A DNA stretch of 64,000 nucleotides from positions 45,322,001 to 45,386,000 of the forward strand of contig CM114271.1 in assembly GCA_050084515.1 (NCBI GenBank), written 5' to 3'. The translations under genes and the position numbers were made by a program. Source of the stretch: Blasia pusilla (taxonomy: Eukaryota). Position 1 is the first letter of the stretch. Each line of letters begins with the position of its first letter. This document shows, in pieces, positions 1 to 64,000 of this stretch. Below the pieces are notes generated by a model that was not told the DNA's origin, ran no database searches, and worked only from the letters and a program-made list of their open reading frames with translations.

Positions 1-1738
1 TTTCCTTTGACAAACAGCAGAATTCGCAAAGAAATTACTGAAAAGGTCAAGGCTATCTTAATGGGTTGACCATCATTGGTGGACGTAATACTACTCTGGA
101 AGATTCTAACAGGGGAGGGTAGAGTCTAAGTTGTATCTACCTTAGATCATTGTTTCGTTGCTCTCGAGGATATTCATGTACCAAGTACCACACGGAAGGA
201 TAGAATTGCAAATGGCTGGATTAAGTATCAAAGTATCTTCTTCCTGTGAATCATATCCGTTTTTAAGTTGTAAATAGTTGTCATTGGCTTCTCCTGTGTC
301 TTTGCGGCTCACATCTACACCTCGTTTTGGACAGTACAACTTTATGCTCAGCAGCATGGACACTGAACTTGTACATTTGATAGTCTAGATAGAAACAGCT
401 CACCTCGAAGGCCATGGAATCAAATACACTCATAGGAATAGATCTGTATAGCCATTGTAGCTGGGGAGGGTGTAACTTCACTTATTAGGTCTAGATTATG
501 TCCATAAATTGTACTATGAGCTTGTCAATCAGAACCCTGGCACCAGATTAAAAATCTGCCCATGGAAGGGTCGATACTAGACCGGGCTATATTTTGACCT
601 CAAATGACGACCGTGCTCTGCTCTCCTTTATCGCTTCTCTTTTCTTCGACACGGCCTGATGTGAAGATGCAACTCTCCTTGCTTAACTAGTTGAGATACG
701 AGGTTTGCTATGTTGTGAGGGTTCTCGTCTTAGGGGGATTTACAGAGAGATTGTGCAGAGCCGTGCTCATCACCTGTCAAGCACATTTGTCTAGTGGAAA
801 CTTCTGTGAAACATCCATCCATTTATGATTTATGGGCCCTCTGTTTGGCCGGAGTGCTGGGGCCGTTAGTCAGTGGTGATGAGAGGCTTAGTGAGAAAGT
901 CGATCTGTCATTTGGATTAGTATCTTCTGGATGAGGTTTTCTACATGGCGTGAGGGTCCTTCGCTCTGTGGTTTTCGACCGTCAAAACATAGGATGAGGC
1001 TCAGTTGGCCCCAGGAGTATCCTTTGCTTCTCAGATTTGGAGGCATGGTAGGCTCTGGCTTCAAGTGGATTCCCTGGGAGCGTCAATGCCTGTCGAGGCT
1101 ATTGTAAGGGACAGAGTTGCAGTGAAACCTTCTCTCCCCACTACTTAGCAGAAGCAAATCTTTCACGTTTAGCGTGCGTTGAACGCGTATCTGTTGTCTT
1201 CTATTCGGATCAGCTTGTATGCGCTTCGCTTCACGTCAGACTTTTGTGTCGACCCTTCGCTGTAAATTGACGAAATCCTGTACGTAAGGGGGTTGCAGAG
1301 TACGAGTGAATTGGAGGCTTATCCCGAATATTCGGGCTGTCGTTGGGGGCTATCGATAGAATGTCTAATTGAATGGTTCAGAGAGGATATCCCCTCGTCT
1401 CGAGTAGTCTGGGATCTTGTAGACAGGACGGGTTATTTACATTCCACTCCAGGTTTATCTGCATGAATGGAAAGATGTCATGAGCTGCAGTGTTCACCAT
1501 GACGCCTTTCTTCATCGGCAGACGTACTTCTTTCTGTGGCGTGGGAGGCAATACCGAAGTAACAGTCGTGATTCCTCTAGCAGACTTCAGGCGAATTTTC
1601 TTGAAGGTCAGTTGGATTTGGCTTTATTGTGCCGGAGCTACGCCAAGATTACAGTCTAGGGAAAGAAGAAACCTCCAGATGCCTCCGATGATCATAGCGA
1701 ACGGGAATATCCTGAACGGATGAATGTGTCGACGACTG

Positions 1739-1817
1739 TTCATCGGTGTATGGTGATGTTACAGGCTCTGTTTGTCTCATCGGCCATTCATCGGTGTATG
1801 GTCATGCTACAGGCTCT
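1739..1817. repeat. Short direct duplication (about 31-bp core, 48-bp period)
   Basis: TTCATCGGTGTATGGTGATGTTACAGGCTCT at 1739 and TTCATCGGTGTATGGTCATGCTACAGGCTCT at 1787. Confidence 0.85.
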
Positions 1818-4800
1818 CGATCGGCGGAGATTTCAATGTGAAAAAGTGCTGCAGGAGTTGATGGAACGGAATATTCCTACTGAGGGATGTTATGCGGATT
1901 TGTGCTGCAGAGTGGAGGCTCTCTGTTGGCACGTTTTATTCCTTTCCTGGGGATCGTCTGGGCCGAAAGGATGATGTTTGTCTACAAGTGAGCTTCAACA
2001 TGATCCGCATCGCGTTCAGGTGATGCTGTTGGCGAACTGAGGAGCTTTGACTTTTAGATCCGTCCCTGAAGACCCCGATCACAATCGAGAGAACTTTAAA
2101 CAAAAACTGCTCCCTGTCTTGATCGTAAGCGCATAGTACGTCGTACCCTAATGCCTATTTCATCGGCGGCGACCATTGAAGTGAAGGATCTTGAATGACC
2201 CTGACTCTGTTCGATTAATGGGAGGATACGCAGAGTCTGTAGGGTTTGTATGCGAACAAAGTCGGTCCGGGAGGTTGGGAAGTGTAGAGGGGCGGGTCCG
2301 CCGGTCGGGGCCGGTGTTCTTGAGTCGAGGGGAAGGTGAGACGTGACGGGTTTGAAGAAATGGCCGAACATTGCAACATTGCAGAGAATATGCCTACTGG
2401 AGTAATGGTTCGTCCGGAAATGTCACGTGGAAAACAGTAAGCATTTAATCCTGAACGATCAGATGTGATTCTCTGAGTCGGATTCGGATGTTTCTGACTG
2501 ACGGCATCTGTGATCTGACCACGGACCGGCGAAGAACATGCTGGTACGATCGATTTTCGGTAATCGATCTCTAGTGATTCTCTACCACCATTCTACGGGA
2601 AGCTCTTGAAGGAACAAATCCTGTACGTGATAAGGTACAATCGGCAAGTAGCACGTTGTTCGCAATCCGAATTTAGTGAATCCTTGCAAGTCAGACCGAT
2701 GTCACTCATGGGAAGCACTGTATGTGAAGGAGTGCATTTTGTATCCATCTCGGAAATTCCATGAACGCGATGCCCGACATCTGTCGTAGCAGTGACTTTA
2801 TGTGATCACAGCGAAGACTGGCAACGGTCTGCCCAATCTCGGTGATGCAAGATATGCAACTCTTCGTCAGAAACATCTGAATCTGACTCGGCGAATCACA
2901 ACTGGTCGTCGACAGACTCGACTTTTACTGCCGGCCCCATCTCCCTCTCCCCCTATGCCTCAAAATCGGTCGGCTTTTTGAAGTCTCAGCCTTATACAAC
3001 CGACGTCTTTTGGAAGTCTGCCATGCGGGTACCATTCCACAGTTCGTCGGCCAAGCTGCCATGTAGAGTGGATAGATACTGGTCAGGTCTAATTAGTCAT
3101 CGAGGAGTCTCTTGGATGTTTGTGCATTGCAGGAGACTGAACATTAATCTACGAAACATGAAGGTCTACATCGACACTAATTCAAGTGCACGAATTCACA
3201 CTTTCCTTCGTGCTTCCTAATCGGTTCCAGAGAAGGACGAGTTGGTGTGGCACTGGTCGGTCATCGTGGAGCGACGTTGGCAGCAGACGGTTGTCAATGT
3301 AATTCACAGTCTCTCCTGAGTTGAGCGGCGAAAAGACCTCGAAGTCTAACACGTACTGGAACGCTCACAGGCAAAGATTTGTAATCATCCATCTCACAGA
3401 TCTCTTTCAGTCTGGATCTGCGACTTAGCAGACCTACTACTTGAGCCGTGAAATGCCAGAACCACTTTGGTAATGTGGAACTGAAGAGGGAACATGTCAA
3501 AGCTGAGCTCCTGAGAAGGCCTGTACAAGACGCCTCCAGAAATGTGCCAGACAATTGTGTGTCACCATTATCGAATTGAATTGGCTGGCATTCTCAAATC
3601 GAGGAGCAAACAGTAAAGCCTAAGGAACAGAATTTCACGGTCACCAATCAGTGATGCGTGATGACTGGTTGCTTGCCTAAGAGTGGGGACAAAGGGGTTT
3701 CTCTCATCCCTTGTATAGGTACTGAGATTTCAGTGTTCAAAAGCGTCACACTCCAAGTCACTACAAGATTTCAAAGCAACTACGCGTCATTGCAAGAGAG
3801 ATCAGTAATGAAATCTGCCAATCTTCAAAACCATTGCACTTCAAGTCACTTAATGCTCAAAGCTTTTACAGTTCATTGAATGAGAGTTCGGGAAGAACGG
3901 AGAAAATTTCGTGCTAGACATCGGATTTTTTCGTGTGAAAGCTGCCACTCGTGTACGTTTTTGGTGGTGTTATTGATGTCGGCAATGTTCGTGCTCAAGA
4001 TCTTCGATTACGGTAAACATAGAAACCATGCTCAAATTCGTGCAATATGACAGCCCCTAAAAAGTGTGATGTATGTACAGAAAATACCTATCAATCATAT
4101 CCGTTCCTTTCTTGTCTAGAAAGGAACGTTTCTTATCTGATAACCTCGTGGAAACTTCACAGCAATCATTGAAGCTCGCGATTGAAGTCTCCATTCAATC
4201 GCTTACTTCTTCTCCCTACTCGATCCTCAAATACGAACTTTGCCGTACTTGTTCTACTATCGATAATCATGATCGCAATACTATGGGACGCATTCCCATC
4301 ACTCTCCCGTAAGTTTGACCACCTCCGCAAAGAATACGACTCTTGTTCGGTGGCCTCATGATCATGGCGACAGTCAAACCTTGAATCTTGAGAAGTTGAG
4401 GACATCGAAGATTTAGGCGCCTCCGCAAGGAATCAATTGTGCACACCGTGCTAAGAAGCAAACAATCTCACAAGGGACCTCTCACGGGTGAGGTGAGGTG
4501 AGGCATGCATGCAGCGCGCATTTTCTGAGACACGGAAGAAAAAGTCTTCAGAAGAGCTTAACCGGAACAGGATGTGGAGTTTTGGCCACGAAGAGAAATC
4601 ACTGAACGTATTCTGAGGTTGTGGTGAGGCAGTTCAAGCAAGTTGATCTCTTGTTTTCGTGTCGGAGAATCCGCCGTGACGCAAGTGATTGGGATGGACG
4701 TCTGTTCGTCTGCACAAGGCAATACGATGGCCACCATGGCAGACATAATATCCCATAGAGTAATTGGTGGAGTTTCTCCAAATTGAGGAATGTTACAGTG

Positions 4801-7261
4801 GTCTTCTTTTGAAGAAGCGGTCAAGGCTTAACTGTGCCCATGACCTCTGCGTGAGTTCAAAGGTCGTGGTAAGGTCGCACTGAATCTCTGAGGTTCCGTA
4901 CCTTACAAATTTGAACAGAAAGCTCAGATCTTCCAGCAGTTGGCAGGTTTATCAGTTGTTTAGACTCCCTGGACAAGGATGGTGAATCCCTTCCTCAATT
5001 CTACAGACATCACTTGCTTGTGTAGGGAGAGGGAGTCCTGTAGTGAGAAAGGGTGGATTTGGTTGAAAAATCAAGTCCGTCTGAGCTTGCCAACGAGGTA
5101 ACTCTGGAGATCGATTGTAATGACAGATCGCACACAACATGTGGAAACACTGCATCTTCCAAGCCCAAGAACAGTCCTGCGGACTACACGCAGCCCTGTG
5201 TTGACAGAAACCTAACAGTGTTCTCTCGGCAGTTGATTACAGTGGCTGAAGTCACGGCTCGTATCCCTGGAATGGTCAGTTTCTTCATCAATCAACATCG
5301 AACACTAGATCCCCCCCCCCCATTTGCTTCTCGTTGTGCGTTGTTGTTCTTGACTCTACTGTATGAATTCATCAAAGAGGAATAGAGTACCGTACTTCCT
5401 AAAGTTCCAGCTCTGACTTCTTGTCTCTGAATTTCAGGTACAATGTTGGGACGATCACAAGACCCCCAAAACATGCTTCAGCAATAGATTCCGTGTCGCA
5501 ATGTGGACGTGACAGTAGGTAGCCTTGGAGGGCCAAGGGCTAAACTTTCTTCTGACGGGTGCTAATCCTAATCCTAACAATCTAGGAGTCTGGACCTTGT
5601 CCGTAGAAGGCCAATTCCATGCGTAGAACTCGAATTGCGACTGGTGTCGTGGGATGCCATCAGAAGCGCGACTTTTGTCTGCGGTAAAGTCGAACTTAGT
5701 AGATGCTAAGAATCTTCCTCCTCTCCAGACCATAGGGGAAGCTTAGCTCTATGAGCAGAAGTGTGCTTACTCTCTGAACGGTGCGGGAATTGCTCGTCTC
5801 GGCACAGAAGCAGTGATCCAATCGAGTTCACATATCCTGATGAGCGTATCATCGGGCGCTCGCGCACTCGTGAACGGGCATCTGCGGAAAGAAAGCAATC
5901 TATCGGAAAAGTGAATGATGATGTACATCGATCTTTTATCTCTGGACATTCAGGTTTCAGGGCTGGAAGCCCCGAAACGTCTAGGCGTAGGTGCCGCGAG
6001 TCGGCTCTCCATTCACCTTCGCAGACGCGTTTCCGAGGTCGTCAATAGAATCCCCTCCGCTGGGAATCACTTGGACCGCCTCCGTCAATGGCACGAAGTC
6101 TACCATTGCAGCCAGTAGATTGCGATGTTGATTTCGTGGGAGCACACGGTGCGTAAACTATGTAGCTCCTCCTCCCCGCAGTATGCGTCTGAGGATCGCA
6201 CGCAGGATGTTCAATACCTAGAGGCTACTATCCGAGTTTCACACCATGCAAGGCGCCCTGCTCTGTCCAATCCGTTTCATCAGAGTGACAGTTAGTTTAC
6301 ACAACTGCCCCATGGCACACCTTACACTGCCTTACACCACGTCATGGAGATACGCGAATACATGTAATAAAGTTTCTCTGCTTGCGCGATGATTCGTTTG
6401 CGAGCGCGCTGCGTCACGGTGAAACACCGGGATTACACCCAAACGTGTTCCAATCATCACTCGGATTTCGTTTCACCATCGGATTGCTCCGCTCTGCAAA
6501 TCAATAAATCGTGTAAAGATCAACTGGAAAACTATACCTGCGGCATGATGCGCGAATTACTTCCATGGTGACGAAATTCGATTCGACCTAGTCTTCTCCT
6601 ACTTTCTCCCTACGCCTACTTACTATCTAGCAATTCATTTCGCCCAAGGACATCTCTGCATCGTAATCAAAAAAGAACATCAGCGGAGCTGAATTCAACG
6701 AACACTTCAACCATCTTGCTTCCCAAACGAAAAGATCCCTCGCGCTGACTTTTTTTCGGGTTCTTTCCTCCGCGAACGACCGTTTCTCGAGCTCCATGAT
6801 TCGGATCTCTTCGTCGCCCGATTGTGTTCGCTATGCGATGAGGCCATTTTGTTCCTTTTCGTGTGTTTGTCCTCTGGGAATTGGGCATTGAATTGTCTTA
6901 ATTTTCGTTTTTAATCTTCGCTATTTATAGTTAGCGTGTCCGCGCTGCGAAACGAAAGATTTTTCGAAATTTTAAAAGAAAATAAATTTTGATTAAAATA
7001 GGTGGTTTTAATTTAATACCATTCATGTATAAATTTTTTATTTCTAGAACCCCATGATAGAAATCGAAATAGCACTTTTTGTATTTGTGTTGATAAAGAA
7101 ACATATCATTTATATTATAATATAATATAAAGAAACATATAATATAGAGAGAGTGTGGATGATGGTCAAAAACATATTTGGACCTTTTGTAGAGTTTTGT
7201 AGTCATAGAACAAATTGGATTTGGATAGGAAATCATGATCGATCTATTGAACCGATGAATA

Positions 7262-8765
7262 TTAGATCTTCAATGATTTCAACATGAAAACACGAATTAT
7301 CAAACATGTCTTATTTATTTGTCCTTTTGGTCCATTCATGTTTCTTAGTAATATGATTGGTGCCCCAACTTCTAAGAACAGAAAATGTGGCAGACTCGAA
7401 GGTAAGCACATATTGAAAAACTCCGTGGGATAACTATGAGACATAACCTTATGAAAAATGGAATCCGTACTAAGATAAACATGCTCCTACACATGCCATA
7501 CGATTGTATCTAAGTTTTCATAAGGTCCATATCATTGTCATGAAGAATTGAAAGCTCTAAGGAAGAAATGGAAAGGCCAACATTTACCACTCCATGGAAT
7601 CGAGACATGACTTTTGTATCGATTGGATCCGAATATCTATTTCTAGGTGTTAAAATAGTAGTATCCCTCAAGAAGTTATGACAAGAAATCGTTCTACATG
7701 AGTCTGATAGATTATATTAATGAGATGGTTGATATTGTTAGTTTTGGATACCTTTTCATCAGGCAACCAAATCATATCTTCCCCCAAATCCTAATGTATA
7801 TGAAGACGACCCTTTCTAACCTCCAACAACCATTTTGCAAATTTTTTTTGATTGGCACGTGAAGGACTTGTGCATAAGCATATACTTCTATTTAGATTTT
7901 TAAAAGTGCAATTTTTGAACTAACTAATGAATACATGTAGAGTATCATTATATAAAAAAATAAAAAATAGAAATATATGATACATTCCGAATTTTTGACT
8001 TTCATATATATATATATATTTGTAAGTTACATCATCCTTACATGAGACCATAAAGCAGATATCTTAAATGTGGCTTGCACAATTTGCAAATAATGACATG
8101 ATAAAAAATGGGAAGGACTTGACGAAAAATCTCCACCAAAAACAATAAGCTTTCCATCCAATCGGACCTCTCTTAAGTCATCAGATACTGATCTTATAAT
8201 ATCTTGGAATCTACAATTGAAAACCTCAAAGACATAACGATTAGTCATAGGTGTTGCCTCCCATACGATATGCTTAGCATTTCAGATGACTTGTGCCTCA
8301 TAATAATTAACTCTTATCCTACAGGATAGAAGGAATGAATCGTTATTTTGGAAGAATTTGAGCTCGTATAAGGAAAAAACCCACAGTTTCAATTTTAGTT
8401 TTACTCTTAGCAAAGGGTTTAAGATTTATTTTTTTTATAAAAATCATTTATGGGTCTAACGGCCTAGGCCCACTTTCTTTTAGTGAATAGAGGCGCGGAT
8501 TTAGCTAAAATGAAAAGTAACTGGAAAAAATCATTGCAAGAGGAAATAGACTTACAAGTGGAACTTTCATCCACATTAATCGGAATCTTGAAGAGAGAAT
8601 GTGCAATACAACCTCCTCCAACAATAAAGTTGCTATCCCATATGAGGTAATAGCCAATGCAATAACTCCTTTACATCTTACACTTTTTTCAGAAAGAGAT
8701 TGTATAGAAATGTTTTCCCTGTTGCACTCGGATCGTTGATAAAAAATAATTTTGCCTAAAAACAA
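7262..8765 (-). pseudogene. Helitron PIF1-family helicase fragments
   Basis: GVIALAITSYGIATLLL (motif Ia), GKLIVFGGDF (motif III), FAKWLLEV..G, YPTEFFN..LP..LEVGAPIILLRNMN. Frameshifts, stops and probable AT-rich introns. Confidence 0.88.
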
Positions 8766-10197
8766 ATGATGAGGTATAAAGTTATTAGATTAGCTATCAT
8801 ATTGATAGTTTACGTGAAGAATATGGAAGAAGTTCATAGAGATAAAAGCTTTCATATCCTTACCAAAGGATGAACATTTTCACTCAACTTTTCAAGTTGC
8901 TCATGCACAAGATCCCAAACATAACGTTGCCCTAGATTCAATAATCCCTCTCCATGCATAGCTTCTTAATATAACTTTTTGTATTATGTACAATCTCATT
9001 GTCCTCAAGATGAGAAGTTGAAATGTTGTCTTCTTGGAAGATGGGTTGGGGCATGACAATCTCTTCCCTTGATCCTCCAAGTGGTAGTGAATATCCAAAA
9101 ATGTATGATTTATGATCTTTGCATTCATAAGAATATCTACAATTCCTATTCTCTATGTACATATATGCAAAGAGCTACCACGTAAGAAGTATGAGAAAAT
9201 AAAAATGTCATGAAAAACTAATTGTTACTTTGGCAAGAAGGAATATGTTTAGGGTTTACTTGAGGTTTGTCATATAAGAGATCCTCAATAAGATGAATTT
9301 GAAACTCATTCCACAATGCAGTCCGCCTATTATTTATGCCAAAATAATGGCAAATAGTTGATAAAACAATCGACCTCCACAAATCTACAAGCTTCTTGCA
9401 ATCAAAGTATAGCTTGCATATCATCCTCTAAGAGTCTTCATTAGATAGCAGCCTCTTTGAAGGTTGGATACTATATTCCATGCATAGTCCTTAAATCTTC
9501 ATATGTGGTTGCACCTCAAATATGATAAAGAAATCACAACCAATGACGTTCATCATCACCCAAGCAAAAAATCTTTCATGATAAAATATTTCAGAAACAA
9601 TACTTAAGGATAAAAAGTGTGGAATATGAGTCTATAAACTCTAAAATGGTTAGGAAAAAATTGATTTATTTAAGATATGTGGTATTTTGGAAGATGTGTA
9701 CCTTGATGAGTGAGATAAGATAACCACAGTCGTGTGGCCCTTGCACATATCGAAACCAAATTTTCTTTTTCCAAGAGTAATCTGAAGGAAACTCAACATA
9801 TCTTAACGGTTGGCTACAAACCATGCCGTGAAATTTTTATTCCTATTTATTTGTAAAATATGTTTCAGGTAGTTCATAATCATTAAAATGTAAAAGTCGT
9901 TAATATGGGAGATGAATAGCCTATCTCACAATACTCGGTTTTTTTTAATGCAAGTTGAACTTGAAAAATTCACCAACATGCTTCTTAAGCTTAAATATAC
10001 CTATGCAAGAAGTAGAAAAAATTAAAAAAATTTATTGGTATGAAAAAGATTTCATCAACATAAAGATTGTTTTCATACGGGCGTAGATAGATGGTTACCT
10101 CACATCTTGATTTTGTGGTGTCTCATCTATAACGTCTGGGACTTGAGTTCTTAGATATCCCAAATATCACAACATCTTATTCCTTATATGGAGATTT

Positions 10198-10950
10198 TTA
10201 TAAGTATTTTAAGACGGATATATTATTTGTGATCTTTAAATTAATTGGACAATCGAATAGAGTGCACAACATAGCATTACATGTCACAACCAAACGATTA
10301 TCCGCACGTTGATTACGCTTCATGATCTTAATGCCATTTTCTAACATGAACATTACCTTGAAAAAGTTAGATAGTTTTATGGTAAAGAAGTCGAAAAGTC
10401 TTCTTAGTAAAAAAAAATGAAGTTGCTCCATATCTACTATACACATCATAGCCCTATTTACTCTCTATACTTTGAGATGAAAAGTGTTTAGGATATCCTT
10501 TAGTACATTTCTTGGTCTTCTTGTCCATAAATGATGCATTTGGATTTAGCACTCCACATAAACTATACATCATAAAATCAAAAACAATACTAAGAAGTCG
10601 TGGATGAGAAGTAGGATTCAAAATTTGTGCAGATATGATTTCATCAAAATTTGGGTTTGTTCTAGGCTTATCATCTTGAGCTAAAATGATTAAAACATGA
10701 GTATGTGGCAAACCCCTCTTTTGAAACTCCACACCATGTGAATGCGTCCAAAAATTTATCCAAAATATCTTTCTTCACCAAGTAGTTGTAACAACTCCTT
10801 TATTTTCTCAAAAATCTTCATGACCAAGGTCAAGTCTAGACTATCCACACGCCTTCTCTCTCTTTTAAGAGTAATATTTTTGATACATAATTCGTTTATG
10901 CGGTTGTGCTTTTGCACGTAAAACCTTTGGAACATCACGTATATCTTCAA
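10198..10950 (-). pseudogene. Helitron Rep (HUH endonuclease) fragments
   Basis: EFQKRGLPHTHVLIIL (HUH motif 2), DEIISAQI, CTKGYPK, DNRLVV. Confidence 0.92.
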
Positions 10951-13900
10951 GATTCAAAATAATTGGAAGTCTAGGAAAAGGGAGAAATAAAATTAATTAA
11001 CATGGGTATGTTGAATTTCATCAACCATTTTGAAAAGAACATGACAAATGGAGGAAGGGGCTACATGCCATCAACAACCACTACTCCACTCCAATCCACT
11101 TTATGGAATATAACGACCTCAAGTAGGAAGAAAATCAATGACCTATTTGTGGAACATCTCCGTTACCAAATTAAACCACCAATTAGTTTAAACCCCCCTA
11201 TTGAAACTAAACCCCAAGAACGTAATCCCCCCCCCCCCAAAAGTGATGTGAGCTTACTCTCCCCCCTACCAATTTTCGAGCTTATTCTCCCACTTATTAT
11301 GAATGAGGGAGTAAGGGAGAAAATAATATCATGTTCCTATTTTGTCTCGTTATCTCACTATCTTGTCTTATTATGTACATAGGATTCTCAATGATAGTAT
11401 AGCTTGGATTTGGTATTTTGGGATTTTATGTCTACACTTCAAACTTGGGCAGCAAGAAAATGGTTTTAACGTTGTAAGCATGAGAGCATCTCCACCCTCT
11501 CCACTAAGTGGAGTAAGCTTAGTTCTTTGGACGTGGGAGCAGGGGCCAAAATATCCAGACTACACATCGAAAAAGGCTCTATATATTATCTGCAAAAAGG
11601 AACAATTTGTAGGATTTGGGAGAGGGCCGGTTCGCCATAAATTTTTTTTCTCCCCACTTCCATGGCGCATGTGAAGGATGGCCATAAGCACGGGGCTTGA
11701 ATCTCAGACTTGAATCTCCAACAGTCCAAACAATTTCTTCTTTACACGCTCAATTGGTGGAAGCAGGGTTCAATCCATGTCGAAATCATGCTATGTACGC
11801 TAGTTTGCTTCACTATCTCCTTCATTGAGAAGAAGCCTCTCGTGTACTTCTTGTGGCTCTTTATGACTTGCGTTCAATGGGACCATACATGCGTGCATCC
11901 ACCCTTTTCACTCTTAACATCGAATAGAAATAGATGACTATCACGTTTATTGGGACCTAACCAAGCTAGGGGCAATTACGTTGGATATATTTTGTACCCA
12001 CATAGAGAGAGAAAGAGTAATTTTATTTTATCACTTTAAGATAAAGTGATAAAAATTTATGCAAATTATCATGAAATTAATGTAAATGAGAAATAAATTC
12101 ATTGATTATCCTCATGCATATTCTCACTCTTTCTTCATAAGTATTAACTAAGCATAAATTTATTTCTTTCAAAGCATGTATTTTTTCCAATTTTACACAA
12201 ATTACTAGGATTTTTTCAATAATGATGGGGAAAATATTGATAAGTAGTAAGCTAGAAATATACTTTTATGGTAGAATACTAGTTTAGAAATCCAATTTTA
12301 AGTTGTAAGACCCTAAAAGAAAATATGTTTAAAAAATCATGTATGAATCAATTCAAGTCACCGTATTACTATTCAAGATAGATAAAGAATCTTGAGACTA
12401 GTAGAGGAAAGGAAAAGGAGGAACAATATAGACTACGAGACCATAAGCCGTTCAATACACAAAATATGGGAACAAGGCGCATGAGAAACGACCCAAATAG
12501 GGAATAACCAAGATAGGTTGGGGTCACCATAAAACTTATCTTAAGCCCATCAAAAGTTTTATGAAGTCCAACCAGCATTTAGGCATAATGAGTTGGAAAA
12601 GACCTTAAGTATTTGGAGTTGGTGTAGAGGGTTTCCATATTTCCATTTTTGACATGTTTTAAGTTGCGACCAAGCATATTCGTGATGCACCTCAAAAGTT
12701 TAGTTACATCCCTCCAAAAAAGGATGAGCAATAGAGGGAGAATGATCAAGGATTCCTAGAGGAACCAATTTAATGGGAAATTGTAGCAAGAGAGAACGTC
12801 TCAAAATTTCTATTTTCCTTAACCTACTAGATTATTTTCTATATGAGAAGATAATGTAATTTTTTACAGAATTTTTTCTATTATTTCGCAGATTTCAATG
12901 CATGAGCACTGAAATTGAAGGAAAAAAATTGGACATAATTTATTGGAACTTTTGGCCAAAAAATGTGATGGGGAGGAATTTTCAAAAAGATCTACCAACA
13001 AAATTAGCTAGAATCTTTGTAGAAAAATTATCACTTGAAATATTTACAAAATAGAAGAAAATAAATTCTAAGAAATTCTAATTCTCTTTTGATGGTGAGG
13101 ATTACATATTTTGTCTATTATCTGGTTTTCCAATTGTCCATTTTTTCTTTATCGTTGTCTTTGTCCATCCATCTGCCAACGTGCATTAAACATGCATAAA
13201 ATTACTAGAAATTTTCTATTTTTCATGCTTATTTTTTGAATTCAATTGAAATTTTTTTCTGCATTCATGAACTTTTAATCTCATATGATTTTCTCTCCAT
13301 CATCCTCTCATAAAATTGATGTTAAAATTTTCAATGAATTGAACAAGTTCTATATACAATCCTCTTAGTGTATTATCTTATATTTTATTTAATATTTGGA
13401 TTCAAGAAGCACTCAATATATTTCCTTTATCTCATGACTTTACTAATAATTTTGACTATACTCTTATAATATAACTTTAATGTTTATAAGTTATGATTCA
13501 CATGGTATCATGTATGATGTAATATAAGATACATGAATATTTTTATGACTTGTGTTTAGGATGCATAAAAACATACAAGTTCTAGGGACTTATCCGTTTT
13601 TTATGCAATCATGCTTATGACTTGTAATTAATGATATCGACTAAGAGACAAAATTGAGTATAAAATTCAACGAAGTAAAAACTTTGGATTCTCCCATCTC
13701 ATCAAGTTAAGAAGAAAATGGATTAAGTATGCCATAAACCAAGAAGGCAAGAGAATTCCATGGAATGTCATCTATCAATTATTATATTAGCATATAAGAT
13801 TAATTCCATTATTGGCTTCCTTAGTGAGGTACGTACCTTCTTCATATGATTTTGCATATAATATCTCAATCCTGAAATCTCTATACATTTAAGGAAGTAA

Positions 13901-15052
13901 GTTTACCACCCTTACAAAAATACTATGTATTTTAGTTCTAGTCCATATATTAATCTATATTTCTCTATATTTCGAGTATGATAAGTCTTCCATAAATGGT
14001 CACACATATCTAAAGCTAATATGGTTAGCCACATAAATTAAAATTTCCCTTGCAAAGAAGAAGTACGTTAATTACTTTATTCTAGAATAGGAATTCTTCC
14101 TATCTAGTTCTTATTTTTATGGTTTATCAAAATTTGAGCCAATCCAAATTCGCACGAATTTATTATCTTTCGAAAATATTTTATGTGATATTTTTAACTT
14201 AGAGTGACATATTTGGGACCAATCACTAGTTCCAATATATGTATACTCTACACATATATTGAGTCACTCTGATTTCCATAAGTAAATATGGTTTCCAAAT
14301 TCATCTTATATATCTATTTAAGAAATTCATAAGAAAGATATCTATATCACGATTATATGTCTATCAATGCTCCGTCCTTTACTTTCCATAGCTCTATGTA
14401 GATTCCAAATGCAAAGGCTCTTTCCACCTAAATATCTTTAAAAATCTCTTATACAAAGCTTTGGAGCTAAGAAATTAAAGGAAAAAAGGATTTAAAGGGA
14501 GTGCAATCTTTAGTTATCTCACTATATCTTATTTTTCTGTTTTATTCTTGTGATGATTTTACTATTATGGGCCCTTAATCATATGTAGATTTAAATTTTT
14601 AAAAATTTTCCGATCTTGCTCTTATTCATTATGTTTTCCATCTTCTAAATTTTGTTTGGGAATTTTCTTTTGAATTTTTTTTTAATGTGGAGTAAATTCT
14701 TGAATCATAACCCACGCACCATTTGTACAATGGGAGAACAAAAAACATAGCATTCTTTTTATGTATTTTCTTAGGTGTCCCCTTGGCCTACTTTCCTTGT
14801 CTAAGTGGCGCCTTCACAAATTGTTTTTGTTACCAGGGCCTCATGATCTACAATTGTCCATTCACGGAATCACGGGAGATTGATTACCGAATAGTCCGAT
14901 TATTATTCTAGTAAAGATGTTTGGACTCTACTTCACAATTTTGATTCATGGTAGGCAAAGTGGTGGGAAACTTGGTTATGAGTGGGAGCACAAGGGATTG
15001 AGCCTTTGAAAGAAATGGATGTGTCTGAAGTCAGCTAAAGGGTTTAAGGTCA

Positions 15053-15990
15053 ATGGAGAGAAGGACAAAGATTGTATTTAAAATAGCCGCAAGTGATGTG
15101 AAAGATGTACAACTCCCACTCACTTTAGATTGTAAAGATTCAATGTTTCACCAAGAGGAGCGCTTGTCTCTTGGAATGTTGTCTGATTTAGAAATTGTAA
15201 GGAAATCCAATTACGAATTCCCTCCAGCTTGGATGACAGTAACAAAAGCTTAGATTCTCCATAACAAGTATCAATGTTGTACATATCCAACTTGCACTTA
15301 TGTTGGAAATAGGTGTAGTCCCTAATGTAGCTGAACTATTGAGCCTTGGAAAGACAATAAAGGAAGTATCGACCATGTTTGTGGTGATCACAAATTTGTT
15401 TGGAGGTGGCAATTCTTTTTGCAAAGTGTTAAGCTTGATGGTAGAGATATTATGGCTCACAATCTGCATTATCTTCCAAAATATATTATATGGCGGGGTG
15501 GCGATGTGCTTCTTGATGCGAGTGCTACAAATTTTGAATGTATGAGCATTGGCGAGCAAGTTGCTCGTGTTAGGATACAATCTGCTGATGTGTGGAGGTT
15601 GCTTGTGGAACACAAATCTGGTGTTTCCGATAGTGTTGTTCATGGAGCCAAGAGATATCTACTCTCTTTTTCCACATCCCTTCCATTAGTTATAAACATT
15701 TTCAATTCATCCCAACTTGCGGATGTTGGTGCAATTGTGGCTCTTGAGGAGGTGACAACTCACTTGAATATCGAAGGATCATTGCCAACGGTGGGTTAAT
15801 CTCGTCTAGTGTGTACAGATGAGGAAACACCTCTTCAATTGAGAATTGAATATGTGCACATACAAGGAAGGAAGTCTAAGACCTTATAGCTCTTGGTGAT
15901 GCTCTTAAAGAAGTAGAAGATTTGGAGAAAAGTCTGAGTGAAGTGGGAGGAAGAATGACTATTTTATCGGCTGAAATGGAAAATTTTCTT
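15053..15990 (+). pseudogene. Degenerate ORF of unknown function, convergent with the MULE transposase
   Basis: Consecutive + strand ORF fragments (15053-15253, 15300-15545, 15419-15799) linked by frameshifts; no recognised domain. Confidence 0.4.
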
Positions 15991-16599
15991 CATGTTTGAA
16001 GGCTAATAGGTCTATCAATAACATTTATGAAGTGTGCCCTTGTAAGTGAATGTGAAATGTAGGACTCATATTTTTGGAAGCGTAGATGATTGCCTCTAGA
16101 TAAGTGCCAATTTTTAAATAGCAACGAGACTATGCTTACAGAGACTAAAAAAGAGCTTTTAAAGTAGCAACATCCAAGTACCTTCATAATACCAACATAC
16201 ATGCAAAAATATGGAATTTTCATGACATTGTAAGGTGAACTTTACCAATTTTTCCTACAAATGTCTCATGTACAATCCAACCTCTGCCATTTAAATTTAT
16301 CAACAAGACCTTTATGCAAAAAGGATGTGAAGTCCTACTGATGACACATATAACGTATGTTAGAGAACACACAAGTGAAATTTGGGAGTGGAATATATAC
16401 CGCCATGAAGGTTATCGACATGCTGAACAATGTGACATAGTTAGACCATAAAAAATCCTGGAATTTTACAAAAATTGATTACATGTTTGGTCCTGTACAA
16501 TCCAACCATTGCAAATTAACAATAACCACTAGAGCCTTAGCCAAACCAGATGCTTCATCCAATCCCACTAAGGGCACACCTAGCCTATTGAGAAGGTCA

Positions 16600-18700
16600 T
16601 GAATGAACTTCAAATTCCTTCATGTTGATTCTTGCAAGGGTGACACTCTACACAATGCCTCTTCCTTCCCATTTTTGTTGTCAAAGCCTAACATTCCTAA
16701 CTTGCTAAGGAGGTTTGTTGTTTAAGAGATCAGAGTTGCATGCATAAGCTCCAAACCTTCCACTTACTTGTCTACTCTAGCTGAAGTTCATTCGGTTCGA
16801 TGGACTTGGTCCTCCCAACAGTCTAAATGCATCGCATCTTCCGATGGCATCCCCAAATGGTTCATCCATAGTTGGACAATTCTCTTGTCCATCAAAAACC
16901 GCCTTTGGAACTTCTCCCCCGACCCCTACATCCGAAGAGAAACGGAAAGTATGCATGAAAAAGTGCATTATGTAAGGCAATTTCACGCCGACTTGTTATT
17001 AGGCATAGGGTGCCTTCTAATACGCTATAGCAGCCACTGTCCGGCTGAGTATTAGCCATCGCATGTGAATTTCCACCATGATGGAAATTCACATGGTGGA
17101 AACCTCATGGTCGGATGGCTGTATGCATATGAATGTCAACATCCTCTTCATTCACAAAATCCTCACACGTAGGATAAGAAAATTCTTCATCGCCTTATTC
17201 CGATGTGTGTGAGTGGCCATGTCTTCAATCCAGAATGCCTCTATAACAATGTTGATCACACCGAATTGCAAGAAGGGGAGCTCGAACATCCCAAGATGGT
17301 ATAAGTTCATCACTCTTCACGACGGGTATGCTTGTTTTGTAGATCCTCTTGATGAAGTCATTGGTCTAGATTAATTGGATGAACAAGTTTCTCTGAGTCC
17401 ATTTCCGTGATCACATCTGAAGCCATTACATGTGTATAAGGCCAACGAGTATCTTGGAACTCAAGGCATGAGCAAGTGCACTTAGGTGCAATCTAACATG
17501 AAATTGATGTCTAGTAGTTGTTGAAGTCACAAGTGCATTTTTTTGCATTTGAGGCAAGTACTTCAAAACTCCGATAATTGGCTTTATTATTTCAAACACG
17601 AATAAGTGGGTAACTAATGAGGTTGTTCAACTTCCTTTCCCCTTGATCTTTGCGCCAAATTTGCATATTCAAAGCCTATAGCATGTCTTCCTCCCTACAC
17701 AATGCTTTGCTCTATAATTCAGCGAGCACAAAAACCGAGTGCAAACTCAAATTCATCAAAGTTTCAGAATGCTCGCTCAATTGTATCCGCTCTACATGTC
17801 TCATAACTACACTTAATGACCCCAATATTGTTAATCGGTCGTACTTTCTTTACTTCAAAATAACAGTCGAGGAAACTATTTCTCTAGCTTTCATTCTATC
17901 GACACAATATCCACGGTGGAGAATACTTTTCCGACTATATCTACAAAATTTTAAGTCAATTCCCCATTCGCTCAACAATTTATATGCCGTGGGGCTCCAT
18001 TCAGTCGACCATTTATCCATTGTGGGGGCTAATTGCATACAATAGGTAGGGCGCCCAAGCAAATAGACCTCGTAGATGCAATCTTACATTGTGTCGACCA
18101 TATATCTGCCATAATGGCTATTTCTAGACTTGTTAAGGCACATCGCCTACGAAGATAGAAATTTTGCAAGTAGCGAATGACCTTTATAGACTTAGTCCTC
18201 CACCAAAATAAAGGTTTCCTACATTCTCTTAGTCAAGCATCCACCACGGCACATACTTGTGCACCATGCTTTTGACCCTTACCACCTACTAACGCAATCC
18301 CTTTAGCTGTAACCCGCACAAGGGTTCACTTTCTTCCAAATTGAGGCCTTCTTGATTGGGATCATTCTTGGATGTGGACGATCTCAAGAACTCGAAAGCA
18401 GCCCAAGACTCTCTTGATAATGGGTTTCGTTCATAAGACCCACACTTCTCCTCTTAGCGTTATTACCAAATAATCCCTTGTCATCCATAGGACAATGATG
18501 TCTACTCCCGTCTAGACAATCATCAACCATAGATGAGAGTAGAGGATCTATGGGTAGCTTAATACTATTCATTCTACAAACCAAGAAGTGGTCTCGAAAC
18601 AATGAACAAGTGCCATACATTATCATGTTTAGGTCAGCATGACTCTTGAAGATCACGTGCCAAGCAACCGGACGACCTACCACCAAGTCGTAGTAATCCT
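16600..18700 (-). pseudogene. MuDR/MULE transposase remnant with SWIM zinc finger
   Basis: Manual translation: SWIM-like KCTCSCLEFQDTRWP(Y)THVMA at about 17483-17421; MULE-domain-like GIALVGGKG..QVCAVVD..LFWW and IAIMAD...PTYCMQ upstream. Confidence 0.7.
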
Positions 18701-21700
18701 CACTACAGATTCTCCTCTATCTTACCGTTGCTCTGTACAATAGCAACATAGAAAAACATTAGAAGGGACCGTTCGGAATCCGACATGGCATTGCCACAAA
18801 GGGCCACTCAAGCAAAAAATTTGGGGGGAGGGGCTCTCACTTGAGGAAAGTAGGCATGGGCCACTTAAGCAAATATCTCCATTCTATTCATATTTTGTCA
18901 TGGACCACAAAGAATAAAGCAATTCCCAATCCGTTCTAGTTTCTATACTATGACAACATTCACCACATCTAATATATCCACCAAAAGTTAATTAAGGATC
19001 CGACCATGCGAGAGAAATGGAATAATTGATGACAATGGTACAACTCATTAGGTTCCTGTTTTACAAAACTGCATAATATTTATTGGCTATCTTTAATACC
19101 ACAATAACAAAATTTATGCAAAATAACAAAATTTCCAAACGCGCGTGGGTTTAGGTTGGGATTTTTGGGGACATAAGTACATGTACCTTGTACGAAGTTC
19201 TAGAACCATAAATCAATTTGGGGAGAGATGATATAACTATCCGACATGTTAAGGGAATAAAGAGGGAAGAACATCCAAGTTCACATAAAATAAAATAAAA
19301 AAGGAAAATATTTTCCAATGAGTTTTAACGTTTCTCTAGACAATCGACACCTAGTTTGTACAAAACAATTAACTTTCACTCTAGTGGTTTTGTGTGTGCT
19401 ATGAAAGTTGGGTGTTTCTCGTAACCCGCGCTGGCTTAGCTATGGACAGTTCTTCGCACGTGTTATTTGTCCTAGGAGGAGCCATTTATTTGTTTTGTTT
19501 ACAATTATAGCGGAATGTTTAGTGAGACATTATGGTAAGAAAAAAAGATCGTGCGATTAAAAAATGGATTTAGAAAACCCTTCTTTATTATAAACACGTG
19601 TCTTTTGGGGGGTTTTATAGTGTCAACATATGTCAATTTGAGATTTTTTAATAAAATTCAAATAAAAGAAAATAAGACACACAAATTTAATCTGAAGAGT
19701 TGTCATCCTGTACACGGGCAGCACTCTAATTTGATATTAATCACGTTTAGTTAATATCGAAGAGAATTTGAAATTTTGGTTTTTCAAGTCAAGTGTTATA
19801 CGATCGAGGAGTTGGAAAGTAACGTACAAAGGGTGCATTCTTTATTATTTCTCGAGTTGGCTGGAAACATTCGTTCTGTCATTGGAGTCGTCGGAATTAT
19901 TCGTCTAAAAAATCTAAAGAAAACCAAATCTTTTTCACCAGAAGTTCTCGGCATGAAATATGTAACCGTGATTTCCACCACGATGACATGGCCATGAATA
20001 AAACTTGGGTAAAATTTTCATGCCGTGTTCCCCCCAATGGAAAACGTTCTCCATCTTTTACGTCCAAGCACACTCACTAGTTAAACGAATCACCAGGTGG
20101 GCTAAGCAACGATTGCTTTTCTGAGAATCTAAGAGAACGGAGAGTACGTGTGTCGCGCGGCTCCCTACACGTATACACCCCTCACGAATATACGAGAGAT
20201 CGCGTGTACGGAATTCCGAGTGAGCCCTGAGAAGAAGAAGCCGCGCGAAGAGTGTAAAGGTGGAATGAGCTGCTGATACCTTTCCCTGGCCTTGTTTGCG
20301 GCGGAGGACGCTCCCGCAAGTGTACACTCTGGCATCAGAGGGGAAAGCTTGATAGCCTTAGCTTTGCGAGCCTGTTAATACTGAGGGGGGAAGCTTCAAA
20401 GAAGAGTGCAGTGGGAATATGCCGAATACACACACTCCCAGCCGCTGTTACGCTGTACGCTCCTTCTTCCGTGGATTCATGTGGTACGCTTTACCGGTGC
20501 TTGCTCTTGTCCAATGGATCAAATCCTCCAATATCTCGTTGTGGATTCGCAACTCCGGGGCTGTTGGGAATGAAAGATGTCACGTGGAACTGATTGTTGC
20601 TCTATAATTGGATGATTAACTCCGACGACAGCAATTGCGGCCCCAAGAATCGGTCAATAGTGGATCCCAACCCCACCTTCACTTCCAGTGGTCAGCGCAA
20701 CATATGATTTCACAGCGATTAGCGCTAGAGCTTAGTGACTGGTCGCGGACTCGCGGAGTGTTGGGAGAGGACGGTTCCAAAGATGTCGGCTTATGTTCAT
20801 CTCATTAATGAAAAACAAGGCCTGCATCAAAGGGTGATGGGGAGGGGAGAACCCATCAAAAGCGCAGAAGGAGTCCGAAAGCCACAGTGGGGCTGGGTTA
20901 AAGGCAAAAGGTACTCTCCTTCCATGCTAATTTGCTAAATTCGCAAACCGCAAAGACCGTATTCGCTACGTCCGGAGAGACTAGGCTACCATTAAGAGGG
21001 TTTCTAACAATGGCGTCTCCTACGGACCGTCTAGAAGATTCATTGGTTGGCTTGTAGCGTCGAAAGTATGGAAACCCGTTGCCAGGAAGGGAGAAACCCG
21101 AAGAGCCGGACGATTTAGGGACGCGACTACAGCGCACGTCATGTGGCTGTTCTTCACTCGAGAAAATTTGAGGCGAGTGGTGGATCCGGCGTTGAAATGG
21201 AGTCCCATGCCTCCGATGTCCGATCGCCATTCGCGGGGATGATCAGCGATGATAATGATAAGGCGCAGCGCGTCTTAGCGGTACGACTTTACACTTTTCC
21301 CGGTCCCTTTCGCAACTCGAGAGTGCATGAAAACAAGGAGAGGGCTGTAAGGAGATCGGTCTAAAACAAAGTCCGCAGGCGTTCCTACAGCGGCAGAGGA
21401 GATTTCGCCCGCAGAAAAAGACGTGGGAGGTGGTGAAACGCTGGAAGCCCGAGAGAAGCTTGCGCAGGCCATTGGAAAAGGGCGATCAGTGTCTGTGCGA
21501 TGACACTTCACAAGCCATCGGATTCGGACGATGGGGGAAAAGCGATCTAGGAACACGGGACGGAGAGAGCGGTGACACATTGTGAAGACACCCTGGGAGA
21601 GTTGGCAAGCGCGCGCGTGGGAAAGCGCAAGGGAATGTTGCGCAATCGACCAGAAGGTCGAAAACGCACGATGAGACATTTTGGCTCAGCGCAAGTGGCC

Positions 21701-22896
21701 CAAACCCGGGCACGACACAGATGCTGCACCTTTACAAAGCTTCGGATGCAAAGATGCGGGCGGCGAGATCGGCTGCCACGACACGAACCTTCATCAGCCC
21801 TGAGCTGTGAGGCCAGATCGTCGCGTTAAGAATGATCATTTCTCATCGACCTCATTACCGATTCCAAGCATGCGGTGTGCTTCCTGTCACCGGCTGTCTG
21901 CAAAGCAAAACCCGTCGAAAGAAACCCTAAATCAAACAACTCTAACATGGAGGGAAACCGCAGCTGCACTTTGTCGTTTCTTCAGGAACTCTCCTGGGAA
22001 ATGGGGAGTAACCAACTCGTTCCGTTTGGCTTCAATCAATAGGAGGGGATCATCCGGAGGACGGGTCCTACCGGCGCCGGTGTTTTAATGTGACTGCGTC
22101 AAGTGCCGGGAATGACAAGGTTTTTCTTACATGAATACTAGCTTCTCAATATCACTATCACCCGTGTGATATTCAAATTTTAAAATGCATATGATATTTT
22201 TTTCCTCACTTTAATTGAACTTCCTCTTATAGTGACATGTGTTAGTCTTCTAACACATTTAATCTTTTTTTAATTATATAACAAGTGTACGGTCATAATT
22301 AGTAAGTTTTGAGTAGTAGGGAAACTTCAATTGGATAATACCGGTTGGTAATTAATACTAGGCATGCCATGGTGTGAACATATTATAACAGCCTTGAGGT
22401 TTTGACTTTTTGAGTCCCCCTCTTTTGTACTTCCGATGGGTTTTCCATCACGCGTTTTTATCGAAATGCATCATTCTTTCTTATAATAGTTAATGGTGCT
22501 TTTGTGTGGTTTGTTGTATTGTGTATGTAATGATCATATTTTATGTTGAAAATTTGGAGTCACGAAATTGTGGGAGAATTTTTTGCAATGGATTGGGAAG
22601 CAAGATAAGTATGAACTTAAGATGTGATAAGATTTATAGTGTACAATTATGTAAAAATTTGACATAATGGCTTATTTTAATGACATACTTTGACATACAT
22701 AGTTAGCGAGAGCTACAGAGTAGTATTATGTTGTTTAAGTACTACTGAAGAAAACAATGAGCGATAAATAGAGTATATGGTATTGAAAAGTGTAAACTAG
22801 AAACATGTCATAGCACACATTTTAAGTGATAGATAGTTCAGTGTTGTTTAAGGAGAGCAGTGGTTGAAATATTGTAGATTGCAAGTGTATGAAAAT

Positions 22897-23024
22897 TGTC
22901 GTCCGCATACACATCGTTACACAACAAACATCGATGTCGACAAACATACACACAAACACGCACGATCCCATGCTAAGTCATGGTATCCAAATAACGAGAC
23001 AAGAAATACCAAAATATCTCCAAT
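22897..23024 (-). repeat. Copy 1 terminal repeat Y (128 bp)
   Basis: Direct repeat of 23532-23659, 25601-25728 and 26245-26376. Confidence 0.92.
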
Positions 23025-23529
23025 TAAAATAGGATCCAATCTCTCTCAACACCATAACTCTCAAATGTGTGCACTCTCACATGTCTCTTTCAATGTCAAA
23101 TCAAACCCACTTCTCCGAATGAGAGGCTTTACACTCACAAGACAAGCAAGACCATAGCTCTTCCGCCTCATGTCAAGAAGTTCAACAAAGATAGAATGAG
23201 CTCTCAAGCTCTCTCTCTCTCCTTGAGGTACACCCCCTTCCCTCTCCCAAGCTCTCTTCTCGATAATCTATGCTCGCAGGTCACCTCCTTGGCTCTTGAC
23301 CTGCTGTAGCGGGTCAAGGGCCACTTCCCAAAGTAGAAAGTCAACTCTACCAAATATAACTTACCCAAAATACTTCGTTTCGGCTCCAAATGATCCAAAA
23401 CAAAGGGAAAATCTGCTCTCAGATTTCCCGGGACCTCAACAACTCATCCTCGACCTCTTGAGTCTGTCCTCCCCTACTCGAGAAGGCGCTCTATCTGATC
23501 TCTCCGATCTATCCTAGAAATTCGTGAAA
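23025..23529 (-). repeat. Copy 1 LTR-like repeat X (about 505 bp)
   Basis: Homologous to 25728-26242 and 34979-35492. Confidence 0.92.
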
Positions 23530-23531
23530 AT

Positions 23532-23659
23532 TATCGTGCGCATACTCATCTTGACACAACATACATCGTTGTCGACAAACATACACACAAATACGCACGA
23601 TCCCATGCTAACTCATGGCATCCCAAAAACGAGACAAGAAGTACCAAAATATCTCCAAT
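23532..23659 (-). repeat. Copy 1 internal repeat Y'
   Basis: Second copy of Y, separated from X by 2 nt (AT). Confidence 0.9.
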
Positions 23660-23830
23660 CGCCACCATAGTTGGTGGTTAGGTCCCTCTAAATCCAGATA
23701 GCCATCTATCCCTACCTACTATGACATACATCTCTCGCACGCTAAGAGCAAAAAGGCAGGGTGCTCATGTGGCCCCATCGTTAGTCGCCTTCTTGTCATC
23801 CATGTCACAAACACAAGTCGGAATCTACAA

Positions 23831-25070
23831 CTACCTACCCTTTGTACATGTGGGACACATCCATCGTCCCTCAAGAACCGTAGTGAGAGGTATCGTTAGA
23901 CATGCCATATGCCACCCTCTCGAACACCCATCATAGACTAGCATAATGGATGCACCACATGCGGAACCACACAACATACATCGCAATCTTATAGGAACTA
24001 CTGCTAAGCTCTGATCAATTGTACCGTCAATGTTAGGAAGGTGACATGGTGCACAGTTACGCATATGGTTCTTCCAAACCATACCATCGCGTCGCTCTAA
24101 TAAGAGAACACCTGAAGGCAAAATCTCATGCACTCTCATGCGCTCTGCAATCACATACAACGTGGTGGGTGCCGTCTGCTGCAAGTAGACATAGTCTCCT
24201 TGATGAAACCTCCGGATAGTAGCTCGATAATCACCTCCTCCAATAAACGCATACCTCAATGTATCCCGATGCTGCGTAATCGCCAAGTTCTCAAACGCCA
24301 TGGGCATCACTCTCGAAATAACTCAGCCCTCTGAGAACATGCTCGCATCCATATATCAAGGTCATCTAGGTTCAACACCTCACCAACATCTCGACGAATG
24401 GCCGTAGATTAATCTGGCTCTCGGCCATAAAGCAGCAAGCATGGTGAGAAAGATGCTAAGGATGCTTGCCTGCTGAATCTGTATCCCATCGCCAAGCACC
24501 GCAACTCAAGGTCCTAGGTGACCTCTCTGCAAGCCATACTTGCGTAATCCTCTCGTCATCGTTTGCACAACCCTCTCTGCTAGTCCATCCGCCTCAAGAT
24601 GATCTTCGGAAGTGGTGCGGTGGTCGATCAGTGCCTGATCACATAAGGCGTGAAACTCCTCGCAAAACTCTGTACCGTGGTTTGTCAACACCTTAGCTGG
24701 TATACCGTAATGACTTAGCACTCAATCTAGGAAGGCATACGCTACACCCTCACTTGCTTTGTCAAGCAATGCAACCAACTCTATCCACTTAGAGAAGTGC
24801 TCGACCATCCCCAATACATAACGACTATGGCGCTCCATCAAAAGCAAAGGTCCTTCAAAATCCAAAACCCATCTATAACCTAAACGATGCTCGGACTCGA
24901 TCACACACCATGCACCTGGCAACAAACTTTTGAACGTCAGTCTGCATGCCTTGCCACCAATATTGTATTTGGAGCAAGTTGTACGTCCGCTTCACTCTGA
25001 AATGACCCAACTCCTCGTGGGCATGACACACCAAGCGTGCTCTTTGCGAAGTATGAGGCACTACACGCAC
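23831..25070 (-). pseudogene. Copy 1 integrase (HHCC + DDE core) with C-terminal PHD finger
   Basis: HAHEELGH..YWWQGM..CMVC; RWVLDF; VLTNHGTEF; ADGLAER; CMLC..(Y)DGC.RGWHMACL..GRWMCPTC. Confidence 0.92.
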
Positions 25071-25600
25071 TTTTCCATCCTCCCAAACTCAAAATGTATG
25101 TATCCCCTCCCATCGGAATCGTCTGGCTTGTTGTAAGATCCAATCCCCCTCTCTAGCACCCATTGTGCTCACAACGTTGCTACTATGCAAGTAATCCAAG
25201 ACCACTCCATCGTCGTGAATGTCTCGGCCACCTGTTGTTTCCTCAATAGCCTATGGATCTAAGGACTCTCCATCAGACCTCGCTATCAAAGTCTCAGCAA
25301 TGTTGCTCTCCATAGCCAACAAGCCCAAATAGGCTGACGCGTGCCATCGTGACACCAACTCCTCATCACTCTTACCATGCCAACGAGCTCCAATCGCATC
25401 TCGCTAACTCGGGATTAAGTCTCAAACCATCTGCATCCTGGTTGAGCATCCCATGTCTATGCACCACCTGGAAGTCATTCTCGTCCAACAAAAGAGCCCA
25501 CCTCGCAAGCTTCCCTATAAGCTTGTCGGACTCCATGAACCACTTAAGTGACTGATGATCACTAATCATGGTAAAAGGATTGCCGAATAAATAACATATG

Positions 25601-25728
25601 TGTTGTGCGCATACACATCATTATAAAACATGCATCACTATCACCGAACACACACACAAACACGCAAGATCCCATGCTAACTCATGGGATCCAAACAACG
25701 AGACAAGAAGTACCAAAATATCTCCAAT
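25601..25728 (-). repeat. Copy 2 terminal repeat Y
   Basis: TGTTGTGCGCATACAC...AAAATATCTCCAAT, repeated at 26245-26376. Confidence 0.93.
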
Positions 25729-26242
25729 AAAGTAAGATCCAATCTCTCTCTACACCATCTCACACCATACTTCTCAAAGGTATGGACTCTCTCTCATATC
25801 AAACCAAACCCACTCTCCTAATGAGAGGCTTGGGTTACACTCACAAGGCAAGAGACCATAGCTCCTCCGCCTTATGCCAAGAGGTTCAACAAACAGAGAA
25901 TGAGCTCTCAAGCTCTCTCTCCTTGAGGTATACCCCTCCCTTCTCCCAAGCTCTCTCCATGGTAACCTATTCTCCCAAGTCACCTCCTCGGCTTTTGACC
26001 TGATGTAGGAGGTCAAGGGACACTTACCAAAAAATAGAAAGTTGATAATATGCTCAAAATAGTACTTACCTAAAATAGTAAGTTTCTCAATATGGCTCCA
26101 AATGAGCCGAAACGAAGGGGAAACCTACTCTCTGAGGTTTCCCGAGGCCTCAATAGGTCATCCTCGACCTACTGAGCTTGTCCTCCACTACTCACGAAGG
26201 CGCTCTACTAGATCTCACCGATCTATCCTAAAAAATATGACA
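25728..26242 (-). repeat. Copy 2 3' LTR-like repeat X
   Basis: TAAAGTAAGATCC...TATGACA; about 16 differences from 34979-35492 over the first ~210 bp (manual count). Confidence 0.95.
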
Positions 26243-26244
26243 GT

Positions 26245-26376
26245 TGTCGTGCGCATACACATCGCTACACAACATATACATATCGTTGTCACCGAACACA
26301 CACACAAACACACACGATCCCATGCTAACTCATGGCATCCAAAAAACGAGACAAGAAGCACCAAAATATCTCTAAT
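26245..26376 (-). repeat. Copy 2 internal repeat Y'
   Basis: TGTCGTGCGCATACAC...ATCTCTAAT, separated from X by GT; preceded on the sense strand by a PPT-like TAGGGGAGCG (26386-26377). Confidence 0.92.
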
Positions 26377-26559
26377 CGCTCCCCTAGTTGATGGTTAAGT
26401 CCCTCTAACTCAAGATAGCCATATATCCCTACCTACCATGACATACATCTCTCGGACGCTAAGAGCAAGAAGGTCGGGTGCTCATGTGGCCCCATTATTA
26501 GTCGCCTTCTTGTCATCCATGTCACAGACACAAGTCGGAATGCAGAACTACCTACTCTA

Positions 26560-26700
26560 TGTACATCTGGGACACATCCATCGTCCCTGAGGAACCCTAG
26601 TGACAGGTGGCGTCAAACATGCCATATGCGATCCTCTCGAACACCCATCACAGATTAGCATCGTGGCCGCACCACAGGCAGAACCACACAACATACAACG
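26560..26700 (-). pseudogene. PHD finger (C4HC3) at the integrase C-terminus, copy 2
   Basis: Manual translation RCMLCGSACGAATMLICDGCSRGSHMACLTPPVTRVPQGRWMCPRCT. Confidence 0.92.
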
Positions 26701-26759
26701 CAAGCCTGCAGGAACTATTGCTAAGCTCGGATCTTATGTACCATCAATGTCAGGAAGGT

Positions 26760-27860
26760 GACATGGCGCCCAGTTACGCACATGGTCCTTTCATACCATA
26801 CCATCGCGTTCCTCCAGCAAGAGAACACCGGATGGCAAAACGTCACGCACTCTCAAGATAGTGCGCCCTGCCGTCATATCCAACGTGGTCGGTGGCGTCT
26901 GTTGCAAGTAGACATAATCTCCTTGATGAAACCTCCAAATAGTTGGTCGATAACCACCACCCCAAATAGTCGCATACCTCAACGTATCCCAATGTTGCGC
27001 AATCACCAAATTCTCGAATGCCATGGGCATCACTCTTCGAAAGAACTCAGCCCTCTGAGAACATGCTCGCATCCATACATCAGGGTCATCAAGGTCCAGC
27101 ACCTTACCAGCATCTCGATGAATGGCCGCAGGTAAATCTGGCTCTTGGCCATAAAGTAGAAAGTACGGTGGAAAAGATGCTAAGGATGCCTTCCTGCTTA
27201 ATCTGTATCCCATCGCCAACCATGGCAATTGGAGGTCCCAATCTCCTAGTGGACCTATCTACAAGCCATACTTGCGTAAACCCCTCTTCACCGTCTGCAC
27301 AACTCTATCCGCTAATCCATCCGCCTCAGGATGATCTCGCAAAGTCATGCGGTGGTAGATCAGCGCCTGATCACACAAGGCCTAAAACTCACCGCGAAAC
27401 TCGGTACCTTGGTCTGTCAACACCTCAGCCGATGCGCCATAATGACTCAACACTCTATCAAGGAAGCCATAAGATACTCCCTCACTCGCTTTGTTAGGCA
27501 ATGCAACCAACTCAATCCACGTCGAGAAGTGCTCGACCATCACCAACACATAACGACTGTGACGCTCCGTCAAAGGCAAAGGTCGTGCCAAATCCAAACT
27601 CCATCTATACCCTAAGCCCATGATTGGTAATGGATGCAACTGTGGAGTCGGAGCATTGAATGATGCTCGCACCCGATCACATACCATGCACCTGACAACA
27701 AACTGTTGAACGTCAGTGTGCATGCCTCGCCATCAATATTGAATCCGGAGCAAGCTGTACGTCCGCTTCACCCCAAAGTGACCCAACTCCTCGTGGGCAT
27801 GCTACACTAGTCGTGCTCTCTGCAAAGGATGCGGCACTACGCGTACTTTGCCATCCTTCC
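26760..27860 (-). pseudogene. Copy 2 integrase
   Basis: CMVCDRVR..LHPLPI..RWSLDL..VMVEHFS..VLTDQGTEFRGEF; PPYFLLYGQEP. Confidence 0.95.
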
Positions 27861-28149
27861 AAACCCTCAAAACATGTGTCCCCTCCCAACGGAACCGTCT
27901 AGCCCGCTGTAGGATCCGATCCCGCTCTCTAGCACCCACGGTGCTCGCAAGGCTGCCAGTACAAAGGTACTCCAAGACTACTCCATCATCATGAATATCT
28001 CGGCCATTTTTCGTCTCCTCACTGACCTTGGGATCCAAGGGCTCTCCATAGCCAACATGCCTAAATAGGCTGACGCGTGCCATCTTGGCACTGACTCCTC
28101 ATCACTCTCTCCATGCCATCGAGCTCCAAACGCATCTTGCTCGACTCAA

Positions 28150-28573
28150 GCATGGATTACGACTCAACCCATCTACATCTTGGTTGAGCATCCCAAGTCT
28201 ATGTACCACCTAAAAATCATACTCCTGCAACAACAGAGCCCATCTCGCAAGCTTCCCTGTAAGCTTGTCGGACTCCATCAACCACTTTAGTGGTTGATGA
28301 TGAGTGATGATGGTAAAGGGGTTGACGAATAAGTAACACCTGAAATGCGCGACAGCCCACATCGCAGCCAAGCACTCACCCTCATACGAGCTGTACTTCA
28401 CCTATGTTGTTTGAGCGGCTAGCGGAAGCCACCACCAACTCTCTACCCTCATCATCATGCTGAGTGAGTACCGCTTCAAGCCCCAACATGCTCCAATCTG
28501 TGTGCAACTGGAAAGGACGCCCCCCGATCGGTCTCCTCAAGATGGGCGAGGACGTCAACATGTCCTTGAGCAA
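28150..28573 (-). pseudogene. Copy 2 RNase H (Ty3/gypsy type)
   Basis: FQLHTDWS..AVLTQ..VVASASRS; YSSYEGECLAAMWAVAHFRCYL..HQPLKWL. Confidence 0.93.
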
Positions 28574-28599
28574 CTAAAATGCTTGCTCCTGCTTATCCT

Positions 28600-29410
28600 T
28601 GCCACTCGTGATCCATCTTGGTCAACAAGGTTAGTGGCTTCGCAATCGAATCTGAATCCCTTGAGGTATCGCCGATAGAAGTTCGCCAATCCCATGAATG
28701 CGCGAACACGACTCACATCTATAGGGCGTGGAATGCGTGAGATAGCCTCTACCTTCGTCTGTTGAACACCAAAGCCCCTTGGGTATATCGTATGATCCAA
28801 GTACTCAATCTAGTCGTAGAAGAACTTGCACTTGCCTGGATGTAGCTTCAACCCATGTAATTGCAATCGTCGAAACACCTCCTCTAGATGTCACTTATGC
28901 TCCTCAATCGTGGCGCTAAAGACTACGATGTCATCAATATAACACCTAGCAAAATCCAGACCACCCAAGATCCTATCCATGACCCTCTGAAACTTAGCCG
29001 GGGCGTTCTTTAACCCAAATAGTAAGAACCGCCACAAGTACAAACAATCCTTCCCGTGAGGATCGATGCCCCAAAATGCCGTCCTCTGCGTATCCTCCAA
29101 TTTGATAGGCAGCTGATGGTATCCTGCTCTCCAAATCCAATGAACTAAAGACCTTTGCATGACCAATCACATCAAAGATCTCCTCAGGGGTGGGCATGGC
29201 ATACCTATCGGACTTTTTCTGCCGATTGATAGGTCGGTAATCCCCACACATCCGCCTATCCGTCTAGTTGCCATGCACATCCTTCTTGGCGGGCATGACA
29301 GTGGCAGATGCATACTCCCCATACGACATCTCCACTTGTCTTGCTCCGACAAGTCCTGGCTCCTACTCTGAATCAGAGCCCTCTCCATATCACTCTACCT
29401 GTAGGGTCGT
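28600..29410 (-). pseudogene. Copy 2 reverse transcriptase
   Basis: CGDYRPIN; FSSLDL; GYHQ; FGLKNAPAKFQRVMD; YIDD. Confidence 0.96.
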
Positions 29411-29899
29411 CGGAAGATCGGCGTATCACTTGACAACTCAATGCGGATCCCCGGTCCCTTCAGCGTACCCAGATCCTCCATGCTAAACGCAAAGTAGCTC
29501 TTATAACTCCTGAGGAACTGATGTATTCGGCGCCGCTCTCCTCCTATCAACTTAGGGCCCATATCTGGCTCCAAAGTCTCTATTGTCACTACAGTAGGAC
29601 TCTCCGGCAAGGGTATCGATGGTTGCTATGGTGCAACCCTGTCTCAAACAACAACACTCGGCCGCTCTCCTGTAGCAAAGTGCAAACTTTGATCTCCTCC
29701 ACATGCAGTGCCCAAAACCACGCTCCATGTTGTGGCAATCATCTCTTGGCGTACGTGCAAAACATCCCAAGAAGTCCAAGGGTGTCTCTCCCGATCTCCC
29801 CTGGTGTGTAGATCTCCTCGGGTCTCGCCCCCAGCCATTGCCTCCACCATCTTGGTAGGTATGGGGCTACCAACGCAACCGTTGTGATCTGTCGCAATC

Positions 29900-30540
29900 T
29901 CATTCGGCACTCCTCAGCCACTTCCAAGCTAAGGATCCATATCAAGCAGTTCAGGTCCATCGCCTCACCCAAAACATGGCATTGTGATGCCTCTGACACT
30001 GACGGTACTGCCGTCACTCTTGTGGAAAATCCCATCGCTCGCTCTCTCTCGTCGGCATTGGGCTCCACCAACCGCTGAACCTGGTCATCCCAAACCAAGC
30101 CAAGACCGGCCTCCCTGTATGCATAGGAAGCGGGAAAACTCACAAACATGGGCAAGGCTACCCGTGGCGTGCCTACCTTGTTGACCACAGTCAACGGTGG
30201 TCGATCATCGTGCCTCATTGCCTGTGATCGACGACCTGGATCCAGAATGGAATCCACTAACAAATGGGAGGGGCGCTCCACTCTCGCATATGCCCTGCGT
30301 AACACCCCATGGGACACCAAGTTGGTCCACCATAAACTCTGGTATCCCTGTACTGCGGACGCAGACAATAAGTCGGGAAAACGTAGGCGTAACTGTGCCA
30401 CATGTCGTAGTGAGATGCGCCTCGTAACATCATCACTCTCCATACACAAGTACTTCTGTACTCGCACTCCTGTCTGCAAAACAGCAACTAACCCGGTGTT
30501 AATCCCTCCAAAGAGATCTAACACTCGAATACCCTCATCC
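29900..30540 (-). pseudogene. Copy 2 C5 cytosine DNA methyltransferase domain (DNMT3-like), internally deleted
   Basis: Motif I IRVLDLFGGINTG, motif II YLCMESD, LWWTNL, motif IX EPNADERERAMGF, motif X HVLGEAMD. Motifs IV-VIII absent. Confidence 0.88.
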
Positions 30541-30889
30541 GGGATACACCATACAATGGCTGAGGTATCCAAGGTTGTCATCGTAGGACTGCCTGCTACC
30601 TCGGGTTCCTCAGACCCATCACGCTTTGGTGCAAACGCCTTGCTCCACGCGGTCTGCACGTGCTCATCTGCCAGTCGTCAAAGCTCCTCAGTCGAGCCCC
30701 ACTGCGGCACCCCTCCTCCATGGAATGATGCGGCTACCTAACACTCCTCTCCATAGAAATGTCAAGAACGGGAGTATCCTCTGCATGGATATGTCCCTCA
30801 ATCAAATCACTAGGCCAAGTGATGGCACTGCTAAATGCTGCTAAGGTCGCCATCTCTCCTGGCCGTTGCTCGATCACTGCACCTGTGAA

Positions 30890-31334
30890 TTGAACAGGTA
30901 ATGAGCTAAGGTGCCCATCACCTGACTGCTATCTTGGTCTGTAGGACGTTGACTCCTCCCTATAATCCAGGGAAAAACCCCATCGAGTATAACATTGGTC
31001 CACCAACCAAGACGTCGTAGGACTCTACATCAGTAACTATCGCCTTGGCTCGCACCACGACCTCCTGTCAGGAGATATAGTCTGTGGTACTCCCTCCACC
31101 CAAGGATGTGTGTATCCGAAATGGACAACGCTCCACATCGGCTCTCGTCAAGCCCGAACCTCTAAATGACGCTTTCCCCAAGATCAGGGGTTGCGCTCCT
31201 AAATCCAACAAGACGGGTTGCGGACTAAAAGCTCTACCTCCATGACTCACCAACTGGAAGACCTCTCCTCGGTTATCCAGCAACACAACACCAGGAGAAG
31301 CCATGGCACGCTCTATCGCGGGTCTAGCGGGCAT
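30890..31334 (-). pseudogene. Copy 2 aspartic protease
   Basis: VLLDLGAQPLILG (D-S/T-G-A-like site) and downstream YDVLVGG. Confidence 0.8.
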
Positions 31335-32059
31335 CTCCCCATCTTAGCAACCGCAGCGTGACATGAATGTGACGTGGACGGCCCGAGCATCCGCTCCAAG
31401 GGCAGGTCCATCACCTCCTGTGCAATCACCTCTGAACGTGATGCAGGAACTCCAACTCCACGCTCACATAGCGTAGCGGCCAGCCGAAAAGCCTCGGCGG
31501 GCGTACCCCCGACGTCATAACATCGAAAGCAAAAAATCAAGGAGCGCGGTACACAATGGTGGTCATCCCCAACAACGTGCTCGACACATGCCCCTCGTGA
31601 GCATCAACAATAGGAGTCGTCGCACTCGCTTCTCCCATCGCCCTCTGTGCATGCAGACCAAAAACATCACCAACTCTCTAGGAACTCTGATCAGGACCCA
31701 TCGATGGGGTCCTCATCGCCTCGGACAACGTGAAAGACTAAAGAAGCCTAGTCTCTTTCCTCTCGCTGTGGATCCAACTCTGCGGTTGCTCCACGAGTCA
31801 CAACTGCGGCTGCCTCCATCTGGGAAACCCTGCACATCCAACCAGGATCCTCCATATCTCTGGCTGCTCCATATGATGTCGATGCCACGAATCCGGCATC
31901 GGGTAATCTCAATGCCAGAGCGGCAATCTGCTCCAATAGCTGATGTATCTGAACAGCCATCCTAGCCTCACTCCCAACATCTCCCTCGACGCGTCTAGGA
32001 AGTAGGACTCTACCTCCTCCACGGGCAGCTCCACCACCGTGTCGAGCAACTCCAGCTCC

Positions 32060-33286
32060 TCATCCCCCAATGGGACCACCTAGTACACGATCTCTAGGCC
32101 CACCCGGACCGGCTACTCGCTCTGGTGCCCTCTCCGGCCCTCGGTCCGCACGTAACTCAAGATGTAAACTGAAACACCTAGCGCGTGTATGACCATACCT
32201 CAGACAATAGTCACACTGATAACCTCCTGGTGTAGCACCATCTCCTCCTCCATGTTGAGGCATATGTCCATGACCCTGACGAGTGCAATGGCGCTGATGA
32301 TGGGCTACACCATATGACCAACAAGTAATAGTAGGCGGTTGCTGCTGAGCCACATATGAAGGCGCAGGTCTCTTTGGCATGGTCTCCCGGTATCCTCCAT
32401 GAGTTCGTGGTGCCATAGTCGACCTATCTTGGAGTCCACATTGCTGCACACATGGTGCAGACAATCGTGACTGCTCTCGCCCAGAACCCATGGTGGCTAC
32501 ACTCTCCTCCACCATGTTGCGCTAAATATTCTCAACGGTCCTAAAAAAATCTCTCAACGTAGGGGAGGTGTTAATAAGAAGCACCCCTCCCGCACCCGTG
32601 TCTGCAGGGTCTGGTCCAACATCGAGTACCATGACTAGATAGCATGAGCCTCTGTCACCCCCCTGAGTGACGTTGATCAATCGGCGCAAGCGAGTGTAAG
32701 CCTCACACAAACTCTCACCCAGGCGCCTCTGGAAGTCGTGGATGCTCCGCAACTTCTCCGTCCGTACCCCCTGGTACCTCGCGCTCAACTCAACAAACAA
32801 CTCAACCACCGAGTTGAACCTGGGACGAACCCGACTAGACGGTGCAACTGCTCCCGTGCAAGTGACCTTTCCTAAAACGTCACAAGTGGAAGAGGAAGTA
32901 GCCTCTCCTGACTCATCTGGGAATGGCTCCGTCCATGACACATAATGTGGGTCATATAAGAGCCTCCACGCCTCGATCTCACGTGCATATCTCTGAGAGA
33001 ACTCATGGTAATGGTCCATGGGCGCCCCCTCTAAATGCTGGAATATACCGTTCCATGCTTTAAATGGGTTGAACTCTCTAGAGTTCCTGGCCCGTTGGAA
33101 GTTGCACCAACTCCTAAACTCTGCTATGAAATCGTGCAATTCAATCGTACCTACTGCACTTGAAAACCTACGCGGGCCTCTACCCCGGTCCTCCATCTTG
33201 TACGCCCAACTGGTAGGACCACTCACAATGTGTGGTGATGTGCTCACAAACTCCTCTACACCCTCCCCCTCGTCTGACAATGACAA
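32060..33286 (-). pseudogene. Copy 2 gag with zinc knuckles
   Basis: 254-aa ORF (QHLEGAP..FQRRLGESLCEAYTRLRRL) followed by CWSYGVAHHQRHC and CDYCLRYGHTRARC. Confidence 0.85.
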
Positions 33287-34963
33287 AGAAGGAGGTCAAG
33301 GTGGTCTCTCACGTAGAGACCCTCAAAACCTTGCGCCACTCCCCGTAAAACCTCTAGAGCTACTCTCGGGTTCACCACCTCGCCTCTCAAAGTCCCGAAC
33401 GGACGCCATGATGACCCTCGTGCCCCTCTCACTCAATCACTCTCAACCTCACAACTAATCCCTCAATCACTCATCCCAAACATGCGGCACTTGATCTACA
33501 CTCTCCCTCCTCGAGACGTGTAACGTGCGGCAACAAGCGGCGTGGCGCGGCAAATCGACCAAGCTATCATCTCATCGACAACCTACCCTCAACTCTGGAC
33601 ATCCCACACAGGTCTATGTCCCTTAAACCACATACATAAATGATGCTCTCAACATCCACACAACCCAATATCCCCAAATAAACTACCCAAATCCTAGAAT
33701 CCCTCACGCGTGCAGGGTAAAGGACCAGAATGGGTAACCTAAACACATGTTGATGTCGCTCCTCAGCAACTGCAAATCTCGACCCCAACTCGGTCGTGGA
33801 GAAAACTACTCCAATCAGCAAGTCATACTCCTCCCGTATCGACATTGCTCAAAACTCCTCAATAGACAGTGTGGTTCCAGCGGAACGGTGCAGCGTTGCA
33901 GGCGGCACGGAACGGTTACGGACGGCACGGCCCTTGATGGTGGGATGCAACACTCGACGGCATACCCTCCACAATCAACAAAAAACCCACACACTGCTCC
34001 ACAATGATGAAGCGGCTTCGCGATCGAGAAGGTGCAGTGCAGCCACGAGCGGCACGGCGTGTTGCGGCTACGGGCGTCACGGCACAGTACTCGATCGTCA
34101 TCGAGCGGCTACTAATCACAACATAGCGGCATGAAATCAAAACTCAAACACCATAATTGGAGTTCATGTGCCATCATAGGTTGATGATGAACTGCAATGA
34201 TGGTGGCGGCCAAAACAAAATACGTGGTGGCGACGCAAATCAGAGAATCAACGAATGTCGTGGAAGACCCGCCACTCCGTAACGACGGCAATGGCAACCA
34301 AAGGGTGGACAACGGATGGTGGACCGTTGACGGTTGACCATTGATGGTGATGGCCAACTGGTGAGGTTGATGGTTGACCATTGATGGTGACTATGACGGC
34401 GACTGCCGCCGCCGGTGTGGCGGTTGCTTTAGGGTTTGAACAATTTAACCCTAAAAATCGCCTAGCAATGGAAATTTTGCAAGATTGACCATAACGTTTT
34501 GCTCGCAACTCCAAATTGCACATTGTTTGTTGCACAGCGTGCACAGCTTCACGATCTACAAGAATATCAAAAAATATTCAAAATCAAACATTATAGTAAA
34601 AATTGACAGGGACTGTCGTAAAGCCCAATGTCTCTTTCTCCTACACAAAATTTGGCAGCGCTTCCCCGCTGATTTCCCCAACGAAAATGTAAAACATGTA
34701 AAAACACAAATCAGAAAGCTACATGGTGCTCCCGAGAGCACTGGCATGGGGTAACCCATTATCAATCTCTATCAAAGATTGGGCAGCGCTTCCGCGCGCC
34801 ATTTTTTCACAAGAAAAATCGGCAAATACAAAGAATAATCAAAGCAGCCCTTGCTCTGGTGAGCACTCCCATGAGCCGGTGAACGGGGAACACGGTACCC
34901 AACCTGAAAAAATAGCGAGTGACCAACGAGCTTCCCCATGAAGCTCTCTCACTCTGTCATTCT

Positions 34964-34978
34964 CTCATTCTCTATTTG
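34964..34978 (-). promoter_or_regulatory. Candidate self-priming primer-binding site
   Basis: 34964-34979 is 15/16 complementary to 35140-35155 inside X and abuts the end of X; no TGG-type tRNA PBS is present. Confidence 0.65.
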
Positions 34979-35492
34979 TAAAGTAAGATCCAATCTCTCT
35001 CTACACCATCTCACACCATAACTCTCAAAGGTGTGCACTCTCTCTCATGTCAAACCAAACCCACTCTCCTCATAAGAGGCTTGGGTTACAATCACAAGGC
35101 AAGGAACCATAGTTCCGCCGCTTTATGCCAAGAAGTTCAACAAAGAGAGAATGAGCTCTCAAGCTCTCTCTCCTTGAGATATACCCCTCCCCTCTCCCAA
35201 GCTCTCTCCATGGTAACCTATTCTCCCAAGTCACCTCCTTGGCTCTTGACCTGATGTAAGAGGTCAAGGGCCACTTACCAAAAATATAAAGTCGATCATA
35301 TACTCAAAATGGTACTTACCTAAAATAGTAAGTTCCTCAATATGACTCCAAATGAACCGAAACGAAGGGGAAACCTGTTCTCTTAGGTTTCCTCGGGCCT
35401 CAGCAGGTCATCCTTGACCTAATGAGCTTGTCCTCCACTACTCACAAAGGCGTTCTACTAGATCTCACCAATCTACCCTAAAAGACATGACA
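34979..35492 (-). repeat. Copy 2 5' LTR-like repeat X (no adjacent Y)
   Basis: Homologous to 25728-26242; sense strand begins TGTCATG; TATA-like GGGTATATC about 28 nt upstream of Inr-like CTCATTC. Confidence 0.95.
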
Positions 35493-37494
35493 TCTGAAAT
35501 ATGCGAAAGCCCACACCGTCAGCCAAACAGTCACCCTCATACGAGCTATACTTCGCCTCTGCAGCGTTGTTCAAGCGACAAGCGTAAGCCACCACAAACT
35601 CTCTACCATCATCATCTCTTGCTCATCCCCTCAGTGCCACTCCTTATCCATCTTGGTCAGCAAGGTTAGCGGCTTCGCAATCGAATCGAAACCCTTGACG
35701 TACCGTCGATAGAAGTTTGCTAATCCCATGAATGCACAATCTTGACTCACATTTGTAGGGCGGGGAATGCGTGAAAAGCCTCTACCTTCGTCCTTTGCAA
35801 ACCAAGGCCTCCTAGGTATATCGAATGTGGTCGTAGAAGAACTTGCACTTGCCCAAATATAGCTTCAGCCCATGTAAGTGCAATCGTCAAAACACCTCCT
35901 CTAGATGTCGCTCATGTTCCTCAACCGTGGCGCTAAAGACTACGATGTCATAAATATAACACCTAGCAAAATCCAGACCTGCGAAGAACCTATCCACGAC
36001 CCTCTGAAACTCATCCGGGGCATTCTTTAACCCGAATAGTAAGAACCGTCACTCGTACAAACAATCCTTCCTGTGCGGATCGATATCCCAAAATGCCGTC
36101 TTCTGCATGTCCTCCAATCTGATAGGCAGCTGATGGTATCTGGCTTGCAAATCCAATGAATTGAAGACCTTTACATGCCCAATCGCATCAAAAATCTCCT
36201 CACGGGTGGGCATGGCATACCTATGGGACTTTTTCTGCCGATTGATAGGTCGATAATCTCCACACATCCACATATCCGTCCAGTTGCCATGCACATCCTT
36301 CTTGGCGAACATGACAGTGGCAGATGCATACTCTCCATGCAACATCTCCACTAGTCCTCCTCCAACCAACTCCTTGCTCCTACTCTGAATCAGAGCCCTC
36401 TCCATGTCACTATACTTGTAGGATCGTCAAAAGATCGGCGTGTCACTCGACAACTCAATGCGGATCCTTGGACCCTTCAACGTACATAAATCATGCATAC
36501 TAAATGCAAAACAACTCCTATAACTCCTCAGCAATTGATGTATCCAGTGTCACTCTCCTCCTGTCAACTCCGGGCCATCTCTAGCTCCCAAGTCTCCATC
36601 GTGACTATGGTAGGACTCACCGGCGCGGCTGTAGATGGTTGTTATGGTGCAACCCCATCTCGGATAACCAAACTCCATTGCTCCCCTGCAGCCAATTACA
36701 AATCGGATCTCTCTGTGCAGTACCCAAAACCATGCTCAATGTTGTGGCTACCATCTCCTGGCGTGCCTGCAAAACATCCCAAAAAGTCCAAGGGTGTCTC
36801 TCATTATCATCCCTGGTGTGTCGATCTCCTCGGGTCTTGCCCCCATCCATTGCCTCAACCGTCTCGGTAGGCATGGGGCTCACCAATGCAACAGCTATGA
36901 TCTGACATTGCTCAGCTACTCGTAAGCTAAAAATCCATGTCAAGAAATGCAGGTCCATCTCCTGACCCAAGACATGACATCCTGATAGTGACGGTATTGT
37001 CGTCACTCCTATGGGGAATCCCATGGCTCGCTCTCCCTCATCCGCATTGGGCTCCACCAACCCTTGTACCTGATCATCCCAAACCAAGCAAGGTCTGGCC
37101 TCATTGAATGCATAGGAAGCACAAATACTCACCAATGTGGGAAAGGTTTCCCGTGGCATGCCAATCCTCTTGACCATAGCCAACGGCGGTCGATCATCGT
37201 GCCTCACTGCTTGTGATCGACAACCCGGATCCAATATGGAATCCACCAACAACTAGGAGGGGCGCTCCACTCGCGCATATGCCCTCCATAACACCTCATG
37301 TGGGACCAAGTTGGTCCATCAAAGACACAAGCGGTGTGCTCTATAACCTACACTCGCCGCATCTAACAACATTGTCGTGCTTATCCATGCGCGCACCTGA
37401 TGTGCACTTTTCACCACGTGGGACCTCGAATCGCCCAAAACCGGCACATTCTCGAGAATGTATGCTGGAGGACGAGACTGATGCTCCTGTATGT
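35493..37494 (-). mobile_element. Ty3/gypsy element copy 1, 5'-truncated part (RNase H, RT, DNMT)
   Basis: RT CGDYRPIN..FNSLDLQARYHQ (36049-36405); collinear with copy 2 at 28340-30330. Confidence 0.92.
36890..37494 (-). pseudogene. Copy 1 DNMT3-like domain, motifs VI-X
   Basis: Manual translation PPAYILENVP (ENV at 37453-37445), LLDAASVGYRAHRLCL*WTNL, EPNADEGERAMGFP, HVLGQEMD. Confidence 0.9.
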
Positions 37495-38800
37495 AAGCAC
37501 AAATTTCTAATGTAATCCTATTGATGTCTCAATTCTGCACCCAAAAGATAATGTGGTAGTTTAAGCTGCCTCGTACCTAATGACATAGTCTAGAATACGT
37601 CCTAATAATTGAAGTCCAGAGAATATATATGGAATGAAGAAGGTATGCAGTTTTGTGTGAAAAAATTGTGCACACTTAGAAGGCCCATCACGCCATGTGA
37701 ATTCTGGATTGAATCTCTGGAGGATGGCTTCTACATGTGCTATCTCATGCCATCGTGTTGCGGAGACCTCATCAGTTGTGAGAGTTAGAAAAAAGTGAGG
37801 CATACCCCATTTATGGACCATTTCTTTTAGGTCTTTTAAGTGTCTCCTATGCCAACATGGGCTACCAGGTATTTGTGGACTAAGAGAGTGTTTAGACAAA
37901 TGGTGGTACAAGTCTTCCTCACACAGATGGGGTTTTTCCTTCCTTAGTCTGTCTAGGTCCTTATTTACAATGAAGGAATGAGATGTTGAACACACCGATA
38001 TCGAATTTTGTAACTGGTACATGACTAGAATGTGCAGTTTGTATAAGGAAAATGGGCCGAATATTTGTTTTGATGTGAGCGGCATATAATCCGAGAATGA
38101 GCCAACACCATGAAAGTATCCTTTTAAGTAAGGGAAAAGAAACAGGAATATCCCAATTTCTATAGTAAGTCGTTTATTAGTAGATGCACATACGGAATCA
38201 GTAGGGAAGTGCTCTCTACTATTGGCTTCTTTTTTTAATACTATACAACCATTGTCAAAGATGTCTGAGGATTTTTTTGATCTAGTTGGGAGACAATATG
38301 TAATATAATGTAAAATATTCAACTCTGGCTGGTATGGGTTAAATTACATGCTATTTGTTACCTGGCCCTTTTCTTGGGCAGCTTTGAGTATAGATGTTAC
38401 AACTCAGCCAGAAGAACAACTTATCCAGCAGATGGTTTAGGTAATTCAAGCAGACACTTGTAGTCCTTATACAGATCATTGACAACGAGGTTTGTGACCA
38501 AGACTTGTTTGATGCTATCTATTATGGACTCAATTTTTTCCCTTGAAGCTGATTCAAGGTTCCAAGAAATAAGAGGGGAATCTAACAGTGATGTAGGGTT
38601 GAAAAACCCCCTATGGAAACCATTGAATTTGCTAACAATACCAATTTTGGAGTCCACGATCGAGAGAAGCTATAATACGAAGAGGATTGGACGATAAAAT
38701 GCTCCATATATAAGTAGGTGTCATGTACACATTCAAGCCAGTCCGAGGTTGGTCTGTTGTACAGAGATCGCATGCATAGAATTCTCCTCCTGGGGGATTA
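37495..38800 (-). pseudogene. Helitron2/Helentron-type Rep N-terminal remnant (no helicase retained)
   Basis: FLFLFPY, IPGSPCWH..LKDLKEMV..GMPHFFLTLTTDE..W.E (motif 1), YVIRYE../GSLNYHIIFW (motif 2, frameshifted). Confidence 0.82.
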
Positions 38801-41293
38801 TATACGGTATGAGAAACCCATTACAAAGTGCATATTGAGGATAAACTGATGATTTAACAGTGCACATAAGGGTACGAGGCGTCGAGTAAATTACAATACC
38901 CACTACACTGCATATTGGGTATGAACTTGCTGCAGATATCTTCCCATTTTGAAAGAAGGATGTGTACTATCGACCAATGGTAACACACTGGTTTGCATGC
39001 TAGTTTAGACTTGAGTATCTGTCTTTCCCATGCATGTGTTCTATGTTTTTGTAATCAAGATTTTCTTAATATTAACCTTCTGGCTCTTGTGTCAATGGAT
39101 GGCTGATCAAATTCAACCTACAAATGTTTGCTATCGACCTTGTTAGTCCTTGTGGTGGCCCTTGTCCTGGGTGCCTAAGGCATTTGAAAAGATGGGATAG
39201 TGCCTTAAGTAATAACCGAGTGTGTAAATGCTCGGATATCTCCAAGGCTTGCTAGGGCCGATTAAAGGGTATATGCCTTCCTACTTGATTCGGCGCTAAG
39301 GTAATTCTATTGTCTAACTGCAGTTGGTCATCAAGTTGCTCAAGTTAAACTTAGGAATTCTGATAACTAATATGAGAGTACCCTTGTTGTAGTAGGCAAA
39401 GTTGTAGCAAGCGTATAAAGTGAGCAATTTACAATAGAGCTAGTGTTAGAGTATTGTATGGTCACCACAAGGAATAAATCTCAAGTCTGAAATAGAGCCT
39501 TATACAAGTAGTGTATGTATGGACTTCAGTCTACATGAAAATGAAATCCACAGACAAAAGCCGTAATAACTTAGGGAATAGTGGTTCAAAACCAAACCTC
39601 GGAATGTAGCTTTAGGAAGATAGCTTGAGAGTGAACTGCTGCAAAAAAGTATAAAAACCAACCTATTAGGAGTAATTAGAATTCCATAGCACCCATAGTA
39701 CGAAACAGATACTGTTGTATGATTCCTACCAAAACCCTGGATAGTGGAAAAGAGGAAATAGTCTTGACAGCGTCGAATGTAAAGCTGAAACATAGTTGAC
39801 AAAGCCCATCCAAGTGTATCATGGAATTCCTAGACTGGAAAATTCATTACTGTATTCAGATTTCCTAGACACAATCGGCCACTCTGTTTCTCCATTCTAC
39901 TTTAACATGAAAGGAAAACTGAAAAACATCAATGAGGTGGGAAACAACGGTGGGAAATTCAACCCCGAATACAACTCTAAGGAAGAATCTCTCGACCTTG
40001 AGTTTATGAAAAATATACACAAAATTGGTTAGAGAAAATCGGAAATCTCAACAGTTTGGTTATCTCGGAATCGTGGACTACGCTGCTCTCCCACCATCCG
40101 AATTATAATTCCCCGGGATCTTGCAATTGCAAGACAACCATCTAGTGTCAGGCATTTGTTGAAGATCACAATGTCATGATAGCTCATGCACGAGAGCTTC
40201 TAGCCTTGAGCATGTTATTTGCATGAAGCCAAAGTCCTTATTTCAAATCATGGCTCTGTCAATGATGAAGCCAAGAGATGAATTGTGAATCACATAGGCA
40301 TAAGCTCTTTCAGACTTTGTGGAGATTGGATCGGAGTACAAAGTGAAATAGACATTTTGCTCACATCTGCAAAAGGCTGAACGATCATATACCCAAGTAC
40401 TCGTTGCAGCAGGCGAATCGATTGGGGGTCGGCAAAGGCCTGGACAACAATCCGTCATTGACACACGCACGAGAGCTTCTAGCCGAGGACAATTCTTGAG
40501 TTTCTTGGAGAGGTGGCCGAGGGCCTGGAAAACATTATTTCCTCTCTGCAGCAGGCAAATCGATCAAGGGCCAGGCAGCGTTATTGGTGAGGAAGAAACT
40601 GAAACCATAAACCCTGTAGCTTGGGTCAAGAAGGTGTTGGTGGGCAAGCAATAAGAACGAGATGACATAGCGCAAGAAAGAAGAGAGTCGAATGAGGGCA
40701 CCTACCAAAAAGAGGACCAAAATGCTAGATCTCAAAGTGCGGAAAAAAGACAAGAACGAGCATGCTATGGACACTCTTTCATAGTGCTCGGAATAGAGGA
40801 CACGGGAGCACGCTCCGTAGATTCATTAGCAGCCGAGAGAAAGAGGAGACCAGATTTTGAAGGTAGCAGAAAGCACGCAAGAAACATATTTGGACTCGGT
40901 AGATAGAGTGCCAATCAAGAGTAAGAGGATTATGCGAAGATACCACAAAGAATGCAAGAAGCGAAAGCGCGCTTGGCAGATACAGGGCCAAACGAGCCTA
41001 AACAACCGAGACAGCAAAATCACCACTAAGACAAGAATATGGAATCCCTAGGTAGGTCGCAACACTGAAAGCCTCACCCTCAACGCTAGGATATTGCGGA
41101 CAATAAGTGTCAAAGTGGTGAGTACTCACAACATCGAGATCGACGGTAGTGAATTGGAGACGGAAAAAGAATCGCACATATTTGTTACAACCCGAGACCA
41201 ATGCCGTGAGATGCAGTTGAGTAGTCTCACAACACACAAACTAGCCGAACTGGATATGAACACACACGAACCGATTTCTTGTCATTCCAGTCA

Positions 41294-41423
41294 TTCCTGC
41301 CACTATACACGAACCACATGAATGTCGAGAGCCGCCACAAGGCTCATACGGGAGCTCGTTCCTGCCACTATACACGAAGCACATGAATGTTGATAGCCGC
41401 TACAAGGCTCATATGGGAGCTTG
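41294..41423. repeat. 65-bp tandem duplication
   Basis: TTCCTGCCACTATACACGAA...GGGAGCT at 41294 and 41359. Confidence 0.9.
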
Positions 41424-42701
41424 AGTGATGCTTACACAGCTCCCATATGAGCTCATGTAAGCATTACTCGTGTAAGGGACTAGTTAAGACCTGTGAGGGA
41501 CCTAACTAGTCCTTAAACGACCCTGTAATTTAATGTAATTATACACATGTACCTCCGCATTAGTAAAAGTAGTTTATAAAAGACTATTTTATATGATATA
41601 AATGGATATTACGCGTCATAAATTCCTAAGTTTGAAAAGACACGTGTTGAACTCTCAAGCTGTCGCCATTCCAAAAACACTCCTAAAATAATGGTATAGA
41701 TTAAGGTTGTTCTTCGTGTCATGATTTAATTTTACCGAATAGGGAGGTTTGTTCTTTAAGTAGTCGATTTTTAGTGATTAAGTCCATTTTGATATGTACA
41801 CATAAGATTATATTAATATTCCACTCTTTTGGATCATATGACAACTTAGAGGAATTATGTTGTAATGCCCTTATGACTTTTTAGCATAATTTATAATATA
41901 ATAGAAGGAGTAAATCTTTCTTTCCAACAAGGTTGCATGACACGTGGCGAGGGAAGAACTAATCTATTTAAGTGATCCCAACCTAAACTCTTGTGCAATT
42001 TGAATCACTCTTAATTTAATTTGAATCACTCTTAACTTAATTTACCCTTAGTCCGGGCACCTCCTTACTAGTAAGAGTGATGGAAGAATCACCCAAAATT
42101 TATTTTTTCATGGAAAATATCCCTTGTAATTTCACATTAATTTCTTTAATGCCATATTGTTAAATTTCACTTTCATGAACAAGTGTCAATTCCAAAAACT
42201 CCTTGTGGAATGGCATGCCCTTGTTTTTCAAGACCATAGAGTATGTAAGTCATTTGTAAAAATAGAAATGCAAACTTGGCAAGACTTTTTTTTCTTTTAC
42301 AAGTCCAACCCTAATATCCTACATCTTCCTTAGTCGCAAGACTAGGGGTACACTTGCCACTACCAATCGTTATGCCATTCTATCATCTTACTTTGCCTTA
42401 CCCACACATTCTAGACATATGGCCATTGTGCTCATATTCAATACTTACTCTTCCATGATTGGCCAATTAATTTATATATTTGCTTAGTTGCCATCAAAAT
42501 TTATTTCTTTAGTAGGTGGAGGTCGAAACCAAAGCAGTTAATTCAAAAAAAATTGTAATTGCAAGTATCGTTACAACTTCCTTGCTTGTATCTCTTCTCT
42601 TGGTGCTAATCTCGCTGCTAATCCCTCCTTATGTGATTGAAAATTCTATTTTTCTTCTAGTTATAACACTTCTTCCTTAAATTTTGTTGTGCATTATACA
42701 A

Positions 42702-42897
42702 GTACCCTCGTAGTAGTAATATAAATTATAATAATATGTTATGGGAGTGGGTTTCCTTGCGTTAAAAAAGAGAATATACAATGCTAGAGAAGGTTCAAAG
42801 AAAAGAGTCTTTAAGTAAGGATCATTCTCTTTTTTAACGCAAGGAAACCCACTCCCATAACATATTATTATAATTTATATTACTACTACGAGGGTAC
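42702..42897. mobile_element. MITE-like perfect inverted repeat (74-bp arms, 48-bp spacer)
   Basis: 42702-42775 is the exact reverse complement of 42824-42897; ends read TA-CCCTCG...CGAGGG-TA. Confidence 0.75.
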
Positions 42898-45800
42898 AAA
42901 GTACTAAAGATTGTCACTTTAGTACTTTGAGCATGTTTATAACTTTGTATTATGACCATTAATCTTGAAGTATATGCTTTTCATGTTCTATCAAGACTAG
43001 AATATACATGATACTTGCATTTTATTTTAGTTTGGGTCAACTACATCAGAGGGAAACCTCGACTTGAACAGCAAACTTCATCCGAAACCTTGACTCGACG
43101 AGCTCTAGGAGCAACGAGCTTGCAGCGCCAAGGGAGCGGAGGAGCCGACACACGAAGGGAGCCGAGACACGGATAGAGAGCGTCCGTCTCCGTCCATGAG
43201 AAGACGGAGACGGACGCCGTTGTACGAGATGTCGACTCCATCCGTCTCTTCAACGGACGGGGATGGGGCCTGAGGGACGCCGTCGGGACCTACCTAAACG
43301 CCTTTTCGTCGATATCCGAGGTCTCCCGCCGCTCGAGCTATCGACCCTAAAACCGACGTCGGAAATTACTCGAACTAGCAGCTACTCTACGCGGCTTCAA
43401 TGCGAAGCCAGGACAAACTATGGGCTTCGGGTTATACACTAGCTCTTCAAACACTTTTTTATTTTCGGTGCATCGTACGGACACCTTACTAGTTTTTTTT
43501 ATAATACATTTAACTTGGCTTAAGAACAAAATTCATATATTTTATTTTAATTTAATTTTGGAAAAAATAATTTATCCCTTTTCCAATCTTCATCCTTCAA
43601 TAAGTAAAAGAAAGTCATTTATTTTGATGAATTTTTTTCTCCCAATCTAACTTGAAAATGAAAAATATTATAGAAACAATATGTCTTCCCTTATTTTGAA
43701 GAATAATTATTGTCCCATTCCGGGCTATTATCTTTTCATTTTTTCCCAAAAGGAAAATTTATTTTTCCTCAAAACCAAACTTTAAATTACTTTTTATCAT
43801 AATTTTACAATCTCACTTCATGAACAAATAGGATACGTGTCATTTAATCATTTGTCTTCACATCACAGTATGTCGATCTTTCTCAGCCAAAGCCCTTCTC
43901 ATGAAACTCACGAACTTTGTCTCCTTGGGCTATAGCGATCGCGAAAGGATTTTGGTTTCGCATCTACTTTACAAAAAGAGCGGTTAGCCTAGAGCGAGTC
44001 CGGCCACGGAAGGAGTCCATCCGCCATCTTCCGACGCCAATCCGAAGTTTAGAAGGTGCAGATCGTCCATTTCTTTTAATAGTGCGAGTGGGGAGAGTAG
44101 GAATCCGTTTTCAACTCCTGTCCTCCTGTCCTCGTGCCCGCGTACACGCCACCTCGGATGGATCGAATTCGACTCACTACCTGCGTGGTGACGCGATGCC
44201 CGATTTTAAGCACACAAGAGAGCATCGTGGCCGTGTTTCAAGGTACCGGGCTGCCGAGAGGGCTTTAGTGTTTTCAAAACATGAGTTTGGGGAGCTTAGG
44301 GACCGCCACCACATATAAGCATCCGTATCTGGCATCATGCACGTGCACTCATGGATGGCAAACTTTCCGTCGGGCGATGACCATTCATTCCTTCGCTGGC
44401 GTGTGTAGAACTAGCGAGCTCCTCCTGAAGGGAAACGTACGCAAGGCAAGTTGAGGGATGGGACGCAGAGGAGCTCGAGTTTCTCGCCCCTTATAGTAGT
44501 TCTATTTTCTACGATATAAGCGCTCGGAACAGCAGTGTGAGGTGGAGTTGCCACTAATATGAGAAGGTGTGAGTTGCAGCTCCATCATGACAATGTGGGA
44601 CTTCTGTGTTGTTGCTCCCCGGGAAGTCCGTGGAGCTAAAATATCAGTAGTTGTGGATCTCGCCCATTGAGCGATTGTTGCTGAGAGGAACGTGAGGATC
44701 GAGTGGGATTTTTGAAGTTCTCGGGAGCTTCTTATTCGCTGTTCGATGATATCGCCGTTCATGCCATTCTTGCTTAGAGTGATCTGGAATGGAACGCGGC
44801 AAGTCTTCAATTGACCATGAAAGATCGGCAGCCAGCAAACACTCATGCAAGCACTCCTTCAAAAACGCGGCTTTAAAAAGAATCCCATGTGCGCTTCAGA
44901 AAAAGAAAACGCTGGGAGCTTCACAGGAATCTGCAGCTCAAGATCTGCGTCTACCAAATCTCTCGAAACGCTAGCCGTAGCAACTGCTCGGAGTCACCGC
45001 GAGCATGTTCAGATATGTGTCACACGCACTTCCGATACTCGAATGCTACCGAGCCTCAAATCGCACGGTTCGCCCGATGGCTTCTTGTACGAATCCACCC
45101 TCTCGATATGGATAACGTCGCCAGACTCTCAGCGTGTCGTCCGCTCCACAATCCCCGCAGCGGTGACAGGCGCGGGAGGTGGAGGAGAAGAAGCGTGATC
45201 CTTCGAGAATAGAATGCCTCTCTACTCGTCTCTAGCCAATAATCATCATCATTTACGAGCGAGGGCCAGGCAGCCGGTGCCACCAAACATAGGTTTCTGA
45301 GAAATCACAGGACCAGAGACCAGTACGCGACAACAGCACTCGCACTTCGAGCTTCGATGAGTGCGGCCCGTGGTCATTTAAGAATCCCTTCAATGGACTC
45401 AAACTTGTCGATCCGTCGATCGGTCGCCCATCGATGATAGATCAGGCGCAGAAACCGGTAGCGGCGATCCAGCGAAGGACCCGGGATGAAACCACCGCAC
45501 TTCTCGACTCGCGAGTACAGTGATGCATCGTATGCGCTTTCCGCAACTCTGCGCTCTTCTGCGAAGTCAATTTCTCTGCGGAACTGCTTTCGATTTCGGC
45601 GTTGCTTTGTGTACGGCGGTGTCAGTCGGTGCAGTCTCCTAGATGCCTAGGAGGATAGCTTCCTTCTCGTAGGGCTTCGGTTAATCTCCTACTTACACCT
45701 GGCTAAATAACGCCGGCCGTCACGGGTTCGCTTCGTTTCTGTACAAGAGGGTATATAACATCCCGGATCTCCCGGCCGACTTCAGGGAAGACAAACTGAA

Positions 45801-48800
45801 GTAAGGTGAACTTGCGAACGGGAGGAACCAGACAGGCAGGAAAATCGCGATTCCCGTAGGCCTTCCTTCGAGGATGATCGGTTCCAGGGAACGCGGGACG
45901 TCCCAAACATGATACATGCACGGCCACAATTTTCCACCGTGGATGTGCGGATCCAGCGGCTTACGCGTGTTTCGCGATGCAGGGATTGCTCCCGCCGGGA
46001 TTTCAACCACCGACGAGAGAGCACGGACTCTACACGCTGCAAGGACCGCTCCAGACCACCGGTCGGTGACGGGCATTCCGGCGTGGTACTATGGCGGTCG
46101 TGCGAGAACAATCCCGGCCTACTCGCATACGTGGTTCTCGTATCGTCTCCGAGCCAGCGAGGCACAGGCGTTTGAGCCGCGTTTACCCTTCACTGTCGGT
46201 TCCACTACGAAGCTTTACGATATATCGGACAAGGTTTTCCCTCTGGACCCCGTGCTGCGGCTCTTGTGGGGTCCGCCACTGCACTTCCAGTTGGGAAACA
46301 CAGGCCCTTGACGTTTCGGGTTTCACCACAAATGGCACGTCTCCCTTACCGAATCCGCACGTGAATGGACGTCTCCGTTCGTCATTCGTTCGTTTTCATG
46401 TCGTGTCGGTTAAACTGGATGTCAATGAATCATTGGTCAATCACTTTCTATCCTTACTATAATTTCCGTAATTTCACTTTCGTTACGGCTTTCAGATTTC
46501 CGTAACCTATTGAAGAAGTCGAAAAATCGACGTTTTTACTTAAGCTTGGTCTCTGCAAATTACCGGCCATTTCTAGCCCCTAAATTAGTGAACTACTCAA
46601 CCCTATCCCCGAATCGATGCCAGGTAGGCGATTGGCTAGGGCCGGGAAAGGGTGTCCAATGACAAAGAAGGAAACCCGAGTATAACCATGGTTTTGCATT
46701 ATGGTTAGCATTATTGGGATGATACATGGTGATTTCTGGTTTTGTGAGTTAGTCTATGTTATAATCAGGTATTTGTCCGAGTCTTTTATTCTCGTGATGT
46801 TAGAAAAGATCTTAAAATTTTCAGAGTATTGAAATTATCTGTGTATGTGCGATTCAATAATTTAACCAGTCCCCAAGTGAAACTAAGGACACATGTCACA
46901 ACGAGTTGGATGAGAGTTGTTGGTGAGGAGAGGTGTTTGAAAATCAAGAGGGCACTCTCCCGTAATGAGATAGATGTACATGTATGACATAAGTGTTAGA
47001 CGTATGTCATACGCTCATTCAAGCATTAACCCTGTTATGTATGTGAAACTTGATTGCGGAGCTTCATGCATTGTACAAGATTGGTCAATTCCCGAGGGGG
47101 AGTTGTTAAACCCTAGTTGAGATTTAGTTGGAATATGCAAAGTTGTGGGTGAGGGATTTTGTATAGGATTTATTGCGCAAAATTTAGCGAGGTTTACACT
47201 TTCAGAGTTGTTAAGCCAAGGGTTCATTGGTAAACGCTTGTATTTTCAAGAGATATGTTTGCAAGCGACTTCCTACTTCCGACAATAGATTGATCCATAT
47301 TCTACAAGACACTCGTTAGCAATTAAGACTAAGTTGCTCTCCAAAACTATAGAATTGGCTTAAATTCTAACCTACAACATGCATGAGGAATGTCAAGTGA
47401 TCATCTATATTATTAAAGCAAAGTGTATATGCAACTAAAAGACAAAGTTTTCAATACATTTTCAAAAAAATCTCTCACCATGTATTGCATCTTGAGGGGA
47501 CATTAGGGATGATGGAATGAGCAACTAACTAAGGGAAGTTCTCCACCACTCCAAAATCTGATTTATGTAAGTAATATAAGCTATCATCCCAACATGGGTA
47601 TGGATGGACATACCTCTACGAGAGATTAATGTGCATGAGATAAATCAACTTCTCTCGCATATATAAATGTTATTTCTTTCACCCACGATCTAATGTAATT
47701 ACTTATCCTTGGATATTTAGTGGTTAGAAAGGGTTTGGGAGAATTCGCAAGAAAATTTCATGTGTTCATTTCTAAAGCCTTTATGGTCCCAAGCCCATCA
47801 CTTACCTAGACAAGCAAGCACATATGGTCCGTAGCCAAAGATGTTCTTTAGAATACCTCCATTCAATAATTGACATAAAATATTTATATATATATATGAA
47901 TCATGGATGTGACATGATTTTGGGTATGGTTGAGAAAGAAGGAAATATTAGGGTATGATTAACGTAGAAAAACTTGTGCATTACACATTTGAGAAAGTGG
48001 CTCTTAGTAAAGACATACATAAACCAACACTAATGACCGAGTGTGTCACATTTACATCAAAAAGTGTTGTTATATGGCTCTCATTTTACAACATTATTGA
48101 AAAGTTCCCTTAGTGTACACTAGGTATGAGCGCCATGCAAGGAAGCTAATGATGGTTAATTTGAAGTCCCCATCATTATGTTAATTATCCCTAACCGATC
48201 CCAAATCCACACCCATGACCCCAAAAATTTATTCTAACTTAACCAATGACACATGTTAAGATCTGATTGACCAAAAATATCAAATACCAGCCAAAGAAAT
48301 GATTGAAAATCAAAGAGGCACTTTGCAATAATAATGTAGATGACACGTTTTTCATTAATTTTTCAAGATCATATTAGAAAGGTTATGTCAAACCCATTGG
48401 ACTAGGATCATCTCCTTATGAAACATCATAGGAAGAAATCCAAAAAAAAGTCTACAAGCTCTTAATGTGATTCTTGATCCCTAAGACTTAATCTCTACTA
48501 ATATTAAAAGTAAAAGTGTTATTCATAAGAGTTATAGAATTACACATAGGTTCTGTTTTAAAAAATTGAAGAAAAATTCTTATGTTATCCAATGGCATCC
48601 CATTAAATTTCTTAGCACATCGATAAATAATTTTTCATTTTCAAAAGGATTTTCACGATTTTCAACTGAAATGTGACTTTCTCCATAAGATTTCATTAAT
48701 GACGTAGGATTCTATTTTCAATCCCAAATTTTCTTGTCTATTATCCACGCTCCAAAAAATTATTTATTATATTATTCAGGCTCATTTTCTAGTTAAATTT

Positions 48801-49465
48801 TTCTTACCGTATTCTACGAAAGAAAAACACACAATATCTACGATCCGTCGCTGAGATAAGCATGGTTAGCCACACGTAATCCACCAACGCATGTTAGATC
48901 ACGTGGCGAAAGACACCCCCGATCTAAGGCTAGCTAGTGGGCTTCCTCTTGCTACCCAGATTTAGGAATTATCCCTCGTGGTGAGAACTCGAGTGTGACT
49001 CACCGGCGACTGGGTCCGATGTGCGCACGCAGGGACCGATCATCTGTGGGGAAGGCCCCGGTCAAGCTGTACAGCGCGGAGGGTGCAGGATTCAGGACGC
49101 GACCGGCGGGTGCCGGTAGTGGACGACTAGTTCCGGGTACTGTACAGTACCGTACTACGAAAACCGGTTTCAATAAAAACGCTCATGGAAAACCCATCAG
49201 AGATACAAACGCCCTGAAAAGAAAGAAAGGGGGGCCTTCCCCCTGAAGAAGGAAAAATGTTTTTGGGGCGGTGGCCCTAGGGTGATTACCGACTAAGCGA
49301 AGGTGCTAAAATCACAGGAGGTGTGATACGGCAAAAGTAAGGGTCCCGCTGTGTAGGTGGGGAAACGGGTTGTCACTTGTTAGTACGGCGTGTAGAGGAC
49401 ATAAATGACGGTCAGGTGGAAACAGCTGACTAGGTGCAAATCGGCGAAGAGCTTGAATTGAAATT

Positions 49466-49491
49466 GGCGGGGCGGGGCGGGGCGGGGCGGG
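49466..49491. promoter_or_regulatory. (GGGGC)n GC-box array upstream of the O-fucosyltransferase gene
   Basis: GGCGGGGCGGGGCGGGGCGGGGCGGG; regulatory role inferred from position only. Confidence 0.4.
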
Positions 49492-51200
49492 TAAGCCGCG
49501 GGGGCTGAGGGACATGGGAACGAGCAGCTCGCATGATGTGGTGGCAGGCAGGCAACCTGGACGTGTGTCGCATGCGCCAGTCCGTGCGCGTTTGTCCGAG
49601 AGTCCGTCGAAATGAGCGTGGAGAGGATGGAGGATGGAAGGGCTGGGGACTTTGTAACCCCTTCGCCTTCGTGGTCCGGATCCATTTGCTCTCGAATTTG
49701 GGATTCCCCTAATAGTCCGGGGAGTTTTTCCACGAGAACCAGTACAGAACCGGTGTTCCAGAGCCCGGACCGGTAAATTTAGATTTCCATCCGGCAATTC
49801 CCCCTAAACCTGCCAGTTTTTCCCCGACGAGTTTGGATTGAATCGGAAAATTTTGATTTTAGCCGGTTACGATTACTCGTAACCCCGGGTCTCCCCATTC
49901 ATTGATTTCCCTTCCTTGCTTGGCCCTCACGTTTGTCTTTTTGTTCGCGACTTTCCATGCGGAGCTATAAGTCCTCGGCGCCTGCCATTTTCCCAGTGCA
50001 CTGCACCGCACTGCTAACCGGCTCCTGCCATCCATCCTCGGGGACGGGCCTTGGTTGGGGGCACGAAGTGCAGCAGTAGCACAAGACGCTGCAATTCTCG
50101 TCTGCATCGCGTCCACCTCATCATTGCACTCCTATTCCGCTCCTACATTCGCGTCTGCATCTCCTGTGCCGTCTCAGCGATCCCTTGCCTTGGATGCTCT
50201 ACTTTCACCTTCACCTTCTCCCGTGCCTTGTTCTGGCTGAACGCATTCGCGTCTCTTTTGGGTGTAATGCGGCAGGCCTCAACATTCCCCGCTCTATTGG
50301 AATTACTACATGCACAGGGCGCCGGCTATTTTACCATCGTGTCCGACCCCTTCGCGCTGCGTCGCTGATTTGTCCGCACTAGAAGGTGCTCTGGCGCAGG
50401 AAAGTGAACCGTGATCGTGTGAGTCGTGGAGCCTCACAAGTCGAGACTTGAAGCTACATTTGGAGTGTGTATTGGATGCGGATTTGCATCCGAAGGTGGT
50501 TTAGGCTTGGATTTACAGTCGTGAGTCTTGCGGCCATACTGTTGTTTGCATCGTGTTTGTGACCGGCAACGTCACAGTCGCAGGTCGGAAACGTGTGGCT
50601 CGGAGGGAGCTTGTGGCAAAAATTACTGCCGAATTGAGGCTTGAATTTTGCAAATACGCCTGCGCCCTTTCGTCTGTTGCCGAATGTACCACTGGGGAAG
50701 AACATCTCGTAGGTCTGGAGCGGCGAGGATTAGCCAGACATGGAGGTCATCAGTCGGCTGGGACATTCTTCCATCACTGCACAGTGAGCGCGTGACCCTT
50801 CTTTAAGGAAAGGAGAGGAACCAGATTCAACGCTGTGATCTCCGAGAACGAGATCGCTTTCGAGCGTTCGAAAGGAGAATCGTGGGGACGGTGAGGACCG
50901 GGGATCAGTAGGTCTCTCTTAATGTAGTGCTCAACGCATCCCAGGACAGCACGCCTGTCAACACCGTCGATAAATCAAGACAGGCCTGCAGTGAGACCGT
51001 GAAAGTCCCGGATAGACTAGATCCCCCACCGAAAGGAAGAGAAGTGAGGCGACTTTGTCTACTTCGGGACCTGATGGTCTCCAGAATGGAAGTGGCGCGA
51101 GGGACATGAGAGATCACTCATTCAAGTGGGTTACGCGTGGAGAGCAGTATAGTTGACTTACCAGTACTCTACTCATTCGTCGAAGCAATAGGGTGGGAAG

Positions 51201-54200
51201 ATGCAACCCTCTCTGGTTACTCCGGTGGAGAGACCCCTTCGAAGAGTGAGCTCCGTCCGTTCGGCTTTGGAAGCGCAATCCGCTAACAATGACTGTTTCT
51301 GCGCCCAAACGGATAGAGGCGACAACAAATCTGAGAAAGCTGGCTCGTACATGCCTGGTCTACTTCCTCAATCTGGCCGGGGTTTAGAGATGGGATCCAT
51401 AAGTGAGTCGGATCATGGCAGCGAATCTATCGGTTTCGGTCACAGAAGGACTCTTTCTGGAGAACTGGGAGTGAGGAAGAACAGAAATTTAGTGTCGTAC
51501 TTCCTGGGAGCCATTTTATCGTTGTTCCTACTGGTTCAGATCGTGACAGGAGGCTTAGGTCTCCTCTCAAGCCCGATCACGGTATGCTATCGACACCACC
51601 TTGGCTTCCGCTTCCGAATTTTTATTTCTTATTCCATCATTCCTTTCGAGTCTCCTGTGTGACGAGCCCATCCCTGAGCGCGTGATGGATTGATTGGTGT
51701 TAATGATCGAGTTATGGTAGTCTATTGTCTTCGATTACTTTCTGGACCTCAAATGGAAGCCCGAACTTAATGAACAACTGGTAGTAGTTTAGCAGTTTGC
51801 TGTACGTATCCACGCAACTCTATGCTGTTGTAGAGTAGGTGGGCATGCTACCCTTCCCAACAAGAGTTACAGTGTCCAACCACGAGGGAGTCCGTCTGAA
51901 TGCGTCTGCAGTTGTCCGGAGTGAAACAGGTCCAAGCGGCGTTTCTTGTGGAGAAGCATAGCCAAGTCATGGAAGGGCGAATGGACGTGGGGGTTGATCA
52001 CTGGAAGCCATTGGCAAGACCCTTGCAAAGAATTGCTAATAGTGAACCTTGGCATCTGCTGTCCAACAAGCTGCAAGAGAGTCAACAGTCATTCAGGGAA
52101 GGACAAACTCCCCTGGAAGAGATGGTGCACGAACTTCCATCAACGAGTTACAAGCGACCAGCCGAGATAAGGTTAGAGAGTAAAAGTGCTGCAGATAGTG
52201 TCGATTCAAAGGTGGCTCCGCTAGAGCGAGAAGAATCGACTGAAATACTCAAGTCTGATGCCAAGGACCAGGTATTTATGGTCGGAACGCATTGCTGTTT
52301 TGTTTCCTAGCGTTACAGAGCAGGAAATAAAGGTGTTGTCATCACTCAGCTGGGTCAATCTCAAAGTGGTGCCATTGCATTTCTGCTCATCGACTGGATC
52401 AGCTACCGTAGTCGTAGGTTCGAATTCCATCCAGTCATGAAGCACGAAACTTACCCTGCAAGAGCGTTGTCATGACTGAGTTTTTCGTAACCATGTACTC
52501 TCTCCAGTTCAAATTGAATTTTGTTTCTGAATTTGTGATTGATCTCGCGGTGGTCGCTGATCACAGGAGTCTTGGTTTCTTCAGCCTACTTATAAATTCG
52601 AGCAATGCATGAAGGAAGACAGCAATCACCGAAGTAATTAATCTCTCTCTCTCTCTGTGTACCTTCTGCACTTCTTCCTGTCCTCTCTCTGCACCGATCC
52701 CAGTCTCTAGCACCGCTACCAGGTTCGGGGTGTATGGTCACAAGGCTACGACTTCTTCCTGTCCTCTCTCTGCACCAATCCCAGTCTCTAGCACCGCTAC
52801 CAGGTTCGGGGTGTATGGTCACAAGGCTACGACAGGCGCTAGTTGAAGGGTTCTCTCCCTCTCTCTCTAGCACGGTCCAACCAGGGCGCGGGGTCTATGG
52901 TCGCAAGGTTTACGATGGGCACTGCTTATTGAGCAGAGTCTCTCTCTCCCTCCCTCTCTCCTTACGACAGGCACTACTTAATGAGTAGAGTCTCTCGCTC
53001 TCTCCTACACCCATCCCAGTCCATAGCACCTTCCAACCATGGCGCGGGGCCTATGGTCGCAAGGCTACTACTGGCACTACTGAATGAGTAGTTCCTCCCT
53101 TTGAGTGTCTCGTATTTTTCGTGTTTATGCGTGTATTTTTGCTTCTTAGAACATGCAATTATCGGAATTGCGAGTCCAAAAGGGGCACAATCGAGCGCTT
53201 TGTTCGTACATTCCTTCTCTCTGGACATCGTCCAATTACTGGAATTTCAAGCTCTAGCGTCCTCGTGGACATTTAATCATTTCGTCCGTGTATCCAGTCT
53301 CTCTCTTCTCACTGCCCACCGTGCAACTAGGGCACGGAGTCTGGTTGCAAGGGTAATATGCACGTCTCAACGACTCGTCTTGTCTCTCTTCACGAGCCTC
53401 GTCCGTGCAACCATGGCACGGCGCTGTGCCTCTCTTCATTAGCACTGACGTCTCCTGGCCATGGAAGGCGGACCCTGACCTAGGTTAGTGAGTTTTCTAC
53501 AGAGGGAGGGTATGGGTGACCCGTGCCCGAGACACCGACATTACCTACCATGTGTGAAATCGGGTGGAGGTCTGGGGTTGATTCTTGGGAATATCGATGA
53601 TCTTCCAGGAAAAAAATGCAGTAGTAGAAGCTCGAAAGGTGGTCGTGAGAGGCGCCTGACGGATGCGATGGGAAGGAGCAGACATGGAGGGGTCCCACAT
53701 GCCACGAGACTTTCCATGAACTTAAATGTGAAGGCCATCCATCTCTCTGCGCTAATCTCTGTTCGCGCGAGCGCGGACGTCAGGAATTCCCAAGCTTGCT
53801 TACGGCTAATGTGTTCTCTTCCTTTACTTTCTCATGAGTTGACGTGAGACTTAGCTTGTCCTGTCCCGCATTGTCCTCCTCCGTCTACGGATTGCGATTA
53901 CCATGGACGGCGCTGGAATCTTGTTCTGCAGAAATTGGGTAACACGTTTCTCTTTCCGACCGCACCGCAACCCTGGCTGCCGTACTCACTGCATCCGCTC
54001 TGTGGGTGCGAAGATTTGGCAGCGATCACCATCACCGATGAAAGACTACATCCCTGGAACCATCGAAACCTTGTAAAGTCCCGATGTCATTAGTAATAAA
54101 CTCATCCTCCACTCGCTACATCTGCCCCCCTCCACTCGCTTTTACTCGTTAATAACCTCGCCATCTTTACCTACTCCTCGATTTATGCTGGAATGCTCTG

Positions 54201-55409
54201 ACATGATCATCCTGCTGATGTGATATTTCAGGACCCTCAAAGGCTACTGATGGTTACCTGTTGAACTTCGCAAATGGAGGACTCAACCAGATGCGCACTG
54301 CTGTCCGTTTCTAACCTTACTTTGTGATATATAATAGGTTTGTATAAGGCTTCAGAAGGCGCACGCTGCTTTTAGAGCTGCTGAAAAGGTGTTGCGTAAA
54401 CCTAAGTGGGGCCACCGTGCTTCTTTTGGAGCGTGACATTAATCATTCGGGAGAATCTTCCTTCGAGTAGCACTGACGGTGTCCTTGTTGGATGTCGTAC
54501 AGATAGTGGATATGGTGGCAGTTGCTCGGGTCATGAATGCAACGTTGGTGATTCCCGAGCTCGACCACACTTCGTACTGGGCAGATCCAAGGTATGTATC
54601 GACTCAAGCTGGGTTCGTGTGTATGATAGGTATTCTGTACCCATCGACATGGCGACAATCGCAACTTCTACACCTACTAAACCCTCTTTTCTGTGTTGTC
54701 GTTGCCAGTGCATTCGGGGACGTATTCGATGTCGACCACTTTATCAGCGCACTCAAGGATGATGCCACAATTGTCACGAAACTTCCGGACGAAATGAAAA
54801 ATATCGCTGTTTATGAAATGGCACCGCGCTCTTGGTCAGAGGTAATCTATTGAGTCGATTGACGGGATGTGCAATTCAAGGTGATGGTTTGTTGTGTTCC
54901 CGTGAAATCTGACTGCAGATTTCCAGTAACTTGTTTGGACTCATGTCGCGTCTCTTTCGGATCAGCACTTTATCGATTTCATGACACCGCTGCGTTTCTT
55001 GACCCGTGAACAGACTACCTATTATGAGGAAGAAATTGCACCTCTATTGAGGAAGCACAAAGTCGTCAAGTTTATCCTCACAGATTCCCGTCTAGCCAAC
55101 AACCGAATCCCAGATGAGATCCAGCGTCTGCGCTGTAAAGCCAACTACCAAGCGCTGAAGTTTGAGCCCTCGATTGAAGAACTGGGTAACAAGATCATCA
55201 ACAGATTGCGAGCCAAGGGGCCGTACATTACTTTGCACTTGAGGTAATACTCATCGGCACACTCAAGAAACGATTGAGGAAATTTGCTCCCACCATTGGA
55301 GAGCTTTTGATATTATGTTAACATTCCTCGTTTCTTCTTCATCCCCATACCTTCACGAGTCTGGTTCGGTCCTGGATTTTAATACGTTGCTTCCTTCGAA
55401 GCCGAACAA

Positions 55410-55443
<34 letters not shown>

Positions 55444-56738
55444 ACCGTCCAACCAGGGCGCGGGGTCTATGGTCGCAAGGCTACGACAGGCACTACTCAA
55501 TGAGTACAGTCTCTCTCTCTTGAAGCTACCAAACTTCAGCCAAACCAATGATGGTCCGTGGCGGTCTTCTGCAGGTTTGAGAAGGATATGCTGGCATTCT
55601 CAGGGTGCACATTCGGACTTTCAGAAGAAGAGGCAGAAGAACTGAAGCTGATCCGTTATAATGTGACCCGATGGAAGGAGAAAGAAATCGACCCAATTGC
55701 CCGAAGGCTTTCCGGTGGCTGCCCACTGACACCACATGAAATCGGATTCATGCTGAGGGCCATGGGATACCCACGGAAAACTATGATTTACGTCGCTGCC
55801 GGGCAGATATACGGCGGGGAAGAAAGAATGAAGACTTTCACAAGCTTGTTCCCTAACGTGGTCACCAAAGAAACAATTGCAACGGCGGAGGAACTGGCTC
55901 CGTTCGTCAAATATCAAAATAGACTCGCAGCCATCGACTACATGGTTGCGGTTGAAGCTGATGTGTTCGTCCCGTCCTACGATGGGAATATGGCCAGAGC
56001 GGTTCAAGGTCATCGACGATTCCAGGGGCACAAAACTACTCTAATTCCTGACAGGTGAGAAATCGTGGTATTCCACTGCAGACTTTCTGTCCCGTACCCC
56101 GAGGTCCTGTCGTTCCATGATCTCGCGTTGCCCTCTTGGCTATCGTGAACGACACAAACCACGTCGGCCATGGAAAAATGTGCCATCCGCGTAGGATGGG
56201 TCACTCAGAAGTCCATCTGGGTGAGATTGCTCTTGAGGACCTCTTCATACGCTGGGGCCAAAGAATTACGAGTTTCGGTAGAGAACTTGCTTGCTTGCTT
56301 GCTTGCTGAGATACGTCTTTCTCAGCGTTGTGTTTGTGAGGGCTGATGTGCGTGTGGCTTCCATGCAGAGTGGGGTTGGTGAAGCTCTTTGACTCGTATC
56401 ATCAATCGGAGATCGATTGGAGTACGCTACAGAAACAGGTGGTGAAAACACACCGGAATCGACAGGGAGCTCCACACTACAGGAAAGTCCTATCCCCATC
56501 TCGAGCCAAACTGGAAGAGAACTTTTATGCCAACCCTTTGCCAGGATGCATATGTGAGACTGACTCTACATCACAGACGCAACAGTCAACAGACGGACGG
56601 AAATCAATGCCTAGAGTTGATGGCCACTATTATTTATCGATTGTTTCCTCGATAGATCCTTCTCCTTCTAGATTCACCCCAATTGTGTATAGCAGTCAGA
56701 TTCCTGCTCCTAATAACCTCAGTGCGACTTGTGCGTGA
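51201..56738 (+). CDS. O-fucosyltransferase family protein (GT106/PF10250, plant pectin-related type II Golgi glycosyltransferase). Exons 51201-51581, 51930(or 51912)-52271, 52567-52633, 54232-54302, 54503-54591, 54709-54841, 55014-55243, 55575-56054, 56369-56738.
   Basis: All GT-AG introns phase-consistent; N-terminal TM segment; motifs NGGLNQMR, DMVAVAR.MNATLV.P.LDH.S.W.D.S, DSRLANN, QRLRC, LHLRFEKDM, GGCPLTP.E, AIDY.V, GNMARAVQGHR, FYANPLPGCIC. Confidence 0.95.
52642..53092. repeat. Intronic cluster of a (CT)n-associated ~70-80-bp repeat, including an 81-bp tandem duplication (52671-52832)
   Basis: At least 4 copies of GGGG(T/C)(G/C)TATGGTC(A/G)CAAGG(C/T)TAC separated by CT tracts. Confidence 0.85.
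55413..55520. repeat. Further copy of the (CT)n-flanked repeat, in intron 7
   Basis: (CT)n-TACACCGTCCAACCAGGGCGCGGGGTCTATGGTCGCAAGGCTACGACAGGCACTACTCAATGAGTACAGT-(CT)n. Confidence 0.88.
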
Positions 56739-59700
56739 AACGATCCCGCAAGCTTCCATTCTTTGTCAAATTACCTTAATCATTTAGTTGACAGGTGCTG
56801 TAAAGTCTGCCAGGCACACAGCGAGCCAAACCAGGCTTTACGCTACTGCCTGCGGAAAGCAATTTTCACCCGTCGTTGCTTCCCTCCCTTTCAGAGATAT
56901 TCATCCCCCCACTCCCTCCGGTAGTGCTGGGTTCAGTACTTCATCGTCATATGGTCCTCACTTTTGTTGAGGTCTGCAGGAGCCCATCCTCGTCAGTGCG
57001 AACTCTACACCCCAGGGAATATGTACATTTCGGCTCTCATTGGACTCGAGGCATGCAGTCCATTCCATCGACGTTTCTAGCCCTCCAAGTGGGCTTCAAC
57101 TTCTCTTCATGTCCACCGACGACTGCTTGGTTTCGGTGGGGAGGAGCAATACAGAAAATCCCAATAACGACGACATACGTCTGACTATTTACATGCGACA
57201 TACGTCCGATCCGACTCCATACAATCGGATTGAAAAGGTCACCATGGTTTCAGTTTGCTTTCTTAGAGTAGTGGTTCGCTTCGGATGATTAATCCACGCC
57301 GTCGTTGGCAGAAAGAAAGAAAGAAAACGCTCTGACAATATTTATTAGGTTTCACTCTACGAGTAAACTCTGCCGGCCAGCAAATCGCCAATTAGGAGTA
57401 GAGAAAACTGCCGAGCTGAGCTCCATGGGCCTCCTCCATGGAAATTGGCCTCGCGGAATACTGAGGCCGTTGGAATTTAGAATATTACTTGCTCGCGGAG
57501 CTGGATATAGAATGTCCAGCCACTAATAAACGTTCCCCGCGGGTTCATTCATCGCTACAACCTACTGGGGAACAACTTTGTATCAGCATTTGTCAGCATC
57601 ACTGGAAGGTTAGGCTGCAAGCCCCGCCTGAGCCTTGGCCAAATAAAGAAAGGGCGGTCAAGAAAGTTCGGAAAATTTCGAGAAAGATGGAAATAAAAGC
57701 GCGTCCATGACGATTTCCTGTCTTAGTTCACTGACGCTTTAGTTCATTGCCCGAGCGAATGTACGCCTCGCCCGAATTCATCTGAGTGCCCAATGGTAGC
57801 CACGGTGTTTGAATTTCGCCTCTCCTCACAGATCCATGGAGTTTCTGCAGTTATTGTGGATGGATTGATCAATCGACTGACCAGATCATGATAGGAGCAT
57901 CCGTGCCAAAAGCAGCAAGTATCGCTGCAGCAAAATAGCTGCCAAACTTTCACTCAGAAGTTCTTCTTCCTGTCTCAAGCTGAATCGGAAGTGGATTGCA
58001 ACGGCCCTTTCAAAGCCCAGATAAGGCTGGTTTTTTGGTGTCTCATGCTCGGAGATCGCCCCTCCCTATCAATCTGTAACCTCCGAGAGCGAGCAGTAAA
58101 CGAACTTTCACACCTCAGCTTGAAAATCAATCGCTGCCAGAGAAGATCACAAGCAGCGGAAAGCTCCGTGACAACGAAACCTCAAAACCTGAGGCCAGGC
58201 GAAAAGGGCGCAGAGATCACCGACAGATTGCGGTTCAGACTAGTAGTTCGGGCCGCAGCAGTAGGAAACAGCACATACGCTTGGCGGAAGATCTAGCACC
58301 ATGGCTGGGCTGGGCGGGCTGCTACAAGATAGTTGGGTCAGCTGGTTCTTTCTGCCATGTCAGTGGCACAGTGCCTAAAGCTGGGAGACGAGATTGGAGA
58401 CGAACCATTGAAATGGAGTCCGACATGGCGCTTGCTTGCACGTGATAAACGCTCTCGTAACCGCGTCCTCCTTCGCGACTCCTCCGACAGTGTGACCTGA
58501 TTCCGTCCATACACTACGGGCCTACGGAAGGCGGTGAGCATAGGGGTCTCAATTACCCTCTCACTGTGAATGATCCAGGGAGGATAACCGATTTCGTCGA
58601 CGCATGGCATTTGAACAAGTGCGCGTTTAACAATTATAAGCCTTCCGTATTAATTTGTATGTTTTTTTTCTAAAAGGTAAATAGATCAAGCCCGTGAGAC
58701 TAAAAACACATTACAAATCACCTTGAAAAATATCTAACTTTCTCCTAACTAAAACCTAAAACATTTGAAAATGAAAAAATTCTATTCCCCGTTTTAGAAA
58801 CTTTGATGGATTTTCCATCAAAATTTTTATTAAAATTTAATATTTCCCTTCTAAACAAGATTCAGGTACGTCAACCTGAACGTTAAGAACAACGGGGTAC
58901 GTAGGACGCACCCGTGCGACTTCCTGAACGTAACGCACTTTTGACACCCCCCATGACGATCGTCCAGACATCGGGTAGTTTGATACGATGCGGTAGGTTG
59001 CAGGTCGGGCAGGCGGGCGGGTCCACCGAAAATATCTTTGTCAATCTCTGGTACACAGCTACAAACTCAAGGGCGGAAACGACGGAGGCCGATCCTCGCC
59101 AAGGACCTATTGCGACTCTTGAAGGCTCAGCGTCCCATGGGAGACAGCGCTCGCTCCTTCCATTCCAGGACGAGCGCCCTCCGCGTCTCATATAAATGAC
59201 TGCGCTATGATTGTTCGACTGATGATCCAGACAGCCGAGAATCGGAAGCTTATTCGAGCGACCGTGTGTCAGTTCGTCGCTCCCCCACATGGCACGTGCG
59301 TATTGTAGTCTGTGCGGTGTCGGCGACATTTCATTTCGGGTGAACTTACTGAGCCTTGAATTACATAGACGAAGGAGTATCCATTGACCGCACGAGTTGA
59401 CATTCTCTGAGGGAATTGTGAGTCTCTATTACTACGTTCTTATTGAGGTTCATCATTTAACTTACACTACGACTCGATAGTTCCTCTCGACCGGTGTTCA
59501 TTTGTTCTTCGGTGGGTTGTGACTTCTTCGTCGTCTGCGTTTAGTTGGCTACGGTTAAGGACGGGTTCTGTCCAGTGTCAGGCAACAATAATGTTGCCCC
59601 CTCCCCCCCCCCCCCCCCTTCCCTCGCCCTCGCCACCTTTACTTTATATCTCGTGGGCGTGAATACGCGGATACGAAGCTTGAGCTCGGCCACGACTCGC

Positions 59701-62408
59701 AAATTCTATGGCATGTATTGACGGTTGCTAAAGATGCGATCGTTTGGATTCGGTGGATGGGGAGCGCAACGTGGTGTGTGAAAAGTTGGTCGGTCTAGGC
59801 ATCTCCTTGTGACAAAAGTGAAATCCTGTCAGTCTTCCGAGTTCGTAGGAGGTGCGTAGAACTTTCTTCGGCCTCGTTCACAACTGAAGCGGATAATTCA
59901 TGTGGACATCTTACCGCTCGGCAACCCGAGAAGCAAGACGAGTTAACTAACTTGTTAGCTCGTATCGTTGTTTCGTAACACAGCTCGTGGTTCAAGCGTC
60001 CGAGCTCTCCCCGGGATTAGAAGTAGACTTGCAAGACTTCTAGGAATCTTCAAGATTACCGATCGAACATACTCACGCATCATCTATCACCTGTCGACCA
60101 AGCATGAGTAGTCGAGTAGACGTTTCACCTTTAGGTAGCGCCCGAGTTCCTCTAGGAAGTGGTGGAGCTCCTCCAAATACCGACGGGAGATGTTCATTTC
60201 CACTAGCTTATCGATAACCTCGAAAGGATTGTCTACAACTCCGCGCTACACTGAGGTACACGAGTCACAGCTTTACATACGCTGCCAGACACCATAATCA
60301 CGATCAGGTTCAGAAGCGGCGCGGCGCAAATACAAAAGCTCACTCCGGTGTGCGTGTTACAATACTAGTGATGTTCAGACACGCCAGGCGTCAGTCGCAC
60401 ACCCCTCTGTCCTCCCCATGGGATGTCTCCACCCACCCGGAGAAGCTGGAGCTGGAACCTGTGGCACATACGAAACTCGAAGGCGCCTTTAGTCTTTGCA
60501 AGGGCTCATCCTTCCGGATGAGTGGTTCCCGTCATAGACAGCAGTTGTTGGGGGTTGGTTGTTGAAGGAAAGTGACAAGTTACTCGCGTTGTTGTGCAGG
60601 ACAGGCATTGCGACGTGAGAAATTGCTTGTGATGGACGGGAACAATGGAACAAACCTATCGAGAACCTACAGCAAATGCTGTAAAAGCATAAGGGAACAC
60701 TAGCAGGGTCTGAAAGAGCTTTAACTCTTCGGTGGAAAAGGTTTGGACCCACCCTAAAGCACCTGACGAAGGAATCTCTGTCGACCTCGCGACATTGAAG
60801 TCCCTCTTCAGAGACCAGCTCTGATCTCGTCACAGTTCCAAAGGATGAACTGACCCGGATCTCGACGGACGGTCCTGAGTGACGACGTACACCATGGAAC
60901 GGGGGAAATTTATGACTAGGAACACTGATGGAAACATAGGGGGAAGCAGCGGATGCACCTCACTGGCTTCCGAGGTATACTGCTGTGTCCGGATAACAGT
61001 CAGGATGAATCCCAACCAAAAAATCATCGACAGAGAATCGAGAGGTTCGTAGCTGACGGAGACAGGAGCATACACCTCTAGTCTCTGAAACCTCTCCCGT
61101 CGTAGCATACCGCTATCGCTGGATAAGCCGAATGACTATATTTTCTAGTACTCGCAGTCTTCAGCACTGAAGATAGGTTTCTAGCTACGGTGGAGTTTTA
61201 GTCTCTCTTATCATGCGTTGTTGTCCTCTTCTCAACGTGAACCTTCTCCACGTTGATTTTATTCCGGAAGTCGAGGTATTTCTTAGAAAGCGACGCTCCT
61301 GACATCTGACTTTCGATCTGTAGCGAAGCCATGCTGAGGAGGACAGTGACGTTAGAGCACAGTGAGTGAAGAAAATTATAGAATACGGCAAGCACATGAC
61401 TCAAGCTCATTCGAATTTCTCGGGCTTCATCTAATGAAATCGTTCCACAACTTCTCACTATCCCGAAGGAGACGATGATTCCAAGCTGTGAGGTACCCTT
61501 AATTCCGATCACAACGAATGTATTCTATGATCTACCAATATGGTGTTACCAAATGATCTACAGTCCACTACTATACTACATGGGTGCCTGCTTTTGACAT
61601 TCAAGCCACACCACCGACAAGAGATTTCTAGAATGAATGGTCACACTGTCTGCTATCTACGATGCGCAGAAGCTTGAACTCGTGGTCAGCCGAACTGAGG
61701 TTCCAACGAAACCCGGATGGGCTCACCGTCAGGCAGGCTGTGGGGGAAATAGGGTCTGAGTTTACAAGATTTCCCAAAGAGGTCTGGCAAGATTCGGTGG
61801 TGTCTCGAAAGTTTTGATTTGGCACAACTTTTTACCCGCCTCGTCAGCAAAGATTATCTTCCGATGCCGTTTCGCCTGCACAAAAAACGAAAGCCAGGAG
61901 TTCCATCTTAAAATTACGTACATATAGAGGAGGGGGGGGGAGGGGGATATACCGGCAGCCAAGGAGCGTAGTAGATTCGAAGTACAGCCTTTCAGCTAAA
62001 ACGTGAACGTACCGTAAGTTTGCAGAAGCGTTTGCAATCCCGAAGCAAAGTCGCCAGATTCTTTTCTGCAGATCGCTCGACGACTTTTGACCTGGCGATT
62101 ATCTGTACCTGTACTGACCAAAAGAGACGAGCCAATGGGACGAGGAAGTCAGAATAGAGCGCTATCGTGGGAGAGTCAACGCATACCAAAATTGGAATAT
62201 TACGAGAATATAGTGATAACATCAGATGACCGCTCAACCCCAAAAGCAGCTTCTTGTGGGTTTCAGTTTCGTCTTAAGCATTCTTTTATGCTTACTTTTT
62301 GGTAGCTTTATTCGTGCTCAGAAGGGTGATGTACACTTTCTCTTTACAGTCCTGTCCATGCTCTTCAAAATCCAGAACAAACTTCTAATCTTTGCCTAAT
62401 TTAGCAAG

Positions 62409-64000
62409 TTAATGCCTATTCAAGAAACGATTCCTGACCTGTTTCATCCACACTGCTTCGTCACAATCGAGCTTATTATTCATCAATAGATCGATTTCAA
62501 GAAAAATGTCAATACAAATTTCGGGGTTATTCTGAGGGGCTTTCGGAATTAGGACCCCACTCATCCAGCAGCGGAGATCATCCTCACCAATATGCAGGGT
62601 CTCTATTGCTCCAAGAAGTTGGTCGTAAGGTAGAGAGCCGTACTACAAGCTCCTCGCCGAACACAACTCGAAGTTCATCGAAGCTGAAGCGTGGATTACG
62701 CAGACAGTGACTCGAAGGAAGTGATCGCCATTACCTTTTCTGGCGAAGAGTCGTTGACGTCTGCCACGCTTGAATCTTGGGCTTCCAAGAGTGTTCGCAG
62801 GCCTTGTATCTCGTGAGTAAGCCGCCCTGCGACCTCCCCGAATGTCTTCATCTGACTCGCTATGAACTCTGAAGCCGTTTGAGTTTGAAGACGCAACTCC
62901 GCGCACTCCCTGCATTTGCGAAACTGAGAACCGGTCTTCAGGATCCCTTTGGGAGACCGGACAACAGAAGGGGGGAATACGCGTCCTTCCCCGCTCGCAC
63001 AGATTTCACTTGGGAAGTTCCTTAGTTGGGATGGAATTGATTTAGAACTGGGTGACAGGGCCAGTGACAGTCTCACTCCTGCATCTTCAGTAGTCCTCGA
63101 GTTGAGTTCCTGGTCCTCACTGCTATCCGCTGTATCTTCGTCGGAAGAATTTGGTGCAAAGGAATTGACAACAATAGTTGGCTGAGTGCGTTCCACGTCC
63201 CTGGCATCCATACAACTCCAATCTCGCGTTGATTTGCTATTTAAGCCCGTGAATAATCCTCCGTGGTGTCCTGAGATGGACATTCGCATTGTTAGATATA
63301 CTTGAAACCGAACACTCCAAGAAGACAGAACGTTCAAATCTGAAGTATATAAGCGCTGCACTAAACTCCAGGAATACTCAGTTTCTTGGCGATTGAACAA
63401 AAGTAGATTTTCACTGTAGTGATATCTAAGCATCTCTCACGTAGCGGAAAAGTAGCACGCGCGCAAGAAAAACTTAATGCAGCCAAGTTTATTTGAAGAC
63501 GTTAAATCTTCACATTTGAAACTGCTCCACTTAATCAACGTCGGAACTGGACGTGTTGCAAATAAAGACGTGGGGTGTTCGTGAGAGGACGACTCGGTAC
63601 AGACTAGACGCTTACTTGCACGGCCAGACGGTAGCTTAAGTCGTATTGGAGGCAATCTCTGCGGTGAGCTGTTGGATTTAGATTTCCTCAGCAATTTCAG
63701 GGTGGAGAGAGGAGATATTGTCTGCAAGATCAAGGACTCGGTCAGTATCACGGGTGCTCTCGTCGCCTTCCGAAGAATTCTACACTTCTTGAAGATCACC
63801 TCTATGATAACTAAAGCACAGGCCATGGGTGTAAACACTGCATCGGAAAAAAAATCAAGAGTTACCTTTCGCATAGGCGGCAGTTTGGATGGTGGTTCAT
63901 ACTCCTCTACATCGTCCTCCTCCCCGAGTTTATCACAGGCCAACAAATCAATGCCAGCGGCATCAGAATCACTCGGTGTTTCTAGGCCTGCTCCAGAGTC
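62409..64000 (-). CDS. 3' part of an uncharacterised spliced protein-coding gene. Exons >64000-63866, 63721-63616, 63270-62735, 62642-~62409 (last exon end uncertain).
   Basis: Phase-consistent GT-AG junctions (AAG|GTAAC, GCAA|GTAAG, AAG|GTAAT); low-complexity region followed by SPKGILK..CRECAELR..ASEFIASQM..LTHEIQGLRTLLE (Cys pair plus coiled-coil-like segment). Confidence 0.7.

Follow-up and report, generated by a model that had tools for sequence, protein, structure and literature searches.

DNMT3-carrying retrotransposons have been described from one green alga (Klebsormidium nitens) and from dinoflagellates, and the main text of PMC5890265 leaves their purpose open. The nearest known counterparts of the family described here are KnitGypsy-Dnmt3 of K. 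nitens (PMC5890265; Nat Commun 9:1341), in which a non-rearranged DNMT3-like domain lies in a Gypsy-type Pol, and SymbioDIRS-Dnmt3 of Symbiodinium (PMC5890265), which has a DNMT3-like domain inside Pol, a tyrosine recombinase, and two domain orders within one lineage. The figure legends and text of the same paper give both elements the repeat layout A-coding-B-A-B. An original prediction, made from the letters of a stretch of DNA alone, named such elements from dinoflagellates and charophyte algae, in agreement with the text of PMC5890265, and proposed that a land-plant family would extend their range. Our literature search found no land-plant report of a DNMT-carrying retrotransposon, including in the portions searched of PMC5784723, PMC9516144, PMC6453930, PMC9998398 and PMC11244446; the supplements of PMC5890265 may list bryophyte copies.

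Here we analysed that stretch, a 64,000-nucleotide window of the liverwort Blasia pusilla (contig CM114271.1, positions 45,322,001 to 45,386,000). Our explanation as a whole, to which we give a probability of about 0.8, sees in the region two dead copies belonging to a single Ty3/Gypsy-type family, of the same lineage as KnitGypsy-Dnmt3, with a DNMT3-like C5 cytosine methyltransferase domain in Gag-Pol and a PHD finger at the integrase end; in the mechanism attached to it, which we hold with less confidence, this domain would methylate the element's own cDNA or insertions. Judged by homology, domain order and A-coding-B-A-B repeats, the family belongs to the KnitGypsy-Dnmt3 lineage: the K. nitens protein KFL_013780020 matches the family profile at 6.9e-119 and has zf-CCHC followed by Asp_protease and then by DNA_methylase, and the gag (CCHC)-protease-DNMT order is that of P0162, which from its name and architecture is probably one of the KnitGypsy-Dnmt3 copies of PMC5890265. 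The two differ in that identity between the family and the K. nitens protein is 37%, the nearest relatives here have land-plant hosts (liverworts and Sphagnum), copy number is very high here and low in K. nitens (main text of PMC5890265), and a PHD finger, present here, is mentioned 0 times in that main text. The predicted range extension thus stands as regards relatives in liverworts and Sphagnum, but as part of the Klebsormidium lineage and not as a separate invention. A land-plant host is indicated by the nearest relatives of the element and by one plant-type exon. From SymbioDIRS-Dnmt3 with its tyrosine recombinase this family differs by carrying a DDE integrase (rve), and its insertions show TG..CA ends and 4-bp target duplications.

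Two nested copies of one Ty3/Gypsy-type element

Both copies lie on the minus strand, with the younger nested in the RNase H region of the older (Table 1). In self-blastn the outer element breaks off on one side of the insertion and resumes precisely on the other, at the equivalents of 28336 and 28338. The inner element starts with TGTCATG, ends with ..CACAACA, and reads A1, leader, gag, protease (PR), DNMT-like domain, reverse transcriptase (RT), RNase H, integrase (INT), PHD finger, B1, A2 and B2. ATGT was rejected as its target duplication in favour of CAGA/CATA, to which the ends of relatives (TGTCATG...GACA) point. A Helitron-like ORF adjoins the cut end of the outer element.

Table 1. 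Features of the inner and outer elements, in positions of the window.
Feature	Position	Strand	Basis and remarks
Inner (younger) element, whole	25601..35492	-	self-blastn, junction reading, tblastn with P0104/P0139, Pfam read-through
Target-site duplication of inner element, 4 bp	left CAGA 35493..35496; right CATA 25597-25600	-	junction reading; one mismatch
Inner repeat A1, 5' terminal	34979..35492	-	self-blastn; 514 bp, 91% identity to A2
Inner gag	31319..33295	-	tblastn P0104 residues 9-599; weak Retrotrans_gag match; broken by frame changes
Inner protease region	30761..31334	-	tblastn P0104 residues 595-801; Asp_protease_2 in relatives at this position; two frame changes
Inner DNMT3-like domain	29865..30710	-	motif reading, protein search, tblastn, reads
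Inner RT and RNase H	28153..29556	-	Pfam RVT_1, RT_RNaseH; tblastn
Inner integrase (H2C2 + rve) with C-terminal PHD finger	26560..28002	-	Pfam, PDB search
PHD finger of inner integrase	26563-26697	-	Pfam, PDB search
Inner repeat B1	26245..26375	-	self-blastn, junction reading; purine run before, 2-nt spacer and A2 after
Inner repeat A2	25728..26242	-	self-blastn
Inner repeat B2, 3' terminal	25601..25727	-	self-blastn, junction reading
Outer (older) element, upstream part	35497..37528	-	self-blastn, tblastn, motif reading; cut at about 37510-37528
Outer DNMT-like domain, C-terminal half	37510-36908	-	motif reading, tblastn; two stops
Outer RT	36621-35637	-	
Outer element, downstream part (RNase H remnant, integrase, PHD, B1, A2, B2)	22890..25596	-	self-blastn, tblastn, junction reading
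Outer PHD	within 23831-24322	-	
Outer repeat B1	23525-23659	-	
Outer repeat A2	23025-23519	-	
Outer repeat B2	22890-23024	-	

The domain order of the family (gag, protease, DNMT3-like domain, RT, RNase H, integrase, PHD finger) keeps the Ty3/Gypsy succession of PR, RT, RNase H and DDE integrase. Instead of two identical full LTRs around the coding part, the integrated element has the layout A-coding-B-A-B, with TG..CA ends and a 4-bp target duplication; no B copy adjoins the 5' A repeat (blastn, word size 7). The A1..B1-A2-B2 layout was complete in 5 of 20 relative loci checked and partial in 6 more.

The coding parts of the inner copy are recognizable and decayed. A CCHC knuckle was read by eye in the gag ORF at 32060-32521, the RT/RNase H region carries 6 stops in 387 mapped codons, and the integrase end matches the Pfam models Integrase_H2C2 (5e-14), rve (3e-8) and PHD (9e-10). 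The nearest solved relatives of the PHD finger are CHD4, PHF12, KDM5, DPF3, BHC80, AIRE and UHRF1 (PDB search); a chromatin reader is here fused to the integrase end, in one element together with a methyltransferase. A joint seen only in RNA (28395->29458) was considered as an intron and rejected, as this copy has no GT..AG there and the joint shows 5-nt microhomology.

The methyltransferase domain in the window and in intact relatives

The C5-methyltransferase motifs listed in the original prediction were all found on the minus strand, where it had placed them, in the two copies taken together, and its caveat that motif IV is missing from both proved correct. In the 312-aa ORF of the inner copy (29739-30677), motif I (IRVLDLFGGIN, 30530-30498) is followed by a break (..VQGYQ / SLWWTNL, 30339/30335) and then by motif IX (ERERAMGF, 30050-30027) and motif X (LGEAMDLN, 29972-29949). 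This copy thus keeps motifs I, IX, X and the last part of VIII. An in-frame deletion took away about 115 residues, equivalent to residues 111-225 of P0001, an intact relative used as reference for domain alignment and DNMT3 comparison, and with them motifs IV and VI and the first part of VIII. Coverage by host reads indicates that this deletion is private to the inner copy. The outer domain (37528-36914) begins at P0001 residue 164, its first half being absent; it keeps motifs VI (ILENV, 37459-37445), VIII (YRAHRLCL*WTNL, 37345-37307), IX (EGERAMGF, 37039-37016) and X (LGQEMDL, 36970-36950), with stops at 37321-37319, inside motif VIII, and at 37255-37253. The window copies therefore provide motif I (FxGxG), VIII, IX and X in canonical order, whereas the pairing of motif IV Pro-Cys with motif VI ENV is found in neither: the inner copy lost both by deletion, and the outer has ENV and lost motif IV by truncation. 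Both domains are dead, and neither can encode an enzyme.

PF00145, the model proposed as a check, scored above its gathering cut-off in 0 of 2 window copies and in intact relatives from three sets (6/7, 4/7 and 6/6), so that the methyltransferase call on the window copies relies on homology to those relatives rather than on the HMM. Of 4456 candidates, 103 proteins matched the 312-aa ORF at E ≤ 1e-3 (best 3e-84), many of them with PF00145, a similarity that at the level of sequence is far beyond chance. Fused polyproteins occur in Marchantia polymorpha, Calypogeia fissa, Sphagnum fallax, Chromochloris, Haematococcus and Mesostigma; the named relatives comprise Marchantia, Calypogeia, Riccia, Sphagnum, Mesostigma and two chlorophytes, the nearest being liverworts and Sphagnum mosses. 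An Atlas protein-cluster entry is a streptophyte DNA_methylase cluster.

The proposed DNMT3-like identity was borne out for P0001, for which DNMT3A, DNMT3B and DNMT3C rank first by sequence (6e-12, 1.4e-9 and 6e-9 against PDB sequences) and by fold. DRM (1e-8 to 1.6e-4), bacterial M.HaeIII (3.5e-4) and DNMT2 (0.007-0.02) follow, and DNMT1 is absent among the matches listed at E ≤ 1. With Foldseek, every row listed for the P0001 model (pLDDT 67.6) was DNMT3A/B/C (E 2.5e-14, target TM 0.73-0.78). Host DNMT3A/3B/3C and plant DRM are thus the nearest solved sequences and folds, and the motif order I-IV-VI-VIII-IX-X is that of DNMT3, unlike the circularly permuted DRM. The domain differs from the host DNMT3A/3B/3C in lying inside a retrotransposon polyprotein and in its roughly 22% identity in structural alignments; PWWP and ADD domains are absent from the polyproteins (Pfam), which have a PHD on the integrase instead. 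The term 'DNMT3-like' rests on these PDB rankings, because our domain tree has no canonical DNMT3/DRM outgroup.

The domain lies between protease and RT, as had been predicted, by tblastn and Pfam mapping in the window, in the single 2318-aa ORF of P0168 (Asp_protease 784-876, DNA_methylase 966-1208, RVT_1 1412-1566) and in metagenome loci, where PR precedes the domain in 69 of 69 cases and RT follows it in 57 of 58. That a host DNMT3 gene fragment merely came to lie beside unrelated retrotransposon pieces might be read from the window, where both copies are fragmentary and no single PR-DNMT-RT ORF exists, but the identical position in both nested copies and in these loci, together with single long ORFs (that of P0168 and the 1369-aa ORF of L030), refutes such a juxtaposition, whose likelihood we put at next to nothing.

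Motifs were tallied by alignment column over 181 database proteins. Among the rows with residues at motif IV, 86 of 104 carry Pro-Cys; ENV is present in 104 of 136 and FxG in 76 of 88. The bryophyte-type clade, to which the window copies belong, most often has the canonical version of motifs I, IV, VI, VIII, IX and X (GWPCQG, ILENVP, ERERAMGF). In chlorophyte-type relatives, which have the order RT-RH-DNMT-INT, Glu-Cys-Gln replaces Pro-Cys-Gln in 11 of 32 rows; bryophyte and chlorophyte types thus parallel the two domain orders of SymbioDIRS-Dnmt3.

Abundance, transcription and selection

The family accounts for 158,430 of 12,434,590 host DNA reads (1.27%), and the DNMT bins are as deep as the gag and PR bins, with roughly one DNMT-bearing copy per megabase. 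At the deletion joint of the inner copy, 889 and 879 reads continue into apparent flanks of the missing block: most host copies retain the block, and the letters of motif IV lie beyond the 30-letter read ends. Three RNA runs gave 6553, 6341 and 6922 reads on the family, and sense reads outnumber antisense reads by at least 10:1, given the usual stranded library type. The family is therefore very abundant and transcribed in its host. Differences among family reads included C>T and G>A at 566 and 524 places versus T>C and A>G at 259 and 266, and CpG observed/expected was 0.72-0.77 in the copies versus 0.90 in the right flank; because of this excess and the low CpG ratio, the copies appear to be methylated by some enzyme.

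The comparison of dN/dS among copies that had been suggested (NG86, pairwise, 80 metagenome loci) gave DNMT values below 1 and close to those of RT. The median for the DNMT domain was 0.53 at dS 0.1-0.3 (989 of 996 pairs below 1) and 0.44 at dS 0.3-0.7 (296 of 296), against 0.41 and 0.33 for RT, and the two window copies compared with each other gave 0.47 for DNMT (129 codons) and 0.43 for RT. The pairs are not independent, and their values mix selection with neutral decay, because most relatives retrieved as DNA are dead as well: the mapped DNMT codons are free of stops in only 5 of the 80 loci. The methyltransferase domain appears to be under about the same constraint as RT. Purifying selection is common to this family and KnitGypsy-Dnmt3, with Ka/Ks < 0.2 in the main text of PMC5890265 versus medians of 0.44-0.53 here among mostly dead copies. 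Intact relatives, dN/dS, read depth and RNA reads together show that the family itself is no relic.

Possible roles and origin of the domain

If translated within Gag-Pol, the domain would enter the particle along with RT and integrase, where it could act as a de novo methyltransferase, either on new double-stranded cDNA or on the copy just inserted. The PHD finger may direct integration to chromatin with unmodified H3K4, and new copies would then arrive pre-marked, passing as resident methylated DNA or damping their own activity. Intact copies are very probably catalytically active; methylation of the element's own cDNA or insertions as the main role is plausible at somewhat less than even odds. 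An active domain could instead have another target, either RNA or host chromatin, near insertions or across the genome, or its main benefit could be to the host, through reduced transposition. Such options are discussed in PMC5890265, whose Discussion reports one retrotransposon DNMT inactive on DNA in yeast. A family so abundant and transcribed could conceivably also act astray on the genome, and its copies bear the C>T/G>A and CpG signs of methylation by some enzyme. Host DNMTs would explain the CpG decay equally well, however, and the location of the DNMT within Pol beside RT, in 50 of the 80 loci with both flanks visible, would place the protein with the cDNA, so that we think another target unlikely, though well worth considering. 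A fold that no longer catalyses, retained in the polyprotein as a structural part or to bind nucleic acid, could account for the Pro to Glu change of motif IV in the RT-RH-DNMT-INT rows; it is improbable for the window family, as canonical motifs are commonest in its own clade and Pro-Cys predominates overall.

As to origin, the window copies are sisters (SH-aLRT 94) in a 25-row clade (98) with all Calypogeia, Sphagnum and Marchantia rows. The domain tree is unrooted, and in it other clades separate the K. nitens clade (support 99) from this bryophyte clade. This separation would suit a capture of host DNMT3 by the bryophyte elements independent of the Klebsormidium element. Such a capture is nevertheless highly improbable: the gag-PR-DNMT order and the unusual A-coding-B-A-B layout are common to both, the K. 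nitens match to the profile (6.9e-119) far exceeds that to DNMT3A (6e-12), and element DNMTs are far closer to one another than to any solved DNMT3. With so odd a repeat layout and the domain order in common, the elements point to one old lineage within green plants, not to repeated captures. We hold only tentatively, and with more doubt than belief, the full picture of an old green-lineage retroelement (chlorophytes, streptophyte algae, liverworts, mosses) with a working de novo methyltransferase, an H3K4me0-type PHD on its DDE integrase and permuted A-coding-B-A-B ends, whose bryophyte members would be active and numerous enough to write part of the methylation on their own new copies.

Several Marchantia-named database clusters are Pol fragments with this domain, and one bears the label DNA (cytosine-5-)-methyltransferase; counts of 'DNMT genes' in bryophytes should be read with the warning that they include transposon copies. 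Since the genetically tractable Marchantia polymorpha has close relatives of the family, the purpose of an element-borne DNMT becomes testable in a land plant. If these elements do write their own marks, part of the transposon methylation of early land plants would come from the transposons themselves and not from the host.

Two relics of a methyltransferase-bearing element

Both copies of the element in the window are relics of a living family. The inner copy (25601-35492, minus strand) was mapped with a Marchantia gag-PR-DNMT protein (P0104), metagenome polyproteins and Pfam read-through. Self-comparison paired 28600-30332 with 35635-37321 (82%) and 25601-28338 with 22897-25596 (80%), and showed a 515-bp repeat (34979-35492 vs. 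25728-26242, 91%). One outer piece, 37528-35497, runs to the position matching 28336, and the other, 25596-22890, picks up at that matching 28338; the two are thus a single older element split by the younger one, whose insertion has a 4-bp duplication (CAGA/CATA) on its two sides. The inner copy is dead: gag-PR-DNMT is broken by at least four frame changes, RT-RH has 6 stops in 387 codons, and part of the DNMT domain is deleted. The outer one breaks off at ~37510-37528, where its truncated 5′ end abuts a Helitron-like ORF, and no more of it was found upstream within the window. The ~1.7 kb leader contains short repeated peptide-like motifs; DNA read depth is lower here (down to ~380 per orientation at 33784-34067), and relatives have a similar gap at this place. 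An O-fucosyltransferase exon was the only clear host gene piece noticed in the window.

Features of the two element copies and their surroundings
Feature	Position	Strand	Remarks
A1	34979-35492	-	inner copy, 5′ end, 514 bp
Leader	33296-34978		inner copy, between A1 and gag
gag	33295-31319	-	inner copy, protein mapping/Pfam read-through
Protease	31334-30761	-	inner copy, protein mapping/Pfam read-through
DNMT-like domain	30710-29865	-	inner copy, protein mapping/Pfam read-through
RT + RNase H	29556-28153	-	inner copy, protein mapping/Pfam read-through
Integrase	28002-26560	-	inner copy, protein mapping/Pfam read-through
PHD finger	26697-26563	-	inner copy, C-terminal end of integrase, E 9e-10
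B1	26245-26375	-	inner copy, 3′ end, 131 bp
A2	25728-26242	-	inner copy, 3′ end, 515 bp
B2	25601-25727	-	inner copy, 3′ end, 127 bp
PHD finger	within 23831-24322	-	outer copy, C-terminal end of integrase
Helitron_like_N ORF	37561-38343	-	E 9e-14
GDP-fucose protein O-fucosyltransferase exon	55552-56058	+	plant-type, PF10250, E 7e-42

The inner-copy domain lies in a stop-to-stop ORF of 312 aa (29739-30677, minus strand) that reads, in order, IRVLDLFGGIN, VQGYQ|SLWWTNL, ERERAMGF and LGEAMDLN; the outer copy (37528-36914, minus strand) reads AYILENVP, YRAHRLCL*WTNL, EGERAMGF and LGQEMDL. All motifs quoted in the original prediction were thereby read in the two copies, at the positions given there. 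Searching with the 312-aa ORF returned 103 proteins (best E 3e-84), many with PF00145. The PF00145 profile matched intact relatives (6/7, 4/7 and 6/6 in three sets) and neither window copy; Pfam gave nothing there for the ORFs or for three-frame translations in which stops were replaced by X. Relative to intact relatives, the inner copy has lost in frame residues 111-225 of P0001, the intact-domain reference, a loss that removes motifs IV and VI together with the beginning of VIII; the outer domain starts at P0001 residue 164 and has two stops. Motif IV is therefore missing from both, as had been noticed.

Against all PDB sequences, P0001 matched DNMT3A best (E 6e-12), followed by DNMT3B (1.4e-9), DNMT3C (6e-9), tobacco DRM (1e-8), DRM2 (1.6e-4), M.HaeIII (3.5e-4) and DNMT2 (0.007-0.02), with DNMT1 absent at E ≤ 1. 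Foldseek with an AlphaFold model of P0001 (21-sequence alignment; pLDDT 67.6, pTM 0.73) ranked, among the matches listed, DNMT3A/B/C only (E 2.5e-14, target TM 0.73-0.78). Motif order is permuted in DRM, whereas that of the element domain is not. These PDB sequence and Foldseek rankings support a DNMT3-like METHYLTRANSFERASE, and the clade assignment rests on them because our tree holds no host DNMT3 outgroup. Among 181 database proteins, the motif IV Pro-Cys is kept in 86 of the 104 rows with letters there, ENV in 104/136 and FxG in 76/88.

The domain's location between protease and RT is seen directly in P0168, a related protein whose single 2318-aa ORF spans zf-CCHC (517-533), Asp_protease (784-876), DNA_methylase (966-1208), RVT_1 (1412-1566), RNase H (1629-1757) and integrase (1885-2051). 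Pattern searches of metagenome contigs gave 600 matches, 280 of which encode a relative and 80 of which were kept as loci. Protease is upstream of the domain in all 69 loci where it is visible, RT follows the domain in 57 of 58, and the full PR-DNMT-RT order is visible in 50 of the 80. In the exception, L061, an RT match precedes a gag match and probably belongs to a neighbouring element. The observation of a DNMT3-like domain in Pol is confirmed, and its interpretation in the original prediction is supported.

Selection, abundance and transcription

Mapped DNMT codons are stop-free in only 5 of the 80 metagenome loci, so most fetched copies are dead. The proposed dN/dS comparison (pairwise NG86; 3160 locus pairs, 1403 with a DNMT estimate) gave DNMT medians below 1 in all three dS bins, with the reservation that pairs are non-independent and neutral decay inflates values: 0.53 at dS 0.1-0.3 (989/996 pairs <1; RT 0.41), 0.44 at dS 0.3-0.7 (296/296; RT 0.33) and 0.12 at dS 0.7-1.5 (38/38; no RT pairs in the bin). 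The window copies compared with each other gave 0.47 over 129 shared DNMT codons and 0.43 over 275 RT codons. By this measure, the methyltransferase behaves much like RT.

Host reads were aligned to 26400-34900 at ≥80% likeness, the DNA run being sampled at about 1 read in 100. The family accounts for 158,430 of 12,434,590 DNA reads (1.27%), which corresponds to about one DNMT-bearing copy in each megabase regardless of genome size. Depth, summed over both orientations, is ~1840-2320 in DNMT bins, on a par with gag and PR (~1900-2350), and ~3000-3700 over RT and INT; DNMT bins reach ~60% of the last value, and copies lacking DNMT are not in excess. At the deletion joint, 889 reads continue behind 30334 and 879 before 30335 (agreement 0.94 and 0.92), and on the coding strand their ends, displayed for 30 letters with the catalytic codons lying beyond, continue as relatives do at both edges of the deleted block; the deletion is therefore private to the inner copy or to a minority. 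At several of the inner copy's frame breaks, the majority of reads carry a one-base indel relative to it. C>T/G>A differences in family reads are twice T>C/A>G, and CpG o/e is 0.72-0.77 in the element copies (22890-37528) vs. 0.90 in the right flank (38400-64000). The excess and the lower ratio show that the copies are methylated, whichever enzyme is responsible. TpG+CpA is 1.21-1.30 in the copies vs. 1.04 in the flank.

In three RNA runs, the family took 6553 of 10.13 million, 6341 of 11.97 million and 6922 of 11.05 million reads. The strand bias is 10:1 or more, with first mates on the plus strand; assuming usual stranded libraries, the RNA is minus-strand, i.e. sense. Depth is 50-82 over DNMT bins and increases toward the 3′ end. 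Since nearly every read is <95% alike to the inner copy, the transcripts come from other copies. A joint found in RNA only (28395-29458; 10, 15 and 8 reads in the three runs; DNA 0) skips 1062 bases of RT/RNase H, with 5-nt microhomology and no GT..AG in the inner copy, and may reflect either template switching or splicing in other copies. Sharp RNA loose ends at 26673, 26753, 27556, 28193, 28305, 28548, 28655 and 29361 (agreement 0.96-1.0, 54-83 reads each) suggest a single highly expressed relative or hybrid transcript that abruptly ceases to resemble the inner copy at these points.

Relatives and terminal repeats

Liverwort matches came from Marchantia polymorpha (many gene models, among them Mp_4g09160 and Mp_8g17980), M. 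paleacea, Riccia sorocarpa and Calypogeia fissa, and Sphagnum matches from S. fallax, S. troendelagicum, S. tenellum and S. jensenii. Klebsormidium nitens KFL_013780020 (profile E 6.9e-119, 37% identity) has the order CCHC, protease, DNMT; further algal matches were Mesostigma viride, Chromochloris zofingiensis and Haematococcus lacustris. No vascular plant is among the named matches, which, the searches being word-limited, is no evidence of absence. DNMT precedes RT in 48 of 183 rows, among them all the bryophyte ones and those of Mesostigma and K. nitens; it lies between RNase H and integrase in 32, including Chromochloris and Haematococcus, and stands alone in 103. The order RT-RNase H-DNMT-INT-PHD occurs in P0139, P0136, P0151 (Chromochloris) and P0158 (Haematococcus); the Chromochloris protein carries an additional G-patch. 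In 11 of these 32 rows, motif IV reads Glu-Cys-Gln. A quick maximum-likelihood tree was built from 76 domain rows (20 near-identical unnamed rows removed first). In it, the window copies are sisters (SH-aLRT 94) within a 25-row clade (98) that contains all rows from Calypogeia, Sphagnum and Marchantia; rows of the second architecture, 28 in all, fall into a single clade (97), and the K. nitens clade (99) stands apart. With the plant-type O-fucosyltransferase exon, this placement of the element points to a probable bryophyte host.

The inner copy has no B repeat beside A1 by sequence comparison, and the outer copy likewise ends B-A-B. Among 20 longer metagenome loci, the layout A1...B1-A2-B2 is complete in five (L037, L040, L043, L047 and L073), three of them with 4-bp target duplications, and partial in six more. 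In the window and these loci, A begins TGTCATG, B finishes ..GACA, a purine run lies upstream of B1 and a 2-nt spacer separates B1 from A2. The A-coding region-B-A-B arrangement has been described for DIRS elements (de Mendoza et al., 2018; PMC5890265); in the present family it occurs on a DDE-integrase element.

Elements of this kind are already known from KnitGypsy-Dnmt3 of K. nitens (de Mendoza et al., 2018; PMC5890265). The predicted extension to embryophytes stands in that relatives occur in liverworts and Sphagnum; presence in land-plant genomes, including a model liverwort, looks new. So do the PHD finger, the family's abundance and transcription in this host, TG..CA ends and target duplications on an A-coding-B-A-B element, and the second domain order, in chlorophytes. 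A search of full texts found no prior account of these points, and supplementary tables might list such copies.

A possible role for the domain and the PHD finger

Position, conservation, abundance and transcription of the domain are observations, from which we infer a mechanism. Lying within Gag-Pol, the domain would enter the particle together with RT and integrase. A DNMT3-type enzyme needs double-stranded DNA, which finished cDNA or a fresh insertion supplies; the same substrate argument is made for DIRS elements in the Discussion of de Mendoza et al. (PMC5890265). The nearest solved relatives of the PHD finger are CHD4, PHF12, KDM5A/B PHD1, DPF3, KAT6A, BHC80, BAZ2A/B, AIRE and UHRF1 (E 2e-15 to 1e-7 for the whole set). 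PHD fingers of the CHD4, PHF12, KDM5, DPF3, KAT6A, BHC80, BAZ2, AIRE and UHRF1 type read the unmodified H3 tail or H3K4me0. On the integrase, such a finger would steer insertions away from active promoters, a targeting role like that of chromodomains in chromoviruses.

Follow-up and report, generated by a model that had tools for sequence, protein, structure and literature searches.

We found that a degraded Ty3/gypsy-type retroelement in Blasia pusilla carries, directly at the end of its repeat X, a candidate primer binding site (PBS) that can pair with the predicted start of the element's own transcript. Tf1-like self-priming at this site in the carrier's lineage is probable, and from the comparison of sequences we would put it at roughly three chances in four. 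The 16-mer ACAAATAGAGAATGAG (34979-34964, minus strand) was the reverse complement of CTCATTCTCTCTTTGT (35155-35140, minus strand) at 15/16 positions within the window, the whole stretch of 64,000 nt that was analysed. The support for self-priming comes from covariation of the paired motifs in three families together with an independent marker of the U5 end.

The carrier element and its repeats

The carrier was delimited by repeat and self-comparison searches and by reading of the joints as a degraded 9.9-kb element of Ty3/gypsy type (35492-25601, minus strand), which interrupts the RNase H region of an older member of its family, referred to here as H. Its content comprised gag, a decayed C5-methyltransferase, reverse transcriptase (RT), RNase H, a DDE integrase and a PHD finger (Table 1). 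Pfam was run on stop-to-stop open reading frames (12 + 51 = 63 ORFs), and the window ORFs returned RVT_1, RT_RNaseH, Integrase_H2C2, rve and a C-terminal PHD finger. No chromodomain was present among the 63 window ORFs, and a tyrosine recombinase (PF00589) gave no hit among them or in L070, a more distant relative from the metagenome contigs. The PHD finger was also found in H (23834-24322, 1.8e-07) and in L070 (2.6e-10). The order PR-RT-RNase H-integrase, with a DDE integrase, is as in Ty3/gypsy (Metaviridae). It was noted that the 312-aa ORF before RT had no Pfam hit and 103 relatives, many of them with PF00145 (C5 cytosine methylase); the relatives with a named source were liverworts and mosses. 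Through alignment, the methyltransferase-like ORF of the window was seen to keep motif I, with its catalytic core deleted.

Table 1. Positions of the carrier, its repeats and the predicted priming features in the window.
Feature	Position	Strand	Basis or remark
Left target-duplication copy CAGA, in the RNase H region of H	35493..35496	-	Reading frame of H set beside the uninterrupted copy at 28340
Right target-duplication copy CATA	25600-25597		3/4 like CAGA
X1 (A1), 5' repeat, TGTCATG...CTTACTTTA	34979..35492	-	91% identity to 26242-25728 and 76% to 23519-23025; high-copy family
TATA-like box GGGTATATC	35178..35186	-	Aligns with TATAAA/TATAAT of related families; putative function
PBS-like left arm CAAGGAGAGAGAGCTTGAGAG, forming a local palindrome with the primer motif	35156..35176	-	Read from the sequence
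Candidate self-primer CTCATTCTCTCTTTGT, predicted first 12-16 nt of the transcript	35140..35155	-	
Predicted R-U5, 177 nt	34979..35155	-	Deduced from the primer motif and the X end
Candidate self-priming PBS ACAAATAGAGAATGAG	34964..34979	-	T at 34974; G in 540/602 DNA reads
Decayed C5 cytosine methyltransferase-like ORF	29742..30677	-	PF00145 relatives, alignment gap; atlas lead 0.89
RT and RNase H fragments	28213..29166	-	RVT_1 8.9e-11, RT_RNaseH 1.5e-19, RT_RNaseH_2 1.9e-11
DDE integrase core and end of the H2C2 zinc finger	27385..27732	-	rve 1.7e-08, Integrase_H2C2 0.0024
PHD finger at the C-terminal end of pol, in the chromodomain's place	26560..26733	-	PHD 9.1e-12
Polypurine tract CTAGGGGAGCGA (G-rich)	26376..26387	-	Directly before the first D1
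D1a (B1), ending GCGCACGACA, then spacer AC (26244-26243)	26245..26375	-	
X2 (A2), 3' copy of X	25728..26242	-	
D1b (B2), right end of the element, ..GCGCACAACA	25601..25727	-	
3' part of H: RNase H, integrase, PHD, then D1-X-D1 (23658-22897)	22897..25596	-	80% identity to the inserted copy
5' part of H: methyltransferase-like, RT, start of RNase H; truncated upstream	35497..37321	-	82% identity to 30332-28600

The repeats of the carrier were found to consist of X alone at the 5' end and of D1-X-D1 at the 3' end, with a D1 of ~130 nt, and H ends likewise. Two identical LTRs bounding an element were found neither in the window nor at eight metagenome loci, which had the same layout as the carrier. 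The arrangement is one of split direct repeats, A1...B1-A2-B2 = X...D1-X-D1, and is DIRS-like. The earlier note had named X alone as the repeat; X is just one part of the terminal repeats, with D1 flanking its 3' copies, and the layout is DIRS-like in place of plain LTRs. Insertion borders read as a duplication ATGT around an element CATG..ACAT were dropped, the ends of relatives being TGTCATG...CACGACA and the duplication CAGA/CATA.

In both 3' copies X passed into D1 at its first base with no intervening nucleotide (CTTACTTTA/TTGGAG for the inserted copy and TTTTAA/TTGGAG for H, with the slash at the joint), and D1 started right after a polypurine tract ending in ..GGGGAGCGA. The other joint in the carrier, comprising the end of D1, two bases and the start of X, read GACA-AC-TGTC. 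In all three families compared, the final base of the repeat is the first to pair. The exact joint between the X end and the D1 start, with D1 immediately following the polypurine tract, argues that the end of the minus strand is set at the end of X, in agreement with where the earlier note had placed it; a primer further downstream, for instance a tRNA at the first TGG (+39/+43), would make U5 longer than the joint shows. Readings of D1 alone, X+D1 or D1-X-D1 as the LTR were rejected, given that the candidate PBS follows X and the polypurine tract precedes D1. All three were also rejected on the grounds that D1 lay upstream at 0/17 5' ends and that reads passing from X to D1 and from X to the leader were about equal in number.

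Pairing at the end of X

The stretch CAAATAGAGAATGAG occupies 34978-34964 (minus strand), directly after X, and the preceding A (34979) is the last base of X and is included in the count of 15/16. Our recount agreed with the 15/16 pairing given in the earlier note. None of 5000 dinucleotide shuffles of X reached 15/16 at any of 11 offsets around the X end, and the same was true of 5000 dinucleotide shuffles of the leader over the same 11 offsets. Window-wide, 71/63,470 positions per strand had a comparable match in the preceding 514 nt. Both motifs are CT/GA-rich, and X and the leader are GA-rich. The low complexity that the earlier note had pointed out was thus borne out, whereas its suggestion of chance pairing runs against the 0/5000 shuffles and the retention of the pairing across families.

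The second copy of X (26242-25728) has G at the odd position (CTCATTCTCTGTTTGT), which forms a G.U pair with the T of the 5' copy, just as had been proposed; the third copy reads CTCATTCTATCTTTGT. The first T (35183) of the TATA-like GGGTATATC at 35186-35178 (minus strand) lies 28 nt before 35155, the same distance as previously suggested between this box and the X motif.

By the criterion of a CCA end (TGG), no tRNA-type PBS was found next to the repeat in the window or in L070, which fits the earlier proposal that the site stands in place of one. TGG was absent within 39 nt of the X end of the window, with the first TGG at +39, and in L070 TGG first appeared at +43 past the repeat end. ARAGORN identified 0 tRNA genes in the window and 0 in 50 metagenome loci, and Rfam returned two sub-threshold chance hits and nothing else.

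Related families in metagenome contigs

A DNA pattern of the primer region had 0 matches in metagenome_contigs. Through the protein route, in which an alignment of the methyltransferase ORF was searched, we obtained 80 metagenome loci, most of which belong to one family with the same build as the carrier (the common family below). In this family A is ~340 bp long and runs from TGTCATGACC to CATTTTCA, after which the leader starts with CTCAAAGAAC. The coding region is followed by a polypurine tract CTAGGGGGGCGA, kept before B in 14/15 of the metagenome loci listed, and then by B, of 115 bp, from GTTGTGG to CGCACGACA. After B came flank in 14 informative loci, and nn-A-B followed by flank in 8 loci. 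B was found before A at 0/17 of the 5' ends having upstream sequence. The ends of the common family are TG...CA with a short imperfect inverted repeat, and 4-bp duplications were recorded as CATA/CATA in L032 and L044 and as TACA/TACA in L031; elsewhere the two copies were 3/4 alike.

Two of the loci, L043 (B-A-B) and L047 (B only), were found to be one locus, with a downstream flank 98.9% identical over 4.3 kb. The B-only 3' end is therefore at least sometimes a deletion derivative, lost between two copies of B, and this identity weakens the reading of B-only 3' ends (14 informative loci) as a separate primary insertion form.

L070 possesses two long intact ORFs, of which ORF1 encodes a protease and a C5 methylase (PF00145 1.8e-13) and the other RT, RNase H, H2C2, rve and PHD. 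Among solved structures, the best relative of its pol was Ty3 Gag-Pol (7q5b, E = 4.4e-98). A third family was seen in L074, as B-A-B at 16681-17333 and without a 5' end in the data. The inverted-repeat palindrome at the primer was clearer in the relatives than in the carrier (CTCAAAGAAC-ATA-GTTCTTTGAG; CTTGACTTGACA..TGTCAAGTCAAG), and a PBS-like left arm lay just upstream of the primer motif in all three families in which the pairing was compared.

Covariation, position and folding

In the common family, AGTTCTTTGAGT is complementary to ACTCAAAGAACT (12 nt), whose first base is again the final A of the repeat. The two motifs could be placed in 15/20 5' ends, one of the 15 being mislocated and the other 5/20 being without a locatable motif. 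The 15 located copies paired at a mean of 10.0/12 positions in register versus 3.5-6.2 at offsets of 1-4 nt. Three copies (L003, L014 and L056) paired at 12/12, and three decayed ones (L024, L029 and L063) at 7-9/12. For single copies of this 12-nt family, 29-58/3000 shuffles reached 11/12, which makes each of them weak alone. In the diverged L047, two pairs were changed on both sides (T-A to C-G and G-C to A-T), alongside one wobble and one mismatch. For L070, GACATTCTTGTCAAGT matched ACTTGACAAGAATGTC at 16/16, with the repeat end placed by analogy and a contig order that may be an assembly artefact; 1/3000 shuffles reached 15/16. The covariation across subfamilies that the earlier note had looked to was thus found, with different motif pairs in three families, all of them complementary, and two compensatory pairs in L047. 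Such co-evolution is expected of a self-primer, in that each cycle would copy the primer into a new PBS.

The TATA boxes and the three primer motifs stood in the same columns of the promoter alignment, before a shared TTGA[AG]C-like block. The distance from TATA to motif was 28 nt in the window, 31 nt in the common family (from the first T of TATAAA) and 26 nt in L070 (after TATAAT). The predicted R-U5 folded well below its shuffles (z = -4.0). When the stretch from the predicted start to just past the PBS was folded, the 5' end closed on the PBS in the minimum free energy (MFE) fold of 6/6 relatives, for stretch ends chosen by the analyst in a way that favours the closing stem. In the MFE fold of the window copy, the 5' motif paired with an internal GA run near 35058-35040 and not with the PBS; as a two-strand duplex, the window copy gave -18.5 kcal/mol for the PBS versus -16.3 kcal/mol for the internal GA run.

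Reads from the same species label

Reads were aligned at 85% likeness from four runs that carry this label, one of DNA and three of RNA. The family was very abundant, with a depth of ~5000 in X versus ~850 in the leader in roughly 1% of the run. At 34974, the A of the + strand was read as C in 540/602 DNA reads (271/303 + 269/299), and 70/70 RNA reads carried the base that gives a 16/16 match. With G in place of T in that share of the DNA reads, most copies of the family match at 16/16. No majority difference fell within 35140-35155 among the 40 differences listed (347 further).

Junction reads of the DNA run indicate that X...D1-X-D1 is a property of the family and not an accident of the locus. 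It was noted that 742 reads leave X at 34979 into a D1-start consensus (agreement 0.73) and ~600 run into the leader. At the other end, 861 reads enter X at 35492 with an agreement of 0.5 to the D1-end consensus, and we estimate that roughly half of these derive from varied flanking sequence.

Nearly all RNA reads shared one orientation, consistent with a stranded library of sense transcripts; in run X20, the bin 35115-35155 had a depth of 185 sense versus 9 reads. The ratio of RNA to DNA depth, taken by division of the depth table, was roughly flat at 0.03-0.10 across RNase H, X and the leader. A pile-up of starts or ends inside X was not reported in the three RNA-seq runs, and RNA depth upstream of 35155 was at least equal to the downstream depth, as is expected if the whole 3' copy of X is transcribed; the depths add nothing in favour of a start at 35155.

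Proposed priming and alternative explanations

From the complementarity, its position, its conservation and the covariation in three families, all observed directly, we infer the start site, the RNA cleavage and the priming itself as follows. Transcription by RNA polymerase II would begin at 35155 or shortly downstream of it, some 28-31 nt past the TATA-like box. Folding back over an R-U5 loop of ~160 nt, the leading 12-16 nt of this transcript would pair with 34979-34964, and the element's RT/RNase H would, as happens in Tf1, cleave the RNA where the duplex ends on its 3' side, near 35141/35140. The 3'-OH released by this cut would be extended through U5 and R, the product transferred to the 3' copy of X and the minus strand completed. 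Plus-strand synthesis would be primed by the polypurine tract at 26387-26376 and start with D1's first base. The ends of the cDNA would in this case be the D1 start and the X end, set by the polypurine tract and by the self-primed PBS, respectively.

The same pairing might instead form a long-range stem that closes R-U5 for packaging, dimerisation or translation control, with another primer starting reverse transcription. Closing stems are common in retroelement leaders, the R-U5 examined here is strongly structured (z = -4.0), and covariation proves pairing but not priming. However, the 3' strand of the stem begins exactly at the U5 end given by the X/D1 joint, the position required of a primer, there is no second candidate PBS between the U5 end and the first TGG (+39), and the 5' strand sits where the TATA-directed transcript should begin; on these grounds we regard a closing stem with another primer as unlikely. 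Much less room is left for a cellular RNA, for example half of a tRNA, a segment from inside one or some other small RNA, that would prime through a non-canonical match. Half-tRNA priming is known in plant Ty1/copia lineages (PMC6317226), yet the site differs completely among the three families, whereas tRNAs are conserved, it matches the element's own repeat in every family, and no TGG adjoins the repeat end.

Similarly improbable is the reading in which the palindrome at 35176-35140 serves as a promoter or integrase signal at the DNA level and the copy beside X is a by-product of template switching and not a working PBS. The PBS-like left arm upstream of the primer motif in all three families would suit such a role, as would 3 + 3 DNA reads that join 34980 to 35140 on opposite strands. 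A by-product would neither stay in register with the U5 end nor covary in three families, however, and the opposite-strand reads amount to ~0.1% of depth, which fits fold-back artefacts of the library. We find it scarcely credible that CT-rich and GA-rich stretches of low complexity merely met by chance and have no function. X and the leader are GA-rich and an internal GA run offers the CT motif a second partner, but 0/5000 shuffles reach the match, the pairing persists in most family copies, where it is complete, and an equivalent pairing in other letters occurs at the same place in two further families. Self-priming is thus the reading we prefer; the primer motif is the right arm of the local palindrome, and this palindrome could have another role.

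Comparison with known elements

To our knowledge, experimental proof of self-priming, a rare way to start reverse transcription, is limited to Tf1 of fission yeast. It is said to have been established there by Lin and Levin in 1997 and by Atwood-Moore in 2006, and the former reportedly found a primer duplex of 11 nt. With Tf1 (Schizosaccharomyces pombe) and the sushi elements the carrier shares a PBS that follows U5 immediately and complements the start of the transcript (predicted here), the lack of a tRNA-type PBS and the Ty3/gypsy order of pol. Unlike Tf1, with its 11-nt duplex, the carrier has a predicted duplex of 12-16 nt, a pairing that overlaps the last base of U5 and a PBS-like left arm that precedes the primer. 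It also differs from Tf1/sushi in having a PHD finger versus a chromodomain, a 4-bp target duplication and permuted X...D1-X-D1 repeats.

Among plants, supplement MOESM5 of PMC6317226 gives predicted self-priming for 83% of 1500 Tcn1 elements and for 89% of 203 elements of TAR (Ty1/copia; Houba, Osr-1). The Tcn1 chromoviruses of mosses and club-mosses share with the carrier the Ty3/gypsy type, close relatives in non-seed plants and a predicted self-primer. According to PMC6317226 (REXdb), they have a chromodomain (100%), a 5-bp duplication (100%), plain LTRs and an average length of 6.4 kb, whereas the lineage of the carrier has a PHD finger, a 4-bp duplication, a length of 8.7-9.9 kb, an added methyltransferase and split repeats. 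The carrier is not a member of Tcn1 by the features tested (domain, duplication and repeats). TAR resembles the carrier in a primer predicted from its own 5' end in land plants (PMC6317226) and differs in belonging to another superfamily, with the integrase before RT, and in its plain LTRs.

The repeat layout A1 - coding - B1 - A2 - B2 is shared with the DIRS/PAT/Ngaro elements. Those elements have a tyrosine recombinase and no target duplication, whereas the lineage of the carrier has a DDE integrase (rve, H2C2), a 4-bp duplication (L032, L031) and no PF00589. In build the carrier agrees with KnitGypsy-Dnmt3 of Klebsormidium nitens, whose repeat structure is described as identical to that of DIRS elements, alongside Gypsy domains (PMC5890265, Fig. 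4c legend). By the description in PMC5890265, it shares with the carrier the Gypsy domains together with a C5 methyltransferase in the polyprotein, as well as the DIRS-like repeats. The methyltransferase of the window copy has decayed, in contrast to KnitGypsy-Dnmt3, and PF00145 was detected in ORF1 of L070 and in many of the 103 relatives. A 2026 preprint names a streptophyte Gypsy-DNMT3 (10.64898/2026.05.21.726589).

The main text of PMC5890265 has no mention of a PBS, primer binding, self-priming or polypurine. Our literature search did not find self-priming in the carrier's lineage, including when bryophyte names were searched alongside. For split direct repeats it returned papers on tyrosine-recombinase and Penelope-like elements and reviews, with no integrase-bearing Gypsy element among the titles listed. 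As far as these sources go, the priming site is new for the lineage, and the odd DIRS-like repeats of Gypsy-Dnmt3 were already known (PMC5890265).

Integration and implications for the lineage

The predicted ends of reverse transcription (D1 start and X end) differ from the inserted ends (X start and D1 end). Within each element the inserted ends meet in a palindrome, GACAGCTGTC in the relatives (GACA-GC-TGTC) and GACA-AC-TGTC in the carrier, and this palindrome of D1 end and X start resembles a circle junction, one that could be opened by an integrase. We offer, as the simplest account but a tentative one that we would not yet back at even odds, that the linear cDNA is not integrated directly. 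Its ends would be joined, as a two-LTR circle or by end-to-end read-through, and the joining would be preserved as the exact joint of X end and D1 start. The integrase would then open the palindrome, which would give permuted X...D1-X-D1 insertions with TG..CA ends and 4-bp duplications. This account leaves the absence of the mirror form A-B-A-coding-B (0/17) unexplained. If it is true, X would, as a side benefit, have the polyadenylation region (D1) behind it at the 3' end and nowhere else, and the lineage would be a natural example of a DDE integrase working from a site like a circle junction, converging on the repeat layout of tyrosine-recombinase elements.

The methyltransferase/PHD Gypsy elements, with their DIRS-like repeats and bryophyte relatives, would form the third plant lineage with predicted self-priming, after Tcn1 and TAR. 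From the candidate site and the joints, annotators gain a rule for locating the PBS and the genuine termini of elements that standard LTR finders are bound to call wrongly. Self-priming at the end of X would fix the ends of reverse transcription in this lineage and show that the inserted ends differ from them, and this difference makes the origin of DIRS-like repeats in an integrase-encoding element directly testable.

Permuted repeats and their joints

The element carries its two repeats, X (A) and D1 (B), in a permuted arrangement, X...D1-X-D1 (A1...B1-A2-B2), and the repeats of the older host copy were found to be part of the same D1-X-D1 layout. The arrangement was also encountered at eight metagenome loci (L009, L015, L029, L032, L043, L044, L058 and L080). 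TG..CA termini were identified at the start of X and the end of D1, together with a 4-bp target duplication, and the element encodes a DDE integrase despite its permuted repeats. The internal joint between the end of D1 and the start of X forms a palindrome, GACA-nn-TGTC, in which nn is GC, AC, AT, GT or TC; the joint between the end of X and the start of D1 is exact.

L043 (7604-8171) has B-A-B where L047 (13368-13482) has B alone; they share one insertion site, with flanks 98.9% identical over 4.3 kb, but identity between the element bodies is just 91%. From position 14747 of L074 onward, an element of the moss family has, as in the window, inserted into the RNase H part of a second element. 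This host element has its own B-A-B terminus (16681-17333), with a B of 157 nt preceded by a run of 11 G, and it is a third family sharing the layout, read from its B-A-B end. The contig of L070 (1-9317), a more distant relative, runs leader, ORFs, polypurine tract, B, A, PBS and leader, a circular permutation that reflects either a repeat collapsed in assembly or a circular or tandem form.

Read evidence around the candidate priming site

An arm resembling the PBS, the candidate site at the end of X, lies in copy-like form just upstream of the complementary primer motif, in the window, in L003 and others, and in L070. Because this left arm precedes the primer motif, a palindrome surrounds the predicted start site in each of the three families. 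Six DNA reads of run X17 (3 + 3) link primer motif and PBS on opposite strands, at window 34975/35145 and 34980/35140. These reads, which share up to 16 letters and make up about 0.1% of depth, may be fold-back artefacts at the inverted repeat or rare snap-back copies. Just past the PBS (window 34953), 8 nt representing one unit of the doubled GAGAATGA were missing from 78 of 677 DNA reads.

Within X, 14 RNA reads (X20, 3; X21, 5; X22, 6) skip 63 nt at 35211-35275, and zero DNA reads show this skip. Its sense-strand ends, GT..CC, are not those of a standard intron, and the skip may come from an expressed deletion variant. At window 35047, 867 DNA reads diverge into a consensus matching the longer version in the older copy (23090-23060), an indel that divides the family into subfamilies.

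Protein-coding features

Features of the element and its relatives
Feature	Location	Strand
Element with permuted repeats	window 25601-35492	minus
Repeats of older copy	window 22897-23658	
PBS-like left arm	window 35156-35176	minus
PBS-like left arm	L070 about 8827-8870	
C5 cytosine methyltransferase ORF, decayed, between protease and RT	window 29742-30677	minus
C5 cytosine methyltransferase ORF, decayed, older copy	window 36620-37252	minus
PHD finger, C-terminal end of integrase	window 26560-26733 and 23834-24322	minus
PHD finger, C-terminal end of integrase	L070 8053-8190	

Intact relatives of the methyltransferase ORF carry PF00145, and their named sources are liverworts and mosses. An ORF at 37564-38343 (minus), which adjoins the truncated older copy on its upstream side, contains a Helitron_like_N domain (9.4e-14). 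The element's integrase ends C-terminally in a PHD finger, in the place taken by a chromodomain in chromoviruses; the finger may target integration to marked chromatin.
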